Made by a program: the position numbers and the translations under genes
Part shown: positions 1 to 64,000 of the stretch, one piece after another
Position numbering within the stretch: position 1 is the first letter of the stretch
Layout: every line of letters begins with the position of its first letter
The notes under the pieces: model-generated
What the model saw: the letters and a program-made list of their open reading frames with translations, nothing else
Databases searched by the model: none
What the model was told of the DNA's origin: nothing
Assembly: GCA_015056415.1 (NCBI GenBank)
Contig: SVGJ01000005.1
Coordinates: 1,845-65,844 of the forward strand
DNA: 64,000 nucleotides
Source of the DNA: Clostridiales bacterium
GTDB lineage: Bacteria > Bacillota > Clostridia > Christensenellales > Aristaeellaceae
Reading direction: 5' to 3'

Positions 1-6
1 AAGACC

Positions 7-294
7 ATGACCAGCAAACAGCGCGCCTATCTTCGTTCCATGGCCAACACCATGGAGACCATTCTCTACGTCGGCAAGGACGGCATCGTCCCCGGCACCA
101 TTAAGCAGGCCAGCGACGCCCTGGAGGCCCGCGAGCTCATTAAGTGCGCGGTGCAGCAGGGCTGCCCCATCAGCGCCAAGGAGGCTCTGGCGGAGCTCTG
201 CCGGCAGCTGGAGGCGGAACCTGTGCAGTGCATCGGCCGCCGCTTCGTGATGTATCGCCCCAGCACCGAAAATCCCCGCATCGTGCTGGAATAA
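7..294 (+). CDS. yhbY: YhbY-like CRM-domain RNA-binding protein
   Basis: 95-aa ORF; size and N-terminal KQRAYLRS...LYVGKDGI pattern fit the YhbY/CRS1 family; hairpin terminator follows. Confidence 0.75.
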   Translation: MTSKQRAYLRSMANTMETILYVGKDGIVPGTIKQASDALEARELIKCAVQQGCPISAKEALAELCRQLEAEPVQCIGRRFVMYRPSTENPRIVLE

Positions 295-304
295 TGTACA
301 CAGC

Positions 305-338
305 AAACCAGCCGGATATTGCCATCCGGCTGGTTTTG
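305..338 (+). terminator. Rho-independent terminator after yhbY-like gene
   Basis: CCAGCCGGAT-loop-ATCCGGCTGG stem followed by TTTT. Confidence 0.6.
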
Positions 339-370
339 TGTTATGATGGAGCATCTTTTTTCTGAAAGGT

Positions 371-916
371 GTGATCTCCGTGCATCAGTACATCCTGGAA
401 ACCGAACGGCTCATTCTTCGTCCCCTCACCGTAAACGACGCGGCTGCGGAATTTGTCTGGCTGTCCGACCCGGAGGTCAACCGCTTCATGCCCTACGATC
501 TCTACACCAGCGTGGAACAGGCCAGGGAATGGCTGCGCCATGTGGAGCAAAGCGAAGAAACATACCACTTCGGCTTTGTCCGTAAGGAGGATGGCCTGCT
601 CATCGGCGCGGGATCCATCAGTCCCCATGCGGATCAGCACGAATCCCTGCCCGGCGCATGGGGCTTTGGCTACAACCTCCGCCGCGACTGCTGGAACAAG
701 GGTTACGCCACCGAGGCCACCCGGGCGATGATCGATTTTGTGCACCACACCTTCGGCGTGAAGGATTTCTGCGCCAGCCACGCTGTCGATAACCCCGCCT
801 CCGGCCGCGTAATGGAGAAGGTCGGCTGCACGTTCCACCACTTCAGCGAATACTCCACCTTCGATGGGACACAGACCTTCCCTTCCAGGGTTTGGTCGCT
901 TCACCTGGAGGATTGA
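371..916 (+). CDS. GNAT family N-acetyltransferase (RimJ/RimL-like)
   Basis: TERLILRPL...DPEVNRFM N-terminus and NKGYATEA acetyl-CoA motif region; GTG start, possibly GTG at 380 instead. Confidence 0.85.
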   Translation: MISVHQYILETERLILRPLTVNDAAAEFVWLSDPEVNRFMPYDLYTSVEQAREWLRHVEQSEETYHFGFVRKEDGLLIGAGSISPHADQHESLPGAWGFGYNLRRDCWNKGYATEATRAMIDFVHHTFGVKDFCASHAVDNPASGRVMEKVGCTFHHFSEYSTFDGTQTFPSRVWSLHLED

Positions 917-918
917 CC

Positions 919-1404
919 ATGCAGCAGCTTGGGCATCCCTTTCCTCCGGTAGCGGATGAGCAATGCCGCATCCTGATCCTGGGCAGCTTTCCATCCGTTG
1001 TCTCCCGTGAGGAAGGCTTCTTCTACGGGCATCCCCGCAACCGCTTCTGGCCCATGCTGGCCGGCATTTTTTACGAGGAAACACCCCTCACCGTACCCGA
1101 CAGGAAAGCTCTTCTGCTTCGCCACCACCTGGCCCTGTGGGATGTGATCGCCTCCTGCCGCATCGAGGGCTCCGCTGACGCCTCCGTCCGCGATGCGACC
1201 CCCGTGGATATCCGCCGTGTGCTGAAGGTTGCGCCCGTTGAACGCATCCTTTGTAACGGCGCACTGGCCGGACGGCTCTATCGCCGGCATTTACAGCCCA
1301 TCACCGGCATGGAAGCCATTGTACTCCCCTCCACCAGCCCCGCCAACGCGGCGTGGAACCTGCCGCGGCTGGTAGCCGCATGGAAGCCTCACCTGAATAC
1401 ATAA
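919..1404 (+). CDS. UDG-superfamily DNA glycosylase (DNA-deoxyinosine / mismatch glycosylase-like)
   Basis: ILILGSFPS...GFFYGHPRNRFW motif typical of this UDG subfamily; GGAGGA RBS 6 nt upstream of ATG 919. Confidence 0.75.
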   Translation: MQQLGHPFPPVADEQCRILILGSFPSVVSREEGFFYGHPRNRFWPMLAGIFYEETPLTVPDRKALLLRHHLALWDVIASCRIEGSADASVRDATPVDIRRVLKVAPVERILCNGALAGRLYRRHLQPITGMEAIVLPSTSPANAAWNLPRLVAAWKPHLNT

Positions 1405-1430
1405 AAGCCGGACGTAATCGTCCGGCTTTT
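1404..1430. terminator. Bidirectional hairpin terminator between convergent genes
   Basis: AAAAGCCGGACG-TAAT-CGTCCGGCTTTT perfect hairpin flanked by A and T runs. Confidence 0.7.
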
Positions 1431-1431
1431 C

Positions 1432-2487
1432 CTATGCCTCCCGTTCCGCCTTAACAGTGAATCGCCACGTAAGCGCAGGATAGGTCTCCGGCCAGTTCAG
1501 CCTCTTCCAGTCTTCCATGGTCATTCTTCCAAGCATGGCCTTCCGGCCCACGCCCAGCGCGTCGCAGCCCGCTTTTCCCAGCTTGCCGGTCAGGCTTTGC
1601 AGGCTGCTGATCAACGCCGCCTGCGCACCCTCCTCCGTCATATCAGACGCGCTGTACCGCACACGCAGGCTGCATTGCACCTCCTGCCCCTCCAGCGTAA
1701 TACTGCATTTGGCGTCCAGTAGCGTCAGCGTACCCTCCGGCAGGGAGAGTACGCCCTGGCGTGTTTTCCCCTTCAGCAGCGAAAGCAGCTGCATTTCCAT
1801 GGCAGTCAGTTCTCCCTTTACCGCGCCGGTATGGCTCGCCATCCACCCGCCGGAAAACTGCACCTTGCCCGCTCCCTTCGCCGCCTGCTCCCCGGCCGTT
1901 GCGTCCATGCCCGGAACGGTGTTCGCCGCGGCGGATTCCATGGCCGCGTTCATCAGCACAACCTGCTGGCGCTGGCCCATCCTCTGCCATTCTTCCAGCG
2001 TGACCAGCTCGGCCACGCCAGCCTTTTCCCGCGCCTTCATCAACGATTCCAGCGATTTGCTCAGTCGGCTTCCCGTGGCCGGCTCCAGGGCATCCATCAC
2101 GTCCGGAACGTTATCCGGCGTTACCGCGATGACCGCCTGTGGCCTGACCTCCCCCCGCGCCGCCAATGCCCGTAGGATCTCCTGGAAACGATCTGATTCC
2201 GCCAGCGTTTCCGCAAAGAGCAGCAGCCGCAGCTGACCATAATGCAGCTCCATGGGCGCCGAGGCATTCAGCAACGCCATGGCCTCGCCCAGGGAATTGC
2301 CCCGGGCGGTGAGCGTCATGTATCCGCCCCCTGTCTGATAAGTGGGCAACCGGACGCTGACCTCCCACACGCCCCCTGTTTCACTGACGCCCATCGCCAC
2401 CGCGAAGGCTCGATCCTCCCCAGGCAGCACGCTGCATCCGCCCAGCAGAAGCATCGCCGCCACCAGCGCAGGCAACCAACGTTTCAT
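1432..2487 (-). CDS. Spore germination Ger(x)C-family lipoprotein
   Basis: MKRWLPALVAAMLLLGGC lipobox signal peptide; last gene of a gerA-type operon; ATGA overlap with the upstream gene; the long N-terminal extension in the ORF track was discarded. Confidence 0.8.
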   Translation of the reverse strand: MKRWLPALVAAMLLLGGCSVLPGEDRAFAVAMGVSETGGVWEVSVRLPTYQTGGGYMTLTARGNSLGEAMALLNASAPMELHYGQLRLLLFAETLAESDRFQEILRALAARGEVRPQAVIAVTPDNVPDVMDALEPATGSRLSKSLESLMKAREKAGVAELVTLEEWQRMGQRQQVVLMNAAMESAAANTVPGMDATAGEQAAKGAGKVQFSGGWMASHTGAVKGELTAMEMQLLSLLKGKTRQGVLSLPEGTLTLLDAKCSITLEGQEVQCSLRVRYSASDMTEEGAQAALISSLQSLTGKLGKAGCDALGVGRKAMLGRMTMEDWKRLNWPETYPALTWRFTVKAEREA

Positions 2488-3515
2488 ACGCGCTTCCCCC
2501 TGAAAGAAAGAATGGTACTCAGGCCCAGCGCCGCCAGCAGCCACGGTTCCACGGCGCCCAGCGTTTGCCACAGCGAGCGCAGGGGAAGCGCCTGCGTCGC
2601 TGCCAAACCCACGGCAAAAACGCCCGGCAGCCACACGCAGCTTCGCCCCGTGGGCGCAAGGATATAGGCCGCGCTCAGGCTACAGGCGCTGCCCAGCGCG
2701 AGAAACAGCGTACCCATCCACAGGCAGACACACACGAGTCTCAGCATCGGTCCCAGATGCGCCACCGTCTGCACGATGGTATCCCCCAGGGTGGCGCCCA
2801 GCGTCAGCTGCTCATGAGGGATGACCAGGTTCAGGCAGAGCAGCGCCCCGACGCACAGCAGCGCCGGCGGCCATGTCTCCGAGATTCTGCGCGCCGCCAC
2901 GGGCTGCTCCAGCAGCGGCAGCAGAAAAACCCAGCCCATGCCCACGCCGGCCCGCAAGGCTGCCCATACGCCCGGCACGCCGCTACCCAGCACCGGGAAA
3001 AGATGATCAAGCTCAGCTTTGACCAGATATCCCCCTGCCACCAGCGCCAGCAAAGCCAGCAGCGGCAGCCGCAGAAAATACACACCCCGGGCCAGACCCT
3101 CCCGGCGCAGGCTGAAGAGCAGCATCCCCGCTGCCACCGCCGCCAGCGTCAATTGCGTGCCCTGCGTTCCCACCCCTTCGGTAAACAGCGTGATCAGCGC
3201 CGTCATGCTGCTGACGCCATCGATCAGCAGCGCTGCGGACGCAAAGAAACACACTGTACCGCCGGAAAGCATCGCCCGTCCGCTTCGCTTCAACCCCCAG
3301 CAAGCCATGCTGTACAGAATAGCGCCCGGAAGCAGGCACACCATTGTGACCCACCAGCCAGCCGATCCCGCCAGCGGCAGTACCCGCGTCACCGCCGTAC
3401 GCAGGATGCTCACGCAGGCCAGCAGCCGCCATTGGCTGCGCATTGCCCGGCGTTCACCCAACTGGCGCATCGCTGCCCTTTCCTGCGGCGAATGAACTCT
3501 GCTTTTTGTTCTCAT
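2484..3515 (-). CDS. Spore germination GerAB-like permease (multi-pass membrane protein)
   Basis: About 10 hydrophobic segments; middle position between the GerAA-like and GerAC-like genes; start approximate. Confidence 0.75.
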   Translation of the reverse strand: MRTKSRVHSPQERAAMRQLGERRAMRSQWRLLACVSILRTAVTRVLPLAGSAGWWVTMVCLLPGAILYSMACWGLKRSGRAMLSGGTVCFFASAALLIDGVSSMTALITLFTEGVGTQGTQLTLAAVAAGMLLFSLRREGLARGVYFLRLPLLALLALVAGGYLVKAELDHLFPVLGSGVPGVWAALRAGVGMGWVFLLPLLEQPVAARRISETWPPALLCVGALLCLNLVIPHEQLTLGATLGDTIVQTVAHLGPMLRLVCVCLWMGTLFLALGSACSLSAAYILAPTGRSCVWLPGVFAVGLAATQALPLRSLWQTLGAVEPWLLAALGLSTILSFRGKRV

Positions 3516-3516
3516 G

Positions 3517-4998
3517 CTACTTCCTGTCCCAGCCACGCATTTTTCCACTGGCTCGATCCATGTTGAAAGGATTCCCCAGCCACGTCCGCAGCCGCTGCCT
3601 CCATATGGGATACCGGATCAACCCGTCCGGGTTATGGGTGCGCAGAGGCGCAACAGGCGCGGCAAAGGGCGAGCCCAGACTCGTCATGCCGCACATCCGC
3701 ACCGTCATCACGATCATCAGCAGCACCATGCCATACAGACCAAAGACACAGCCCGCCGCCAGAAAGACCAGCTGCCCGATGCGGAAGGCCATGCCCAGCG
3801 AGTAATCGGGGATCGCGTAGCTTCCCAGGCTGGCTACCGCCACCACGATGATCAGCAGCGGGTGGATCAGCCGTGCCTCCACCGCAGCCTGCCCCAGGAT
3901 CAGTCCGCTCACCGTGCCCAGCGAGTTTCCCACCACCCCCGGCACACGGGTGCCCGCCTCGTTGATCAGGTTGAACATGATCAGCATCAGGAATGTCTCC
4001 GCCGGGATGGACAGGGGCACCTGCGCCTGGCTTTCCAGGATGGCAGTGAGCAGCGTTACCGGCAGCGCCTCGGGGTGGAAGGTGACTGCCGCCACAAACA
4101 GCCCCGGCAGCAGCAGCGTACACAGCGCTCCCACCAGCCGGATCAGCCGCAGGAACGTGCCATACTGCCAGCGCATAGAGGTGTCATCCGGGGTGTGAAA
4201 CAGGTGCAGAAAGCTGACAGGCACCGCCAGCACCTGGGGCGCTCCGTCCATCACGATGACGATCTGTCCCTCCAGCAGGAAGGAGGCCGCCCTGTCCGGC
4301 CGCTCCGTCAGGCAGCATTGGGGAAGAAGCGCAAAGGGGCTGTCCTCCACAAGCTGTTCCAGCGCGCCGATGGACAGCACCTGATCCACCCGTATGCCCT
4401 TCAGACGGTTCTTGATACGCTGGAGCAGGTGCTCATCCACGGCGTTTTTCAGATACATAACGCACAGGTTTGTGGGCGAAGCCTCCCCGATGGTTGTCAT
4501 CTCTCCGATCAGCTCCGGGGTGTGCAGGATGCGGCGCAGCAGGGTGATGTTGTCCCGCAGGGCCTCATTGAAGCCCTGGTGCGGGCCGTTGACAACGCTT
4601 TCCGTCAGCGGTGGCGAGATACCCCTGCGCACAAAGAAACGGATATCGAAGCACAGCGCCTCGGGCATGCCGTCCGCCAGCAGCACCGCCTTGCCGTTCA
4701 CGATGGCGTCAACAGCCTCGGCGTAGGTTGCCACGGCTTTCGCGTCGCCCACGCGTACCGTCCGCAGCAGCGCGTCCGAAAGGTCTGTCGTCAGTTCATT
4801 CATAGCCTGATCCTGGCAGGGTGTGATGATGTAATGCTGCAGAAAATCCGAGGATGCCAATCCGTCCATGAAGTAGACCGCCGCCTCCCGCCGGAAAACC
4901 CGCAGATCCCTGCGGATCATATCGGAATTGATATCGCGGAAAAGCCGTTTCTCCATTACCTTCAGGCTGCGCTCCAGAGAAGCGGAAATCTGATCCAC
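3517..4998 (-). CDS. Spore germination protein, GerAA/KA family
   Basis: 493 aa; soluble N-terminal domain and C-terminal membrane segments; typical GerA family layout, first gene of the operon; GTG start with GGTGGTGA RBS. Confidence 0.85.
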   Translation of the reverse strand: MDQISASLERSLKVMEKRLFRDINSDMIRRDLRVFRREAAVYFMDGLASSDFLQHYIITPCQDQAMNELTTDLSDALLRTVRVGDAKAVATYAEAVDAIVNGKAVLLADGMPEALCFDIRFFVRRGISPPLTESVVNGPHQGFNEALRDNITLLRRILHTPELIGEMTTIGEASPTNLCVMYLKNAVDEHLLQRIKNRLKGIRVDQVLSIGALEQLVEDSPFALLPQCCLTERPDRAASFLLEGQIVIVMDGAPQVLAVPVSFLHLFHTPDDTSMRWQYGTFLRLIRLVGALCTLLLPGLFVAAVTFHPEALPVTLLTAILESQAQVPLSIPAETFLMLIMFNLINEAGTRVPGVVGNSLGTVSGLILGQAAVEARLIHPLLIIVVAVASLGSYAIPDYSLGMAFRIGQLVFLAAGCVFGLYGMVLLMIVMTVRMCGMTSLGSPFAAPVAPLRTHNPDGLIRYPIWRQRLRTWLGNPFNMDRASGKMRGWDRK

Positions 4999-5070
4999 CA
5001 GGGCTCACCACCTTTCACGCAAAGTTCGTCAGGCGCGGCAGAGGGTCTTAGCCTGCCGATTGCGATCATA

Positions 5071-5107
5071 CCGTAAATTCCCCGAAATGGCGTTGCCATT
5101 TCGGGGA
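5071..5107 (-). terminator. Hairpin terminator downstream of the DUF1540 gene
   Basis: TTCCCCGAAATGGC-GT-TGCCATTTCGGGGAA hairpin, followed by TTTACG on the minus strand. Confidence 0.55.
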
Positions 5108-5126
5108 ACCCTTTCAGAGAGTCACT

Positions 5127-5294
5127 TTAGTGGCGGCACTTGTAGCTGTTGCACATGCTTTCGTCAGCCTTGCCATCGCAGCAGTTCGCCTTGGGCGCCA
5201 CCTGAATGTCGGTCAGGGCGCACTTGTTGTCCACCTCGTGATGCTGGCAGCTTTCCACGCTGCAATGGATGCACTGGTTCTTCATATGAGCCAT
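5127..5294 (-). CDS. DUF1540 domain small Cys-rich protein
   Basis: MAHMKNQCIHCSVESCQHH...CNSYKCRH, about 55 aa; the upstream part of the 132-aa ORF has no coding look. Confidence 0.7.
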   Translation of the reverse strand: MAHMKNQCIHCSVESCQHHEVDNKCALTDIQVAPKANCCDGKADESMCNSYKCRH

Positions 5295-5445
5295 GTCCAA
5301 TCCCCTCCTGAAAGAATCGTCGCCACAAGCGGGCGCAAAAGCATCATGCCCTGAATTGCCCCTTGTGATGCTGGCAAAAATGTGGTAAATTGAACCTGCC
5401 GCCTGCGACTGTATTCGCTCCGCGGCAGAAGAAAGGAGGATCTCT

Positions 5446-5925
5446 ATGTTCAGGAGATTTGCCAACACCCGTTTTCTTTGTTTGAGCGCCATCATCGCCG
5501 CGCTGTACGCCGCGCTGACGCTCATGCTCCCCGTGCTGAGCTACGGCGCGTGGCAATGCCGCCTTTCCGAGGCGCTGACGCTTTTGCCGCTGGTGCTGCC
5601 CCAATCCGTACCGGGCCTGTTCGTAGGCTGCCTCATCGCCAACATTCTCAGCCCGATGGGCATCTGGGATGTTGTGTTCGGCTCGCTGGCCACGCTGATC
5701 GCCGCCATCGGCACCTATGCGCTGCGCAAGCGTCCGCCGCTGGCCGCCGCCTGCCCTGTGCTCTCCAACGGCGTCATCGTTGGCCTGATGCTCTCGGTGG
5801 TATACAGCCTTCCCGCCGCCCTGACGATGCTCCAGGTCGCCGCCGGAGAGGCGCTGGCCGTGGCTGTTGGGTATGTGCTGATCAGGGCGCTCAAGGGCAA
5901 GATCGACTGGAAAAGACTGCAATAA
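5446..5925 (+). CDS. queT: QueT-family queuosine-precursor transporter
   Basis: 159-aa membrane protein; LSAIIAALYAALT...RLSEALTLLP pattern typical of QueT; AGGAGG RBS. Confidence 0.8.
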   Translation: MFRRFANTRFLCLSAIIAALYAALTLMLPVLSYGAWQCRLSEALTLLPLVLPQSVPGLFVGCLIANILSPMGIWDVVFGSLATLIAAIGTYALRKRPPLAAACPVLSNGVIVGLMLSVVYSLPAALTMLQVAAGEALAVAVGYVLIRALKGKIDWKRLQ

Positions 5926-5936
5926 TTTACATTCAA

Positions 5937-5961
5937 GAGACGGGTTTTCCCCGTCTTTTTC
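5937..5961 (+). terminator. Rho-independent terminator after queT
   Basis: AGACGGG-loop-CCCGTCT followed by TTTTT. Confidence 0.6.
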
Positions 5962-6066
5962 GTTTAATTGATGAATTCATGAATTTTTACAGAAATGTTT
6001 CCATTCAGGGGCATCATGTGGTATAATACAGGGTGGAATGTCCTGTTGATTCGGAGGCAGACCTGT

Positions 6067-6645
6067 ATGGATGAAATTCGACTGATCCTTGCGTCCCAAT
6101 CCCCGCGCCGCAGGGAGTTATTGAGCCTGACGGGCCTTTCCTTCGCGGTGGACGCCCCTGAGGTGGACGAGACCTGTTCCCTTGGCGCCCGTGACGCCGT
6201 GCTGGAGCTGAGCCGCCGCAAGGCCCTTGCCGCTGCGGACAAGCACCCCGGCAAAGTGATCCTGGCCAGCGATACGCTGGTAGCCGTGGATGACGTGCCC
6301 CTGGGCAAGCCTGTTGATACAGCCGACGCCTTCCGCATGCTGCGCAGCCTCGCCGACCGCTGGCATCAGGTGCACACCGGTGTGTGCGTCGTTGATGAAA
6401 ACGGCGGGCTCCACGCCGGGGTGGACGCTACTGACGTGCGCTTCGGCCCCATGAGCGATGAGGAGATCCGCGCCTACATCGCCACCTCTGAGCCCATGGA
6501 CAAGGCAGGCGCTTACGCCCTGCAGGGTATTGCCGGCCTGTGGATCGAGGAGATCCGTGGCTCCCATACCAACGTCATCGGTCTCCCCATGACGCTGACC
6601 CGCAAGCTGCTGGAGGAATGCGGCCTGCGCCCCCTGAACATCTGA
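6067..6645 (+). CDS. maf: Maf-like nucleoside triphosphate pyrophosphatase / septum formation protein
   Basis: LILASQSPRRRELL, SDT...GKP, DKAGAYA(L)QG motifs. Confidence 0.9.
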   Translation: MDEIRLILASQSPRRRELLSLTGLSFAVDAPEVDETCSLGARDAVLELSRRKALAAADKHPGKVILASDTLVAVDDVPLGKPVDTADAFRMLRSLADRWHQVHTGVCVVDENGGLHAGVDATDVRFGPMSDEEIRAYIATSEPMDKAGAYALQGIAGLWIEEIRGSHTNVIGLPMTLTRKLLEECGLRPLNI

Positions 6646-6688
6646 CCGCTGCCCCGCAGCGTTGACCATAAACGAACGGAGTGAATTC

Positions 6689-7711
6689 ATGGCTTTCTTC
6701 GCACCCGATATCGGCATTGATCTTGGCACCTCCAATACGGTCGTCTACGTCCGCGGCCGCGGCATCGTCATCAGCGAGCCCACCATGGTGGTGGTGGATT
6801 CCAATAACAAGCGCAACGTACGCGCTGTGGGCGACGAGGCAAAGTTCCTCCTGGGTCGCACCAGCGACGCGCTCACCGTTGTCCGGCCCCTGAAGAGCGG
6901 CTCCATCTCCGATTTCGACATGACCGAGATGCTCATCCGCTATTTTATCCGCAAAGCCATTGGCGTGAGCCATGTGATCAAGCCCAAGGTGGTGGTGTCC
7001 ATCCCCGTGGGCCTGCCCGCCGTGTCCCGCAAGGCCGTGACAGAGGCAGCCGAGGTCGCCGGCGCGAAAACGGTCTTCCTGGTGGAAAAGCCCTTTGCCG
7101 CAGCCATCGGCTCCGGCCTGCCGGTGTATGAGCCGGTGGGCAACATGGTCGTCGATATCGGTGGCGGCACCACCGACGTAGCCGTGGTCTCCCTGGGTGG
7201 CCTGGTGGTGGCGCAGTCCATCCAGGTGGGCGGCGTCAAGATGGACGAAGCCATCATCAACTACATCAAGCGCGAGTTCAATATGCTCATCGGCGACCGC
7301 ACCGCCGAGGATGTCAAGCTGGACCTGGCCGCGGCCATGCCCCTTTCCGAGGGTCGTCAGGTTCGCATCCGTGGCCGGGATCTGCTCTCCCCTCAGGCCA
7401 TGGACATTGAGTTTACCTCCGCCCAGGCCCACGAGGCCATCAAAGAGCCCTGCCGCGCCATTCTGGCGGCGATCAAGTGGGTGCTGGAGCGTACCCCGCC
7501 GGAGCTGGCCGCGGACATCATGCGCGGCGGCGTTCACCTGACCGGCGGCGGCGCGCAGCTCTTTGCCATGGATCAGTTCATCGCCACGGAGCTGGGCATC
7601 CCTGTTCTCATCGCCAAGGAGCCCGAGGACTGCACCATTATGGGCCTTGGCTATCTGGTGGAGAACATTCAGCTGCTCACCGGTACGGGCAAGCAGGGTT
7701 ATAACGATTAA
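6689..7711 (+). CDS. mreB: Rod shape-determining protein MreB
   Basis: DIGIDLGTSNTVVY, actin-fold ATPase motifs, about 340 aa. Confidence 0.95.
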   Translation: MAFFAPDIGIDLGTSNTVVYVRGRGIVISEPTMVVVDSNNKRNVRAVGDEAKFLLGRTSDALTVVRPLKSGSISDFDMTEMLIRYFIRKAIGVSHVIKPKVVVSIPVGLPAVSRKAVTEAAEVAGAKTVFLVEKPFAAAIGSGLPVYEPVGNMVVDIGGGTTDVAVVSLGGLVVAQSIQVGGVKMDEAIINYIKREFNMLIGDRTAEDVKLDLAAAMPLSEGRQVRIRGRDLLSPQAMDIEFTSAQAHEAIKEPCRAILAAIKWVLERTPPELAADIMRGGVHLTGGGAQLFAMDQFIATELGIPVLIAKEPEDCTIMGLGYLVENIQLLTGTGKQGYND

Positions 7712-7741
7712 CCGCTTAAACAAAGCGAGGTGATTCCCCTT

Positions 7742-9223
7742 ATGGCAAGAAAGGACCGCCGTGCGCAGCAGGATGAGCAACAGCCGCTGCTGCCCACTTA
7801 TGATGATTTCAAATTCGACGACCTGGACAGCATCACCCGTGATCTGCCCACCGCCGCCGAAAAGGAAGCCGCCGAAATCCCCGAAGAGGATACGTCCGAC
7901 ACCCCCGAAAATGCCCTGCGCAAGCTGCAGATCGAGCGCGACGCCATCGAGGAGGAGCAGGAAAACGCCACCTTTGTGGGCCGCATGAAAAAAAAGCGGC
8001 GCACCTCCTCCCGTGTTCAGGCCGAGGAGAAGCGCCAGCGCAATGAGCTCCCCGGCGGACTGCGTAAGGTGCTGCTGGTCGTCGTCACCGTGGTGATCGT
8101 CGGCTTTCTGGGCATCATGCTGCTTTTCCGCGTCATGCCCGACGCGCCCGCCGTCCTGGGCAAGCCCGAAGGCTTCCTCGCCTCCATCGTCACCCCTGTG
8201 CAGAGCGTTTTCTCCTCCATTACCGACAGCTTCGTGGGTTATATGCGCACGCTGAAGCTCCGCGCCAACCTGGAGGCAGAATACAACAAGCTCCGCGCCG
8301 AAAACGAGCAGCTGGTCTATCAGGCCATGCTGGCGGATGAATACGTCAAGCAGCTTTCCCAGTTTGAGAATATGTATGACGAGATCTCCGTCAACGAGAA
8401 CATGAACCCCATCGCCTGCACCGTTATTGGCAAGGGCGACGGCAACTACTTCTCCACCTTCACCATCAACCGCGGCAGCCGCGACGGCATCGAGGAATAC
8501 ATGGCCGTCACCATCTCCGGCGCGCTGGTGGGCTATACCGAAAACGTCACCGAGACCAAGTCCCAGGTGCGTACCATCATCGACAGCGAGGCGTCCATCG
8601 CCGGTCTGATCCAGTCCAGCCGCGACCAGGGGACCGTGCGCGGTACGCTGGGCGTCGACGGCGAGCCCATGTGCCGTATGTACTACCTGCCCGATGATCA
8701 CCTGCCCCGCCCCGGTGACATCGTGGTCACCTCCGGCGTGGGTATGTCCTTCCCCAAGGGCATACCGATCGGCACGGTGCGCGAATCCACCCGTGGCATG
8801 GACGCCAACAAGCAGTACATCGTGGTGGAACCCTCGGCTGACTTTGAGCACATCGAATACGTGATCGTTCTGCGCTATAAGCCCGCCGCCGAGGCTGTGC
8901 AGGGCCGTGAATCCTCGGATTACTCCGAGTTCGTCCCTCTTGCCACCGCCCGGCCCATGCCCACGCTGCGTATCGGCAACACCAGCGTGTGGGGCACCAC
9001 GCCTACTCCCGACCCCGTCACGACCCCCGTACCCACGCCCACGCCCACGCCTTCGCCCACGCCTGAACCCACCCCCACGCCCGAGCCCACCATCGCCGGA
9101 CCGGTGTATGAGTATCAGGTCTTCAGCGACGAGCCCACGCCTACCCCTTCTCCCACGCCCACTCCTTCGCCTACGCCCTTCATCACCCTCGCTCCCCAAG
9201 ACATGACCTACGAGGAGGATTAA
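7742..9223 (+). CDS. mreC: Rod shape-determining protein MreC (extended)
   Basis: TM segment, coiled coil YNKLRAENEQL and MreC beta-barrel region (GDIVVTSG...FPKGIPIG); follows mreB; PT-rich tail. Confidence 0.85.
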   Translation: MARKDRRAQQDEQQPLLPTYDDFKFDDLDSITRDLPTAAEKEAAEIPEEDTSDTPENALRKLQIERDAIEEEQENATFVGRMKKKRRTSSRVQAEEKRQRNELPGGLRKVLLVVVTVVIVGFLGIMLLFRVMPDAPAVLGKPEGFLASIVTPVQSVFSSITDSFVGYMRTLKLRANLEAEYNKLRAENEQLVYQAMLADEYVKQLSQFENMYDEISVNENMNPIACTVIGKGDGNYFSTFTINRGSRDGIEEYMAVTISGALVGYTENVTETKSQVRTIIDSEASIAGLIQSSRDQGTVRGTLGVDGEPMCRMYYLPDDHLPRPGDIVVTSGVGMSFPKGIPIGTVRESTRGMDANKQYIVVEPSADFEHIEYVIVLRYKPAAEAVQGRESSDYSEFVPLATARPMPTLRIGNTSVWGTTPTPDPVTTPVPTPTPTPSPTPEPTPTPEPTIAGPVYEYQVFSDEPTPTPSPTPTPSPTPFITLAPQDMTYEED

Positions 9224-9226
9224 CCC

Positions 9227-9835
9227 GTGCGTTTTCTCAAATCCGTATGGCAGGCGGGCGCTTCGCAGTTCAAGTTTTTCCTTGTGGTGCTGCTGGGCTA
9301 TCTGTTCCAGGTATGCGTGATGCCCTACCTGCGCATCGGCGATGTAACGCCCAGCATCCTGTTTGCCATCACGGCCATCGTGACCATTGGCTATGGCAGG
9401 CTGCGCGCTGTGTGGGCAGGCTGTATTTACGGCATTCTGATGGAAACCATGTGCCCTACCATCCGTATGCTGAATCTGCTGCTCTATCCCCTTACCGCCG
9501 GCTTCATGAGCATGTTCTTTTCCGATAAATCCGAGAAAAGGCTTGAATACGAACGTTCGCTGGGCAAGGCCGGCCGCAACGTGAATCCCTACCTGCGCAC
9601 CATTGGCTGCGCAGCGGGCAGCATCCTCATTTATGAGATCGTCAACCTGCTGTATATCTACCTTGGCGGCGCAGTGCTTTCCGGCTCGATCATCGGCCGC
9701 GCGCTGTCCAGCATTCTGTGGACCACGGTGTTTACCGCCATCATCATGATCCCTGTGCGCCGCTTCCTGGGCTTCAAGAAGCTCAAGAAGGACAAGCCGC
9801 CGGAAAAGCCCCATTTCCAGATCGGACGAGCCTGA
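9227..9835 (+). CDS. mreD: Rod shape-determining protein MreD
   Basis: Polytopic membrane protein directly after mreC; GTG start behind GAGGAGGA RBS. Confidence 0.7.
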   Translation: MRFLKSVWQAGASQFKFFLVVLLGYLFQVCVMPYLRIGDVTPSILFAITAIVTIGYGRLRAVWAGCIYGILMETMCPTIRMLNLLLYPLTAGFMSMFFSDKSEKRLEYERSLGKAGRNVNPYLRTIGCAAGSILIYEIVNLLYIYLGGAVLSGSIIGRALSSILWTTVFTAIIMIPVRRFLGFKKLKKDKPPEKPHFQIGRA

Positions 9836-9898
9836 TCACCCCAACCGCAAGCGGGCGGCCGCGCGCTTATGCCAGCCGCCGGAAAGGAGGTCATCCCC

Positions 9899-12460
9899 GT
9901 GAACAAGCTGCCTCAGGGCATGAAGTGGCGATATGTCGCCTTCGTCGCGATCCTGCTGGTCATGTTTGCTTATCTGGCCTCGGGCCTTGTACGCCTGCAG
10001 CTGCAGAATTCCGAGGATTACGCCCTGGACGCCGAGGATACCCGCACCAAGACCATCTCTCTGCGCGGCAAGCGCGGCAACATCACCGACGCTGATTCCG
10101 TCATCCTTGCCGAGGATGAGCTGGTCTACAACGTCACCTTCTATAAAGACGTTTCCAGCACCAGCCGCGCCAGCTACCTCTCCTTCACCCAGTCCATTAT
10201 CGATACCATCGACATCATCGAGAAGAACGGCGGCGAGCTCGCCATCGATTTCGTGATCGAGCGCAATGAGGAGACCGGTGAATGGCAGTTCAACTTCGGC
10301 TCCGGCGTCAGCGAAAGCGTGCTTGAAAAGCGTGAGCAGCAGTGGCGCAGCAATAACTACGTAAGCGTTGGCTCTTACCCCACCCCCGCTGACTGTATCA
10401 AGCGCCTGCGCGAAAAGTTCCGCATGGCGACCACCCAGGAGGAGCGTCAGGCGCTCCTGGATTACGACGCCGGCAGGGAATATGCCTACGTCGATGTGGT
10501 CCTGGTGGACGAGGCGACCATGCTCAAGGTCATGGCTGTCTTCTCCGAGATGCAGATGAACGTGTTCAACTCTCAGCCCATCGTTATCGCCAAGGACGTG
10601 AAATACGAAACGGTCATCGAAGTAGAGACCAAGTCCATGTCCCTGGCCGGCATGGAGATCTCCGTGGGTACCAAGCGCGTTTATCCCCGCTCCACCCTGG
10701 CCAGCCAGATCATCGGCTATACGGGCGCCATCCCCAGTCAGGGCAAGTGGGCCGAGCTCCAGACCAAGGGCTATTCCTACAACGATACCATCGGCCGCGA
10801 CGGCATCGAATCCTCCATGGAGGATTGGCTCACCCAGAACTCCTCCCTGCGCAAAGGCAACCGCCTGGTGGAACGCGATAACTATTCCAAGGTCGTCCGT
10901 GAGCTCTCCTATACCGAGCCTCAGGACGGCAACAATGTGAAGCTCACTCTCATCGCCAGCTACCAGCAGGTGGCCGAGCGCGCCATTGCCGATAACGTGA
11001 ACACCGTGCGTGATGAGCAGGAATCCCTGATGGTCAGTGATTCCTGGCTCGAAGCCAATAAAGAGGACATCGCCAACCGCGATTGGCAGAAGTACCCCAT
11101 GGCGCTGGCCGAGCATGGCTGCATGATCGTCCTTGATATGCAGGACCGCGTGCTGGCCATGGCCAACTTCCCCACCTACGACCTGAACGCCCTGGTCGCC
11201 GGCGGTGACGACGCCATTGCCATCCTGGCGGACGAGCGGAACCTGCTGCTGAATTACGGCATCCACGCCCGCGGAACGCCCGGCTCCATTTTCAAAATGG
11301 TCACCGGCTATGGTGCTCTGGCCGAAGGCGAACTGGAGGTCAATGAGCGCATCTCTGACATGGGCTACTACACCACCTACAACAACGATACCAACACCGC
11401 CCCCCGTTGCTGGATCCCCCTGAGCAGCGTGGGCAAGCAGCACATGAATCAAACCATCGTCGAAGGCCTGACCAACTCCTGTAACTATTTCTTCTACGAG
11501 ATGGGCAGCCGCCTGGGCGAAGAACGCCTCTACCGCTACGCCTCCCTATTCGGCCTCACCTCCCGTACCGGCATTGACCTTCCCGGCGAGGTGCGCAGCG
11601 TAGTCGGCTCCCAGAACACCCTGTACGATACCACCAAGGCCATGAACGAGGCCAGCCAGGATACCTCCCTGCCCATCATCGTTTTCAACTCCATCAAGAA
11701 GCATCTGCGTGCCTGCGGCGCCTCACGCAACCTGGAATACGATGACGAGCGACTGTCCGTATGCGCCAAGCGCCTGATGGACATGGCCGTCAATTATCCC
11801 GAATCCGCATGGCTGGACAATATGCGCACCATCCTGATGGAAGAACTGAACATGACCAAGGAAATGGTGTACCTGCAGGCCGTCATCGGTGATACCTACA
11901 ACTACATGAACGATATCAAGTGGGGCGGCGCCCAGACGATCCTGACAGGCATCGGCCAATCCGTTACGGTGATCACCCCCATCGCCGCCGCGCGCTATGT
12001 GTGCGCCATCGCCAACAACGGCTATGTGTACAACGTCTCCATCATCGATTCCATCATTTCCCCCGAGGGCGAGATCCTCACCCAGCGCGAGCCGGAGCTG
12101 ATCAACAAACTGGAATATGCCGATACTTACCTGCCCCTGATCCGGCGCGGCATGAAGGGCGTGGTTGACGATACTGGTACCGCCAAGCGATTCTTCCAGG
12201 GATTCCAATACCAGGATCACATCGCCGCTAAAACGGGTACTGCCCAGGTTACCAGTATCGACCTTGAGAACAACGCATGGTTCGTGACCTTTGCCCCCTA
12301 CGACAAGCCGGAGATCGCCATCGCAGTGTTCATTCCCAACGGATATTCCGGCGGTTACGCTTCCCCCGCAGCCCGCGACTTTATCCAGTGGTACATGGAT
12401 CAGAAGACGCTCCGCACCACCGATTATGTCCTCCCCTCCGGCAACAGCCTCGCTCCCTAA
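9899..12460 (+). CDS. mrdA: Penicillin-binding protein 2 (elongation transpeptidase)
   Basis: N-terminal TM, SIFK (SxxK), SCN (SxN) and KTGTA motifs; GTG 9899 behind AAGGAGG. Confidence 0.9.
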   Translation: MNKLPQGMKWRYVAFVAILLVMFAYLASGLVRLQLQNSEDYALDAEDTRTKTISLRGKRGNITDADSVILAEDELVYNVTFYKDVSSTSRASYLSFTQSIIDTIDIIEKNGGELAIDFVIERNEETGEWQFNFGSGVSESVLEKREQQWRSNNYVSVGSYPTPADCIKRLREKFRMATTQEERQALLDYDAGREYAYVDVVLVDEATMLKVMAVFSEMQMNVFNSQPIVIAKDVKYETVIEVETKSMSLAGMEISVGTKRVYPRSTLASQIIGYTGAIPSQGKWAELQTKGYSYNDTIGRDGIESSMEDWLTQNSSLRKGNRLVERDNYSKVVRELSYTEPQDGNNVKLTLIASYQQVAERAIADNVNTVRDEQESLMVSDSWLEANKEDIANRDWQKYPMALAEHGCMIVLDMQDRVLAMANFPTYDLNALVAGGDDAIAILADERNLLLNYGIHARGTPGSIFKMVTGYGALAEGELEVNERISDMGYYTTYNNDTNTAPRCWIPLSSVGKQHMNQTIVEGLTNSCNYFFYEMGSRLGEERLYRYASLFGLTSRTGIDLPGEVRSVVGSQNTLYDTTKAMNEASQDTSLPIIVFNSIKKHLRACGASRNLEYDDERLSVCAKRLMDMAVNYPESAWLDNMRTILMEELNMTKEMVYLQAVIGDTYNYMNDIKWGGAQTILTGIGQSVTVITPIAAARYVCAIANNGYVYNVSIIDSIISPEGEILTQREPELINKLEYADTYLPLIRRGMKGVVDDTGTAKRFFQGFQYQDHIAAKTGTAQVTSIDLENNAWFVTFAPYDKPEIAIAVFIPNGYSGGYASPAARDFIQWYMDQKTLRTTDYVLPSGNSLAP

Positions 12461-12675
12461 GGGGACTTTGTCCCCTTAGGAATCCCCTGCCCCAAGGGTA
12501 CCGCCCTTGGGAATCCCGCCAAAGGGGCTTTCAGCCCCTCTGGACTCCCTGACCCAAGGGCGCCGCCCTTGGGAATCCCGCCAAAGGGCTTTCAGCCCTC
12601 TGGACTCCCTGACCCAAGGGCTCCGCCCTTAGGAATCCCGCCAAAGGGCTTTCAGCCCTCTGGACTCCCTCTTTG
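12459..12675. repeat. Tandem array (~3.5 x 60 bp) of paired GC hairpins in the mrdA-minD spacer
   Basis: 12541-12600 and 12601-12660 are nearly identical; 7 short hairpins of two alternating types. Confidence 0.85.
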
Positions 12676-12777
12676 GGGAAGTGTTGGTTGGTGGTTTCTT
12701 TGCAGGGGTCACGGCGCGCAAAGGGCGCGCCGCGACGCGGGCATCTGACCTTATTCCTGATTATTTGAGGTGATTTC

Positions 12778-13593
12778 ATGGGCCAGATTTGGATGATCGC
12801 TTCCGGCAAGGGTGGCGTAGGCAAGTCCACCATTGCTTCTGCGCTGGGTGTGGCATTGGCCAGGCGCGGCCTGAAGGTCTGCATTGTTGACGCAGACATC
12901 GGCCTGCGGGATCAGGACGCTATTCTGGGCGTGGCTGACCGCATCGTTTATGATCTGGTGGACGTGGCCAACAAGGATTGCCGGCTGCCTCAGGCGCTGG
13001 TCAGCCCTGCTGATATACCTGGCCTGACCCTGTTGCCCGCGGCACAATTCCGCCGCGCCAAGGAGCTGGATCGCAAAGCCTTCCGCCGTATTCTTCTTCT
13101 GCTGAAGGAGACCAATGATCACGTCATCATCGATTGTCCCGCAGGGATCGAGCGTGGACTGCGCGGGCTGATGAACGAGCTGATCGACAAGGCCATCGTC
13201 GTCTGCACCCCGGATGACGTGTGCATCCGCAACGCGGAGCGGGTGGTGACTCTCCTGCAGGAGAAGGAGCTGCCCCGTCCCCAGCTGATCGTCAACCGTC
13301 TGGATGCCCAGCTCGTCCAGCATGGCGAGATGTATTCCGCCCGCACCGTGGCTCAGACCCTGGATCTGGATCTCCTGGGCGAAATCCCCGAGGAGCCCAT
13401 GGTCTATCGCGCACTGCTCAGGCACATGAGCATCATGGATGTGGAATGCGAAGGCTGCGAGGCGCTGGACCGCATCGCCCGCCGCATGGCCGGCTTTGAG
13501 CTGGATCTTCCCGCCTATGGCGCGGCCAAGCCCGGCATCCTCCGCCGTTTGTTCGGCCCCAAGCTCAAGGAGGTCAAACGTCTTGATTGCTGA
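12778..13593 (+). CDS. minD: Septum site-determining ATPase MinD
   Basis: Deviant Walker A SGKGGVGKST, DADIGLR, C-terminal amphipathic helix ILRRLFG. Confidence 0.9.
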   Translation: MGQIWMIASGKGGVGKSTIASALGVALARRGLKVCIVDADIGLRDQDAILGVADRIVYDLVDVANKDCRLPQALVSPADIPGLTLLPAAQFRRAKELDRKAFRRILLLLKETNDHVIIDCPAGIERGLRGLMNELIDKAIVVCTPDDVCIRNAERVVTLLQEKELPRPQLIVNRLDAQLVQHGEMYSARTVAQTLDLDLLGEIPEEPMVYRALLRHMSIMDVECEGCEALDRIARRMAGFELDLPAYGAAKPGILRRLFGPKLKEVKRLDC

Positions 13594-14806
13594 AAACAGG
13601 CGCTCACGTGCCCATATTGATAAAACGCTGCTTTTCCTGGTTTTCGGCATGGCTGTTTTCGGCGTGCTGGCGGTGTGTGTCGCCACCTATTCCACCGATT
13701 CCAGCGCCGAGGCCTCGCTGCTCAACCACATCGTCAATTCCTCCTATGCCGTCAACCAGTGCATTTTCCTGGCTGTGGCGCCCTTCATCGTGCTGATCGT
13801 CTGCAACATCCCCTACGACTTTATGCGGCGCCATACCGATCTGCTCTACTACGGCATCACCATCCTGGTTTTCCTGGTATGGATCTTCAACCGTGCCGAG
13901 GGTGTTAAGGCGTGGCTGGACGTTTTGTGGGGCTTCACCATACAGCCCTCGGAGTTCGCCAAGCTATCGATGATCCTCATGCTGGCCAAGACCCTCTCAC
14001 GCTACGAGCAGCCCATGAGCACCGTGAAGGATTTCATGCGCGTGATGGCCCTGCTGGGCATTCCCAGCGGCATCATCCTTCTTTCGGGCGAAACCGGCTC
14101 CGTTCTGGTGATCTTCTTCCTGTTCGCGGTGATGCTCTTCTTCTCCAACGTCAACCTGAAGCTGCTGCTTTCCATGGCTGCCGTAGCCATTCTGGCCGTG
14201 CTGGCGTTGTATGGCCTCATGGTGGCCACCGGCTCTGATGACTACCGTCTGGCCCGTATCATGGCCTTTATCAACCCCGAGCTTTCCCCCGCAGACGACG
14301 CCTATCAGCAGCTGCAAAGCATGATGACCATCGGCTCGGGCGGTCTCAAGGGCATTGGTATGTTTGTGGATGGCTCCATGTCCCAGCTGAACTACGTTCC
14401 TGCCGACTGGACCGACTTCATCTATGCCACCATCGGCGAAGCCTTCGGCTTTGTGGGCTGCATCAGCGTGCTGATCGTCTATCTGCTGATCATCCTGCGT
14501 ATGCTCTACCTGGCCCGCTACACCCGCGATAAATTCGGTATGCTGATCATTGTAGGCGTGATGGGTATGCTGATCTTCCACGTGTTCGAAAACATCGGCA
14601 TGACCCTCGGCCTGATGCCCATTACAGGTATTCCCCTGCCCTTCCTTTCCTACGGCGGATCCAACATGGTGACCAACATGGGCGGCGTTGCCCTGGTGCT
14701 GAACGTCACCAAGAACCGCAGTCTGTCCGCCACGGTGCTCACGCCGCAGACACAGGCAAACGCTTACCGCGAAAAACTCAGACGGAAGCAAAAGCTGTTC
14801 CGCTAA
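13583..14806 (+). CDS. rodA: FtsW/RodA/SpoVE family glycosyltransferase (RodA by context)
   Basis: SEDS-family polytopic protein with PSEFAKL and LPFLSYGGS motifs; TTG start 9 nt after AAGGAGG, overlapping the minD end. Confidence 0.9.
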   Translation: MIAENRRSRAHIDKTLLFLVFGMAVFGVLAVCVATYSTDSSAEASLLNHIVNSSYAVNQCIFLAVAPFIVLIVCNIPYDFMRRHTDLLYYGITILVFLVWIFNRAEGVKAWLDVLWGFTIQPSEFAKLSMILMLAKTLSRYEQPMSTVKDFMRVMALLGIPSGIILLSGETGSVLVIFFLFAVMLFFSNVNLKLLLSMAAVAILAVLALYGLMVATGSDDYRLARIMAFINPELSPADDAYQQLQSMMTIGSGGLKGIGMFVDGSMSQLNYVPADWTDFIYATIGEAFGFVGCISVLIVYLLIILRMLYLARYTRDKFGMLIIVGVMGMLIFHVFENIGMTLGLMPITGIPLPFLSYGGSNMVTNMGGVALVLNVTKNRSLSATVLTPQTQANAYREKLRRKQKLFR

Positions 14807-14891
14807 ATCAGCTTTGCCCCCAAGGCAGCCTTTGGGCTTCTTTTCAGGGAACGCGGGATGGTCATTGCCCTATAGCTTCCCGCTCCATAAA

Positions 14892-14923
14892 CAACGCCCC
14901 GATACATAACGTATCGGGGCGTT
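14892..14923. terminator. Bidirectional hairpin between rodA and the aldo/keto reductase
   Basis: CAACGCCCCGATAC-ATAAC-GTATCGGGGCGTTG. Confidence 0.6.
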
Positions 14924-14936
14924 GCTTCGTATTATA

Positions 14937-16055
14937 TCAGGTGCACTCCTCATGGATCTCCTGCAGATACTGAATGATCGGCAGGTGTTGGGGGCAGGCA
15001 GCCTCACACTGGCCGCACTGCACACAGCGGGAGGCGTCGTGCTCATCAGCGATGACCTTGGCATAGCCATCCTTGTAGCTTGCCTCAGCGCGGAGCATAC
15101 TGGTATCGTAATTCTGGAAGATATGAGGGATCGCCACGCCCATGGGGCAGGGCTGGCAGTAGCGGCAGCCGGTGCAGCGGGTCTTGGTGCGGGCGATGTA
15201 GGTCTCCTTCACCTTGACGTAAAGTGCCTTCTCCTCCTCCGAGAGCGTGGGCTGCTCCGGCAGGTCGAAGATGTTCAGGTTATCCACCAGCTGCTCCCAG
15301 GTGCTCATGCCGGAAAGGATGCACTTCACCTCGGGCATGGTGTACAGGTAACGGAACGCCCATTCCACCGGCGAACGCTGATCCTGATACTGGGCATAGG
15401 CAGCCTTCACGTCCTCGGGCGGGTTGGCCAGCAGGCCGCCGCGCAGGGGCTCCATGATCACCACGCCAATGCCGCGCTTGCCCGCCTCGCGGATGCCCTC
15501 CAGCGTGCACTGATTCTCATCGTCGAGGATGTTCATCTGCACCTGGCACATCTTCCAGTCGTAATCGTTGAGAATGCGCATGAAGGCGTCGTAGCCATCG
15601 TGGAAGGAGAAAGCAGGATAGCGGATCTTTCCCTGGGCCAGGGCTTCATCCAGGAAGCTCTTGTAGTCATACTTCTGCATTTCCTCCAGGCGCTCGCCGT
15701 TCATGGCGTGCATCAGATAGAAATCGATATGATCCGTCTGCAGCTTGGTCAGCTGCTCATCCAGCAGGGCCATCATATCCTCATGCTTATGCACGTTCCA
15801 GCAGGGCAGCTTGGTGGCCAGGATGACCTTTTCGCGGTAGCCGTCCTGCAGGGCCTTGCCCACGATGATCTCGCTCTCGCCGCCGTGATAGGGATAGGCG
15901 GTGTCGATATAGTTTACGCCGCTGTCGATGGCATGACGGATCATGCGGATGGCCTCTGCCTCATCGATCTTGCCGTCCTTCACAGGCAGGCGCATGCAGC
16001 CAAAGCCCAGCATGCTGGAGGTCAGGTCCGTATTGGGGAACTTCGTGTAAAACAT
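14937..16055 (-). CDS. Aldo/keto reductase with C-terminal 4Fe-4S ferredoxin-type domain
   Basis: GFGCMRLP...YIDTAYPYHGGESE AKR N-terminus; CTGCRYCQPCP and CVQCGQCEAACP cluster motifs. Confidence 0.85.
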   Translation of the reverse strand: MFYTKFPNTDLTSSMLGFGCMRLPVKDGKIDEAEAIRMIRHAIDSGVNYIDTAYPYHGGESEIIVGKALQDGYREKVILATKLPCWNVHKHEDMMALLDEQLTKLQTDHIDFYLMHAMNGERLEEMQKYDYKSFLDEALAQGKIRYPAFSFHDGYDAFMRILNDYDWKMCQVQMNILDDENQCTLEGIREAGKRGIGVVIMEPLRGGLLANPPEDVKAAYAQYQDQRSPVEWAFRYLYTMPEVKCILSGMSTWEQLVDNLNIFDLPEQPTLSEEEKALYVKVKETYIARTKTRCTGCRYCQPCPMGVAIPHIFQNYDTSMLRAEASYKDGYAKVIADEHDASRCVQCGQCEAACPQHLPIIQYLQEIHEECT

Positions 16056-16071
16056 TGTTTCGCACCTCTCT

Positions 16072-16872
16072 TTACAAATAAGGGATCATATCGCTAAGCC
16101 TGCCAAAGATCAGGTCAGGCTTCACATCGGAAACAGCCACATCCTCCATGGTCGCCTCGCCGGAGAGCACAAGAATGCCTGTCATGCCGTGATTTACGCC
16201 GGTGGCCACATCAGTATACAGCCGGTCGCCCACCATAGCCATCTCTTCAAGCGCAAAGCCGGTGCGTCGCAACGCCTCCAGCACAATACCCTTGTGTGGC
16301 TTACCCAGAATGATGTCCGCCTTACGCCCGGTGCTGGCCTCAATAAACGCCATGATCGCGCCCATATCCGGGATGAAACCAGTCTCCGTGGGACAGTTGA
16401 AGTCTGGATGTGTGGCAATATAAGGCTTGCCTGCGCGGATGTAATCGCAGACCTTGCACATCTTGGCATAATCCAGCGTCGTATCGAAAGCCACCAGCAC
16501 ATAATCCGGCTCTTCCTCCACCAGCTGCAGGCCCATGGCCGTCAACTCTTCGGCCAGCATGGGATTCCCCAGCAGATAGCACCTTCCGCCGGGATACTTT
16601 TCCAGGCAGTAATGGGCCGCCGCGTGGCCGGAGGTGATCACATCACGGTATTTTTCATCCACGCCCATACGCTGAAGCTTATCGGCATACACCCGTGCGG
16701 ATTTGGAGGAGTTGTTGGTCAAAAACCGTGCCGTGCGCCCGGTTCTTTCCAGCGCCGCGAGAAACTCCAGCGAACCCTCGATCAGCCGGTCGCCCAAATA
16801 GAACGTACCATCCATATCCAGCAAAAAACAGCGCACACCGGAAAGCCTGTCACGAATCTCCGCGTCCGTCAT
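16072..16872 (-). CDS. HAD-IIA family hydrolase (NagD/PGP-like sugar phosphatase)
   Basis: FLLDMDGTFY (DxDG), FLTNNSS and GDRLYTD motifs; GAAGGAGG RBS before ATG 16872. Confidence 0.85.
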   Translation of the reverse strand: MTDAEIRDRLSGVRCFLLDMDGTFYLGDRLIEGSLEFLAALERTGRTARFLTNNSSKSARVYADKLQRMGVDEKYRDVITSGHAAAHYCLEKYPGGRCYLLGNPMLAEELTAMGLQLVEEEPDYVLVAFDTTLDYAKMCKVCDYIRAGKPYIATHPDFNCPTETGFIPDMGAIMAFIEASTGRKADIILGKPHKGIVLEALRRTGFALEEMAMVGDRLYTDVATGVNHGMTGILVLSGEATMEDVAVSDVKPDLIFGRLSDMIPYL

Positions 16873-16975
16873 ACCATGCCTCCTTCGTTGCGTTTGCAAC
16901 ATTATACCACACCCCTCGCCAAATGGGAAGCACCCTCCTGACGCTAATATAGTATAACTTTTTTCAAAAAAGTGC

Positions 16976-17004
16976 TTGACAGCACCCCCTGCTCATGCTA
17001 TAAT
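16976..17004 (+). promoter_or_regulatory. Sigma-A type promoter for tRNA-Pro
   Basis: TTGACA (16976-16981), 17-nt spacer, TATAAT (16999-17004); about 38 nt upstream of the tRNA. Confidence 0.6.
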
Positions 17005-17041
17005 CATATTCGTTCGCTGGACAGGCGATCGAAAAGAATAT

Positions 17042-17115
17042 CTGGGTGTGGCGCAGTTTGGTAGCGTGCTTGAATGGGGTTCAAGAGGCCGGAGGTTCGA
17101 ATCCTCTCACCCAGA
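17042..17115 (+). tRNA. tRNA-Pro (anticodon GGG)
   Basis: Hand-folded cloverleaf: acceptor CTGGGTG/CACCCAG, D arm GCGC/GCGT, anticodon stem CTTGA/TCAAG with loop ATGGGGT, T arm GGAGG-TTCGAAT-CCTCT; 74 nt; CCA not encoded. Confidence 0.9.
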
Positions 17116-17185
17116 CGCAACGGTTCCCATCCGAACTTTCTCCCCTTGCGAAAAGGCCGAGTAATGTGTGTGACCGTGGAACCTT

Positions 17186-17221
17186 AAAAAAGAACCGGGA
17201 CGATTGTCCCGGTTCTTTTTT
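17186..17221. terminator. Bidirectional terminator at the left prophage end
   Basis: AAAAA-AGAACCGGGAC-GAT-TGTCCCGGTTCT-TTTTT. Confidence 0.7.
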
Positions 17222-17259
17222 GCTCTCAGAAGACCTTCTTCACGTTGGCTCCTCCCCTC

Positions 17260-17703
17260 TTATGCCCCCACATCGGGCGGCTCGTCATGTTTCTGCTTCA
17301 GCTGTTCCAGCGCATTCAGCACAACACGCGGGAACGGCACGCCGGCCAGCGAAAGATTCTCCAGGATGGAAAGTCCCTCATTGGCCACATAAAACCAAAT
17401 CATCGCCGTACGGAAGATAGCCGCCTCGCCACCCAAGGCTCTGTCCAGCAGCGCAGCCATCAGCACAACGAGGATCATCAGAGCCTTTTTGCCGATGCCT
17501 ACAAAGCCCACCTTGCTGTCCAGGTGGCCGGATTCGGTTTTCTGGCTCTTGCCCATCCATGCAACAATCAGGCCCGTAGCATAGTCGATCACCATGCAGG
17601 CCACCAGCACCATCATCATCGTATCGAAGCCTCCGAACAGGCCAGCGATCGCGCCGCCAATCGCCGCCAGCACCTTCATGATCTTGTCCCAGGTCGCAAT
17701 CAT
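17260..17703 (-). CDS. Phage holin (phage_holin_4 / TcdE-like family)
   Basis: About 147 aa with 3 TM segments; MVIDYATGL...GLSILENL signature; directly downstream of the endolysin. Confidence 0.8.
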   Translation of the reverse strand: MIATWDKIMKVLAAIGGAIAGLFGGFDTMMMVLVACMVIDYATGLIVAWMGKSQKTESGHLDSKVGFVGIGKKALMILVVLMAALLDRALGGEAAIFRTAMIWFYVANEGLSILENLSLAGVPFPRVVLNALEQLKQKHDEPPDVGA

Positions 17704-17725
17704 TCCCTTCTCCTCCTTTCCCGCA

Positions 17726-17986
17726 TCAATCCGGCAACATGATCTTCTGCTTGTCGATCTTCTCGTACACATCCAGATAGATCTCGCCCTTGTCGCCGTT
17801 GAGCGTAACTTCAAAGAGGAGCTTGTCCCGCAGGGGCGTGGCCAGAATCACCTTCTGATTCTGGAGCGTCTTGCATTGCCACACCACAAAAACATCCTGC
17901 CACCCTTCCGGGGGCTTGCGATTGTGGTTGGCATACCAGCCCCACACCGCTTTCTTCGCCGTCACCATGAAATCATAGGTACTCAT
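17726..17986 (-). CDS. Hypothetical phage protein (lysis-cassette associated)
   Basis: 86-aa ORF between endolysin and holin, same strand, tight spacing. Confidence 0.55.
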   Translation of the reverse strand: MSTYDFMVTAKKAVWGWYANHNRKPPEGWQDVFVVWQCKTLQNQKVILATPLRDKLLFEVTLNGDKGEIYLDVYEKIDKQKIMLPD

Positions 17987-17998
17987 CTTCCATTCCTC

Positions 17999-18745
17999 CT
18001 ACATCAATTCAGCCCAGGTAAGCGGGCCTACAACGCCATCGACTTCCAGGCCATGCGTCGCCTGGTAGGTCTTCACACACTCTTCGGTCATCGGGCCGAA
18101 TACGCCGTCCAAATCCAGCGTATAACCGATAGCCACCAGGATCCGCTGCAGCTTCACCACCGCGTCGCCCCTGCTGCCGCGACGAACGGTCTCCGGGATC
18201 TCAAACGCCGCGCTGTTCTTCGGCTCATCCTCCACAGCAACCGGCTGATCTTCATCCCCGCCGTCGAGGATCGCCTGAACTTTCTCGCCATAATCCAGCA
18301 GCTTACACAGCCCCACCTGATTCCACCCGCCATTCCGGATGGTTTTTCCTTCAAAGGTGCTGTCAGCGACCTTCCCACGGCTGGCGGATGCGTGTACCGC
18401 GCCCAGGGTTTCCCCGGTATATACGCCAACGTGCTCCGCGTTGCCCAGGCCATCCCGGTAGCCGCGTGCCACCTCACCGCCGTTATCCGATACGATGTAG
18501 AGCCATGCGCCCACCGGGATGCAGCCGAATTTCTTCTTACACTCCTCAGGCGTACCCTTCCACGCCATATCGCGCCACATATGGTTGCTGCCTCTCCAGT
18601 TCGCCCTGATGCCGATCTGGCGTAGGCAGTATTCCATCATCCCTTGGCAATCCATGCCGCCCAGCGTATCACCGCCGCGCGTGTAGGGGATGTGCTTGTC
18701 AGGCAGCCTCACCGCCTCCTGCGCAAACATTTCGCTGGTGTTCAT
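17999..18745 (-). CDS. Endolysin: NlpC/P60-type peptidase plus C-terminal PG_binding_1 domain
   Basis: GGMDCQGMMEYC catalytic Cys context and a downstream His; C-terminal GDAVVKLQRIL...LDGVFGPMT...VDGVVGPLTW repeat; AAGGAGG RBS before ATG 18745. Confidence 0.8.
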   Translation of the reverse strand: MNTSEMFAQEAVRLPDKHIPYTRGGDTLGGMDCQGMMEYCLRQIGIRANWRGSNHMWRDMAWKGTPEECKKKFGCIPVGAWLYIVSDNGGEVARGYRDGLGNAEHVGVYTGETLGAVHASASRGKVADSTFEGKTIRNGGWNQVGLCKLLDYGEKVQAILDGGDEDQPVAVEDEPKNSAAFEIPETVRRGSRGDAVVKLQRILVAIGYTLDLDGVFGPMTEECVKTYQATHGLEVDGVVGPLTWAELM

Positions 18746-18783
18746 GCCCTGCTCACCTCCTTTGCGCTCATGGTAAAGGAAAA

Positions 18784-18807
18784 GCGCGCGGGTGTAGACC
18801 CACGCGC
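18784..18807 (-). promoter_or_regulatory. Hairpin carrying the conserved GTGGGTCTACA motif (site A), upstream of the lysis genes
   Basis: GCGCGTGGGT-CTAC-ACCCGCGCGC followed by TTTT on the minus strand; motif shared with sites at 33962-33972 and 41793-41803. Confidence 0.6.
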
Positions 18808-18813
18808 CCTGTA

Positions 18814-21800
18814 TTATTTTTTGAACCAACTGTCAATCGTCTGCTGGCTGTATCCCAAGGCCAGCATGGCCTTTTTCACTTTGGCTTCGTCCACATTCTC
18901 CTTTCCTACGCAGTATTTTTTCACATAGCTTTCAATGGCAGCGTTGGTCTCTTGCTGACCATGCGCTTTATACATAGCGGCACGAATCTTCACGGCACTC
19001 TTTCCGTCGCCATCCTTGATCAGTTTGTGCAGCTGATCGCTGGCATAGGAACCCGAAAGACCGCTCGTCCATTCATGGAGGTCATCATCTGTAATGCCAA
19101 CACCCGCTCCCCGCATCATGGCAGCAGCTTCCCTGGCCGTTTGTGTATCACCATTCCAGATAGCTTCACAATAGGCTTTGCGGTAGCTGGTCGTTACCTT
19201 GGTGCGCAGATCCTTGTCGGTCGTGCCGTTTTCGCGCATCTGGTCAACGGCAGCTTTCAGCTCCTCCGGCGTGGCAGCAGCGTTGTACTCCTGATTCATC
19301 ATGAATTTCACCGGATCATCGTCAACATCGGTGCGCTGCAATTCTCCAGCCACATCCGCGCCTGTTCCCGGCTCCGTTTCTTCCTGCGGCAAAAGCTCCT
19401 TGGCCTCGCTGATCACCATACTACTGATGGCCCTCATGCCAATGCCTTTCTCCTGGAGCGTTGTCACCGCTTCGTTGTAGGCGTCCATATTACCCTCCAC
19501 CAGCGCAGCTGCCGCTTTGGGAATCAGTTCTTCAGCCGCCCTGAGTCTGGTCTTGAAGCCGGTGGTCAAGCCTTTGCTGGTCGCACCCGTCGCAATGGCC
19601 GCATTTGCAGCCGCCTCGTAGTTTTCATACATTCCGCCATCTTCAAAATATGCAGTCAGCATCAGATCGTAGTAGATATCCGTATTCTGCTTACGCTTGT
19701 CACCCGGTTGTTTTGCATATACATAGTTCTTCTGCGCGGCCTGCAGCCTGGTTTCAAAAGGCAACTCCTTATCCCATGCCGATCCGGCCAGGGATTCACG
19801 CTCCACGTATTCATACACAGCCATACCTGCGGATTTCACATCGCGCCACAGGTTGCCAAAGCCGATGCCCAAGGCGCTGCTGGAGCCTTGCAGCATCTTA
19901 TACATGGCTTTCTCCCAGTTCTCCAGCGTAGATTCTTTCTCCCCGCTGATGATCTGGGTCATGTACTTTCCACCTGTGATCAGGTTTCCGATCCAGCCGG
20001 TGGTCAGGTCGCTGCCGCCACCGAAACTGCTCAGCGCATCGCTGATGGCGTTGGTGTAGATCGTACCAATACCCAGGATGTTGTCCGCAAACGCGCCCGG
20101 CATAGCATCAAGCCACTTATCCCAGCCGGTGCGGACGCCGACAATGTTCCCCTCTTCGTCTTTCTTCTCGTTGTCGCGGTCTCGCAGCGCCGTTATCACA
20201 GATTTCAGCGCAGCTGTCACGGCGGAGGACACCACAATGGATCCAACCGTCCGTCCCGTGGTTTTCAACGCCCTGGTCATGGCAGCACGGCCCTTTCCCT
20301 TTGCCTCGCCGATGTCCCACAGCGCACGGTACACCATATTGTAGGTAGACAGAGGCTCCGACATGAAAGCCATGAAGTTCTTCATCATGCCCTTCTCCGC
20401 CGCCCACTCCGCTCGCTGGAAGATGCTGTCCACCACCTGCGTGTTGTCGATCACATCGGTAGCACGCTCGGCGCACAGCTGGAAAAACTCTTCGCTGCCT
20501 ACCTTCACATCCGGATGCGTGTCGGCAGTTTCAGCCTTCACCGCTTCCCAGATCCGCGCCCAGGTCATCTTGTCGCCAACCTCTGCCAGCTTGCCGCCCG
20601 CATCGTTGATCTTGTTCCTGGTGGTATTCTGCGCACGCTGATACATACCCTGGCTCATGTTGGTGTCAAAGTAACCCCAGCCCTTCTCCACGGCAATGGG
20701 AGCGTACTTTTCCATCTCCGCATAGGAGGCGTTAAAGGATCTGTGTCCGTCGCTTTTCCCGTGGAACGCTGCCTTCATGCTGCCCAGCATGAAGTATTTC
20801 GGATCGATCATGGCCATGGCGCGGGATGCGCTGCCCATCTGCTGGATAGCCACCGATAGGTTGAAGGTCACCGCAGCGCCCTTCGCTCTGCTCATGAAGC
20901 CACCCAGCCAGCTCTCGCCCATCTCATTGCGGCTGTTGCCATTCAGCCTCCGCAGGAAGTTCATGATGTAATCCGTGGTCTGTTTGCCGTATGCGCGGTT
21001 CATCACAGCTTTCACGCCTTCGCCCTCGCCCTTGTAGTTCATCAGGCGGGTCATATCCTCAATGGGAAGCACAAAGGCGTTGTAGTCGCTCATCTTCTCC
21101 ACGTGCTGGCACCAGATTTCTGTAAAGGGCTTGATCTCCAGCGGATTGGACGCCTTGTCGGTCAGCGCCTTGGTGAAACTGCCAGTTTTGATTCGGCTGT
21201 CCTGGGCGGTGGCAGGCTCCACCTTCACATAGTTCTTGTTGACGCTGAACGGGATGTAGTACTCCTCATGGAATTTCTCCACGCCGTACAGTTCCAGCGT
21301 CACCTCGTTACCCCAATCCGCACACGTGCCGGAAAGGTATTCCACCATGTGGTCTACATACTCCCTCTGCTGCTGGGTCAGGCTGTTGGTGATGGTCTGG
21401 ATATCCTTCGCCGTCAGGATCACAGGTCGCATGCTGCTGCCCTTTGCCGCATTGGCCAGGGTGAATCCGCCGGCGGTCAGGTGCTGCGTGCCCACCATCT
21501 GCTCACGCCGTGCCGTGGCATACAGCGTCATCATCTCCTGATCGGTCAACTTCATCCTGGCTCCGCTTTCAAAGGTAATCTCCTGCGCCTTGTCGCGCTT
21601 GCTTTTCGTTCCCTCCTTGCGGATGCTCTCATGCTGGTCATACTTATCCAGCGCCTCTTCCAGGTAGTTTGCAGCTTCCTCCACATGGCGGATGTGCTGC
21701 CCCTCCGCGTTGCGCAGGGCTTTCCATACCGGCTCCATGGCCGTACCCTTGAATTGGTGGAATGCCGTCACAGGTTTGATCAGGCCCTGCTGCAAGCCTT

Positions 21801-24800
21801 TGCTGAACCACTCCCGCACCGGCCCCTGCACGGTATGCTCGCGGCGCATGTGCATGGTTGTCAGCAGATCGTCGCCCGTCTCCTGCAAGCTCTCCCGGCG
21901 ATTCTGCATGAACATCCTGTCCTCATTCACAATCGCCGCTGCGTATCCGGAGATGATATTCCGCAGGGCCTGCATCTCCTTCATATTCAGCTCGCCGGCT
22001 TTCTTCCCGTCCGCATCCCTGGCCAGCAGTTCAAAGTCGTATACCAGGTCGCCGTTATAGAACGCCGCCAGCGGCCCTGTCCCGCCGTTCTCGTCGGGCA
22101 GGTTCAGCTTGGTGTATTCCTCCTGCGCACGGTTCAGCATGGCAGCCGTCAGCGGACGATTCGTGCCGCCCTCCAGCTTGCCCTCAAAGTCAACCGCCCG
22201 CAGCAGTTCCAGCACCGCATTGTGCATACTCTGGGGGATGAATGCTCCGCTCTTGGGCGTTTCCAGCTTCTTCAGCAGCTGGCCCTTCTTGCGGATGATC
22301 TCGCCCTTCACCTGCTTGTAATCCTGGTTCTGCTTGCGCCTGTACGCCTCCGAAACACGCTTCTCGCGCATCTCTTCTACCCTTCTGGCCGCATTCCGCA
22401 TTCCATGCTTCTGCTCCATGATGGTCGCTCTCGCATCGGCCAGCTGATCCAGCAGCCTGTCCACCGTGGGGTCTTTCGCTCCGGAATAGTCCTCCGCTTT
22501 CAGATACTCCTGATAGATCTCCGTCGCCAGTCCGCTGGCCACCTGGCCAATATCCGCGCTGAACGGATTATCATACTTGATCTCCGTTCTGTGCAGCATA
22601 TCGATCACCTGCTGCACCATGTCGCCCTCGCTGGCGTCTTCGGTGAAATACTGCGGGTATTCAGCCACCAGCTCATCCCACACCATGTCCAGCGTGGTTA
22701 CACCGCGCCCATTCTGGGCTGGCACATTCCACTTGCCGAATACCGCCCGCCGGAAGTCACGAGCCGTGCCATAGATGTTCTCCGCTTCCTGCCATTGCGT
22801 ATCCGTCAGGCCAATGCGGTGCTTTCGGAATCTCTCACGCAGATCCTTGCTGCTGTCATACGCCTCACGGTCTGCCACCTGCGATTTCACGATCATGTCC
22901 ATCGCAATATTGCCCATCATCTCCATGGCGGCTTCGCTCTGCCTGGTATCGGTAGCCTGCTGCATGGCCGCGAACGCTCTGCTCATGTTCTCCGTCAGCG
23001 TGCTGAGCGGCACGGTCGAGGAGTACTTCTTCTTCAGCCCGCTGGCTACCCTGCGCACAGTCTTTTCGTCCATGGCCCGCCCGCTGTATTCCTTCAGCTT
23101 CGTATTCAGGCCCCGCACCAGGTCGCGCAGCTCCCGGTTTTCCTCCAGCAGCACCTCCATTTCCGGGTTGAAGGTGTCCACATCTTTCAGGGAATAGCGG
23201 ATGTCAGACTCGGAAGTATCAAACCGTTTCGAAAGCGGAATCAGTTCACCATTGTCATCATAAGTCGCAGGATCGGCATATTTCACCTGGCTCGATTTCA
23301 GCGCGAGAATGACATTGCTCTTCTCCCCAGTATTCTGATTATCCCAGGTTGTCCAGAACCCATCAATGCCCGTGGTCGGTGTCAACATCTTCTCATAGAA
23401 GTTTTCAGCCGTCGCATAGTCTCGAATCCCCATAGCCACCATAACTTCTTGAATGATGTCCATGTCGTTATCATTCATCTGGAGCAGCTGGCTTGCTGCA
23501 CTTCGGTAGTGCGCTGACATACTGGGGCTTCTATACGTTTCCACATAGTTGCTGATCCAGGTATCTGGTAGCGCATCCTTCATCGTGTCGTATCCGTCAT
23601 CCTCCATCATGCGCTTGGCTTCAGCCTTGCAAGTAGCCTCTATCAGCTTGGTGAGCTGCGGAAGCGTAAGCGTCTTTTTCCAGCTCGTCGCGGGCTTGGT
23701 GATATTGGCATAGGCGCCAATCTGGCGCTGTCCATACGCACTCGTTACAGACTGGGAATCAGACAGGTAAATCCCGTATCCTTCTGCCGTACCATTCACG
23801 CCGCCCTGCTTGCTGGTGTCAAACACATTGAAGTCTGCTTTAGTTCCGTGGTACACTTTCAGCAGTTTACCATTCTTCCCTCTGATCTTGCTCTCACGGA
23901 ATTGCTTTTCAGCCGCTTCATCTACCATGCGCTGGGCGGCATTCATGTCATTGGCCGCCACCGCTTTCTGGTAATCATCATCCGAAAGGGAGAATTTGTT
24001 CTTGCCTTTCTTTGTCTCGTCTGCTATACTGTTCTTAGCAGAGTTGTTACGTGTATTTGCGCCTCTCTCCTGAGAGGAATTGCGTCCACGGGTGTCTTCT
24101 CTGCTTTTTTCATTATCTTCAAATGTGAAGGCAGACCCGTCAGGCATAACAATTCTATGGGTTTTGTACAGATTGCGTCCGAGCAATTTCACAACCACAC
24201 CCACATTTCCTTTAACTCCATTGATGACAACAGGTGCAGCGAAAGTCACCGTATCATAAGGCCGTTCTTTATGCCCCTTATGTCGCTGGATTTCTACACC
24301 TCTTTTTAGCACACGTGGAACAGCAAGCACTGCTGCAATATCTCCCGGTGTTTTCAGATACTCGATGCTCATATCAATCTGGTTCCTACCAATTTCGATT
24401 TTGCCAAATCCTTGCCGATCCACCCTGCCTCCATAAGGCTTCAGCATATCAATAGCCCAGCGGATTCTATTCGTTTTGTTTTCTTTTTCCATATTGGGTG
24501 CAGAAATGTTCGCCACAGGCTCCATCCGGTTAAGAATGTCCAGTTTTGCACGAATTTGATCCTTGATGTGTTCAACTTCTGAATCTTCCCCAGACAGAGA
24601 ATACTTCACCCCGCCATCGCTCTGCGCGGCGCTCCCACTCTCCCGCACCGCATTCACCTCGATCATCACCCGGTTGAAGTGCTCTGCGATCTGCTGGAGG
24701 GTTTCTTCGGTCTGCTCAAGCATAGCGCGTGCTTCGGCATTCTTGCCGCCCATGTTGCGCAGCATGGTGCGAATGTTGTTCAAAAAGCGCTTGATGAAGC

Positions 24801-27800
24801 CCAGCACCTTCTCGCCCAGGGTGGTGTGGTTCTCCATCAGGTCGCGCACATTCTCTTCGGTGGCCAGCACCTCCACCATGCTGTCCGCCACAATCTCCTC
24901 GATGGCCGCATCCCGGTCAAGCTCCTGGCCTGCCAGCCGCTTGTATTGGTCTTGCTTTTCCGCAATGCGGGTTTCCAGGTCATAGCCCTCCGTCGCTTGC
25001 AGCTTTTCCAGCACAAAGTTCTGCAGGGCTTCAGCGTCCCCACGCACATAATTGTTGCTCTGGCTGTGTTCCTTGATGTAATGCCAGCTCTCATGGCCCG
25101 CAGCGCGCAAAAGGTTTCCACCCTCCGCGTCCAGAGCGATCACCATCTGATTCGTGCCGTACTTATATACGCCGTTGAGCTTACCATTCTGCACCGATGC
25201 AGCCACACCCAGCTGTTCCATCCCTTCCGTCTGATCCTGGAAGCTGTCCACAATGATATACTGCGTGCCGTACTTCCTGCCCACCTGATCCAGCACCGCC
25301 ATCTGCGTCGCCTGGCTGCTGGTCAGCTTGGAGCGCGTCACCAGGTTCACCGCGCCGGTATGGCTCTCCGTCACTTCCGTGGGCAGCGCGGTCACCGTCT
25401 TGGCAACCGCACTCGACACATCTTCGTCCATCTGCAGCTGCGTCGTTTCCTTCGCGGCAGATTTCTGCCCTGCCTCATACGCCAGCTGCTGGATCTGATC
25501 CGGCAGCGCCTTGGCCCACACATTCTCCGTGCCGATCAGTTCACGGTTGTTCCGGCCGGCAGCATATTCCGCCGCAAAGCCCTTCGCATAGTTGCTGATG
25601 GGCGCATTGCTCTTCTCATATCCGGCCAGAAACCGCCTCGCCACATCCGCATCGGCATAGGATGTGGCATATCCATATGCCTGCCGCTGCTCCTCGGTGG
25701 CAAACTCCACCTCATTCAGCGGCACAGCGGTTTCCACGCCATCCTTGATCACGTTCACCTTGGCTTCGGCTCCGCTGGTGTCCACTCCGGCCACCACCAC
25801 CTGCTCGCCGCCCATCACGGCGGGCGCCTTAAACACAGCGTGGTTCTGCTGCTCCACCTGCTTCTCCTGTTCAGCCTCGATCTGCGCATAGGCCTCCTCC
25901 ACCACAGCTTCGTCCATCTCGCGCACACCATGCTGCATTTCCAGGGCAGTCTGCACCAGCTCCTTGTCCAGGCCAGGCAGCTCCCTGGTGATCTCCTCCG
26001 CCTGCGCACGGGCCGTCTGCGCACCAAGAGCATAGCCGCCGGTCGCCATCACACTCTCTGAGGCGCCGCCCACCAGGAACGTTTCGCCCAGAGATTGAAC
26101 AAAGCTCCAGTCGGCTTCCCGAATGGCATCATTCATGCCCATGCCCTTATCCATGTTCGCTTTGATCGTCTGCACACGGTTGCTGTTTTCGCCCATCAGA
26201 TAGCGGTCAACAGCCTCTTCCACCAGGCCGCTGCTGGTTTCCTCCATACCGCCGGAGAAGAAACTCTTCGCTGCCGTTTTCAGCATATCGCCATATGTTC
26301 CCGCCGATTTGCCGGAAATGAAAGCATCGAACACATTGTCAAACTGGATCTTCTCCGTGATGAACTCCGTCGCCATGGTGATGCCGCCGCCAATGCCGGC
26401 TTCCCGCGCCGTTGCGCCGCTTTCCAACATTTCCATTGACTTGGCTCCCATGCCCGAGAGGCCCATGATGCCAGCTGCAAGTGTGCTTTTGCCACCGGAA
26501 GCAGCCGAGGACATCAGGTTATCGCCAATGCCGGTCGCAGTCTTATAGGCAAACTTGCCCAGATTACTGTCGATGTTCTCCTCAACCGTCCCGCGAACGG
26601 TGTTGATCGATCTTGTGGCGTCAAATTCATCCCTGTACGGATTAGCATCTGCGCCAATAAGCGCACTCGTCCCGGCATACAGGCCTCCAAGGCTCTGCAT
26701 CGGCGATTGCAAAACCGAAATAATCGAACTGCCAACAGGTGCTTCTTCCGCCAATTCCCTCAGGTTCTCATCATCCTGCATCGTTTTGCGGTACTGCGAC
26801 CTCAAATCCAACACCTTATACTTATATGCCTTTGCGCTCTCCGGCCCTTCCATCTTATACTTGTAGTTGTAGATTGCCCGCTCCAGGTCGGTCAGGGTCT
26901 TGTAGCGTGCTTGCCTCTGCATGGCATTCGCAGCATATTCGGGCATTTTCGACGTTTGCAGTCTTTCGCCGTTGACTTCCAGATAGTCTTCATCAGTGAT
27001 CGACATATCCCGCTGGGACATCACAGCAAAATCCGCATTAGCCATCACGCTCAAATCCGTCAGCGCCTGAAGGTCAGCCTCCAGCCATCCAATGCGCTCC
27101 TCAACCTCTTCAATAGTGCGCTTCTTTGCGCCGGAGGTTTTCAGCACGTTCAGGTCAGCCTTCAGCTCTTTCAGCTGGCTCTCCGTCTGATCCCAACTGT
27201 ATTGCCAATACAGCGACCACTCGCCCATCCTCCCCTGGTCAATCATCTCGGCAGCCGAATTCTCCACCGCCATCACCAATTCGCTGGCTTTGCCCTTGTA
27301 GCGCTCCGCCCTCTCATTCTGCATAGAGCCGTATCCACCTTCAACGGCCCAGGCGTTCTCATCCATAATGGCCTTGTTCTTTTCCAGCGCCGCATTGATC
27401 TCCTCTCTGCTCGGCGTTTGGCCGTATGTCAAAAGCCATTGCTGCCGCTTCGTAAGTTCCTGACCGGCAGCCCGGGCCGCATACGCTGCTTCAACTTCGT
27501 CCAGGGATTCAGACATTCCCAGATAGTTCTCATACTCTGTTTCCGCCTGAGAATAAGCACCTCGCGCTTCATCCCACTTGGCGCGTCGCGCTTCCTCGCT
27601 GTTCTCGTCATACCAGCCCGCCACCGCTTGCGTCTGCTCCGGCGTTGCAGGCCCTGAGGTGTCCGGCAGGACAGGTTTGCCCGATTCGGCTTTCTTCTTC
27701 TCCGCAGCGTCCTTTGCAAGCCCGATCTTCGTTTGCGCAGACACAAAGGATCGCCGTCTGTCCAAGACCTCCTGACTCTTCGCAATATATCCGTTCAGCT

Positions 27801-28344
27801 CGTCCCCAACCGGTGCATTATACGCTTTCACCTTCTCCGCCCATGTCATCTTCGGCTGCTCTTGGGCAGGCTGTTCTTTCCCGGTGCTGGTCTGCTGGGT
27901 AACAGGCTGCTCCTTTTCGGTGCTGGTCTTCTGAGCCGTATTGATCTTTGGAATCCAAGGCTGCTGCGTCTTGGCAGCAGCCTTGGGCTGGGTGTTGTGG
28001 ATCTTCGTTGCAGGCGCTTCCACGGCCGCCTGGTTTGCACCAGATCGGTTTTCTGTCTCCTGCTTCACCTTGGCCGTCCGCAAGCCTTCCTTGGCTTCCT
28101 TCCGGCGTTCATATTCGCTCTTGCTGGCTACGTATTTGCCAACAGAAGTCATCGTGCGCTCCCGGTTTGCCTGCTTCGCCTTGGCCGTCCGCAAACCTTC
28201 CTTGGCCTCCTTCCGGCGTTCGTAATCGCTCTTGCTGGCTGCATATTGGCCAACAGAAGCCATCGTGCGCTCCCGGTTTGCCTGCTTCGCCTGTTCTTCC
28301 TTTTCCCGCTCCAGATCGGTCTTTTTCTTGGTTTCGGTAGCCAT
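18814..28344 (-). CDS. Giant multi-domain virion-module protein (polyvalent-protein-like; zincin HExxH module, nuclease-like module, ART-like module, Gly-rich hydrophobic segments)
   Basis: Uninterrupted 3176-codon ORF; HESWH at nt 25081-25095; YHGT...GYGIYLSD at about nt 23750-23853; located between structural and lysis genes. Confidence 0.85.
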   Translation of the reverse strand: MATETKKKTDLEREKEEQAKQANRERTMASVGQYAASKSDYERRKEAKEGLRTAKAKQANRERTMTSVGKYVASKSEYERRKEAKEGLRTAKVKQETENRSGANQAAVEAPATKIHNTQPKAAAKTQQPWIPKINTAQKTSTEKEQPVTQQTSTGKEQPAQEQPKMTWAEKVKAYNAPVGDELNGYIAKSQEVLDRRRSFVSAQTKIGLAKDAAEKKKAESGKPVLPDTSGPATPEQTQAVAGWYDENSEEARRAKWDEARGAYSQAETEYENYLGMSESLDEVEAAYAARAAGQELTKRQQWLLTYGQTPSREEINAALEKNKAIMDENAWAVEGGYGSMQNERAERYKGKASELVMAVENSAAEMIDQGRMGEWSLYWQYSWDQTESQLKELKADLNVLKTSGAKKRTIEEVEERIGWLEADLQALTDLSVMANADFAVMSQRDMSITDEDYLEVNGERLQTSKMPEYAANAMQRQARYKTLTDLERAIYNYKYKMEGPESAKAYKYKVLDLRSQYRKTMQDDENLRELAEEAPVGSSIISVLQSPMQSLGGLYAGTSALIGADANPYRDEFDATRSINTVRGTVEENIDSNLGKFAYKTATGIGDNLMSSAASGGKSTLAAGIMGLSGMGAKSMEMLESGATAREAGIGGGITMATEFITEKIQFDNVFDAFISGKSAGTYGDMLKTAAKSFFSGGMEETSSGLVEEAVDRYLMGENSNRVQTIKANMDKGMGMNDAIREADWSFVQSLGETFLVGGASESVMATGGYALGAQTARAQAEEITRELPGLDKELVQTALEMQHGVREMDEAVVEEAYAQIEAEQEKQVEQQNHAVFKAPAVMGGEQVVVAGVDTSGAEAKVNVIKDGVETAVPLNEVEFATEEQRQAYGYATSYADADVARRFLAGYEKSNAPISNYAKGFAAEYAAGRNNRELIGTENVWAKALPDQIQQLAYEAGQKSAAKETTQLQMDEDVSSAVAKTVTALPTEVTESHTGAVNLVTRSKLTSSQATQMAVLDQVGRKYGTQYIIVDSFQDQTEGMEQLGVAASVQNGKLNGVYKYGTNQMVIALDAEGGNLLRAAGHESWHYIKEHSQSNNYVRGDAEALQNFVLEKLQATEGYDLETRIAEKQDQYKRLAGQELDRDAAIEEIVADSMVEVLATEENVRDLMENHTTLGEKVLGFIKRFLNNIRTMLRNMGGKNAEARAMLEQTEETLQQIAEHFNRVMIEVNAVRESGSAAQSDGGVKYSLSGEDSEVEHIKDQIRAKLDILNRMEPVANISAPNMEKENKTNRIRWAIDMLKPYGGRVDRQGFGKIEIGRNQIDMSIEYLKTPGDIAAVLAVPRVLKRGVEIQRHKGHKERPYDTVTFAAPVVINGVKGNVGVVVKLLGRNLYKTHRIVMPDGSAFTFEDNEKSREDTRGRNSSQERGANTRNNSAKNSIADETKKGKNKFSLSDDDYQKAVAANDMNAAQRMVDEAAEKQFRESKIRGKNGKLLKVYHGTKADFNVFDTSKQGGVNGTAEGYGIYLSDSQSVTSAYGQRQIGAYANITKPATSWKKTLTLPQLTKLIEATCKAEAKRMMEDDGYDTMKDALPDTWISNYVETYRSPSMSAHYRSAASQLLQMNDNDMDIIQEVMVAMGIRDYATAENFYEKMLTPTTGIDGFWTTWDNQNTGEKSNVILALKSSQVKYADPATYDDNGELIPLSKRFDTSESDIRYSLKDVDTFNPEMEVLLEENRELRDLVRGLNTKLKEYSGRAMDEKTVRRVASGLKKKYSSTVPLSTLTENMSRAFAAMQQATDTRQSEAAMEMMGNIAMDMIVKSQVADREAYDSSKDLRERFRKHRIGLTDTQWQEAENIYGTARDFRRAVFGKWNVPAQNGRGVTTLDMVWDELVAEYPQYFTEDASEGDMVQQVIDMLHRTEIKYDNPFSADIGQVASGLATEIYQEYLKAEDYSGAKDPTVDRLLDQLADARATIMEQKHGMRNAARRVEEMREKRVSEAYRRKQNQDYKQVKGEIIRKKGQLLKKLETPKSGAFIPQSMHNAVLELLRAVDFEGKLEGGTNRPLTAAMLNRAQEEYTKLNLPDENGGTGPLAAFYNGDLVYDFELLARDADGKKAGELNMKEMQALRNIISGYAAAIVNEDRMFMQNRRESLQETGDDLLTTMHMRREHTVQGPVREWFSKGLQQGLIKPVTAFHQFKGTAMEPVWKALRNAEGQHIRHVEEAANYLEEALDKYDQHESIRKEGTKSKRDKAQEITFESGARMKLTDQEMMTLYATARREQMVGTQHLTAGGFTLANAAKGSSMRPVILTAKDIQTITNSLTQQQREYVDHMVEYLSGTCADWGNEVTLELYGVEKFHEEYYIPFSVNKNYVKVEPATAQDSRIKTGSFTKALTDKASNPLEIKPFTEIWCQHVEKMSDYNAFVLPIEDMTRLMNYKGEGEGVKAVMNRAYGKQTTDYIMNFLRRLNGNSRNEMGESWLGGFMSRAKGAAVTFNLSVAIQQMGSASRAMAMIDPKYFMLGSMKAAFHGKSDGHRSFNASYAEMEKYAPIAVEKGWGYFDTNMSQGMYQRAQNTTRNKINDAGGKLAEVGDKMTWARIWEAVKAETADTHPDVKVGSEEFFQLCAERATDVIDNTQVVDSIFQRAEWAAEKGMMKNFMAFMSEPLSTYNMVYRALWDIGEAKGKGRAAMTRALKTTGRTVGSIVVSSAVTAALKSVITALRDRDNEKKDEEGNIVGVRTGWDKWLDAMPGAFADNILGIGTIYTNAISDALSSFGGGSDLTTGWIGNLITGGKYMTQIISGEKESTLENWEKAMYKMLQGSSSALGIGFGNLWRDVKSAGMAVYEYVERESLAGSAWDKELPFETRLQAAQKNYVYAKQPGDKRKQNTDIYYDLMLTAYFEDGGMYENYEAAANAAIATGATSKGLTTGFKTRLRAAEELIPKAAAALVEGNMDAYNEAVTTLQEKGIGMRAISSMVISEAKELLPQEETEPGTGADVAGELQRTDVDDDPVKFMMNQEYNAAATPEELKAAVDQMRENGTTDKDLRTKVTTSYRKAYCEAIWNGDTQTAREAAAMMRGAGVGITDDDLHEWTSGLSGSYASDQLHKLIKDGDGKSAVKIRAAMYKAHGQQETNAAIESYVKKYCVGKENVDEAKVKKAMLALGYSQQTIDSWFKK
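28069..28290 (-). repeat. 2 x 111-bp in-frame tandem duplication at the 5' end of the giant gene
   Basis: aa 19-55 and 56-92 (AKQANRERTM.SVG.Y.ASKS.YERRKEAKEGLRTAK) nearly identical; the DNA offset of 111 nt is visible (28085 vs 28196). Confidence 0.9.
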
Positions 28345-28356
28345 GCCGCATCCCCC

Positions 28357-29133
28357 TTAATTATCGTCTTCCCATAGGTCGTTCCAGTATTTGTACTGCG
28401 TCCAGTACCGCTCCTGCTCCGTGTCATAGTCGCTCACATCATCGCGGTATTGCTGATATTCGGTGGACTGTCCGTCCCTCAGCGAGTTCAGTCGGTTGTA
28501 GTAGTCCGCCCTGTCGCTCTCAAAATTACTGCGCAACGCACTTTCCGCCGTCTGATAAGCGGAAAGGTTGCTCCGCATGTTGTCGCCCTCGGTGTCGTAG
28601 GCGCTTTTCGCCAGAGAATACAGCTCAATGGCGTCATCATTCAACTGGTTCAGATGTTGCTGATACGCCTGGCTGCCCGCCGTACTGGCATAGCTGGAGC
28701 CATACCCGCCCGTCAGCGCAGCAGCCTGGCCCATAGTGTCCTGCATGGCCTGCTTACCACTGGACATGTACTTGGCCGCCAGCTGCTGGTACAGCGGATC
28801 CTGCGACATGTTGTACTGGAAAGCCTGCCGGTTGTTCAGCTTGTTCAGCAGGCTGTCGATGTTCTGGCCATACTTGCTGGTATACGTTCCCGGGCCATCC
28901 GTTTCCATCTTCTTGATCCTGGATGCATACGTATCCGTATAGGTCGGCTTTGCCGCGTTCAGCTTGGATTTGGCCGTGCTGATATCCTTGGTGTACCTGC
29001 TTGTGGAGCTGCTGCTCCCGTTTCCGCTTCCACTTCCGGTTGTGGCCTGCGTTTCTTCCGTTGTCGTTTCGGTCGGATTCGTCAGCACCGAAGCATCTGC
29101 ATCGGCCAGCGGTTTCCTTGCTACCATTGCCAT
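28357..29133 (-). CDS. Phage structural/internal protein, unknown function
   Basis: 258 aa, Ser/Thr/Gly-rich N-terminus and Gln/Tyr-rich body; between a large structural ORF and the giant gene. Confidence 0.6.
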   Translation of the reverse strand: MAMVARKPLADADASVLTNPTETTTEETQATTGSGSGNGSSSSTSRYTKDISTAKSKLNAAKPTYTDTYASRIKKMETDGPGTYTSKYGQNIDSLLNKLNNRQAFQYNMSQDPLYQQLAAKYMSSGKQAMQDTMGQAAALTGGYGSSYASTAGSQAYQQHLNQLNDDAIELYSLAKSAYDTEGDNMRSNLSAYQTAESALRSNFESDRADYYNRLNSLRDGQSTEYQQYRDDVSDYDTEQERYWTQYKYWNDLWEDDN

Positions 29134-29139
29134 TGTTCG

Positions 29140-30891
29140 TTACCTCCCATATTCGCTCCCAGCCTCCACCAAGCGGCTCATGCCCAGCAGTTTCATCTCA
29201 CCCACACCGGCGATCTCCACCTGCAGCCTGTCACACCGCTTGGGGTAGATCGGCAGCGTGTGCCGTCTCTTGGCAGCTCCTGTAATACTCATGGCGTCCT
29301 GCCACGCTTCGTTATCCTTGCGGATTCTCACGTGGGCCTGGGCATTCTCTCCCAGTTCCAGCAAAAGCTGTACCTTGCTCACGTGCTTGTTGTTCGGCCC
29401 GGAGGAAAGCATTTCGCCCGTCCTCAGACACCAGTCGATGTCCTCGTCGTTTTCTTCGGTGGCCTCCACCTTGTAATCGCTCCCCAACATGAAGAAATCC
29501 TTGCTGTACTCGCCCGCCTTCAGCGCCCACACCTCGCCCTCTGCCGTCAGCATAAAGGTCTCGGTCTGGCATTGGGCAAAGGCCAGCACATGCACATCAT
29601 CCTCACGCATCCACAGCCCGCTGGTTGTGTCATAGGTCAGCAGATGCCACGCGCCAGCCTTGTCCTGCATGGAGATATACAGCCTGCGGTCATTGGCGCC
29701 GGCTACCGCATTGGTATACTTCTCCTTGCCCAGCCGGCCGGAGATGCTCGTCACCTGTGTGCCATCGTATACGCATACATCGAACACGGATTTGAAGTAC
29801 ATCAGCTCGTTCACCCGCACCAGCGAGGCGCCGCTACCTCGTTCCGCACCTCTGAAGTGCTCCACCGTTGTCTGGTAGTTGGACGGCTGTGTACCGTAGA
29901 TCTTGTGGATGCAATTCTCCTTCGTAAAGATCACGCTGCCGTTCATCGCCGCCGCGCCGGTGAAGTCGCCAGGAGAACCGATGGTCAGCGCATAGCTGTC
30001 CGTCGAGATTCCCGCATATTTCCGCCAGTTGGTCGGATCGCCCAGCGCACAGGAGTAGATCTCATGGTTCTCGCTGGAGCATCCCCACAGCCTGTTGTTC
30101 AGCTCCACAACATAGTCCATGTCCGGGCAGCTGCGACGCACCGTCACAACCTCCGTTTGGCTCTTCACTTCGCCGATGATCCCCGTGTACACGATCTGAT
30201 CATCCGCCGCGCTGCTGATGATCCAATCCCCGTCCAGCCCTTCCCCCAGGATGCCGGATACCGTAACCGCATCCTCCGCTTTCAGCCCCTTGCCGATTCC
30301 CTTGGCCTTCACGCACACATAGGTGGTGGCTTGCTCCACCCACATCCCGGTGGAATCCGCCCAGGTCTTCATCACGGCTTTATCGCCGGATGTGTCCAGC
30401 CACATCTGGCCTGCCGTGGGATTCTCCGGCGCCGTGGCCGATGCAGTATAGCTTCCGTATGCCGTTCCGTCAGCCTTGGCCAGCTCCACCGTCACCTGGC
30501 CCGTGGTCACATTCTTCTGCTCCATTTCGCTAAACGTGTACGTTTCCGTGTCAAAGATTTTCTTATCCGGAAAGATGCAGATCCGGCTGCCCATGGCCAC
30601 CATCTGCTTGAAGCTGTCTGCCACATCGCCATAATAGAAGCCGTTGTAGTAGAATTTCGTGCCATCCACAAAGCACAGCTTGTCGGTGGCTATCATGCCG
30701 TTGGGCTTATCCAGCCTGCCCACCAGCACACGCTTTTCCCTTCGGGCCACAATGGGCGCCAGCGCCGCGTCCATGTTCTTGGTGTACTCCCACTCGCCAT
30801 CAGAGAGCGTTCCGGTCAGGTTCAGGCCCTGCATATTCACCGCCACGCTCTGGCTGCGTCTCAAATTGTTCAGGTAAGGCAGCATCCTCAC
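29140..30891 (-). CDS. Large phage structural protein (putative tail/nozzle component)
   Basis: 583 aa, position downstream of capsid and adaptor-like genes; no motif recognised. Confidence 0.6.
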   Translation of the reverse strand: MRMLPYLNNLRRSQSVAVNMQGLNLTGTLSDGEWEYTKNMDAALAPIVARREKRVLVGRLDKPNGMIATDKLCFVDGTKFYYNGFYYGDVADSFKQMVAMGSRICIFPDKKIFDTETYTFSEMEQKNVTTGQVTVELAKADGTAYGSYTASATAPENPTAGQMWLDTSGDKAVMKTWADSTGMWVEQATTYVCVKAKGIGKGLKAEDAVTVSGILGEGLDGDWIISSAADDQIVYTGIIGEVKSQTEVVTVRRSCPDMDYVVELNNRLWGCSSENHEIYSCALGDPTNWRKYAGISTDSYALTIGSPGDFTGAAAMNGSVIFTKENCIHKIYGTQPSNYQTTVEHFRGAERGSGASLVRVNELMYFKSVFDVCVYDGTQVTSISGRLGKEKYTNAVAGANDRRLYISMQDKAGAWHLLTYDTTSGLWMREDDVHVLAFAQCQTETFMLTAEGEVWALKAGEYSKDFFMLGSDYKVEATEENDEDIDWCLRTGEMLSSGPNNKHVSKVQLLLELGENAQAHVRIRKDNEAWQDAMSITGAAKRRHTLPIYPKRCDRLQVEIAGVGEMKLLGMSRLVEAGSEYGR

Positions 30892-31307
30892 ACCCCCAGG
30901 TTCAGCGGGTCATCCCCGTGCCTCGCTCCATAGCCATACACCACATGGTCGATCACCGTGCGTAGCGGCTTGTGCGCCCTGTGGTAAGCCTTGCGGGCTT
31001 CCTGCCACTCCTCGTTGAACAGCATGGCCGAGTTGTTGTACCTGTCGATCTCCCCCAGCCGGTAATCGATCTTGCTGTACAAGTGGTGAATGTACACCTC
31101 GTCATACGGCGCAGGGATCAACAGCTCTGCCTCCACCCCCTCATCATAGGGTTCAGGCCTCTCCACATCCTCGCTGCCCTCATGGGTCAGGATCATCTGC
31201 TCATACCACTTGCTGTCCAGCTGCGACAGCCACCGCAGCATCTCCTCGCGGGTGGATTCCCCCGGCCGGTCACGCTCCACGCGCTTCAGCACTTCCAGCG
31301 TAGTCAC
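30888..31307 (-). CDS. Putative head-tail adaptor / head completion protein
   Basis: 139 aa, downstream of the capsid gene; ATGA-type overlap with the next gene. Confidence 0.5.
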   Translation of the reverse strand: MTTLEVLKRVERDRPGESTREEMLRWLSQLDSKWYEQMILTHEGSEDVERPEPYDEGVEAELLIPAPYDEVYIHHLYSKIDYRLGEIDRYNNSAMLFNEEWQEARKAYHRAHKPLRTVIDHVVYGYGARHGDDPLNLGV

Positions 31308-31388
31308 ATTTCTTCACTCCTTTATAGGAAAAGGAGCCGCCGCTTTTTCCAGCAGCGGCTCCCGCCGTACTTGCTCTGATATTGACCA

Positions 31389-31910
31389 TCAGCCGCCGTA
31401 GGGCTTGGTCTTTTCAGCCGTATTCTGTTCGTACTCGTCAACCAGGCGCATCATCATGGCCTCGGTCTGGCTGTCCTGCTTCTGGCTGGCAGCCACCACC
31501 TCCGCAATGTAGCGAGGTACTTCCACCGGGACGCCGCGCTTGATCAGCACCCGGCGTCCGTTCACGAACACAGCCACATCATCCTTGTAGCGCTCTTCAT
31601 CCTTGAAGAGCTGGATGGTCACCATCTCCATGGCGCGTGCACGTTTCTTTTCGGCCTCATCCTTCTCAGGATCCACCACAGGCTCATCAACCAGCGCAGC
31701 CCGTTCGGCAGCCTCCTGGGCTTTCTTGGCCTCCATCTGCTCAATCAGCTTGGTGGCCGCTTCCGCTGCGGCCACAGCCTTCTTGGCCGCCTTCTCGGCC
31801 GCAGACTTGGTATCAGCCTGGGCAGCCTCTTCAGCAGCTTCTCTGGCCTTCACAGCTTCAGCGCGGGCAGCTTCTTCCAGCTGCTCCACATTCATTTCCA
31901 TATGATCCAT
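31389..31910 (-). CDS. Phage protein with Ala/Glu/Lys-rich coiled-coil N-terminus (capsid-associated)
   Basis: 173 aa immediately after the major capsid gene. Confidence 0.55.
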   Translation of the reverse strand: MDHMEMNVEQLEEAARAEAVKAREAAEEAAQADTKSAAEKAAKKAVAAAEAATKLIEQMEAKKAQEAAERAALVDEPVVDPEKDEAEKKRARAMEMVTIQLFKDEERYKDDVAVFVNGRRVLIKRGVPVEVPRYIAEVVAASQKQDSQTEAMMMRLVDEYEQNTAEKTKPYGG

Positions 31911-31930
31911 ATGGTTTACCCTCCCTCAAC

Positions 31931-32917
31931 TTAGTTGGCAGCCGCCATCTTGGAATAGGAGCTGGTGGTCTCAAGACGCACCATAGCTTCCTCATTCAGG
32001 CGCTGAGCGCCGTGGGTAGCCTTCCAGCCAATGGACGCACGCTGGTTCAGGGGATCCTCACCATAGCCCAGGGGCTTGATGATGTGCTGCAGGCCAGCGC
32101 CCTCCAGCTCGGTCACGCCGTAGGCATGACCGGCGATCATCATGGACATGAACACAGCCAGGCCATCGGGGCAGCCGTCGCCGGTGATGATCTTCGCCTC
32201 GGAGGTCTCCACCACGCGCACCTTGCCGATCTTGCCGACCTCATCCTGGTACAGGCGATCGCTGGTGTTGTGCTGCTGCCAATGCTTCCATTCGGGGTCA
32301 CGACGAATATCATAGGCCACATAGGGATGCACGATCAGCACATACCCGTCGCCGTCCTCAACATTGTCATTGTCGAAGGCGTCCAGCTCGGTAGCACCCT
32401 TCAGGATGAGATCCACCGTCATCTTGCTCTTAGCGGTCAGAGCGTCACGGGTCAGCACTTCCGTCTCAGTGCCATCGGCATCCACGCTGGGAGCATACAT
32501 CACATTGGTGCCGCCGCAAACGACCTCGCGGGTCAGGGTGTCCAGGGTGCGGCCAGCCTGAGATCCGAGCGCCTTGGTGCCCTGCACCACGATGTTGTCC
32601 AGCGCAGCCAGCTTGATGATGTCGCTGTAGCGGATCCAGTCGCCGTACTGCTTCACAGTACCCTTGATCGTGGATACTTCCAGCTTGTTGCCGGCAGGGG
32701 TCACGCCTTCGGTCAGGGGGGTAAGCGCCTTGGGCAGCTTGGAGAAGCGGCGCCACTCCATGCTCGTGCCGTTACCGGCGGGCAGGGGGTACTTGTCGCC
32801 ATACTTGTTGTACACAAGCTTGGGCTGGGTGGTATTCAGCAAGGTCTTAACGTAGTACTCTTTGATCTCCGGCGCCATCTCGGGAATCAGAGTGGTCTGG
32901 GTAGTGGTATTAGGCAT
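31931..32917 (-). CDS. Major capsid protein (N4-gp56 family-like, HK97 fold)
   Basis: 328 aa; MPNTTTQTTLIPE...EYYVKTLL...EWRRFSKLPKALTPLTEGVTP...YGDWIRYSD pattern recalled from this capsid family; preceded by a scaffold gene. Confidence 0.8.
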   Translation of the reverse strand: MPNTTTQTTLIPEMAPEIKEYYVKTLLNTTQPKLVYNKYGDKYPLPAGNGTSMEWRRFSKLPKALTPLTEGVTPAGNKLEVSTIKGTVKQYGDWIRYSDIIKLAALDNIVVQGTKALGSQAGRTLDTLTREVVCGGTNVMYAPSVDADGTETEVLTRDALTAKSKMTVDLILKGATELDAFDNDNVEDGDGYVLIVHPYVAYDIRRDPEWKHWQQHNTSDRLYQDEVGKIGKVRVVETSEAKIITGDGCPDGLAVFMSMMIAGHAYGVTELEGAGLQHIIKPLGYGEDPLNQRASIGWKATHGAQRLNEEAMVRLETTSSYSKMAAAN

Positions 32918-32971
32918 TGCTATTCACTTCACTTTTCGGCCATCATCTGACATTGCGTCATCCGGCCATGC

Positions 32972-33886
32972 TTAGCCGAGTTTGTCCGGCGTAATCACTT
33001 CACCCCTGGCCAGCCTGCGCTCGATATCGCGCATCTGCTGGGGTGTAAGCTGGCTCACGGTCAGCTTCACAGGTTTGGCGGGAGTCTTGCCCGCGCCATT
33101 CTCCTGGGGCCGCATACCGTTCGCTCTGATGGTATCCATCGTGCGCTGTGCCGTGCGCTGCACAGCTCCGGCCACCGTCTGGCCCATGATCTCGTCCATG
33201 TGGAGCGTCTCATAGGCATGGCGGACAGAAATGCCGTTCTTCAGCAGGTTGAAAAACTCTTTGTTTTCTTCCATCTCGGCATTCAGGTCAAAGTTGGGGT
33301 AGATCTCGCGCAGCGCAGCTTCTTCTCCGCGCCACTTCATCACCATCTTTGCCTGCTCCTGCCGCTCCTGCTGTTCAGCCTGCTGCTGCCGCATAGCCTG
33401 GAGGGCCTGCTCCTTCTGGTCAAGCAGCATGAAAGTCTGGGTGTCCATTCCGCGCCGCTGGGCTTCCGCCTCATACCAGCGCGTATCCCCGGTGATGGCC
33501 GCAGCCAGCGCTGCGGGATCCTCCGTCCCATACTGCCTCTGCAACAGCTTCAAAGCGGGTTCAAGATTTGCCAGTCTTTCCTCAGCCACCTTGGCGCCCT
33601 TCAGGCGGTTCTGGATGATCTTCTGGTTGTGTTCCTTGAACTCTTCGGGGTATTCCTCGCGGATCAGCTTCTGGAAAGCCGCTTTCCGCGCTTTTGCATC
33701 CGGGACGGTCGGCTGCTGGGTGTCATCACCCTGCGCGGAAGCATCCGCGCCTCGTCCATCCTGACCAGCGGCGTCCTGGCCCGTTACGCCCGCGAATCCG
33801 CCTCCACCGTCGCTGGAAGCCGCGCCCGCACCGTCGCCGCCACCGCCATCAGCCATGAGGAAGATCCGTTCCATGAAATCAAACAT
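32972..33886 (-). CDS. Capsid scaffolding protein
   Basis: Gly/Asp-rich N-terminus and long Gln/Glu-rich helices; directly upstream of the capsid gene; AAAGAGG RBS before ATG 33886. Confidence 0.7.
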   Translation of the reverse strand: MFDFMERIFLMADGGGGDGAGAASSDGGGGFAGVTGQDAAGQDGRGADASAQGDDTQQPTVPDAKARKAAFQKLIREEYPEEFKEHNQKIIQNRLKGAKVAEERLANLEPALKLLQRQYGTEDPAALAAAITGDTRWYEAEAQRRGMDTQTFMLLDQKEQALQAMRQQQAEQQERQEQAKMVMKWRGEEAALREIYPNFDLNAEMEENKEFFNLLKNGISVRHAYETLHMDEIMGQTVAGAVQRTAQRTMDTIRANGMRPQENGAGKTPAKPVKLTVSQLTPQQMRDIERRLARGEVITPDKLG

Positions 33887-33953
33887 ATGTACCTCTTTCT
33901 CCGCACTCTCAGCGGGCTTGATCCTTCGATCTGGCCCCAGCATAAAGAAAAAG

Positions 33954-33975
33954 CCGGCGGGTGTAGACCCACCGG
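33954..33975 (-). promoter_or_regulatory. Hairpin carrying the conserved GTGGGTCTACA motif (site B), upstream of the scaffold/capsid genes
   Basis: CCGGTGGGT-CTAC-ACCCGCCGG then CTTTTTCTTT on the minus strand. Confidence 0.6.
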
Positions 33976-33990
33976 ACAAAACTTTTTTAC

Positions 33991-34179
33991 TCACTCTCCA
34001 CTTGTATAGCCGTACTTTGCCAGCACCGCCAGCACATCCTCGGAAAACAGCTTTTTCAGCTGTCCGGGCGGCAGCTCCAGCATGGCCTGCACCAGAACAT
34101 CCACATCTGCCGCTTTTTCATCCATGTCCCTGCGTTTCTGGTTAAACGCAAGCACACGCTTCTTCCAAGGGTTACTCAC
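33991..34179 (-). CDS. Hypothetical small phage protein
   Basis: 62-aa ORF overlapping the stop of the upstream gene. Confidence 0.45.
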   Translation of the reverse strand: MSNPWKKRVLAFNQKRRDMDEKAADVDVLVQAMLELPPGQLKKLFSEDVLAVLAKYGYTSGE

Positions 34180-34549
34180 TATCCTCCACCTCCCCTGAAA
34201 GCAGCAGTTCCAGCGCTTCTTTCAGCTGCGCATTGGATTCCCGCAATGCCGCCACCTCTGCTGTCAGGTCAGGCTGCGGTTCGGGCGGCACATAGTCTGC
34301 GTCCATCTCTTCCGTGGTGCGCTCCACAGGCTTGCCATCCACCAGCTTGTAGCGGTAGATGCCCCTGTCATCCGCCAGAGTCTTGTCCAGGTAATTGCCC
34401 TGGGCGTGGGCATAGCGGTCACCGCAGCCCTCGTCGATCAGCGTCCAGCCCTCCGTTTCAGAAAGGAAGGCGCTGGAGTTGATGGCGATAACCCGGTCGG
34501 ATTCATCAGTTTTCACATACACCCCGTAGGGCTTCACTTCATATTCCAT
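34172..34549 (-). CDS. Hypothetical phage protein (fibre-associated by position)
   Basis: 125 aa; TAAGGAGG RBS; follows a fibre-like gene. Confidence 0.55.
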   Translation of the reverse strand: MEYEVKPYGVYVKTDESDRVIAINSSAFLSETEGWTLIDEGCGDRYAHAQGNYLDKTLADDRGIYRYKLVDGKPVERTTEEMDADYVPPEPQPDLTAEVAALRESNAQLKEALELLLSGEVEDSE

Positions 34550-34561
34550 GCTTGTCCCTCC

Positions 34562-35458
34562 TTATAGCTGATAATCGGCGTCCAGGGTAAACACCGGAAC
34601 CGCCCAAACACCAACATGGTTAACAACAGCGCTGTCGGCGGCATAGGTTGCGATGATGCGAACGGAGTCATAAGTCATGCTATTGACGCTTGCGCCGGTG
34701 ATCGCGATGTTTTTTCCCGCTGCGCGAATAGTGTCAAGGCTGGTAGCTGTAAGCGTAGGCGTTATTCGCATAGGAACGTCCAACGGCAAACACAGGTTTG
34801 CCTGTGATGAAGTGCAGTAGCCCGAAAGTCGGCTAATGCCCTTCACCTTGCGGAAATATCTCTTGCACTCTATAAGCTCGGCTACATATCCCTTGGGCTG
34901 GTACGCCGGAAGGGTATCTGCTGTGTACGCGCCCTCATACAGGGCGGCCCAGCGCACCACATTGCTGCCGCACACGACCCGGAAACGCAGCGTTTCCTCG
35001 CTGGTGCTGGTCACAAGGAGTCGCGTGTCGTCGTGCCATTTATCAACGAGATTTATCCATGCGCTGCCGGAAGGCACTACGCCGCTGCCAACAACCAACG
35101 TTCCATCAGACAGGCAAAGGGCGCCAGTAACCGTCTTGCCGACCAAACCTTCTTTTTTGATCATCTGCAAAATCTCCGCGCTAGCTGCGATGCCGTCGGA
35201 TGTCAGCGCTGGTGTAACGTCAGCACTGGCCAGCCACCTGTCGATGAAATATTTCTTTGCAGTAACCTTGGTGCCGTTTGACCATCCGCGCTGGTTGACG
35301 GGGGTTGTGAAATCACTGTTGTCAAGCAGGTTCCACACCCGCGACCTGGCCCACATCGCTTTTTCCACCATGGTCATGTTGTCATTCAGCACGCTTACAT
35401 CACCATAGTCCTGCTCATCATACAGCGTCAAGCCCAGCAATTCTGATTTCGTCGCCAT
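34562..35458 (-). CDS. Putative tail fibre / receptor-binding protein
   Basis: 298 aa following the beta-helix repeat protein; RBS TAAGGAGG. Confidence 0.5.
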   Translation of the reverse strand: MATKSELLGLTLYDEQDYGDVSVLNDNMTMVEKAMWARSRVWNLLDNSDFTTPVNQRGWSNGTKVTAKKYFIDRWLASADVTPALTSDGIAASAEILQMIKKEGLVGKTVTGALCLSDGTLVVGSGVVPSGSAWINLVDKWHDDTRLLVTSTSEETLRFRVVCGSNVVRWAALYEGAYTADTLPAYQPKGYVAELIECKRYFRKVKGISRLSGYCTSSQANLCLPLDVPMRITPTLTATSLDTIRAAGKNIAITGASVNSMTYDSVRIIATYAADSAVVNHVGVWAVPVFTLDADYQL

Positions 35459-35470
35459 GTATTCTCCTCC

Positions 35471-37525
35471 TTACTGGTAAACATATACTTCCGCGCTCGT
35501 CCACCCGCTGGCGCTGCTGCTCTTCGCTGAGCAGCTCAGTTCCACGCAGCCCGGGGTAATACGGTGGTAATCATAATCTTCTGTCGTATTGTCCGCAGCC
35601 AACGTCATCGTCAGATTGATGCTGCTGGCTGCCCCCAGCCAGAAGGACGCTGTCGCCGTCAACTCCAGCGTACCGGCATAGCCCAATGTGTTGCTCAATT
35701 GGGCCGTCATGGTCAGCGTGCCGGCGCTTCCCGAAAGCTTTGCTGTCAACGTTCTGGTCTGCAACGGCGATCCAACAACCTTGTACGGGATCCGCAGCGT
35801 GTAGCGGTAGGTCGTTCCGCTTGCGCTGGCGGCCGAGCCCTGTACATCAAGAGCCTTTGCCGTGTTGAAGGTCTCAAAGCTCGTAACCCCGGCTATGCTT
35901 CTCCGATAGGTCAGTGTCACATTGGATACCGGCTTGATCCACACCACATCCGGTTGCCCCTTCGGCTGCGTCGTGCTGATGATCAAGTTTCTCTTGGTCA
36001 GTACCGTATAGCCATCCTGCGCGAGATTGCCGGATACTGTTGCATCCTTCATGGATACGTTGCCCTCCGGCGTCACATCGAAATTGTCACTTTCAATCTC
36101 AAACGTACCGCCGGATTCGATCTTCATAGCGGATCCAGCCTTTACCTTGACCGATCCACCCTCCACCTCCAGCGCACCGCCGGATTTAACTTTCATCGCA
36201 GCGCCTGAGTTCACACTCATTGTGCCACCTTCCAGATCCAACGCGCCGCCGGATTGCACTTTCAGCTTCGAAGCGGCTTTCAGATTCACCGTGCCGCCCT
36301 CCACATCAAGCATACCACCGGAACGTACTTTCAAAGCGGATCCGGCCTTTACATTCAACTCTCCGCCTTCCATATCCAGCGCGCCGCCGGATACAATCCG
36401 GATCGCCGTCCCAGCGTTCATCCGTATGCAGCCGCCCCGCATCTCAATACCGTTCACATCGATCATCACCGAGGCGTTTTCCACCCGCCCCGGCTCATCG
36501 CCGGTCATCACCCAAGTGCCGCCGTCCCACACATAGGTTACTGGCCGCTTGTATATCTCCCCCCACTTCAGCGCACCAATCTCTGCCCAGGTCATCTTCC
36601 CCAGGTCAGCCCAGGTCAGCGCCGGCTGAGATATCCTGATCCAGCGGTCACCTGGCTTCATGTCGCCTTCCGGCTGGTCATACTGCGTATATACCGCCCT
36701 GTGTCCCTTCACCATCAGCTGCAAATAGCTGTTGGATGTTATATCCATGGTGTTGATCTTGTTCAGCGTGGCTTCCCGGCCAAACAGCGTATCCACATCG
36801 ATGTTGGCCGCCATCAGCTGACGGATCAGAGCGTTATCGGCAAAGATATCCTTTGCGTTCAGGTTGGCGGCGGTCACCGTTCCCTCAATAATCTTTTCCC
36901 CGGCATTGATGGATGCATCCTTCACATCATCATTGCCGACCTGCTTCACCTCGGTGGTGATGCTACCGTCCTCCGCCACTCCAATGGCGTAGAAACGGCC
37001 GTCCTTGCCCTTCACCACCAGTTCTCCCGCTGTCAGGCTGACCATGTTGGCCTCAGTCACAGCCAACTCCGCCACATACAGCTTACCGTTCACACCCTTG
37101 GTGATGATGGCTTTGTCCGTGGTAAGATCCTTGATATGAGCGTAGCTGATGTCCGCGTCCTCAACCTCCAGCGCAGCGATCCTCGCTACCTCGGTGGTCA
37201 GCGCCAGGATGTTCGCCCAGTTGATATCCGCCGTTTCAATGGTACTGGTCACAATCTTGGCAAACTGCGTCTCCAGGTGCTGTACCTGCGCCCAGCCGAT
37301 CTTCGCTTTCGCGAGTTCTGCCCTTGCAGCGCCCAACACCTCCACCGAAAGGTTTTTGAAGCTGGCCGAGGTCAGGCCTGCCGGGCGCATATTGCTGTCA
37401 TCCAGGCTGTTCAGAGTGTTGCCCAGGACGTCGCACAACTGCATCAGGTACTGGCGCAGCTGCTGCATATCTGCCCGGTCGCCCTTCAGCAGCTCCGGCG
37501 GTGCGCCCATGGCGAATTTAGGCAT
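35471..37525 (-). CDS. Phage structural protein with 23-aa beta-helix-type repeats (tail spike/appendage-like)
   Basis: 684 aa; 4.5 copies of SGGALD.EGG...VKAGSA.KV. at about nt 36090-36440; directly after the portal gene. Confidence 0.6.
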   Translation of the reverse strand: MPKFAMGAPPELLKGDRADMQQLRQYLMQLCDVLGNTLNSLDDSNMRPAGLTSASFKNLSVEVLGAARAELAKAKIGWAQVQHLETQFAKIVTSTIETADINWANILALTTEVARIAALEVEDADISYAHIKDLTTDKAIITKGVNGKLYVAELAVTEANMVSLTAGELVVKGKDGRFYAIGVAEDGSITTEVKQVGNDDVKDASINAGEKIIEGTVTAANLNAKDIFADNALIRQLMAANIDVDTLFGREATLNKINTMDITSNSYLQLMVKGHRAVYTQYDQPEGDMKPGDRWIRISQPALTWADLGKMTWAEIGALKWGEIYKRPVTYVWDGGTWVMTGDEPGRVENASVMIDVNGIEMRGGCIRMNAGTAIRIVSGGALDMEGGELNVKAGSALKVRSGGMLDVEGGTVNLKAASKLKVQSGGALDLEGGTMSVNSGAAMKVKSGGALEVEGGSVKVKAGSAMKIESGGTFEIESDNFDVTPEGNVSMKDATVSGNLAQDGYTVLTKRNLIISTTQPKGQPDVVWIKPVSNVTLTYRRSIAGVTSFETFNTAKALDVQGSAASASGTTYRYTLRIPYKVVGSPLQTRTLTAKLSGSAGTLTMTAQLSNTLGYAGTLELTATASFWLGAASSINLTMTLAADNTTEDYDYHRITPGCVELSCSAKSSSASGWTSAEVYVYQ

Positions 37526-37538
37526 ACATCACCCCTCC

Positions 37539-39569
37539 TTACGCGCCGCGCACATTCTGCGCCCTGTCGCGGGCCGTTGTGGGGCCAATGGCCTGCTTGC
37601 CGGCCACCGCCTGCGCCATGGGATCATGGTTGGCAGGGGCCTGCCTCGCAGGCTGTTCCTGCTGGGGCATAGGCATGCCGCCCATGTTCATTTGTCCGGT
37701 CAACATGGCCAGCTGCTTGGTCAGCATATCGATCTCCATGCGCATCTGCTCAAACACAGTGCCGCGCTCGCTGATCTTCTGCTTCAGCTGCTCAATGCCC
37801 TCAAAGTCCATCAGGTCAAGGAGCATCAGCGCCTGGTCTGCCATCTCCGGGTTGAAGATCCCCATCCCGAAAAGCTCCTTCGCCAGCTCATTCTGGCTCA
37901 CACGGGTGAAGGGGCTGTTGCGCTGGCTTTTGATTGAAAGATCAAACACCGCCTTGCGGTATGCCTCCTGGCCAAATTCATCCTGCAGGCGCATGGGCTT
38001 GATCTGTCTGTTGTCAAAGATCACAAAGTTCATTTCGCCATTCTTGCCCGTGGTGCGGAAGCTGCGCGGCGCTGCATAGAATTGCCTGTACAGCTCAATG
38101 CACATCTCGCAGATCTTCCGGAACGCCCGGTAGCTGGCCTTGATCATATCGCGCGACATCTTCGATCCGGCCTCCTGGAGCGCAGCGATCGCTGAAGCGG
38201 CCGTCACTCCGCTGGTGGTTCCGCCCTGGCTGAAGTCGCGGTTGCCGCTGGTCTCCTTCAATTCGTCGATCTTGTGCTGACGGCTTTCATACACCGTCTT
38301 GTCCAGGGGACTGACGCTGATCTCCTTGATGTTCGCGTCATTGATGCCGCCCTCTACATCCACAATATCAATCGTCCAGTCGGCAAACTGCTCTTTGTTC
38401 ACACCGCTGTCCGAACTCATGAAGTACCGCTTCTTTCCGCATTTCTGCGCATTGCGCAGGATCAGGCTGTCCAGCTTGTCAATGTACATCTGCGGATCCC
38501 GCATCACATCCACATAGCCAAAGCCCATCCAGCTATCCTCCACAGGGAACATCACATCCGGTACAAACGGGTACATCCCATGGTCATACCATCCGCGCTC
38601 CCGCAGATCGGGCGCACCGTCCTCCTCCGGCGGATTTTCCGAGGCGTAGAGCACAATATCCCCCACAAACTTGCACAGGTGCAGCACGCTGCGGCCTGCC
38701 TTGTTCCGCTTTTTGTAGTACCAGTCCACCACCATCACCCGGTTCTCTTCCTCGCGGGTGTCCTCATGGCGGAATTCCAGCACCGTCACCTCGTTGCCGC
38801 CGGTGTAATCCTTCACCTTTTCGCCCCAGCGGTCTTTCAGCTGCTCCATGGTCAGGATGTCAATACAAAACAGGTGGTCGCTCTCCTGGATGTCGGATAC
38901 CGCAGGATCGGCGAAGATCTTCAGTACATCCACCTTCCGGATCTCAATATCGCCCACTCCGTTTTCCTTCTCCGGACTCCAGAAAACGCCAGTCACGGCT
39001 GTGCCGGTCTTCAGCTTGTACCACCACGTTCTGTCATAGGTGTCCTCGTAACTGCACCTCTCCAGCGTCAGCGGCAGGATCGAGGTCATCACCCTGGCCG
39101 CCTCCTGGTCATCCGCTTCCCTGGGCTGCACAATTGCTTCGGGGTAATTGTCCATGGCGTCGGCATGCTTGTTCATGATGCAGTTCAGCAGCCATGCGCT
39201 GGCCGGCTCCAGCGGCTCCTTCTCCTTCACGCCCTCGCGCTGCCGCACGTATTCCCAATGGCGCAGCCTCCACCATTGCTCATTTTCTACAATGCGGGCG
39301 TCAGTCAACGCCTTGCCCTGCTGGTAGCGCTTCAGCCGCACCATGGCCTCATGCAGCTCCTCAGGGCCAATAGCCCTCTCTTTGATCACAGGCACATCAT
39401 GCTCTTTCATGTAGGTCTTAACGGCGTCCAGCTGTTCCGTTTTTTCGGACTGCTCAGCCTTTTCAGGCTGTTCATCCTCCACCGGCGCTACCCGGTCCTG
39501 CACGGGTGCTTTCAGCTCCTCCTTCAGCGGGATCTCCCGCTTCCTGCTGGGCTTCTTGTTCTCCTGCAT
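37539..39569 (-). CDS. Portal protein
   Basis: 676 aa, immediately downstream of the large terminase; size and position typical; no motif verified. Confidence 0.7.
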   Translation of the reverse strand: MQENKKPSRKREIPLKEELKAPVQDRVAPVEDEQPEKAEQSEKTEQLDAVKTYMKEHDVPVIKERAIGPEELHEAMVRLKRYQQGKALTDARIVENEQWWRLRHWEYVRQREGVKEKEPLEPASAWLLNCIMNKHADAMDNYPEAIVQPREADDQEAARVMTSILPLTLERCSYEDTYDRTWWYKLKTGTAVTGVFWSPEKENGVGDIEIRKVDVLKIFADPAVSDIQESDHLFCIDILTMEQLKDRWGEKVKDYTGGNEVTVLEFRHEDTREEENRVMVVDWYYKKRNKAGRSVLHLCKFVGDIVLYASENPPEEDGAPDLRERGWYDHGMYPFVPDVMFPVEDSWMGFGYVDVMRDPQMYIDKLDSLILRNAQKCGKKRYFMSSDSGVNKEQFADWTIDIVDVEGGINDANIKEISVSPLDKTVYESRQHKIDELKETSGNRDFSQGGTTSGVTAASAIAALQEAGSKMSRDMIKASYRAFRKICEMCIELYRQFYAAPRSFRTTGKNGEMNFVIFDNRQIKPMRLQDEFGQEAYRKAVFDLSIKSQRNSPFTRVSQNELAKELFGMGIFNPEMADQALMLLDLMDFEGIEQLKQKISERGTVFEQMRMEIDMLTKQLAMLTGQMNMGGMPMPQQEQPARQAPANHDPMAQAVAGKQAIGPTTARDRAQNVRGA

Positions 39570-39582
39570 GTCATTTCCTCCC

Positions 39583-41115
39583 TTATCGTCTGAAGAACAG
39601 CGTCTGCTGCTGTTTGTGGTTCAGATCCAGCGGATCCTCACCGGAGTACATCGGCGGCGCCACAGCCTGCCGTGGCTTGCATTTGTGCGCCATCAGCACG
39701 TAGCGTGCCTCGTCGTAATTGTGATCCTCCATCCGAGTGTCGACGCTTTCCACATCCGCCTGGTCATAGCACAGCGCCGGGAAAAGCTCAATGAAATGGC
39801 GGTTCGTGTTGAACACGTAGAACATCGGGCGGCCATCTTCGTCAAAGGCCAGCCGGTAGTGGAACTGCATCAGCCCCTGAAAGCGGTCATGGTTGCCCAT
39901 GTTCCAGTACACGCCTTCTTTGCGCATCAGCGCCTCCACCGTGTTGCTTTCCCCGGTCTGCGTCTGCACGATGGCCGGGTCAGCATAGCCAATGATGTGG
40001 CGTCCCTTCAGGTTCGGATCCGTGCGCTCGATCTCTTTGATTTTCCTCGCCACCGCATCCGGCGTCATGCGCAGCCCCGTGTCCGGCTGCCCGTTGGAGC
40101 CGTAGTATTCACGGATGCGGTATATACGCCCCTCTCCGTCCAGGGCGTACCAGCCTACCGAAAAAGGTCGCTTGTATCCCCAGTCCAGCCCTCTGTAGAT
40201 CTTCCACCATTCGGGGATCCGGAAAGGCGCAATCACATGCGTCCAACGCTGGTCAAGGTAGTGACCAGGGTCGTTGCGCCACTCCTCAAACACCTGCCCG
40301 GAAAAGCCGTCCCAGCTCCCCTCCAGCAGCTGCTTGCGTTCCTGCTCCGGAAGGCTGGCCAGCGAGGCCAGGTAATTCGGGTCGTTGTTCAAAAGCGCCG
40401 CATTGTCCCAGATCGTCGAGTTGACAAACATCCGCGTGCGCCGCATGCGCTGCTTTGTTCCGTCCGGTCGGATCACCTCCAGGTTCTCAATCATCCTGGT
40501 CATGGGCGGCGCCGGCGTGATGAATCTCTTCTTTGCCCACACATGGCCAATGCCGCCCGGATTCGTCGCGCCCCGGATATAGCATCGCGTTCCCGGCCCG
40601 CTGGGACGGTTCCGGCTGAACAGATAGCTGTATTCGTCCCAGGTGAAATGCGTCATCTCGTCAAAGCCGATGTAGTCATAACGCTTTCCCTGGTAATTAA
40701 TCCTTTCGGCCGCCCGGTGCATCGAGCCGAAATAGATCTTCGCGCCGCTGGGGAATATCCAGCAATGCTCCGTGCCGTTGTACCTCGCTTTGCGGAACGC
40801 AGGCTTATACAGTTCCCTGCTCCTGTCGATCAACTCCGAAAGCTGCGGATATGTCTTTCGCAGGATCAGTCCCTTGTAATGCGGGATATGCACCTGCCGC
40901 AGGCCTTCCATCAGCAGCGCGTCGCTTTTGCCTCCACCGGCAGCGCCGCCATACAGCACTTCATCTTCCGGCCGAGCCATAAAGGCCAGCTGCCTGGGCT
41001 GTGGCTGCCAGATCACCTTCTGCGGCGTAATGATCTTCTTTTTGGCCGGCGACCATAACGCTTGCGGGCAACCGTCAACATAGGGCGTCGGGCTTTTCTC
41101 TACCGCTTCGCTCAT
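39583..41115 (-). CDS. Terminase large subunit
   Basis: Walker A GGAAGGGKSD, Walker B-like FDEMTHF, C-terminal nuclease half; ATGA overlap with TerS. Confidence 0.9.
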   Translation of the reverse strand: MSEAVEKSPTPYVDGCPQALWSPAKKKIITPQKVIWQPQPRQLAFMARPEDEVLYGGAAGGGKSDALLMEGLRQVHIPHYKGLILRKTYPQLSELIDRSRELYKPAFRKARYNGTEHCWIFPSGAKIYFGSMHRAAERINYQGKRYDYIGFDEMTHFTWDEYSYLFSRNRPSGPGTRCYIRGATNPGGIGHVWAKKRFITPAPPMTRMIENLEVIRPDGTKQRMRRTRMFVNSTIWDNAALLNNDPNYLASLASLPEQERKQLLEGSWDGFSGQVFEEWRNDPGHYLDQRWTHVIAPFRIPEWWKIYRGLDWGYKRPFSVGWYALDGEGRIYRIREYYGSNGQPDTGLRMTPDAVARKIKEIERTDPNLKGRHIIGYADPAIVQTQTGESNTVEALMRKEGVYWNMGNHDRFQGLMQFHYRLAFDEDGRPMFYVFNTNRHFIELFPALCYDQADVESVDTRMEDHNYDEARYVLMAHKCKPRQAVAPPMYSGEDPLDLNHKQQQTLFFRR

Positions 41116-41720
41116 TCCGCCGCCTCGCTTTCATCGCCGCCCAGCACGATCTCCCGCACAGGGCTGTTGTCTACCCCGCCCAGGATCACCACGCCGCTGT
41201 CCTCATCGTCGCCCGTGTTGCCGTTCAGCTTGTCACGCTCCAGCTCCAGCCGCGCGGCGTCCATCTCCACGGCGAATTCCTCCCGCGCCGTCATAATGCC
41301 GCCAATGGTGCGCAGGGTGTCGGCCAGCGTCTGCATCGTGGAAGCGATGTCCCTCACCGCCTTGGTGTCCATCTTCTGCAGCACCGTTTCCTTCTGCGCC
41401 CGGCTGCTGGTGGTCAAGATGTGGCGGTACAGCTGCTTATCGTCCTGCATGGCTTCATCCAGCTTCCCCAGCAGCCGCTCCGCCAGCTCCTCCACCCGCG
41501 AAAGCGCCGCCGCTTCCTTGCCCGCCCGGCGGCTTGCAATCTTTTGCAAAGCGCGTGTGTGCACTTTGCTGGCAAACTGCTGGCGTTTTTCCGGCCAGTT
41601 GTTTTTGCTTCCCCTTCGGGCCACCGTGGACTCGGAAATCCCATATTTTTCGGCGATCTGGCGGTACGAAAGGTCATTCACCATATAATCGGTTTCGATT
41701 TTTCCCCAATCGTACGCCAA
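41112..41720 (-). CDS. Terminase small subunit
   Basis: DWGKIETDYMVNDLSYRQIAEKYGISESTV HTH typical of TerS; TTG start after AAAAGAGGGGGA is an estimate (the ORF track extends to 41846 across a terminator). Confidence 0.75.
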   Translation of the reverse strand: MAYDWGKIETDYMVNDLSYRQIAEKYGISESTVARRGSKNNWPEKRQQFASKVHTRALQKIASRRAGKEAAALSRVEELAERLLGKLDEAMQDDKQLYRHILTTSSRAQKETVLQKMDTKAVRDIASTMQTLADTLRTIGGIMTAREEFAVEMDAARLELERDKLNGNTGDDEDSGVVILGGVDNSPVREIVLGGDESEAAE

Positions 41721-41792
41721 ATCTTGTCCCCCTCTTTTCTGCCATCTCCCGGCCCCTTCATTCGCTCCGATTCTTGCATAAATCCCACCGCT

Positions 41793-41803
41793 TGTAGACC
41801 CAC
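41793..41803 (-). promoter_or_regulatory. Conserved GTGGGTCTACA motif (site C) between the early-operon terminator and terS
   Basis: Exact 11-mer shared with sites A and B; located after the terminator at 41815-41836 and about 70 nt before the terS start. Confidence 0.55.
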
Positions 41804-41814
41804 CCGCAACACGC

Positions 41815-41836
41815 AAAAAACCGCCCCGAAGGGCGG
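41815..41836 (-). terminator. Rho-independent terminator ending the early/replication operon
   Basis: CCGCCC-TTCG-GGGCGG followed by TTTTTT on the minus strand. Confidence 0.75.
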
Positions 41837-41884
41837 CTGTAGTCAACAGGTTTCAACACGCACTCAACACGCGCTGAGCATCGC

Positions 41885-42112
41885 TTATTCCTCCTCGTAT
41901 TTCCGTATCAAAGCCTGGGCAACGCGGCACAACTTATATCCGTGGATGTTTTTACACCGGCGCATAGCATAGCCAGCCTTGCGCTCCTTGCTCGCAAAGC
42001 AGCAAACGGTCTTCATTCCCGGTTCCAGACCCTCGCACGATATGCTGTTTTCTTCTTCCCCCCGCCAGAACGGGCAGGCTATATCCCTATCCTTGTAATT
42101 CCTGCGCACCAT
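41885..42112 (-). CDS. Small Cys-rich phage protein
   Basis: 75 aa with 8 Cys (CPFW...SCEG...CC...C...C); ATGA-coupled to the Rep stop. Confidence 0.55.
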   Translation of the reverse strand: MVRRNYKDRDIACPFWRGEEENSISCEGLEPGMKTVCCFASKERKAGYAMRRCKNIHGYKLCRVAQALIRKYEEE

Positions 42113-42969
42113 CAGGCCACCTCCCTGGCCATCCTGCGCATCCTGGCGCGGATCATCACGCCATCCACCATGTCAGAGTAGCGCACCTCGCAATCCACAT
42201 ACTCGTAGCCGGGGTATACCTTGCGCAGGATCTCTTTGGCCTCGTTGGGCAGTCCACGGGCAATGCGCTTCACGCGGGCATTGCTCAGCTTGCAGTCGCT
42301 CACCCGCACCTGAGGCTCCTTCAGGTTACGGGAGCAGCACCACTTTTTCCTGTTCCGCTGGCTCTTCACCATGTACCGGGCCAGGCCCTCCAGGCCCTGC
42401 TCGTTCAGCTGCAGGCGGTCGGCATTGGCGTAACCCCGCGCCCACAGCTTTTCCAGCTCCTCGCGGGGAATCCCGCCAGACATGACCACATGGGCGTGGA
42501 TGCGCTTCTTCACGCCGAATTCGTCATCCTCCACCACATAGATGTATTTCATCTCCGGCAATCCCTGCTTTTTGCGAAGCCGCTTCACCCGCCGCAGAAA
42601 ATTCCGCACATCCCTCTGGCATTGGTCGTAGTCCGGCGCGTCTTCGTAGGTCAGGTGCAGGGCAATATCCTTCTCGGTGAAGTTGGTGTTCACCAGCTGC
42701 ACAATGCGGCGTTCGGCATTGCGCTTGTTGATGCGCTGCTGCGCCTCTCTGGTCACGCGCTTCGCAGCCCGCCTTGCCACACCCGCCTGCTCCCGGCCAA
42801 AGAGCGGATACACATCCACATCCAGCTGCTGTCCAGCCTTCACCGTCTTCACCCGGTAGCCCATTTTGCCCACGCGGATCTCCGTCGGGAATGCCTGGAA
42901 CGCACGCTCCAGCTCCGTGGGGCCATCCACATCGAAAAGTGCTTCGTATTCCCAGCCCAGCTTGTTCAT
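42112..42969 (-). CDS. HUH-superfamily rolling-circle replication initiator-like protein
   Basis: Motif order ALHLTY, RIHAHVVM (HUH), LARYMVKS (Tyr motif); GGAGGGA RBS before ATG 42969. Confidence 0.65.
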   Translation of the reverse strand: MNKLGWEYEALFDVDGPTELERAFQAFPTEIRVGKMGYRVKTVKAGQQLDVDVYPLFGREQAGVARRAAKRVTREAQQRINKRNAERRIVQLVNTNFTEKDIALHLTYEDAPDYDQCQRDVRNFLRRVKRLRKKQGLPEMKYIYVVEDDEFGVKKRIHAHVVMSGGIPREELEKLWARGYANADRLQLNEQGLEGLARYMVKSQRNRKKWCCSRNLKEPQVRVSDCKLSNARVKRIARGLPNEAKEILRKVYPGYEYVDCEVRYSDMVDGVMIRARMRRMAREVA

Positions 42970-43199
42970 GCCGGCTCCCTCCGGGGGATACGCCAAGGGC
43001 TGTTTCGGCAGCCCTTGGCTATCCCCTCGACCGGGGACGCTGTCCCCGGCCCCTCCCCTTTCCCCTTGCTTCGCCCTTCAAGGGATGGAGAGGCTCTTTG
43101 TGATCACACGCACACAAGCGGCGTGGTTCATTTCTTAATACTCCATACGAGCCTGAGAAGCGCATGCCCTTGCGCATTTTCCTGGCGGCGTTTCTTCTA

Positions 43200-43553
43200 T
43201 TAGAAATGTTCGTTCCTGATCAACCGGATGGACATCGTCACCGTCCGCATCGCTCTCTCGTAATCATCACATTGGTGCTTCTCAACCAGGCGCCCCGCTG
43301 TTCTTCGGATCACATCAAACAGTTCCTTCAGCATATCATCGCATATTTTCCATTCGTACTCATGCAGCGTATGAGCATCAATGGTTCGTCTTGCGATGAT
43401 GGTTTCTATCCGGCCGTATTCGTTAACCATCTCATTGCACCGAAGTCTCCACCGGGCGATCTCCCGCCGATGCTCTTCGTCGCGCTTCTCCATTTCCTGC
43501 TTTGTACAACCGCCCAGGGCGTGGATCAGAAAGGCTTTCAGCTTCTCCTTCAT
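43200..43553 (-). CDS. Hypothetical phage protein
   Basis: About 117 aa, MKEKLKAF start, overlapping the upstream stop. Confidence 0.5.
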   Translation of the reverse strand: MKEKLKAFLIHALGGCTKQEMEKRDEEHRREIARWRLRCNEMVNEYGRIETIIARRTIDAHTLHEYEWKICDDMLKELFDVIRRTAGRLVEKHQCDDYERAMRTVTMSIRLIRNEHF

Positions 43554-43723
43554 TCCTCGCACTCCCCTCTCTTGAAGCATTCACACTTCACCGCATCACA
43601 GCATGAAATGCGGTTGATGCCCACCCACATGGTGCAAGCTTCGCGATGCAGGCAGTCCATGCAGGTTCGGCGCTTTTGTGGCGGGATCTTTGCCCGTTTC
43701 TCCTTTTCGGCTTTAAGACGCAT
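43550..43723 (-). CDS. Small Cys-rich protein (57 aa, below the ORF-track cut-off)
   Basis: Hand translation MRLKAEKEKRAKIPPQKRRTCMDCLHREACTMWVGINRISCCDAVKCECFKRGECEE; GGAGTG RBS; ATGA overlaps at both ends. Confidence 0.45.
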   Translation of the reverse strand: MRLKAEKEKRAKIPPQKRRTCMDCLHREACTMWVGINRISCCDAVKCECFKRGECEE

Positions 43724-44373
43724 CACTCCACCCCGCCATCCGCAGGCGGCAGCATCAGCATCTGCTGGCTGCTCTCCGGCAGCAGCTGCGTCTGCTCCTC
43801 TTCCTGTTCTTCCTCTTCTTCCTCCACCGTGCCAGCCACGGGCACAGGCTTGCGCTCCGCCATGGCTTGCAGGGTTTTGTGCAAGGCCTTGGCCTTCTTT
43901 GCCTCCACCGGGCGCACCAGGCCATCCAATACGCCATCAACGTAGATGGCCACCCACCAGTCCTCATGCTCGTCCATCTCCAGCATCAGGTTGATGGGGC
44001 CTGCACCCATGCAAGGGGCAAAATACTCTTTCTGCACGAACATAATGCCGCTTTCGCCGCACCGCAGCGCCCAGTATCCATTGAACTCCGCCATGGTCAG
44101 CGGTTCAGCATGATCCCGGTCAATCTGGCTGGGTACCTGTTCAAACAGCTCCGCCTCATGCTCCACGGGATGCGTCTCCATCGCCGTGATCATGCCCTCG
44201 CTCAGCTCCCACACCTGCTGCAGCTGTTCACGGCTCAGCTGCAGCGTCCGCATGGGGTACATGGCCTCCGCCGTGCCGATCCATTGCAGCACCATGTTCT
44301 CCGTATAGCCCAGATCCAGCACGCACAGCTGCTCCGCTGCCATGCAGATCTTCTTCACCTTACCAAGCTTCAT
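43723..44373 (-). CDS. Hypothetical phage protein with poly-Glu C-terminal tract
   Basis: About 216 aa from MKLGKVKK; the upstream part of the 275-aa ORF overlaps the preceding gene. Confidence 0.5.
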   Translation of the reverse strand: MKLGKVKKICMAAEQLCVLDLGYTENMVLQWIGTAEAMYPMRTLQLSREQLQQVWELSEGMITAMETHPVEHEAELFEQVPSQIDRDHAEPLTMAEFNGYWALRCGESGIMFVQKEYFAPCMGAGPINLMLEMDEHEDWWVAIYVDGVLDGLVRPVEAKKAKALHKTLQAMAERKPVPVAGTVEEEEEEQEEEQTQLLPESSQQMLMLPPADGGVE

Positions 44374-44629
44374 CAAGAGGCCCTCCTGTCTTTTGATTTT
44401 TGAGAGTTTTGATGACAACTTCAACGTTGACTTTTGCCGCATTGGCCATGAAATCATCAAACAGTTTCTCATACTTCTCAAAGCACTCAGGACACAGATC
44501 TTTCCCGCTGGCAGCTCTCCACCCTTCAATTGGAGGCGTTTCATGTCCAAAGGTTCGCCAAACGATCTGTTTTATCTCCTGCGTTTGGCCGCAGCGGTCA
44601 CAGGTGATAAAGGTCTTATTTGTTTTCAT
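44360..44629 (-). CDS. Small zinc-ribbon-like phage protein
   Basis: CDRCG...CPEC pairs; ATGA overlap with the upstream gene. Confidence 0.5.
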   Translation of the reverse strand: MKTNKTFITCDRCGQTQEIKQIVWRTFGHETPPIEGWRAASGKDLCPECFEKYEKLFDDFMANAAKVNVEVVIKTLKNQKTGGPLDEAW

Positions 44630-44955
44630 CGCTTTGCACCTTCCCTGCGTTTCCGCCTGGGGCCACCCCAGAACACCTGCACCTTCTGCTGCGCTTTCCA
44701 TCCATCAAGGCCCAGCGCCGCACGCATCAGCTTCACGCCCTCCAGATCCTGTTTGTTCTTGCGGCGGTTGCCATCCACCGCCACGCTGAACGCCGGCGAC
44801 TTCTTAATAGTAAAGTGATCACACAACGCCAGCCTGCCATTCCGCCGGATGGCCACTTGCAGAGGATCCAGCCGTGCATCGCACAGACCGCTTTCCTCAG
44901 CACGGACACCTTCGCCAATGCCCTGCACCTCAAACCGTACATACCGCTTAATCAT
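44626..44955 (-). CDS. Hypothetical phage protein (basic C-terminus)
   Basis: About 109 aa from MIKRYVRF; ATGA overlaps at both ends. Confidence 0.45.
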   Translation of the reverse strand: MIKRYVRFEVQGIGEGVRAEESGLCDARLDPLQVAIRRNGRLALCDHFTIKKSPAFSVAVDGNRRKNKQDLEGVKLMRAALGLDGWKAQQKVQVFWGGPRRKRREGAKR

Positions 44956-45200
44956 TCCCAGTCCAACTCCTTTCGAACTTCTTTTCTCCTGCACGCCATG
45001 GCAGGAATCTCCACCCACGTTCCGCACTCCGGGCAGCATACAGCGCCCTTTTCCTGGGTAATGGCCAGCCCCGGCACTCCCATGTGCCGCACCTGGCTGC
45101 TGATGGGCTTCACATCCCGGTTCTTATACGCCAGGTCAGCACCGCACACCGGACAAGTGACCTGGTATTCCTTTTCATCGGCTTTCACAATGATTCGCAT
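44952..45200 (-). CDS. Small zinc-ribbon phage protein
   Basis: CPVCG...CCPECG; GGAGAGGAG RBS before ATG 45200. Confidence 0.5.
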   Translation of the reverse strand: MRIIVKADEKEYQVTCPVCGADLAYKNRDVKPISSQVRHMGVPGLAITQEKGAVCCPECGTWVEIPAMACRRKEVRKELDWE

Positions 45201-45501
45201 TGTTGTTCTCCTCTCCAACCTTTAATCCTACAAAGTCACCCATGGCGTAGCGCATGTACAACTCCGAGTTCAGCATACACTTCAGCATCAGGTCTTTCCT
45301 ACACCTCACAGAAGCCGCCTCCACATCGTTCAGATCAATCTTGACCTCTGGGAGCATTGATAGATCTTCCGGCCTCCGCATGTACACCGGCCTGTTGTCA
45401 CAGCTCTTCGATCTCTGTTGCGACATGAGCTTATCCCTCAGTTCGGACATCAGCGACTCCCGCCTCTTCATCAGCTCACAATACTTCTTGTCACAGCTCA
45501 T
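45175..45501 (-). CDS. Hypothetical phage protein
   Basis: 108-aa ORF in the operon. Confidence 0.45.
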   Translation of the reverse strand: MSCDKKYCELMKRRESLMSELRDKLMSQQRSKSCDNRPVYMRRPEDLSMLPEVKIDLNDVEAASVRCRKDLMLKCMLNSELYMRYAMGDFVGLKVGEENNNANHCESR

Positions 45502-45519
45502 ACTTTGGCTCCTTCTCGC

Positions 45520-45816
45520 CTATTCGAACATACTCACTTGCCCCTCCACCGGAGTGTTGTTGGGCCGTTTCTCATGCTTCAACTGCTCAATCAGGGCAAT
45601 GTGTCCACGGTCAGCGCTCCGGCCATGCATCCCACAGGCCGTCCAGCTCTTCGCCCAGTCGGTCGCCGCTGAGTTGCTGTTCCCATACACAGCGCACTTG
45701 TAATGCCGGCGGCCGGAACGCTCCCGCTTGCACACCAGATGGCAGCAGTCCTCGCAGATCTGGCCCGTGTTTCTCCCAAATGCCTTATGCATGGCCGCCA
45801 GTTTCCTGTCCGTCAT
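45520..45816 (-). CDS. Cys-rich hypothetical phage protein
   Basis: 98 aa, CEDCCHLVC...YKC...CG. Confidence 0.5.
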   Translation of the reverse strand: MTDRKLAAMHKAFGRNTGQICEDCCHLVCKRERSGRRHYKCAVYGNSNSAATDWAKSWTACGMHGRSADRGHIALIEQLKHEKRPNNTPVEGQVSMFE

Positions 45817-46427
45817 GACATTTCACCCTCCAAGGCCTCACGGATTGCTCCTTCCAGCCTCACGCCCCGGTACGGACATTCGTCCTGCCCCGCACCCCTG
45901 GGGATATCGTCCATCATGGGTACTTGCTCAAATGCCTCCCGCAGCAGGCATTGTTTGCTGGCCTCGCAGCTTTCCGTGCAGTACATCTCGCAAGCTTCCA
46001 GCGCGCGGTCGAAAATCAGTTGCAGGTATCCGGATTCGATGTTGACCATACCAGGCAACTTGCTTGCGGAAACAGTAATAGATGCTCCCGTCGTGTTATG
46101 CTCAATCGTCCGGAACTGGCCTGCCGCCACCTTGCCGCACATGCTGTAAACCGCTTTACCCAGCAGTCCAACAGCAGCGGAGAGCATCTTGCCGGACCCG
46201 GTTTTTTTGCCGAAAGGCTGCAGCACAGGCACAGCTCGCTTTGCGATGCGGTACGCAGCCATCAACACAATCAGGGCTTCCAGCTGGTCATTGTAGAGCT
46301 TCTTTCGGCCCTCGTCCCTGTCCAATTGCTCCCGCCCCGCTTTGGTGTCCGGGTACCTTTTGCCCGTTACCTGGCTTATCAGCACCGGCTGCAGCGGCCC
46401 AGGTCTGTTTGCGCTCATGGTGTACAT
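45813..46427 (-). CDS. Hypothetical phage protein
   Basis: 204-aa ORF, ATGA-coupled to the next gene. Confidence 0.5.
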   Translation of the reverse strand: MYTMSANRPGPLQPVLISQVTGKRYPDTKAGREQLDRDEGRKKLYNDQLEALIVLMAAYRIAKRAVPVLQPFGKKTGSGKMLSAAVGLLGKAVYSMCGKVAAGQFRTIEHNTTGASITVSASKLPGMVNIESGYLQLIFDRALEACEMYCTESCEASKQCLLREAFEQVPMMDDIPRGAGQDECPYRGVRLEGAIREALEGEMS

Positions 46428-46448
46428 TGGCTTTCCCTCCTTTGTCTG

Positions 46449-47999
46449 TCATGCCGGCAGCCGCTCTCCCTGGCACAGCTCCGGCAGATTTGCCCTTACC
46501 AGGGCAGTTGGGATCGGCGGACATACGGCATTGCCGCAGCGGGCCACCTGCTCGGATTTCGGATATACATTGCCATCGGCGTCCACATCAATGATGTAAT
46601 CGGCCGGAAACCCCTGGGCGTCGAACAGCTCTCGCGGTGTCAGCATCCGCAGCCCGATATCCACGATCTGATAATCCTGACCATGTACGGTCACAAGCCC
46701 TATCCGGTCTTTTGCCGTAATGGTCGGCGCAGGATCCTCGCAGGATACCGCGTTGTCGCCGTTGCCGTAATACTTCACCAGGAAAGCGCACACCTCGCCA
46801 AAGTGGTTGCTCTGTGCTGTCATGGTGTTGAGAGGCTTTGTGACCTCCTGCCCGTCGCAGTTGTTGTTAAACTGGGTGATAAAAGCCGATGCCACGCCGA
46901 ATTTATTCCCCTGGGCAACGATGGTTCCCAAAGGCTTGTCCAAATCCAGCGCACGGGGCTGCTGCCCTTTCGCTTCCCCATAACCCATCTGGATCAGCGA
47001 TGGCGCAACCATCATGTGATGGCCGCCCGTGGTGATCGTGCCAATCGGCTCCCTCGCATCGCTGCCAACGGCGTTTTCGTTGTTCCGCAGCAGCACCGGC
47101 GTCACAACACCCGTGCCATGCTTGGCTGTGATGGTGTCCAGCGGTTCGGTGATCTCCTGGCCACGGAATCCATCCCCGCCGTGGTTCACCTGCACAATGA
47201 ACGGTTTCGGATTGTCAATCACGTATTTCTTCACGCCCCTGGCGATTCTGCGCATCGTCTTCTCCGAAAGCGGTCGCTGCGCCCGGATGCCATACTGCTC
47301 CATGATTTCCTCGCTGCTGGCGAAGATCGACGGACAAGGCAGAGAGAAGTCCAGCACATTTGCCACAGGCACCCAAGGCTTTTTTAGGCCTGCTTGCACC
47401 TCCAGCGAGTCCGGCGCGGCGTGGGTAGGCTCCGGCCATACAATGGGCAGCCCATCGCAGCGGGCGATCAGAAAGAACCGCCGTCGGATTGTCGGCGCTC
47501 CGTAGTCGCATCCCTTTAACAATCGCCATTCCACCTGGTAGCCCAGCCTCTCCAGCTGATGCACGAACCTTTGAAAGGTTTCGCCCTTGTATCTGGGGTC
47601 GGGCCGGTCGTGTTCGTCAAGACGGCCCCAGTCCTGGAACTCTTCCACGTTTTCCAGCATAATCACTCTTGGATGCACCGCTTTGGCCCACTTCACCGCC
47701 ACCCAGGCAAGGCCGCGAATCTTCTTGCTTACAGGCTTCCCGCCCTTGGCTTTGCTGTGGTGCTTGCAGTCCGGGGAGAACCAGGCCAGCGCCACCGGAT
47801 GCCCTGCACACGCCTCCACCGGGTCAACCTTCCACACATCCTCAATGTAATGCTTCGTCGCCGGGTGATTTGCCCGATGCATGGCAATGGCTGCCGGATC
47901 ATGATTGATGGCGATGTCCACGCTGCGGCCAATGGCAATCTCAATGCCCGTGGACGCCCCTCCGCCGCCGGCGAAGTTGTCTACCACGATCTCATTCAT
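46449..47999 (-). CDS. DNA (cytosine-5)-methyltransferase with a long target-recognition region
   Basis: Motif I FAGGGGAS, motif IV SPDCKHHS, ENV, RRRFFLIA, QGFP, GNAVCP; 516 aa. Confidence 0.9.
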   Translation of the reverse strand: MNEIVVDNFAGGGGASTGIEIAIGRSVDIAINHDPAAIAMHRANHPATKHYIEDVWKVDPVEACAGHPVALAWFSPDCKHHSKAKGGKPVSKKIRGLAWVAVKWAKAVHPRVIMLENVEEFQDWGRLDEHDRPDPRYKGETFQRFVHQLERLGYQVEWRLLKGCDYGAPTIRRRFFLIARCDGLPIVWPEPTHAAPDSLEVQAGLKKPWVPVANVLDFSLPCPSIFASSEEIMEQYGIRAQRPLSEKTMRRIARGVKKYVIDNPKPFIVQVNHGGDGFRGQEITEPLDTITAKHGTGVVTPVLLRNNENAVGSDAREPIGTITTGGHHMMVAPSLIQMGYGEAKGQQPRALDLDKPLGTIVAQGNKFGVASAFITQFNNNCDGQEVTKPLNTMTAQSNHFGEVCAFLVKYYGNGDNAVSCEDPAPTITAKDRIGLVTVHGQDYQIVDIGLRMLTPRELFDAQGFPADYIIDVDADGNVYPKSEQVARCGNAVCPPIPTALVRANLPELCQGERLPA

Positions 48000-48354
48000 C
48001 TTCGGTCTCCGCCTCCGTGCTTCTTCTGATCATCGGTGAAGCCCTGAAGGGGACAAGACTTTCCACTTCATGCACCGGAATCCCCTGATAGGTCGCATAC
48101 TGCGCTTCCAGCTTCGCTCCAGGCGAATTTGTCCAGCCAGGCAGCAGCATCAGCACATCGCAAGCGTCGATCATCGCCATGCAAATGGGCATATACTTCT
48201 CAGCTGCCAGACCGTCCGGCAGCATTGCAGGGTTCAGGATACGCCATCCAAATGCGCTCATCACCTCTTCAGCCTTGGTAAACAGCCCGCGTCCCTTATC
48301 CGGCAGGCCCGTCATTTTCCCCGCGATGTATACCGCATGATGTTTCATCAACAT
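47992..48354 (-). CDS. DUF4406 / nucleoside 2-deoxyribosyltransferase-like protein
   Basis: VYIAGKMTGLPD...NPA...IDACDVLMLLPGWTNSPGAKLE pattern; CAGGAGGA RBS. Confidence 0.7.
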   Translation of the reverse strand: MLMKHHAVYIAGKMTGLPDKGRGLFTKAEEVMSAFGWRILNPAMLPDGLAAEKYMPICMAMIDACDVLMLLPGWTNSPGAKLEAQYATYQGIPVHEVESLVPFRASPMIRRSTEAETEDE

Positions 48355-48367
48355 GGTTTCCTCCTGT

Positions 48368-50872
48368 TCATTCTTGCGCCTCCACCAGGTCAAACAGCGT
48401 CGGCACATCCCGCTGGGCGTCCACCTCCTGCAGGTAGCCCACGCCGTCGCGGAAGTAATCCGGGTTCAATTCGGTTCCGATGCCATCCCGGCCCAGGCGC
48501 ACAGCCTCCACCGGCACGGTCATCAAACCGCCGAATGGATCATAGACGGTCTCGCCGGGGTTGGAGTAGCGGTTGATCAGCCTGTCCACAATATCCAGCT
48601 GCAAGGGACATACGTGCATCTGGCGGCCACCCTGCACCTGTTTGCTGTTCAGCGTCCGCATACGGTTCACATCGTCCCAGACCTCATCCGTCCAGGATCC
48701 CGGCGCCACCACCATGAAGGTGGCGGGCAGGCGGCCCTCCGTGTCCAGCTTCTTTGCCAGGGCTACGTGTTCTTCGTAGCTGTATACGCTGTCCCGGCTG
48801 AATTGGCGGTACAGCTGCTGCAGCTTATCCACCGGGGCGCGGGCCAGTTCCTCCTTGGTTACCATGCGGTCGCCGGAGGAGCGCCAGTAGGCGTGGGCGT
48901 CGATCTGCCATTGGGCGCGGGTATAGTCCTCCTTGTCCTTGGTGACAGGGGTGTCGGCGTAAGCCTTCTCCCGACTGGTAGGCAGCTTGCGGAACAGAAG
49001 GACGTATTCCGGGCAGCCAACGCCCATCTTAGAGCCGTCCTTGCATTGCTCTGTCCAGCCCAGGCGGTAGGTCTGGTTATTCTCCCGAACCACATCCGTC
49101 ACCACGGTGATCATGCCCATGTACTGGAAGCCGTGCTTCATGTAGTGTGCAATGGTTAGCGCGTGGAAGGGTTCGATGGTTGGCATGCCCGTGCCGGTCT
49201 GGCTGCCGAAGAGAACGCGATCCTTCACATGGCAGGCGAAGATCCTGCCGGGTTTCAGCACTTTCAGCAGGGAGGGCGCCAGGTAGTCCATCTGCTGGAA
49301 GAACTTCTCCGTGTCCTCGTTGTGGCCCAGATCGTTGTAGCTTGGCGTGTACTCGTAGTGGTTGCTGAAGGGGATGCTGGTCACGATCAGATCCACGCTG
49401 TTCTCCTCCATGCGGGCGGTCTCCTCGATGGTATCGTTGAGAACGGCCCGGTAATGGTTGCCGGTGACTTCCATGCGCTCCACGCCGATGCTCCTTTCCA
49501 TGCGCTTGATGATGCTCTGGTTGTTCAGTCCGTGCCGCCGCATCAGCCCCGCCAGCTTCTCCTGCATGGCGTTGTGGTTCTCCCACTTGGCCTGCAGGGC
49601 TTTGAGGATCTCCCGCTCGCTCTCCATGTAGATGATGTCGATGATCACCTGTTCAGTTTGCAAAAAGCGATAGATGCGGTGGATGGCCTGGATGAAATCA
49701 TTGAACTCGTAGTCAATACCCACAAAGATGGCGCGGTGGCAATGCCGCTGGAAGTTGCAGCCGCTGCCGGAGATCTCCTTCTTGGTGGCAAGCAGTCGGT
49801 TGCGCCCCTCAGAGAAGTCGATGATGCGCTGCTCCCTCAGGTCGATGTCCAGGCTGCCGTAGATCTCCACAGCCTCCGGCAATGCCTGCTTGATGACTCT
49901 GCGTTCGTCCTCCAGGTCATGCCAGAGAATGAAGTTCGCCTCCGGATCGCTGTCCACGATCTCTTTTGCCTTGGCTACCCTGGCCGGGATGCTCTCACGC
50001 TTCTCCCGGGCGGCGTCCTGCAAGCTCAGCGCCGCATCCCGCAGCAGCTTGCCCTGGCCGAACTTGTCAAAGCCCGCCTCGCTGTTGTCCACCGGTAGCT
50101 CATGGTACCGCACATCCAAGGGCGGCAGGTTGTACCCCTCATCGTTGTACCCCAGATCGCTGGGCCGCTGGATGCACAGCGCCCAGGTGCTCACCCACAG
50201 CCAGAACTCCTCCTGCTTGTGAGGGTACAGCGTCAGGTTGTTGGCCTTGGTGCTGTCACGCTGAAAGAACCTTGTCAGCGCCTGCCCGGTGTCCATCACA
50301 TCCAGGTACCCGGCATAATGGATCAGCTCCTTGTACCTGTTGGGGCTGGGTGTCGCGGTGCATACCAGCTTATACCGCACACCCTTGAACTTATCCAGGA
50401 AGGTCTGATAGGTCTTGCTACCGAAGGAGCGCAGCACGCTGGCTTCGTCCAGGCTTGTGGCGGTAAAGTAGGCTGGATCGATGTCTCCGTCCCTGACGCG
50501 CTCATAGTTGGTAATCAGGATGGGGTCATCTGTAGCACGGATCTCCTCCATGTTGCGCACGTAGACAGGCGGCTTCCACCACTCCAGCACCTCCCGGGCG
50601 TCACGGATGAACTCCTGCTTCACGCCCAAGGGGCAGACGATCAGCGCCTGACCACCCTCACGCTTCACCACCAGCCGGCAGTATTCCAGCTGCTGGATGG
50701 TCTTGCCCAGGCCGAAGGATTCAAACAGCGCACGCTTGCCGCCCCTGATGGCCCAGGCCACCGCGTCCCGCTGGTGGTGTTTCAGCGCCCAGTTGATATC
50801 CTCAGGATCCACCTCGAAGCCGCTCTCCGGTGCGATCACCATCTTGGATTCAAGGAATTGTTGGTAGGTCAA
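48368..50872 (-). CDS. SNF2-family helicase fused to a beta-class N6/N4 DNA methyltransferase
   Basis: GLGKT, DEAS and QAIHRIYR helicase motifs in the N-terminal ~450 aa; TSIPF (motif IV) then DPFGGLMT (motif I) in the C-terminal part. Confidence 0.85.
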   Translation of the reverse strand: MTYQQFLESKMVIAPESGFEVDPEDINWALKHHQRDAVAWAIRGGKRALFESFGLGKTIQQLEYCRLVVKREGGQALIVCPLGVKQEFIRDAREVLEWWKPPVYVRNMEEIRATDDPILITNYERVRDGDIDPAYFTATSLDEASVLRSFGSKTYQTFLDKFKGVRYKLVCTATPSPNRYKELIHYAGYLDVMDTGQALTRFFQRDSTKANNLTLYPHKQEEFWLWVSTWALCIQRPSDLGYNDEGYNLPPLDVRYHELPVDNSEAGFDKFGQGKLLRDAALSLQDAAREKRESIPARVAKAKEIVDSDPEANFILWHDLEDERRVIKQALPEAVEIYGSLDIDLREQRIIDFSEGRNRLLATKKEISGSGCNFQRHCHRAIFVGIDYEFNDFIQAIHRIYRFLQTEQVIIDIIYMESEREILKALQAKWENHNAMQEKLAGLMRRHGLNNQSIIKRMERSIGVERMEVTGNHYRAVLNDTIEETARMEENSVDLIVTSIPFSNHYEYTPSYNDLGHNEDTEKFFQQMDYLAPSLLKVLKPGRIFACHVKDRVLFGSQTGTGMPTIEPFHALTIAHYMKHGFQYMGMITVVTDVVRENNQTYRLGWTEQCKDGSKMGVGCPEYVLLFRKLPTSREKAYADTPVTKDKEDYTRAQWQIDAHAYWRSSGDRMVTKEELARAPVDKLQQLYRQFSRDSVYSYEEHVALAKKLDTEGRLPATFMVVAPGSWTDEVWDDVNRMRTLNSKQVQGGRQMHVCPLQLDIVDRLINRYSNPGETVYDPFGGLMTVPVEAVRLGRDGIGTELNPDYFRDGVGYLQEVDAQRDVPTLFDLVEAQE

Positions 50873-50878
50873 GTGAAG

Positions 50879-51847
50879 TTACCTCCTGCTCCTTGTGTAG
50901 TTGTCCTCGTATTCATCAAAGCTCTTTGTTTTCCAGAAGATCATCGGCGAGTTGACCCACCGTTGCAGCCTTCGCGTGACAGATGGCGCCGTGTCCTTCC
51001 GGTAGATCATCACATACGGCTGTATATCCAACTCGCGCAGCGTCATTATTCTCCGGATATCCTCTTCATGAGTGCTATGTTTGTTTGTCAGTACATAGGC
51101 AGAAACCCGCTCATGCCTCGCCATCTTCAAATGGTTCATCACCATGCGGAATTGCTCAGCATGATCTTCCCATGGCCTATCCCAGGCAAAATGTATCCGT
51201 TCCCACTTGACAGCGTTGATGTCAGCGCATTTTGCAGGCGACATAGCTGTAATATCCAGTCCTTGCGAAAAGTCCACCCACGCACCGCTCTTGGCCAAAT
51301 CTCCTATGTGCATCTCCCAGTCGCTGCTGCACGTGAGGTTGGGATCCATGAGGCTGATATACTTCTGGCCCGTCCAGAAATCGCCCAGCCGCGCAACCGT
51401 GCGCACCTTGCGGCCTTGCATAGAGCATACATGACAGAAATCACAGTTTCGCGGACATCCTTTGGTTAAAAATCCGTAGGCCGTGTCCGTGATTCCAAAT
51501 CCTTCATAAATGCTGTAATCTGGCCGCATGTCTTCAATCTCTGGAGCTAAATCTGGGTCGCGGGCCTTGTCGTGAACTTCTATCCCGTCCACCACATCAA
51601 TGGCATACCCGCTTCCGCCCCGTATGATCTCGTCCGCATCTATCGGCCAAATGTAGTCCCTTGAATACTCCTCGCTGAATACCTTGGAGAGATACACCAC
51701 ATCCATGTGGCCCGAGGTCAGAGGGTGATACCAGGAGACATCGTCACCCTTGGTTTTGTGAAATGCGCTGATCTTCATCAAAGCGAGGTTGGGATATGTC
51801 ACCCGGCCACGGGATTCAGCATCCACATCAACCAAGCCGATCTTCAC
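50879..51847 (-). CDS. Radical SAM protein with B12-binding-like N-terminal region, function unknown
   Basis: CPRNCDFC (CxxxCxxC) at nt 51434-51457; GTG start overlapping the sigma factor stop (GTGA) behind GAGGAGGTG. Confidence 0.75.
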   Translation of the reverse strand: MKIGLVDVDAESRGRVTYPNLALMKISAFHKTKGDDVSWYHPLTSGHMDVVYLSKVFSEEYSRDYIWPIDADEIIRGGSGYAIDVVDGIEVHDKARDPDLAPEIEDMRPDYSIYEGFGITDTAYGFLTKGCPRNCDFCHVCSMQGRKVRTVARLGDFWTGQKYISLMDPNLTCSSDWEMHIGDLAKSGAWVDFSQGLDITAMSPAKCADINAVKWERIHFAWDRPWEDHAEQFRMVMNHLKMARHERVSAYVLTNKHSTHEEDIRRIMTLRELDIQPYVMIYRKDTAPSVTRRLQRWVNSPMIFWKTKSFDEYEDNYTRSRR

Positions 51848-52383
51848 GCGCACACCTCCTCGCGTATCTGCCGCGTAATGCGCTGCAAGCATCGGGCCAC
51901 ATAGCTCTGTGAAAGGCCCAGGGCATTCCCAATCTGGGTTTGCGTTTTCCCTTCCAACATCAGATCCATCATCTGCTTGTCGCGTCCCTTCAACCCAGCC
52001 AGCGCCTCGCGGGCAAACAATACATCCAGCTTCTCTTCCATCGTATCGTCAGCCATAAGCACCTCTCCAAAGGTGATGTTATCGTGATCTATCATCACAG
52101 CATCCAGGCTGAACGCCTCTTTGCGCTTGTCCCTGCATGCCTGTCGCTGGAAGCGTACATACTTGCGCACTTCCATCTCAATGCACCTGCTGGCCAGCGT
52201 TGCAAACGTGCCTTTCTCCGGTCTCCATGCCATGGCGGCATAGCACAGGCCCATCATACCCAGCTGCACATAGTCCTCCCACTCCGCCGCCGGCGCATCC
52301 CAGATGATCTTACGCAGCGTGAAATACACCAGCTTCTGGTTCTCCTCCACCAGCCGCCGCTCTTCGTCCGTCATCGTTCTCAT
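51844..52383 (-). CDS. Phage sigma-70 family (group 4-like) RNA polymerase sigma factor
   Basis: Region 2-like DYVQLGMMGLCYA and region 4 HTH IGNALGLSQSYVARCLQRI; 179 aa. Confidence 0.8.
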   Translation of the reverse strand: MRTMTDEERRLVEENQKLVYFTLRKIIWDAPAAEWEDYVQLGMMGLCYAAMAWRPEKGTFATLASRCIEMEVRKYVRFQRQACRDKRKEAFSLDAVMIDHDNITFGEVLMADDTMEEKLDVLFAREALAGLKGRDKQMMDLMLEGKTQTQIGNALGLSQSYVARCLQRITRQIREEVCA

Positions 52384-52859
52384 AGGTACTTCCCCTTATC
52401 CAGTCCCAGGTAATCACAAATCACCTCGGCCGCCATCTCCCATCCCCGGGCCAGGGCGCAGCAGTAGCCTTGCTTTTGCAGTGTCTCCATCCACGCCACC
52501 TGGTCAGGCGATACCCGGCCTCCCTTCTGGCGTTTCAGCTCAATGTACAGCCCATGGCAGCCGTTTTTCGCCACAGGGAGAAACAGGTCAGGCACACCAG
52601 CTTTAACCCCCGCAGCTTTCATCCTGGCCGCCTCACTCTTGGATCTCAGTCCGCCATTGGGGATCGCATGCAACAGCAGCAGTTCCGGCGTTGTGGATGC
52701 CCAATTCTCCGTCCAGCGGAAAAGCTGGATCTGCTCAACCTCTTCTAACGGGCAATCCGCCTCTCCCTTCGGCACTCTCTTACCCCTTACGGGTGCGTAT
52801 CGCAATGCTGGCAAACTCACACACCTCCGCTCCCAGCGCTCCAGCCATAATGTCCGCAA
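52380..52859 (-). CDS. VRR-NUC domain nuclease
   Basis: HAIPNGG...GVPDLFL...GLYIELK motifs; the true start is probably downstream of 52859. Confidence 0.8.
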   Translation of the reverse strand: MRTLWLERWERRCVSLPALRYAPVRGKRVPKGEADCPLEEVEQIQLFRWTENWASTTPELLLLHAIPNGGLRSKSEAARMKAAGVKAGVPDLFLPVAKNGCHGLYIELKRQKGGRVSPDQVAWMETLQKQGYCCALARGWEMAAEVICDYLGLDKGKYL

Positions 52860-53553
52860 GCCGCTGCGTCACAGGCTCCCCGGCCTCGATCTTCTGCCAC
52901 AGCGTACACATGCGGCGACTGGGCATCCTCTCATCCTCACCATGCATCCACATAGCACGTGCCAGTTGCAGCCTGTTCATGTTCCGTCTGCGCATGAGTT
53001 CCTCCACCTCATGCTTGTTGATCAGATACATGATCTCCATCTGGCCCTTCTGGGGCTTTTTTGTCCGCAGCACATCCGCCTGCACACCCAGCTCCGCCGC
53101 TATGTCCCGGATGATTTCCTCGCGCCGCTCCGGCTGGCAACAGTTCACGTTGCGCAGTTCCGTATGCGCTGCGTAAAAATCCCGCTGTGGAATTCCTTGC
53201 TCAAGCAGCAGCTGCAAAAGAGCCTCCCGGTTCATCCACGCAGCTTCGGGTTCTTCTGCCTTGCAGCGCATATGTTTGTACCACATCGGATCTACATCGA
53301 TGGGCTTGTACGGCAGCTTCTTCGCGTCCCAGGATGTTTTGTCCAGCGGTTTGCCCAACTGCCTGGTCTCCTCCTGGGTCAGCTTCAGCCCTTTCCCCGC
53401 CTTCAAAGCCAGCTGGGGCAGCGTAACGCCGCCCCCCAGCAGAATCTCAAAGGTCATTCGGCTCAGACCGCTGGCCTTCAGCGCCTGCTCGTCTGTCAGA
53501 CCCCTTTGGCGGATCATCGCCCGCAGTGGCGACAGCATCTCCCTCGTCTGCAT
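52780..53553 (-). CDS. HTH-containing phage early protein
   Basis: 257 aa; GAAGGAGG RBS before ATG 53553; two HTH-like segments (LTDEQALKASGLSRMTF, MNRLQLARAMW). Confidence 0.6.
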   Translation of the reverse strand: MQTREMLSPLRAMIRQRGLTDEQALKASGLSRMTFEILLGGGVTLPQLALKAGKGLKLTQEETRQLGKPLDKTSWDAKKLPYKPIDVDPMWYKHMRCKAEEPEAAWMNREALLQLLLEQGIPQRDFYAAHTELRNVNCCQPERREEIIRDIAAELGVQADVLRTKKPQKGQMEIMYLINKHEVEELMRRRNMNRLQLARAMWMHGEDERMPSRRMCTLWQKIEAGEPVTQRLADIMAGALGAEVCEFASIAIRTRKG

Positions 53554-53737
53554 ACCGTACCTCCTTCAGCATCTCTCTGATCACCATGCACCGCTCCCGT
53601 GCTTCCGCCCAAGGCCGCTCATATCCATCCTTCGGCTCCAGCAGGCTTTCGCTGCGGGAAAACATACGCTGCAGCGCCTCCTGCATCACCAGGCACTCGC
53701 TCAACGCCCGGTACCGGGCCAGCTGTTTGTCACTCAT
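53447..53737 (-). CDS. Hypothetical phage protein (3' end overlaps the next gene out of frame)
   Basis: 96-aa ORF; the last ~35 codons overlap the 52780-53553 gene. Confidence 0.4.
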   Translation of the reverse strand: MSDKQLARYRALSECLVMQEALQRMFSRSESLLEPKDGYERPWAEARERCMVIREMLKEVRYADEGDAVATAGDDPPKGSDRRAGAEGQRSEPNDL

Positions 53738-54245
53738 GGCCGGCCACCAGATACTTCGCCCGGATGAAGCCGCAGCTGGTCACTGCCCACTCGCCCGCCA
53801 GCATGTGCACCTCCACCTCCGCACCCGGCTGAATCCACATCTTGCATTCTCCGCCCATACCTTCACGCACAGCCACCCGGCCATTGGCCACCACCGTCCA
53901 CACAGCGCCGCCACAGGCTGTCGGCTCTTCGTCGCTCAGGTAATTCATGCAGATCCAGCCCTCGCTCTGCTCCAACGGAAGGTCGATGATGTGATACCAG
54001 CCATTCTCCGTGTAGGCGTCTGCTGTCAGCTGCTGACCATCCAACACCCTGCCGATCACCGTAGCGCCAAGGCTGGGCCGCGTCCGCACGCACACCCAGC
54101 TGCCCGGCTGGCATACCGCCCAACAGCTCCAGGTGTCATCCTCGGCATATGCCGTCTGGATGGCCATGCCCCAGCAGTAGGCAGCCAGAACCGCCAGCAC
54201 CGCAATCAGCACCCACAGCAGCGCAACCTTCACTTTCTTACACAT
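53730..54245 (-). CDS. Membrane-anchored protein with two SH3b-like segments
   Basis: N-terminal TM VALLWVLIAVLAVLAAY; VCVRTRPSLGATVIGRV...NGWYHI SH3b-like pattern. Confidence 0.6.
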   Translation of the reverse strand: MCKKVKVALLWVLIAVLAVLAAYCWGMAIQTAYAEDDTWSCWAVCQPGSWVCVRTRPSLGATVIGRVLDGQQLTADAYTENGWYHIIDLPLEQSEGWICMNYLSDEEPTACGGAVWTVVANGRVAVREGMGGECKMWIQPGAEVEVHMLAGEWAVTSCGFIRAKYLVAGHE

Positions 54246-54669
54246 GATATTTCGCAGCCTCCTCCGGTTCGGTCACCAGCAGCGTGGCCAGCAGAATGTG
54301 ATGCTCAGCCCACAGCCTGTACTCCGCTTCATCCTTGTCTTGCAGCTTCTTGGTTGCCACAGCGCATTCAGCCTGCTTCTTCCCCCAGTCCTCCCACAGA
54401 CACGCATTCACATCACGCTGATGCAGCAGCTCGTCGGTCAGCTCGTCCACCAGCTTCGAAAGGCCCTCGTTCTCCTTCACCAAGGCTTCAATGCACTCGT
54501 CCTGCTTGGCATGCCTCACCTCATAGCTGCCAATCAGCTCCTCCTTCCTGCTCTCAGCCAATTCAAGCTCTTCACGCAGCTTGGCGTTCGCATTCAGAAC
54601 CAGCTTCCGCTCCGTGCGCCAGTAATACAGGTCGGCCAGGTAGTTCTTGATCTTCTTCCAGATGCTCAT
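54238..54669 (-). CDS. Hypothetical coiled-coil phage protein
   Basis: 143 aa, heptad-rich, overlaps its neighbours by 4-8 nt. Confidence 0.55.
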   Translation of the reverse strand: MSIWKKIKNYLADLYYWRTERKLVLNANAKLREELELAESRKEELIGSYEVRHAKQDECIEALVKENEGLSKLVDELTDELLHQRDVNACLWEDWGKKQAECAVATKKLQDKDEAEYRLWAEHHILLATLLVTEPEEAAKYHV

Positions 54670-54848
54670 TGTGCTTGCTCCTCCTTCATTTTCTTATCCC
54701 GTTCGGCCTTCCAGGCCTGAAACTCCGCCTCCACCGCCGGATTCTTGAACGCCTCGCGGATCGTCCCCAGCAAGTGCCGGGCCAGCGGCTGCAGGTTGAT
54801 CTGGTCAACCTGCACATACTCAACCTCTGTGTGGAACGTGGTTTCCAT
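54666..54848 (-). CDS. Hypothetical small phage protein
   Basis: 60 aa, GAAGGAG RBS. Confidence 0.5.
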   Translation of the reverse strand: METTFHTEVEYVQVDQINLQPLARHLLGTIREAFKNPAVEAEFQAWKAERDKKMKEEQAQ

Positions 54849-54868
54849 CGCTACGGCTCCTTCTGTTG

Positions 54869-54884
54869 CGTTTACGAAACTTTT
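54869..54884. promoter_or_regulatory. Operator-like site (16-nt copy of CGTTTACGAAACTTTT)
   Basis: Identical 16-mer also at 55154-55169; contains the dyad GTTT-ACG-AAAC. Confidence 0.5.
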
Positions 54885-55087
54885 ACATCAAAAAAAATCT
54901 CGCCCATCTTCTGCTTGTCCAGATGTAAGCAGGCACAAATGCCGAGAATCTCTTTGCGATAGAAGTCAGATTGACCATTCATTTTTCGATAGAAAGCAGC
55001 CTTGCTAATGCCAATCTGCTTGGCGATAGCCTCCACACTTGTTTTTTGCAGCGCCACTTCCGCCATGAACACTTCACGCTTGAACAT
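54872..55087 (-). CDS. Cro-like HTH regulator (first gene of the lytic early operon)
   Basis: HTH TSVEAIAKQIGISKAAFYRKMNG; AAGGAGG RBS before ATG 55087; divergent from the repressor. Confidence 0.7.
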   Translation of the reverse strand: MFKREVFMAEVALQKTSVEAIAKQIGISKAAFYRKMNGQSDFYRKEILGICACLHLDKQKMGEIFFDVKVS

Positions 55088-55105
55088 CAGATGCCCTCCT
55101 TCCGT

Positions 55106-55169
55106 GTTTCGTTTCCGAAACCATGTTATCATATTCAAATTTCCATGTCAATACGTTTACGAAACTTTT
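55106..55169 (-). promoter_or_regulatory. Early lytic promoter with flanking operator dyads
   Basis: Minus strand TTGACA (55146-55151), 17-nt spacer, TAACAT (55123-55128); dyad GTTTCGTTTCCGAAAC at 55106-55121 and GTTTACGAAAC at 55155-55165. Confidence 0.55.
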
Positions 55170-55244
55170 TTCTTGTTTTTGTCTTTTGGTGTTGCATATT
55201 TGCAACTTATATGGTATCTTTACAGTAACAACAGGAGGTACACT

Positions 55245-55619
55245 ATGGAGTTCAAAGATTTAGTCCGCCTTAGGCGGCAGGAGCTTGGCCTCACCCTTGA
55301 CGATGTGGCCAAGGCCGTTGGCGTTGGTAAGGCCACGGTGCAGCGCTGGGAAAGTGGCAACATCAACAACCCTCGCCGTGATAAAATCGCTCGTCTCGCA
55401 CAGGTTCTCGGCATTTCTCCCATGGAGCTTGTGGATGCCGCCGACATGGCTGCTTCTCAGGCACCCGATACCGAATACATCCGCGAGATCAGCGAAGCCC
55501 TCCAGCACAACCCCAAGCTCGGTCTGCTCTTCGACCGCAGCCGGAAAATGAGCGAGAGCGACCTGGATGCCATTCTCGGCATCGCTGCCGCCATCCTGAA
55601 GGAGCGTGACCCGGAGTGA
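55245..55619 (+). CDS. XRE-family phage repressor (ImmR/CI-like)
   Basis: LTLDDVAKAVGVGKATVQRWESG HTH; AGGAGG RBS; divergent from the cro-like gene. Confidence 0.85.
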   Translation: MEFKDLVRLRRQELGLTLDDVAKAVGVGKATVQRWESGNINNPRRDKIARLAQVLGISPMELVDAADMAASQAPDTEYIREISEALQHNPKLGLLFDRSRKMSESDLDAILGIAAAILKERDPE

Positions 55620-55834
55620 CCGCCAAAGCCTACATGGAAACACATGGCATTCGCGTCATTCCCCAGGATCTCCCCTGCTCCGTCCGAGGTTTTGTCGTAA
55701 AGGATGACTTGGACGGTTACTGCATCATCGTCAACACCCGCCACACCCGCGAACAGCAACAGCGCACCATCCGCCATGAGCTGGCCCACATCCAGCGCGG
55801 TGAGGTCGGGAATCCACTCTACACAGAATACTGA
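55616..55834 (+). CDS. Minimal ImmA/IrrE-like metallopeptidase (72 aa)
   Basis: HELAH (HExxH) near the C-terminus; GTGA overlap with the repressor stop. Confidence 0.6.
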   Translation: MTAKAYMETHGIRVIPQDLPCSVRGFVVKDDLDGYCIIVNTRHTREQQQRTIRHELAHIQRGEVGNPLYTEY

Positions 55835-55846
55835 GGAGGCATACTA

Positions 55847-56056
55847 ATGAGGATAATAATGGTTGATCTAACCGAGTTTCTCATATGCGTCGGTGTTTTC
55901 TTAGGTATCATCCTTGTTTCCGAATTGAAGAATAAAAAAGAAACCGTTTCAGATAGTGTTGACGAGGAAGCCAAAGCGTATTATCGCGGCGGATATATAG
56001 AAGGTTATCGGGAAGGGCAGATTCTCGCCCGTGCAGCGCGTTCGAAGGAGGATTGA
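55847..56056 (+). CDS. Small single-pass membrane protein (paralog 1)
   Basis: TM FLICVGVFLGIILV; GAGGAGG RBS; lysogeny operon. Confidence 0.6.
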   Translation: MRIIMVDLTEFLICVGVFLGIILVSELKNKKETVSDSVDEEAKAYYRGGYIEGYREGQILARAARSKED

Positions 56057-56059
56057 CAC

Positions 56060-56287
56060 ATGAGCATTCAATGGTTCCATGTCCCTCTTGTCATCATTGA
56101 CCTTACGCTCGTCATTCTCCTTATCGGCAGCTCCTCTATGCGTCGCAAGCTGCGCAACAATGCGTTCCAACTATTCTACAAAACCTGTTCGCAACGCGGC
56201 TATCTTCAAGGCATACGCGACGCTATCAACGGCAAACCGCTTGACGAAAGCAACATCCCCGCTCCTTCTTTTTCGGAGGAGATATAA
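56060..56287 (+). CDS. Small single-pass membrane protein (paralog 2)
   Basis: TM VPLVIIDLTLVILLIG; AAGGAGGA RBS; shares the RGGY[IL].G.R[ED] motif with paralog 1. Confidence 0.6.
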   Translation: MSIQWFHVPLVIIDLTLVILLIGSSSMRRKLRNNAFQLFYKTCSQRGYLQGIRDAINGKPLDESNIPAPSFSEEI

Positions 56288-56302
56288 TTCAGAGGTGATC
56301 CC

Positions 56303-57880
56303 ATGCCCCGTATCAAACGCCCTCCCGCCCCCACGCAAAAGCTGGCCGTGGCCTATGCCCGGTACTCCAGCCATAACCAGCGCGATGTGTCCATCGAGCA
56401 ACAGCTACAAGACATTCGCGCCTATGCCGAGCGCGAGGGATATACCATCATCCATACCTATGCAGACCATGCCCTCTCCGGCTTCAAGGAGGCAGAGAAG
56501 CGAAAGGAGTTCCAGCGCATGGTCTCCGCAGCCTCCACCGGGCAGTTTCAATACATCATCGCCTGGAAGGTTGACCGCATCGCCCGAAACCGCGAGCAGG
56601 CCGCCATCGTCAAAGGCCGCCTCCGAAAAAACGACGTAAAGATCATCTACGCCCGCGAATCCATCCCCGAAGGGGCAGCCGGCGTCCTGTTGGAGGGCAT
56701 GCTGGAAACCACCGCCGAGTGGTATTCTGCCAACCTCTCCGAGAATGTCAAACGCGGCATGTACGATAACGCCCGCAAGTGCATGGCCAATGGTATGCGC
56801 GCTCTGGGCTACCGCCCTGGACCCGATGGACGCTTCGTTCTGGTCCCGGAGGAGGTCGCCATCGTGCAGGAGATTTTTTCGCTCTACGATAGCGGCACGC
56901 CCGTGAAGAACATTATCGACATCATGAACCAGCGCGGGCTAAAGACTTCCCGCGGCAATCCGTACAGCAGAACCTCCCTTGTCAAGCTCCTGCGAAACGA
57001 ACGGTACACCGGTGTCTACCTTTTCCGCGAGATCCGCATTGAGGGTGGTATGCCCCAAATCATCGAGAAAGATTTATTTGAAAGGGTGCAAAAACGCATG
57101 GATGCTTCCCAACGCCGCCCCAATGCCAACGTTGCACAGTTTCCCCTCACCGGGAAGCTCTACTGCGGCCATTGCGGCGAAGCCATGACCGGGGATTCCG
57201 GGAAATCCGCCCACGGCGGCATCTATTACTACTACACCTGCTTCGGCAAGAAACGCCGTCTGCACGGCTGCCACAAGCGTTCCGTCCGCTGCGACATGAT
57301 CGAGAAGTACCTGGCCGATGTCATCTGCACCCAGATCCTCACCGATCAGAACATTCAGCTACTGGCTGATGCTGTCGTTGCCGAGGCAAAAGCCACCGAG
57401 GATCATTCCATCCTGGCCTCTATGCAAGCCCAGCTGGCCGAAACCCAGAAGCAGATCCGCAACATCAACAGCGCAATCGCCCATGGCATCTTCACCGCCT
57501 CCACCCGTGATATGCTTCTCTCCCTGGAGGCCGATGAACAATCCCTCCAGGATGCCATCGCTGTCACCAGCTACGCCCGCTCCGAGGTTGTAGACCATGA
57601 CCGTGTTGTGTTCTGGCTCTCCAAATTCAAAAAAGGTGACCGCGCCGATCCCCTTTTTCTCTCCCGCCTGTTCGATACCTTCCTAAACGCCGCTTACCTC
57701 TACGATGACGGCCGTCTCCGGATCTGTATCAACACCCTTTCCGAGGAAACCACCGTCACCTTCCAGGAACTCTCCGAAGCCTTCTCCGGTTCGGATTTAG
57801 AACCGTCTGGTAGACTTGAAGAAGCGACTTGCATATGCAAGTCGCTTCTTGTTGTTTACTCAACCGCCTCAAAGGAATAG
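56303..57880 (+). CDS. Large serine recombinase (phage integrase)
   Basis: N-terminal resolvase domain YARYSSHNQ...VDRIARN, recombinase domain, zinc ribbon CGHCG...CFGKKRRLHGC, coiled coil; 525 aa. Confidence 0.9.
   Translation: MPRIKRPPAPTQKLAVAYARYSSHNQRDVSIEQQLQDIRAYAEREGYTIIHTYADHALSGFKEAEKRKEFQRMVSAASTGQFQYIIAWKVDRIARNREQAAIVKGRLRKNDVKIIYARESIPEGAAGVLLEGMLETTAEWYSANLSENVKRGMYDNARKCMANGMRALGYRPGPDGRFVLVPEEVAIVQEIFSLYDSGTPVKNIIDIMNQRGLKTSRGNPYSRTSLVKLLRNERYTGVYLFREIRIEGGMPQIIEKDLFERVQKRMDASQRRPNANVAQFPLTGKLYCGHCGEAMTGDSGKSAHGGIYYYYTCFGKKRRLHGCHKRSVRCDMIEKYLADVICTQILTDQNIQLLADAVVAEAKATEDHSILASMQAQLAETQKQIRNINSAIAHGIFTASTRDMLLSLEADEQSLQDAIAVTSYARSEVVDHDRVVFWLSKFKKGDRADPLFLSRLFDTFLNAAYLYDDGRLRICINTLSEETTVTFQELSEAFSGSDLEPSGRLEEATCICKSLLVVYSTASKE
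57819..57850. terminator. Perfect 32-nt palindrome (14-bp stem hairpin), likely bidirectional terminator at the prophage/host junction
   Basis: AAGAAGCGACTTGCATATGCAAGTCGCTTCTT followed by GTTGTTT on the plus strand; just past the stop of the convergent SH3b gene. Confidence 0.55.
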
Positions 57881-58524
57881 GTGACCTGCCAGGTCGCGAT
57901 TTTTCCTTTGTGTTTACCGCTGTTCTCCATCACCTTGACGGTCTGTGTGATGGCAAAGCCGTTCTGCACTTCTTCCTCAGTTGGAATATACACCAGTTTC
58001 TCCGTCCCTGTATCAGGTTTGCTGTCCCTTTCCCGGATGCGGGAGTATACAGTAAGCTCGACCTCAGGTGCGACATACGCTTCCATTTTGCCGTCCACAA
58101 CCTGGAGGCCATTCCATTCGTAGTACTGCGTCCAGTTTTTGCCCACACCATTGAAGTTGCCGCAAGTAGCCGTGATTGTCATCTTCGTGAGCACGCCATC
58201 AGGGCTTTCTTCTGCTGCCTTAATGCGCGCAATCTCCGGTACACAAAGATAATCTGACAAAATATACCCCTTTTTACCCTTGGGTGTTTCCACCTGATAC
58301 CAGATATCCCCATTCTTCTTGACAACTTCTTCGAGAACGGTAACAACTTCCCCCTTGTCCAGCTCAGCAACCTTCTTGCCTGATGTGCTGGAGGTTTTCC
58401 GCACACGGACGCTCATGGCATTTACGGTGCCTTCGCAGGGATATTCCACTGCAAACGCAGATGCGCAAACCATGCATACCAACACGATCATCAGAAATGC
58501 TGCAAACAAACGTTTCATTTTCAT
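57856..58524 (-). CDS. Secreted SH3b-domain protein
   Basis: Signal peptide MKMKRLFAAFLMIVLVCMVCASAFA; VRVRKTSSTSGKKVAELDKGEVV...WYQV SH3b pattern; GAGGAG RBS. Confidence 0.7.
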   Translation of the reverse strand: MKMKRLFAAFLMIVLVCMVCASAFAVEYPCEGTVNAMSVRVRKTSSTSGKKVAELDKGEVVTVLEEVVKKNGDIWYQVETPKGKKGYILSDYLCVPEIARIKAAEESPDGVLTKMTITATCGNFNGVGKNWTQYYEWNGLQVVDGKMEAYVAPEVELTVYSRIRERDSKPDTGTEKLVYIPTEEEVQNGFAITQTVKVMENSGKHKGKIATWQVTYSFEAVE

Positions 58525-58644
58525 TCTCTCCTCAAAGCGCATCTTTTTTGTATTGTAGCACGCTTCGCTCAGGCATGCAATACCTCTGCCTTCCATTGCA
58601 TACCCCGCGCTCATTCTGTCAATCCTACCGCAGAGGTGAGCGTG

Positions 58645-59994
58645 ATGGAGGATTTTCCTTTATGGGAGCAAGGCATCCGGCCTGAATTCCCACAGCTGAA
58701 GGGAGCCGTGCAGGCGGATGTGGCGATCGTTGGCGGTGGACTGACCGGAGCGACCTGCGCGGCTATGCTGGCTGCCGCAGGGGCGAAGGTCGTGCTGCTG
58801 GAGGCCCGCAGGCTGGGCCGTGGCGCCTCGTGGAACTGCACGGGGAAGGTCACAAGCCAGCTCGTGGGCATTTATCAAACCATAGCCGAAAAAGCCGGTA
58901 TGGATGCCGCAGGCGCTTACGCCCGGCTCATGCGCGAGGCTGTCACAGGCGTACGGGAGCTTTGTGCGCGGCTGAACGTGCCCACACAGGAGCAAAGTGT
59001 CTACGTATTCGCCGAAACTATCGATGATCTGCCTGCGCTGAACAAATTGCATCGGCTTGAATCCCGTCTCGGTCTTCCCGTGACAGAGGCGACCGATGCA
59101 GGCGGCTGCCCTTTCCCAGTGGAGCTTTCACTGGTGATGCACAAGCAACTGCTGCTCGCGCCCCTGCCGTATCTGTTGTCGCTTGTCGCCAGCGCCGAAA
59201 AGAACGGCGGCGTCATCTACGAGCATTCCCCTGTACGTGCGGTGGAAGGCCGACGCGTGCTGACTGAAAATGGCGCCGTAAAGGCAGAGACTATCCTGCT
59301 CGCCACCGGCTCGCCCGCAGGGTGCACTTCCCTGCCCCGCCTTGCTATGCTGCAGCAGCGCACCTGTCAGACTGTCGTACTGGAGGGCGGCCCGCCGCTG
59401 CTGGCCAGTCACCTTTCCGTGCAGCCGGATGAGCTCACCCTGCGTCCCACGCACACCGGAGCTCTGCTGGCCTGGGATCTGGGCCGCACCGGCACCAGGG
59501 AGCACCCCGGCCGCCAGCTGATTCTCCAGCGTACACTGCGGGCGTTGCTGCCCGATATGCGCGTGATTGAAAGCTACATCCGCCAGGATGTTTGGAGCGG
59601 CGACGGCTTGCCCCTGATCGGCCCTGTGAAGCCCAAGCACAGTCATATCCTGATGGCTACAGGCTACAGCGGCTGGGGCGTGTGCAACAGCTACCTTGCC
59701 GCGAAGATCCTGACTGCTCAGCTTTCGGGCCGTCCCCTGGCGGATGCAGGTCTGTTCCGGCCGGACAGGGCTTCGCCCAAGCTGATGGAAGGCATGCGGA
59801 TCGCCGGAGCCTACCTGGGCGGCGCCGGTCGAATCGGCGCGCCCACCTGTACCCATATGCTGGGCAAGCTCCGGTTTGATCCCGAGTCGCAGCGCTGGGA
59901 ATGCCCCTGTCATGGCTCCACCTTCACAGCACTTGGCGAAACGCTGGATGGCCCTGCCATCCACGACGCGCAGGTTTCCGCCAGGCAGCGGTAG
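58645..59994 (+). CDS. FAD-dependent oxidoreductase with C-terminal Rieske [2Fe-2S] domain
   Basis: VAIVGGGLTGATCA dinucleotide fold; CTHMLG...CPCHGSTF Rieske motif. Confidence 0.85.
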   Translation: MEDFPLWEQGIRPEFPQLKGAVQADVAIVGGGLTGATCAAMLAAAGAKVVLLEARRLGRGASWNCTGKVTSQLVGIYQTIAEKAGMDAAGAYARLMREAVTGVRELCARLNVPTQEQSVYVFAETIDDLPALNKLHRLESRLGLPVTEATDAGGCPFPVELSLVMHKQLLLAPLPYLLSLVASAEKNGGVIYEHSPVRAVEGRRVLTENGAVKAETILLATGSPAGCTSLPRLAMLQQRTCQTVVLEGGPPLLASHLSVQPDELTLRPTHTGALLAWDLGRTGTREHPGRQLILQRTLRALLPDMRVIESYIRQDVWSGDGLPLIGPVKPKHSHILMATGYSGWGVCNSYLAAKILTAQLSGRPLADAGLFRPDRASPKLMEGMRIAGAYLGGAGRIGAPTCTHMLGKLRFDPESQRWECPCHGSTFTALGETLDGPAIHDAQVSARQR

Positions 59995-60018
59995 CCGGCA
60001 TAAGGATACATAGCGCAC

Positions 60019-60055
60019 AAAAAAGGAGACGCTCCGAAAAGCAGCTCCTTTTTTT
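60019..60055. terminator. Putative bidirectional terminator
   Basis: AAAAAAGGAG...CTCCTTTTTTT inverted arms between convergent genes. Confidence 0.45.
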
Positions 60056-60552
60056 CATTCGTGTATGGTTTCCGGCTCCTCAAAATCCGGATCGATCTGT
60101 GGCATATGATCGCACACCATGATGAACGCGTCCTCCTGGTTGTCCTCATAGTAACGCTTGCGGACGCCCAGCTGGATAAATCCCACGCTCTTATACAGAT
60201 TCTGCGCGCGGATATTGCTCCTGCGAACCTCCAGCGTAGCGTACTCCGCGCCGAGATTGGCCAGGTATTGCATCAGCGCTTCAGTCAGCACGCGGCCATA
60301 GCCGTTGCCGCGATACTCCTCGGCAATGGCGATGTTGGTGATATGGCTCTCGTCCAGGATCACCCACGCGCCCGCATAACCAATAACGCTGCCGTCCTTT
60401 TCCGCCACCAGGTAGCGGGCGGCAACATTCCGTTCAAGCTCCTGCCGGAAGGAACCCTCGCTCCAGGGTGTGGGAAAGGTCGCTTCCTCAATGGCGACAA
60501 CAGCGTCAAGATCAGCAAGGGTCATCCGGCGAACGACGCAATCATTTTGCAT
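60055..60552 (-). CDS. rimI: Ribosomal-protein-alanine N-acetyltransferase
   Basis: GNAT fold with HITNIAIAEEYRGNGYG; follows tsaB-tsaE as in many bacteria. Confidence 0.85.
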   Translation of the reverse strand: MQNDCVVRRMTLADLDAVVAIEEATFPTPWSEGSFRQELERNVAARYLVAEKDGSVIGYAGAWVILDESHITNIAIAEEYRGNGYGRVLTEALMQYLANLGAEYATLEVRRSNIRAQNLYKSVGFIQLGVRKRYYEDNQEDAFIMVCDHMPQIDPDFEEPETIHE

Positions 60553-61246
60553 TGGCAGCCTCCATCAGGCGGCGGTTGCGCTCCGCGTTGGGCGCCCGCA
60601 GGTACATGGGCATCAATTCCAGATAGGCCTTTTCTTCATCAAGCAGACTGCCCAGATAGGCCACCGCCGCCGGGCGAAGGAAGGCCTGCTGGGGCTTGGC
60701 AAAGACCGCCGAATCACCCAGCAGAGCCTGCAGCCTTGCTTTGTGCACCGGCATACCATCTCCCAGGAACAGGAAGCGTTCGCCCAAAGGCCTGATCGCC
60801 TCCACGAATTCCTCCACCTTCAGAGGAATATCCTCCATCAGCCGTGCGGGACGTTCCTCGCCGGGAACAAAGGCAGCTCCATAGACCTGCCCGGCCCGGG
60901 CGTCCTGAATGGGGCAGATCACACCGTCGAACTCCCCTGCCCCAGCCGCCATGGCCTCCAGCGCGTCCACCGCCACGCAGGGCTTACCAGCGCCATGTGC
61001 GAGACCCTTGGCCGTACTCACGCCGATACGCACGCCGGTAAAGGAACCGGGCCCAGTCACCACCGCAAGCCTGTCCATATCCTGAATGCTCAGGCCTGTT
61101 GCGGCAAACGCCGTTTCGACCATGGGCATCAGGTTAGTGGAATGGGTCAGCTTGTTCACGGCCGCGCACTCATAGGTAATACCGGATCCCGTCAGGATCG
61201 CCACGCCGCACACAGGGCCGGATGTATCAATGGCCAGCAGCTTCAT
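60542..61246 (-). CDS. tsaB: tRNA t6A37 biosynthesis protein TsaB
   Basis: MKLLAIDTSG...VVTGPGSFTGVRIG. Confidence 0.9.
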   Translation of the reverse strand: MKLLAIDTSGPVCGVAILTGSGITYECAAVNKLTHSTNLMPMVETAFAATGLSIQDMDRLAVVTGPGSFTGVRIGVSTAKGLAHGAGKPCVAVDALEAMAAGAGEFDGVICPIQDARAGQVYGAAFVPGEERPARLMEDIPLKVEEFVEAIRPLGERFLFLGDGMPVHKARLQALLGDSAVFAKPQQAFLRPAAVAYLGSLLDEEKAYLELMPMYLRAPNAERNRRLMEAANAK

Positions 61247-61692
61247 TCGTCATTCGCCTCCAGGGAGATCCTGCGGAAATCTCCGCAGGGGGTCAGGGTG
61301 ATCTCGCGCTCCGTTTCGCTCACGGGGGTGATCTTTACCTCAAGATAGCTTTCCGGGATGGCCTCAGGGCACTGACTGGGCCATTCCACCACAGCCACGC
61401 CATCACCGCCCAGATATTCGTCCATACCCATCTCATAGAGCTCCTCCACGTCGTTGAGCCTGTACCAATCGAAGTGGTAGAGCGGCACACGGCCTTCCTC
61501 GTACACATTCATGATAGTGAAGCTGGGGCTCGCCACTGTTGCTGTGACGCCCAGGCCCTTGGCGATACCGCGGGTCAGTTCACTTTTGCCCGCGCCCAGA
61601 TCGCCCAGGAGCAGCAGGACGTCACCGGCACGCAGGTGTTGGGCCAGCTTTTCGCCCAGGGCACGGGTGGCGAAGGGAGATGCTGTCTGCAC
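61243..61692 (-). CDS. tsaE: tRNA t6A37 biosynthesis ATPase TsaE
   Basis: GDLGAGKSELTRG P-loop, SPSFTIMNVY, HFDWYRL. Confidence 0.9.
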   Translation of the reverse strand: MQTASPFATRALGEKLAQHLRAGDVLLLLGDLGAGKSELTRGIAKGLGVTATVASPSFTIMNVYEEGRVPLYHFDWYRLNDVEELYEMGMDEYLGGDGVAVVEWPSQCPEAIPESYLEVKITPVSETEREITLTPCGDFRRISLEANDE

Positions 61693-61714
61693 AATCGTTC
61701 CTCCTTGCGAGATA

Positions 61715-62386
61715 TCAGATGATCCCCTTCAGCGAAAGGATCACAAGCACACAGGTCACCACGATCAAAGCAGCCACGAGGATCGGTACAATATGCATTT
61801 TCTTGGCAGGAGCTTTGGATGCGGGCATCAGCTTCGCGGAACGCAGCATACCAATAACCGGGCGGTACAGCAGGAATGTAAGCGCAGCATTCAGTCCGCC
61901 TTTGATCACATTGAAGGGCAGGAATACCGTGGGCAGCATCGCCACTACCTGTTCGCGGGTCACATTCATATACAGGGGGGTGATAATGTAGTTCCACAGC
62001 AACATGGCAGCCACCATTACCAGCGTGCCCGCCACAAGGCCAAGAACCGCATTCTTCAGGGTTCGCTTTCTATGATAGATAAACGCCGCCGTGCAGGCAA
62101 ATGTACCGCTGGAAAGCACATTCATCAGGAAGCCGATGATCCCTGTATCGCTGATGGTGAACCACTCCACCATCGCGGCAACGATGGTAATCATCAATGC
62201 GTAGAAAGGTCCGAGGATCAGACCGCCCAAGGCGATAATCACATCCATCGGATCATAGGTCAGGAAAGGGGCTGCGGGGACAATGGAAAGATGGCAAAGC
62301 ACGTTCACCACATACGCAAGGGCGGCGAGCATTGCCGCAAGAGTGAGTTTCCGGATATCCGTTTGTTTCTGAATATTCATTGACAA
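61715..62386 (-). CDS. ribU: ECF transporter S component, riboflavin-specific by riboswitch context
   Basis: 6-TM protein of about 220 aa immediately downstream of an FMN riboswitch. Confidence 0.75.
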   Translation of the reverse strand: MSMNIQKQTDIRKLTLAAMLAALAYVVNVLCHLSIVPAAPFLTYDPMDVIIALGGLILGPFYALMITIVAAMVEWFTISDTGIIGFLMNVLSSGTFACTAAFIYHRKRTLKNAVLGLVAGTLVMVAAMLLWNYIITPLYMNVTREQVVAMLPTVFLPFNVIKGGLNAALTFLLYRPVIGMLRSAKLMPASKAPAKKMHIVPILVAALIVVTCVLVILSLKGII

Positions 62387-62395
62387 GCCTCCTTA

Positions 62396-62592
62396 AAAAT
62401 GTGCACGCCCCTGAAGCCAGATCGCTTATCAGGGGCGGAAACGTTCCGTTGCGGGCAACGGACGCATCGGCTTCCTTCTCTCATCCAGACTGTACTGTCG
62501 GCTCCGGAATCACACCGGATCGGCCAGAGCATGGCTCTGGTTCGCGGGCTATACCGCCGGTAGGGATTTGCACCCTTCCCCGAAGAAGCTCC
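62396..62592 (-). promoter_or_regulatory. FMN riboswitch (RFN element) with terminator expression platform
   Basis: Minus strand reads CTTCGGGGAAGGGTGCAAATCCCTACCGGCGGTATAGCCCGCGA...GATCCGGTGTGATTCCGGAGCCGACAGTACAGTCTGGATGAGAGAAGGAAG, then hairpin CCCCTGATAAGCGATCTGGCTTCAGGGG (62408-62435) and a T-rich tail. Confidence 0.9.
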
Positions 62593-62681
62593 AAGTGGCT
62601 ATGCAATTAACACTTTGATGATAGCACAGCGCCATGCCGCTGTCAATAGAAAAGGAGTGACTTGACGCCGCTCCCCATGAT

Positions 62682-63968
62682 TTACAGCCTGATGACCGCG
62701 GCGCCCTCGGGCCGGATGTTCAGGATATGACAACTGCGGGGGCCGAAAACGCCCTCCATGGTCTCAATGAAGCGCTTCAGCTCCGTCAGGGGGACGAAAT
62801 TCAGCGTTGTGCCGGCAAAGCCGCCGCCGTGAACGCGCCAGGCGCCCTTCCCCTCCAGCATGAATTCCGCCATGGACAGCGCCACCGAGAGGCTCTGCTC
62901 CTGGGGACGCTTCTGGGCATAGACGTTCTGCAGGTACATATAGCTGGAGCGTCCGCTGGCGATGACGTGCTTGAAGAACTCATTCACGTCATCGTTTTTC
63001 AAGGCCTCTACCTGCCAGTCCACGCGATCATTCTCGTTAAAGAAGTGCAGCGCGCGCAGCACAGCCCGGTCAGAGGTCTTCTCGCGGATGGCTGCCACAT
63101 TGGCACCGAACTCTTCCGGGCGTACCCGGCGCAGGTTCTCCTCGCCAAAGAACGCGGCCACCTGCTTCATTTCGGCTGGGATGGCGGCGTATTCGTCCGT
63201 CAGGTCGTCGTGACTTCCGCCGGTGCCCACCACCACCAGGGCGTAACCCTTCTGGGCGAAATCAAAGGCCATGGGGCGAACTTCGGGTTCCTCGTTTTTA
63301 AAGTCAACATATACCAGGCCGCCATTGGCGCTGGCCATCTGATCCAGCAGACCGCTGGGCTTGCCGAAGTACACATTCTCTGCATACTGACCGATCTTCG
63401 CCTGGGTCTTCGCTTCGATAACAGAGCCGTTGTAAAGCTCGTCCAGGATGGCGCAGACCAGCACCTCAAAAGCCGCAGAGGAACTCAGACCGCTGCCGGA
63501 AGCGACCGTGGAGGTGATGGCCGCATCAAAGCCGCCAACCTTGTAGCCCAGCTCGTCCATGCGGGCGGCCACGCCACGGATCAGCGCGGCGGTGGTGCCC
63601 TCTTCCTCGCTGCGCCTGGACAGATCAGTCAGGTCAATGGTCATGGCGGGATAGCCGTCGCTGTGCACATTCACCAGCATATCATCCCGGGCAGAGACGG
63701 CAGCCAGCGTATCCAGATTCACCGAGGCGGCCAGCACCTTGCCCTTGTTATGGTCGGTGTGGTTGCCACCGATCTCCGTGCGACCGGGGGCCGAAACCAT
63801 CAGCACGTCGCGGTCAGCATGGAAATATTCTTCATGCCGCTTGATCAGCGCGGTATAGCGCGCAGTCTGCTCCACCAGCACACCATCGCGGGATCCATAC
63901 AGGTAGATCAGCCGCTGGATCACCTGGGGAGTCTTCAGATTGCGGATCATGCTTGCATATCGGTTCAT
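62682..63968 (-). CDS. galK: Galactokinase
   Basis: APGRTEIGGNHTDHN and GSGLSSSAAFEV GHMP kinase motifs; 428 aa. Confidence 0.9.
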   Translation of the reverse strand: MNRYASMIRNLKTPQVIQRLIYLYGSRDGVLVEQTARYTALIKRHEEYFHADRDVLMVSAPGRTEIGGNHTDHNKGKVLAASVNLDTLAAVSARDDMLVNVHSDGYPAMTIDLTDLSRRSEEEGTTAALIRGVAARMDELGYKVGGFDAAITSTVASGSGLSSSAAFEVLVCAILDELYNGSVIEAKTQAKIGQYAENVYFGKPSGLLDQMASANGGLVYVDFKNEEPEVRPMAFDFAQKGYALVVVGTGGSHDDLTDEYAAIPAEMKQVAAFFGEENLRRVRPEEFGANVAAIREKTSDRAVLRALHFFNENDRVDWQVEALKNDDVNEFFKHVIASGRSSYMYLQNVYAQKRPQEQSLSVALSMAEFMLEGKGAWRVHGGGFAGTTLNFVPLTELKRFIETMEGVFGPRSCHILNIRPEGAAVIRL

Positions 63969-64000
63969 GATGGTCCCGTCCTTTGCGTCATTAATCAGAC

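Follow-up and report, generated by a model that had tools for sequence, protein, structure and literature searches.

The T4 head protease system targets and processes Alt, the single-domain ADP-ribosyltransferase of that phage. Alt is packaged in the phage head, injected with the DNA, and modifies host proteins; it is much smaller than the genuine polyvalent proteins and is not counted among them (PMC5512222). Among phage products, polyvalent proteins, as described by Iyer, Burroughs, Anand, de Souza and Aravind (2017; PMC5512222), are believed to be the first that host defences encounter, and experiments have been done on almost none of them. The virion RNA polymerase of coliphage N4, gp50 (~3500 aa), is encapsidated and later ejected (PMC13434306); it is packaged unprocessed (PMC5512222). 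Virion proteomics detected gp47 of the Stx phage phi24B, a polyvalent protein of 2811 aa, for which a role as an encapsidated ejection protein has been proposed (bioRxiv 10.64898/2026.04.10.717836). In the gut Clostridia host Clostridium clostridioforme LM41, the ~41-kb prophages phi1 and phi4 are predicted podoviruses whose particles are released spontaneously, and at the end of the late region each has an 8-kb ORF that accounts for ~20% of the genome and shows similarity to LPD3 (PMC11318856).

Here we analyze a giant gene, encoding 3176 amino acids, in a prophage of similar size. The gene belongs to the known class of polyvalent phage proteins and represents no new kind of system. As in the proteins of PMC5512222, unrelated domains are strung together in one giant chain, among them an H-Y-D ADP-ribosyltransferase (ART), LPD3 and a zincin-like HExxH...E module; the gene lies beside prophage virion genes; and relatives carry MuF_C, PBECR5 and LPD23, with RadC, DdrB-ParB, methylase and SNF2 among the database Pfam matches of other relatives. 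Its family differs in the fixed scaffold-slot-scaffold order and in the presence of a junction motif, neither of which came up in a keyword search of that paper's text.

A giant gene in the late module of a short-tailed prophage

All coordinates refer to the window, i.e. the whole stretch of 64,000 nucleotides that was analyzed (Table 1). The prophage extends from about tRNA-Pro (17042-17116) to a serine recombinase gene (56303-57880), a span of roughly 40.8 kb. It is a temperate, short-tailed prophage (with a P22-like portal) of ~41 kb, in the genome of a spore-forming gut Clostridia host. Its genes run in the order TerS, TerL, P22-like portal, MCP, 'internal virion protein', 258-aa protein, giant gene, endolysin and holin, and no minus-strand terminator-like site was found between the giant gene and the lysis genes. 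The same synteny is seen around the giant gene on ~42-45-kb contigs of relatives, and in two relatives (L002 and L004) proteins of equal size occupy the positions of the 583-aa and 258-aa upstream neighbors. In NCBIfam, neither the giant protein nor four of five neighbors tested had a match, and the 684-aa neighbor gave only a sub-cutoff VgrG-like match.

Translation of 18814..28344 reveals no internal stop codons. A Shine-Dalgarno-like AAGGGGG lies 6 nt 5' of the ATG, with the stop codon of the preceding gene directly before. No ORF of such length is expected by chance, and 24 contigs on record encode the identical 3176-aa protein (the entry being an NCBI hypothetical protein of a Clostridiales MAG), indicating that this is a real, recurrent gene. 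The original prediction had described a single 9.5-kb ORF that takes up about 23% of the prophage, with structural and lysis genes on either side, and the ORF list, the translation and the PHROG matches of the neighbors bear this out. Long plus-strand ORFs within the same interval (e.g. 21103-23517, 804 aa) are antisense shadow ORFs of a GC-rich gene.

Table 1. Features of the giant gene and its neighbors, in window coordinates
Feature	Residues	Coordinates	Strand	Basis or remark
Upstream neighbor, PHROG 'internal virion protein' family	583 aa	29140..30891	-	phrog_511, E 2.3e-44
Protein between the 583-aa neighbor and the giant gene	258 aa	28357-29133		Function-less annotation
Whole gene, polyvalent protein	3176 aa	18814..28344	-	ATG start; stop codon 18814-18816; ORF list and translation
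N-terminal tandem repeat, basic	2 x 37 aa	28059..28292	-	Tandem Repeats Finder, 2.1 x 111 nt, 92% matches
Conserved helical N scaffold	~230-840	25825..27657	-	Coverage by relatives, alignment A3 consensus, AF2
Small predicted beta-barrel, SH3/Tudor-like	~840-875	25720..25827	-	AF2 strands at model residues 391-426, pLDDT ~86-91
Zincin-like metallopeptidase module	1025-1250	24595..25272	-	Conservation, AF2 topology, relatives' Pfam matches
Junction motif 1, K-Y-S-L, zincin-like/LPD3 boundary	1247-1250	24595..24606	-	Low-confidence linker, pLDDT < 50
LPD3 domain, payload module 1	1292-1387	24184..24471	-	Pfam PF18798
Junction motif 2, K-F-S-L, LPD3/ART boundary	1450-1453	23986..23997	-	
ADP-ribosyltransferase domain, payload module 2	1490-1691	23272..23877	-	Pfam PF18760, ART-PolyVal
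Junction motif 3, R-Y-S-L, ART/C-core boundary	1716-1719	23188..23199	-	
Conserved all-alpha C-terminal core (C-core), ~1,140 aa	1711-2850	19795..23214	-	Relatives, PHROG 22978, AF2
Single conserved hydrophobic helix, acidic stretch after it	~2699-2717	20194..20250	-	Kyte-Doolittle 1.69
Variable helical C-terminal tail	2851-3176	18817..19794	-	Relatives' coverage falls past aa 2850
Endolysin, downstream lysis gene		17999-18829	-	PHROG match
Holin, downstream lysis gene		17260-17814	-	PHROG match

Conserved scaffolds on either side of a variable slot

Judged by sequence comparison, the family keeps to one fixed layout, from N scaffold through zincin-like module, variable payload slot and C-core to tail. 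Among 267 relatives, the C-core is present in 266 and the zincin-like module in 211, always upstream of the C-core, and the gap between the two ranges from 121 to 1627 aa (5th-95th percentile). As its defining module, the C-core unites giant phage proteins into a very large family, with 3,591 cluster representatives (50% identity clusters) matched at E ≤ 0.001. Family members are mostly 2,000-5,000 aa in length and are known only from metagenomes and prophages. When genome contigs were searched with an alignment of closer relatives, only four loci were recovered, all from Clostridia or Eubacteriales MAGs. Tblastn searches of 50,697 GenBank phage records, with most of the protein and with the best-conserved part of the core, returned only MT838833, an unannotated 4.8-kb faecal fragment, and no relative from a cultured phage.

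The C-core is covered by 113 of 119 relatives and matches PHROG 22978 with an E value of 2.4e-157. Many of its polar residues are invariant, e.g. H2288, H2414, K2488, Q2502, D2591, Q2636, D2639, E2663 and R2721. The AF2 model of this region is all-helical (pLDDT 72.6, pTM 0.60), and its matches in BFVD (best E 2e-44) are C-terminal pieces of other giant phage proteins. Foldseek of the model (E ≤ 0.001) and profile searches gave no Pfam, PDB or NCBIfam match for the C-core; comparison of the whole protein and the C-core profile to PDB sequences yielded nothing meaningful, designed helical bundles only. The tail that follows the C-core has a median length of 272 aa in the relatives.

The N scaffold is likewise all-helical in the AF2 model, with pLDDT values mostly between 60 and 88, and its Gly/Ala/Ser-rich segment (aa ~560-720) bears the family motif EGxEE..AN...D, as seen in the consensus of alignment A3. 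Together the N scaffold and C-core account for about two thirds of the protein, and neither has a match among the LPD or other families of Pfam. For the small beta-barrel, Foldseek returned SH3/Tudor-domain matches below threshold only. The predicted repeat of 37 residues near the N terminus (KQANRERTM.SVG.Y.ASKS.YERRKEAKEGLRTAK) was recovered as a 111-nt tandem repeat; it is unique to this protein, and no relative covers aa 1-200.

Two Gly/Ala-rich hydrophobic stretches, likened to those of tape-measure or ejection proteins, had also been predicted. Gly/Ala content is indeed high (32% in aa 601-700, 23% in aa 2701-2800), but a single 19-aa window, aa 2702-2720, attains membrane-helix-like hydropathy (Kyte-Doolittle 1.69), and the resemblance to tape-measure proteins is weak. 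At the alignment columns of this helix, the family-mean hydropathy is 1.61. A tape-measure identity was rejected, based on the lack of any Pfam or PHROG tape-measure match, the lack of tube, sheath and chaperone genes, the P22-like portal and the weak hydropathy.

Payload domains and the zincin-like module

The slot contains an ART domain and an LPD3 domain. ART-PolyVal (PF18760) reaches 55.7 bits when the segment is searched and 47.6 bits for the full-length protein, well above the cutoff of 31.2. The score for LPD3 (PF18798) is marginal, at 28.3 bits for a 251-aa segment and 24.9 bits for the full-length protein relative to a cutoff of 27; the same Pfam match is precomputed for the identical database protein. 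LPD3 corresponds to what had been noted as a compact basic module at aa ~1290-1405 (IEIGRNQIDM begins at aa 1316). MPTase-PolyVal and PBECR, two further polyvalent families put forward for a Pfam check, gave no match in this protein, although PBECR5 occupies the corresponding position in relatives.

An H-Y-E type ART core had been proposed at aa ~1496-1535, where KVYHGTKADF begins at aa 1496. The ART assignment stands, but the triad is H-Y-D rather than H-Y-E. The catalytic candidates H1499, Y1526 and D1661 are all in place, and among 26 ART-bearing relatives H is kept in every one, Y/F in 23 and D in 24. The predicted active site is of the H-Y-D, polyvalent Tox-ART-HYD2 type, as in PMC5512222. 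The domain carries a ~100-aa insert at aa ~1552-1653, and a search of PDB sequences with the ART segment found no relative. Other proteins of the family hold different cargo between scaffolds that remain in place, namely MuF_C plus three ARTs, PBECR5, or LPD23 plus LPD3. Database Pfam matches in further relatives include RadC, DdrB-ParB, M23 peptidase, DNA methylase and SNF2 helicase.

The protein contains a sole HExxH, AAGHESWHYIKEH (aa 1084-1088, encoded at 25081-25095), which the original prediction had pointed out. Conservation across 110 sequences is close to complete, with H1084 kept in 108, E1085 in 109 and H1088 in 106, and E1150, the third-ligand candidate, is also kept in 106. In the AF2 model, HExxH and E1150 both lie on helices, and the elements around them follow the order helix, beta-strands, HExxH helix, two inserted helices and E helix. 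This predicted order fits the zincin core as described in PMC5512222. Of 12 homologous modules, two match MPTase-PolyVal (PF18818; best E 1.8e-5) and four match DUF6782, although the module of the 3176-aa protein itself fails to match PF18818 even at E ≤ 10. Foldseek of an 841-aa model (N scaffold plus zincin-like module) against the PDB gave no match at E ≤ 0.001 and no significant zincin, and the module profile gave nothing meaningful against PDB sequences. For MPTase-PolyVal, the matches of these homologs amount to indirect support.

A tetrapeptide motif at the payload junctions

The motif [KR][YF]SL occurs three times in the protein, compared to 0.07 expected, and is present at all three payload junctions. 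Over 211 relatives, the slot has 1.34 motifs per 1000 aa, versus 0.10 outside (13-fold), and still 1.03 when the core-start site is left out. S1718 of junction motif 3 is invariant in alignment A2. Homology breakpoints with two relatives fall at or near the motifs: BLASTP homology with P0004 stops at aa 1250 and resumes at aa 1714, and homology with P0002 resumes at aa 1451. The motif precedes 27 of 105 ART domains, at a distance of 12-36 aa in 26 of these 27 cases, and in its strict form it is absent from the slot in 85 of the 211 relatives. These numbers rule out a universal processing signal.

Different codons encode the motif at the three sites, which indicates that the constraint acts on the peptide and rules out a nucleotide-level recombination signal. 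All three copies lie in predicted disordered, acidic linkers, and no copy was found in other virion proteins of the prophage. In relative L004, Prp is present and both scaffold and capsid proteins bear NLQLF|A sites. Cutting of the junction motif by a Prp-type capsid-maturation protease was rejected here, as the prophage has no Prp-like gene and no such sites, and its other virion proteins lack the motif. Given its presence at all payload junctions and its enrichment in the slot across 211 relatives, we regard [KR][YF]SL as a candidate self-cleavage site of the giant protein.

Comparison to other giant or injected proteins

N4 gp50, like the 3176-aa protein, is a podovirus giant encoded after the capsid and ejection-protein genes, at an equivalent position, and both have a beads-on-a-string layout with an internal HExxH zincin-like region. 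These HExxH regions show a weak profile match (hhalign E 2.7e-4, probability 42%). In N4 the HExxH comes after the 'payload' (RNAP), whereas in the 3176-aa protein it comes before. BLASTP detects no similarity between the whole proteins, hhalign detects none between the C-core and the N4 C-terminal domain (13-sequence profile, probability 0.5%), and Pfam reveals no RNAP module in the 3176-aa protein. Homology of the core or of the whole protein to N4 gp50 was rejected on the basis of these BLASTP and hhalign results.

The giant protein resembles phi24B gp47 in being a giant polyvalent protein of a temperate podovirus. The domains of gp47 are LPD5, LPD1, LPD38 and MuF-C, and its host is Gram-negative. 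Homology between the C-core and gp47 was rejected too, as none is detectable and the only similarity is a weak zincin-like match. The junction motif is absent from both N4 gp50 and phi24B gp47. Because the core shows no detectable relationship to either protein, the two analogies are functional, not homologous. T4 Alt has an R-S-E active site in place of H-Y-D. The 8-kb ORFs of LM41 phi1 and phi4 are likened to the giant gene by their published description, and PMC11318856 contains no domain dissection. The closest relative of phi1 is BK050138.

Discussion

Three unrelated effector-type domains, ART-PolyVal, LPD3 and a zincin-like HExxH...E, reside in one 3176-aa chain encoded in the late/virion module of a prophage, in line with the original assignment to the polyvalent class. 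The best overall explanation, and one we consider probable with its mechanism included, is that the ORF encodes a polyvalent protein sensu Iyer, Aravind and co-workers, belonging to the ~41-kb short-tailed prophage. Virus particles probably carry the protein and inject it along with the DNA, as suggested by gene order and by analogy with N4 gp50 and phi24B gp47. In this scheme, it would be made late, alongside the virion proteins, packed into the capsid through the conserved scaffolds, and expelled with the DNA at infection. Its own metallopeptidase may cut at the junction motifs to give about four pieces, corresponding to aa 1-~1248, LPD3, ART, and core plus tail. The freed ART would modify a host target using NAD+ and LPD3 would act on another, both helping the incoming genome become established or escape defence. 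The C-core, with its one hydrophobic helix, would serve packaging, ejection or envelope passage rather than an effector function.

One could instead suppose that the protein has a mainly structural role, in ejection or as a channel (cf. T7 gp15/gp16, P22 gp7/gp16/gp20 or a tape measure), with scaffolds that form a conduit through the Gram-positive envelope and enzymes that are incidental passengers. Conserved helical scaffold that bears no enzymatic signature accounts for about 2,000 of the 3,176 residues, one hydrophobic helix is kept family-wide, the gene comes after that for a PHROG 'internal virion protein', other ejection proteins are not obvious in the phage, and phi24B gp47 has been proposed as such a conduit (bioRxiv 10.64898/2026.04.10.717836). 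However, no Pfam or PHROG tape-measure or ejection-protein family was matched, membrane-helix hydropathy is reached by one segment only, the tail-tube, sheath and chaperone genes expected beside a tape measure are not present, and the intact ART triad and invariant HExxH argue for selection on the enzymes. We consider a mainly structural role unlikely, while noting that it is partly compatible with the polyvalent-effector explanation and not exclusive of it. It is very improbable, in our view, that the protein is never packaged and is instead a cytoplasmic late protein, or a prophage toxin or exclusion factor in the producing cell, e.g. ADP-ribosylating host targets in lytic growth or excluding superinfecting phages. 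The gene sits on the late strand, tightly spaced, with virion genes on one side and lysis genes on the other, this position is kept in relatives, no adjoining immunity gene is evident, and 9.5 kb (23% of a size-limited capsid genome) would be a high cost for a non-virion accessory, even though ART and nuclease-type cassettes occur in toxin systems too and Iyer et al. raise the idea of captured polyvalent proteins that target incoming elements (PMC5512222).

With regard to [KR][YF]SL, it is quite possible, though we lean against it, that the motif is a module-boundary signature with another role (docking strands for a partner or chaperone, or linker leftovers of cassette exchange) and not a cleavage site, and that the HExxH module acts on host proteins or peptidoglycan. 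Many relatives lack the motif, and its coincidence with homology breakpoints is expected for exchange joints. N4 gp50 has a zincin-like module yet is packaged unprocessed (PMC5512222), so such a module does not imply cleavage, and the phi24B authors suggest a peptidoglycan role for the metallopeptidase domain (bioRxiv 10.64898/2026.04.10.717836). Countering this are the differing codons at the three sites, which leave no nucleotide-level recombination signal, the predicted disordered, acidic linkers typical of protease-accessible sites, and the lack both of the motif in other virion proteins and of the Prp-type system of L004 in this prophage.

The polyvalent-protein explanation can be extended to a self-processing 'payload chassis' common to ~40-kb short-tailed Clostridia phages and many uncultured phages, an idea that we hold tentatively and find rather doubtful as a whole. 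The scaffolds would package and eject, the in-cis zincin would cut at [DGN]-[IV]-[RK]-[FY]-S-[LIVM]-[KR]-[DE], the slot would take any effector flanked by motifs, and the C-core (>3,500 clusters) would be a new ejection/translocation machine for large proteins across the Gram-positive envelope.

As a polyvalent protein, the giant locus offers a tractable case, with a clear (predicted) catalytic ART, a conserved candidate processing protease and three sharply defined candidate cleavage sites, and with close relatives that share both scaffolds and differ in the intervening payload alone. The C-core is among the more abundant unannotated phage domains, and because it takes up a quarter of a small genome, its part in packaging, ejection or envelope passage merits study. 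Should the junction motif prove to be a genuine processing signal, it would provide a rule for payload boundaries and may point to new anti-defence modules in thousands of metagenomic giants.

A giant gene in a podovirus-type prophage

ORF listing and translation confirmed the predicted single ORF of 3,176 codons, which is uninterrupted; the long plus-strand ORFs within its limits are antisense shadows of the gene. A Shine-Dalgarno-like AAGGGGG lies 6 nt 5' of its ATG, immediately past the stop codon of the preceding gene. The identical protein has been recorded from 24 contigs and is carried by NCBI as a 'hypothetical protein' of a Clostridiales MAG.

The prophage genes were identified by PHROG and Pfam. 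Neither source returned a tail-tube, sheath or tape-measure gene, and we therefore regard the phage as being of the podovirus type. Host genes begin past a tRNA-Pro gene at one end and past a serine recombinase gene at the other, bounds that give an element of ~41 kb, of which the giant ORF makes up 23%. No minus-strand terminator-like site was found between the giant gene and its neighbours, and relatives occupy the equivalent position on 42–45-kb contigs.

Features of the prophage, in transcription order, and of the giant protein
Feature	Position	Strand	Basis or remark
Large serine recombinase	56303-57880		Resolvase, Recombinase and Zn-ribbon domains
Helicase-methylase	48368-50872	minus	PHROG/Pfam
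DNA methyltransferase	46449-47999	minus	PHROG/Pfam
Rolling-circle-type replication initiator	42112-42996	minus	PHROG/Pfam
Small terminase	41112-41846	minus	PHROG/Pfam
Large terminase	39583-41115	minus	PHROG/Pfam
P22-like portal	37539-39569	minus	PHROG/Pfam
684-aa protein	35471-37525	minus	weak VgrG-like beta-helix matches
Fibre-like protein	34562-35458	minus	PHROG/Pfam
Probable scaffold	32972-33994	minus	by position alone; its family has no known function
Major capsid protein	31931-32917	minus	PHROG/Pfam
Two small proteins	31389-31910 and 30888-31307	minus	
Terminator-like hairpin	31332-31363	minus	strong; 13-bp stem, 9 G-C pairs, T-rich tail
583-aa 'internal virion protein'	29140-30891	minus	phrog_511
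258-aa protein	28357-29133	minus	
Giant gene	18814-28344	minus	
Endolysin	17999-18829	minus	PHROG/Pfam
Holin	17260-17814	minus	PHROG/Pfam
tRNA-Pro(GGG)	17042-17116		
Part 1	aa 1-~230		unique N-terminus
Part 2	to aa ~1250		conserved N scaffold and HExxH module
Junction 1	aa 1247		GGVKYSLSGED; zincin-like module to LPD3
Part 3	aa ~1250-1710		middle, poorly shared
LPD3	aa 1292-1387		Pfam
Junction 2	aa 1450		KNKFSLSDDD; LPD3 to ART
ART-PolyVal	aa 1490-1691		Pfam
Junction 3	aa 1716		SDIRYSLKDVD; ART to core
Part 4	aa ~1710-2850		core, common to 113/119 relatives
Part 5	after aa ~2850		variable tail

Several further features of the element were observed. The tRNA gene directly adjoins its holin end, and the host flanks carry HAD hydrolase and aldo/keto reductase genes on one side and FAD oxidoreductase and galactokinase genes on the other. 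Next after the major capsid gene comes a 173-aa gene, and the hairpin lies just 3' of it; it may act as an attenuator, holding transcript levels of the virion genes further downstream and of the giant gene below those of the capsid genes. The 684-aa protein, whose gene lies between those for the portal and the scaffold, shows weak similarity to VgrG/TssI (NCBIfam, E 4.6e-09, below cutoff), to DUF3540 and to a beta-helical trimerisation domain. This is probably a tail spike or needle, unusually placed upstream of the capsid genes. The early-region methyltransferase has 516 aa and the helicase 834 aa, with C-terminal matches that are methyltransferase-like; activities of these types are located within the giant protein itself in relatives P0052, P0101, P0102, P0113 and P0117. 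The endolysin ORF was mechanically listed with a TTG start at 18829, so that it shares 16 nt (18814-18829) with the end of the giant gene; a Met further in, near residue 29 (MNTSEMF...), is plausibly its true start.

A conserved chassis with a variable slot

A word-indexed search returned 274 relatives. The 120 that were listed are 2,182–4,708 aa long, many of them on ~40–45-kb contigs, and their coverage divides the giant protein into five parts. In close relatives both scaffolds are retained and the content of the middle slot differs. P0002 (N scaffold 55% identical, core and tail 69%) carries MuF_C and three ART stretches there and P0004 (53% and 75%) carries PBECR5; in the distant relative P0007 (24% and 26%) the slot holds LPD23 and LPD3. 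RadC, DdrB-ParB, M23 peptidase, cytosine methylase or SNF2 helicase domains are listed for others. The core was present in 266 of 267 relatives and the HExxH module in 211, in every case on the N-terminal side of the core, with a gap of 121 to 1,627 aa (5th–95th percentile) between the two.

The expected 2 x 37-aa N-terminal repeat was recovered as a 111-nt tandem repeat with 92% matches. It is followed by a Q/T/K/P-rich low-complexity linker (aa ~100-170; window 27850-28040), whose similarity to phage N4 gp50 is purely compositional, involving a low-complexity linker of that protein (aa ~912-952). In the prophage encoding P0004 (contig L002), the structural genes are closely preceded by a reverse-transcriptase gene (RVT_1, 2114-3421), possibly part of a diversity-generating retroelement, and the holin gene is directly followed by a Tad2-like gene (anti-Thoeris family, 21456-21707).

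As predicted, the slot contains the basic module, located near aa 1316, and KVYHGT, which starts at aa 1496. Pfam LPD3 scores 28.3 bits on the scanned segment and 24.9 bits on the whole protein against a cutoff of 27. The scan for polyvalent families also matched ART-PolyVal (55.7 bits; cutoff 31.2), in keeping with the predicted ADP-ribosyltransferase core, but the triad is H-Y-D (H1499/Y1526/D1661) rather than H-Y-E. These three columns are conserved in the 26 relatives with a full ART module, and an H-Y-D configuration has been described for polyvalent ARTs (PMC5512222).

The HExxH module and the C-terminal core

The HExxH at aa 1084-1088 proved to be the only one in the protein. The module gave no Pfam match, including to MPTase-PolyVal, one of the families named for checking in the original prediction. 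Of 110 aligned family sequences, 108 retain H1084, 109 retain E1085 and 106 retain H1088, and the downstream E1150 is kept in 106; such a set of ligands, HExxH with a later Glu, has been described for metallopeptidases of polyvalent proteins (PMC5512222). In an AF2 model (pLDDT ~76-88) the HExxH helix is preceded by a helix and beta-strands, and a helix further on carries E1150. Among 12 homologous modules, two match PF18818 MPTase-PolyVal (best E 1.8e-5) and four match DUF6782, a family of putative metallopeptidases. The family profile gives weak alignments to the HExxH regions of N4 gp50 (E 2.7e-4, probability 42%) and phi24B gp47 (domain E 6.4e-5). On this transitive evidence from conservation, model layout, homologous modules and profile alignments, we treat the module as a putative zincin-like peptidase, one outside direct Pfam membership.

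When the core by itself was used as the query of an exhaustive HMMER search, 3,591 cluster representatives matched at E <= 0.001, of which 2,652 reached E <= 1e-30. Among the top 150 of the 3,591, the match is usually C-terminal in proteins of 2,000–5,000 aa. The core is predicted to be all-helical (AF2, 26-sequence alignment; mean pLDDT 72.6, pTM 0.60). It has no significant match in the PDB by structure or sequence profile, none in NCBIfam, none in Pfam for 21 members beyond their cassettes, and no detectable relationship to phi24B gp47 or the C-terminal domain of N4 gp50. In BFVD it matches C-terminal pieces of many uncultured-phage giant proteins (E down to 2e-44), whose names reflect their cassettes, e.g. 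'PolyVal ADP-ribosyltransferase', 'Nuclease' and 'MuF C-terminal domain'. About 19 residues, mostly polar, are invariant, with H2288, H2414, K2488, D2591, D2639, E2663 and R2721 among them, and one hydrophobic helix (aa ~2699-2717) is conserved across the family. The stretches predicted to be Gly/Ala-rich and hydrophobic are indeed rich in Gly and Ala, but hydropathy is membrane-helix-like only at aa 2702-2720. Given the constant presence, constant position and payload independence of the core, a role in packaging, ejection or translocation is the most economical reading.

A motif at the module junctions

The motif [KR][YF]SL occurs three times in the giant protein, compared to 0.07 expected from shuffles. 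In the 211 relatives with an HExxH module, the density of [KR][YF]S[LIVMF] between this module and the core is 1.34 per 1,000 aa (1.03 without the core-start site), compared to 0.10 elsewhere. The consensus, [DGN]-[IV]-[RK]-[FY]-S-[LIVM]-[KRS]-[DE], lies within polar, acidic linkers, and where the motif precedes an ART domain it does so by 12–36 aa in 26/27 cases. BLASTP homology ends at aa 1250 and restarts at 1714 with P0004, and ends at 1238 and restarts at 1451 with P0002. The sites are of low confidence in both AF2 models. All three differ in codons, indicating that the constraint acts on the peptide. Neither the prophage's other virion proteins nor N4 gp50 and phi24B gp47 contain the motif, and the text of Iyer et al. 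(PMC5512222) makes no mention of a linker or cleavage motif of this kind.

The phage encoding P0102 has a capsid protease system of the Prp type (contig L004, 2815-5388): a Prp-family cysteine protease gene adjoins the portal gene, and the scaffold-like and capsid proteins begin MENKLRLNLQLF/AGEG and MKNIFKHINLQLF/AEAG, in the manner of the classic cleavage motif of Prp/L27 type. The prophage studied here has neither such a protease gene nor such start motifs.

A candidate delivered effector

Giant polyvalent proteins that combine ART, LPD and zincin-like modules and are encoded beside virion genes form an established class (PMC5512222), and an 8-kb LPD3-like ORF, likely a sibling of the giant gene, is already in print from ~41-kb podovirus-like C. 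clostridioforme prophages (PMC11318856). The giant protein thus joins a known class, an assignment that is close to certain. Gene order and precedents suggest that it is packaged and ejected: each N4 virion contains ~4 copies of gp50, which is ejected (PMC13434306), phi24B gp47 is found in virions (bioRxiv 10.64898/2026.04.10.717836), and C. clostridioforme LM41 phi1 and phi4 release particles (PMC11318856).

We consider it probable that the protein is carried in the virion and ejected, with the conserved scaffolds serving delivery, and that LPD3 and ART would be set free through self-processing to act on host targets. A mainly structural role as a conduit agrees with part of this account and, as the principal function, seems rather doubtful; a cytoplasmic toxin that is never packaged is unlikely, as the position of the gene speaks against it. 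As to processing, we infer that the junction motifs would be cleavage sites for the metallopeptidase acting in cis, although the strict motif is missing from the slot in 85/211 relatives, and a role for the motif other than cleavage is a possibility we take seriously.

A fixed chassis with one payload slot, a very abundant unannotated C-terminal core and a junction motif seem to have gone undescribed so far; they supply a testable hypothesis.
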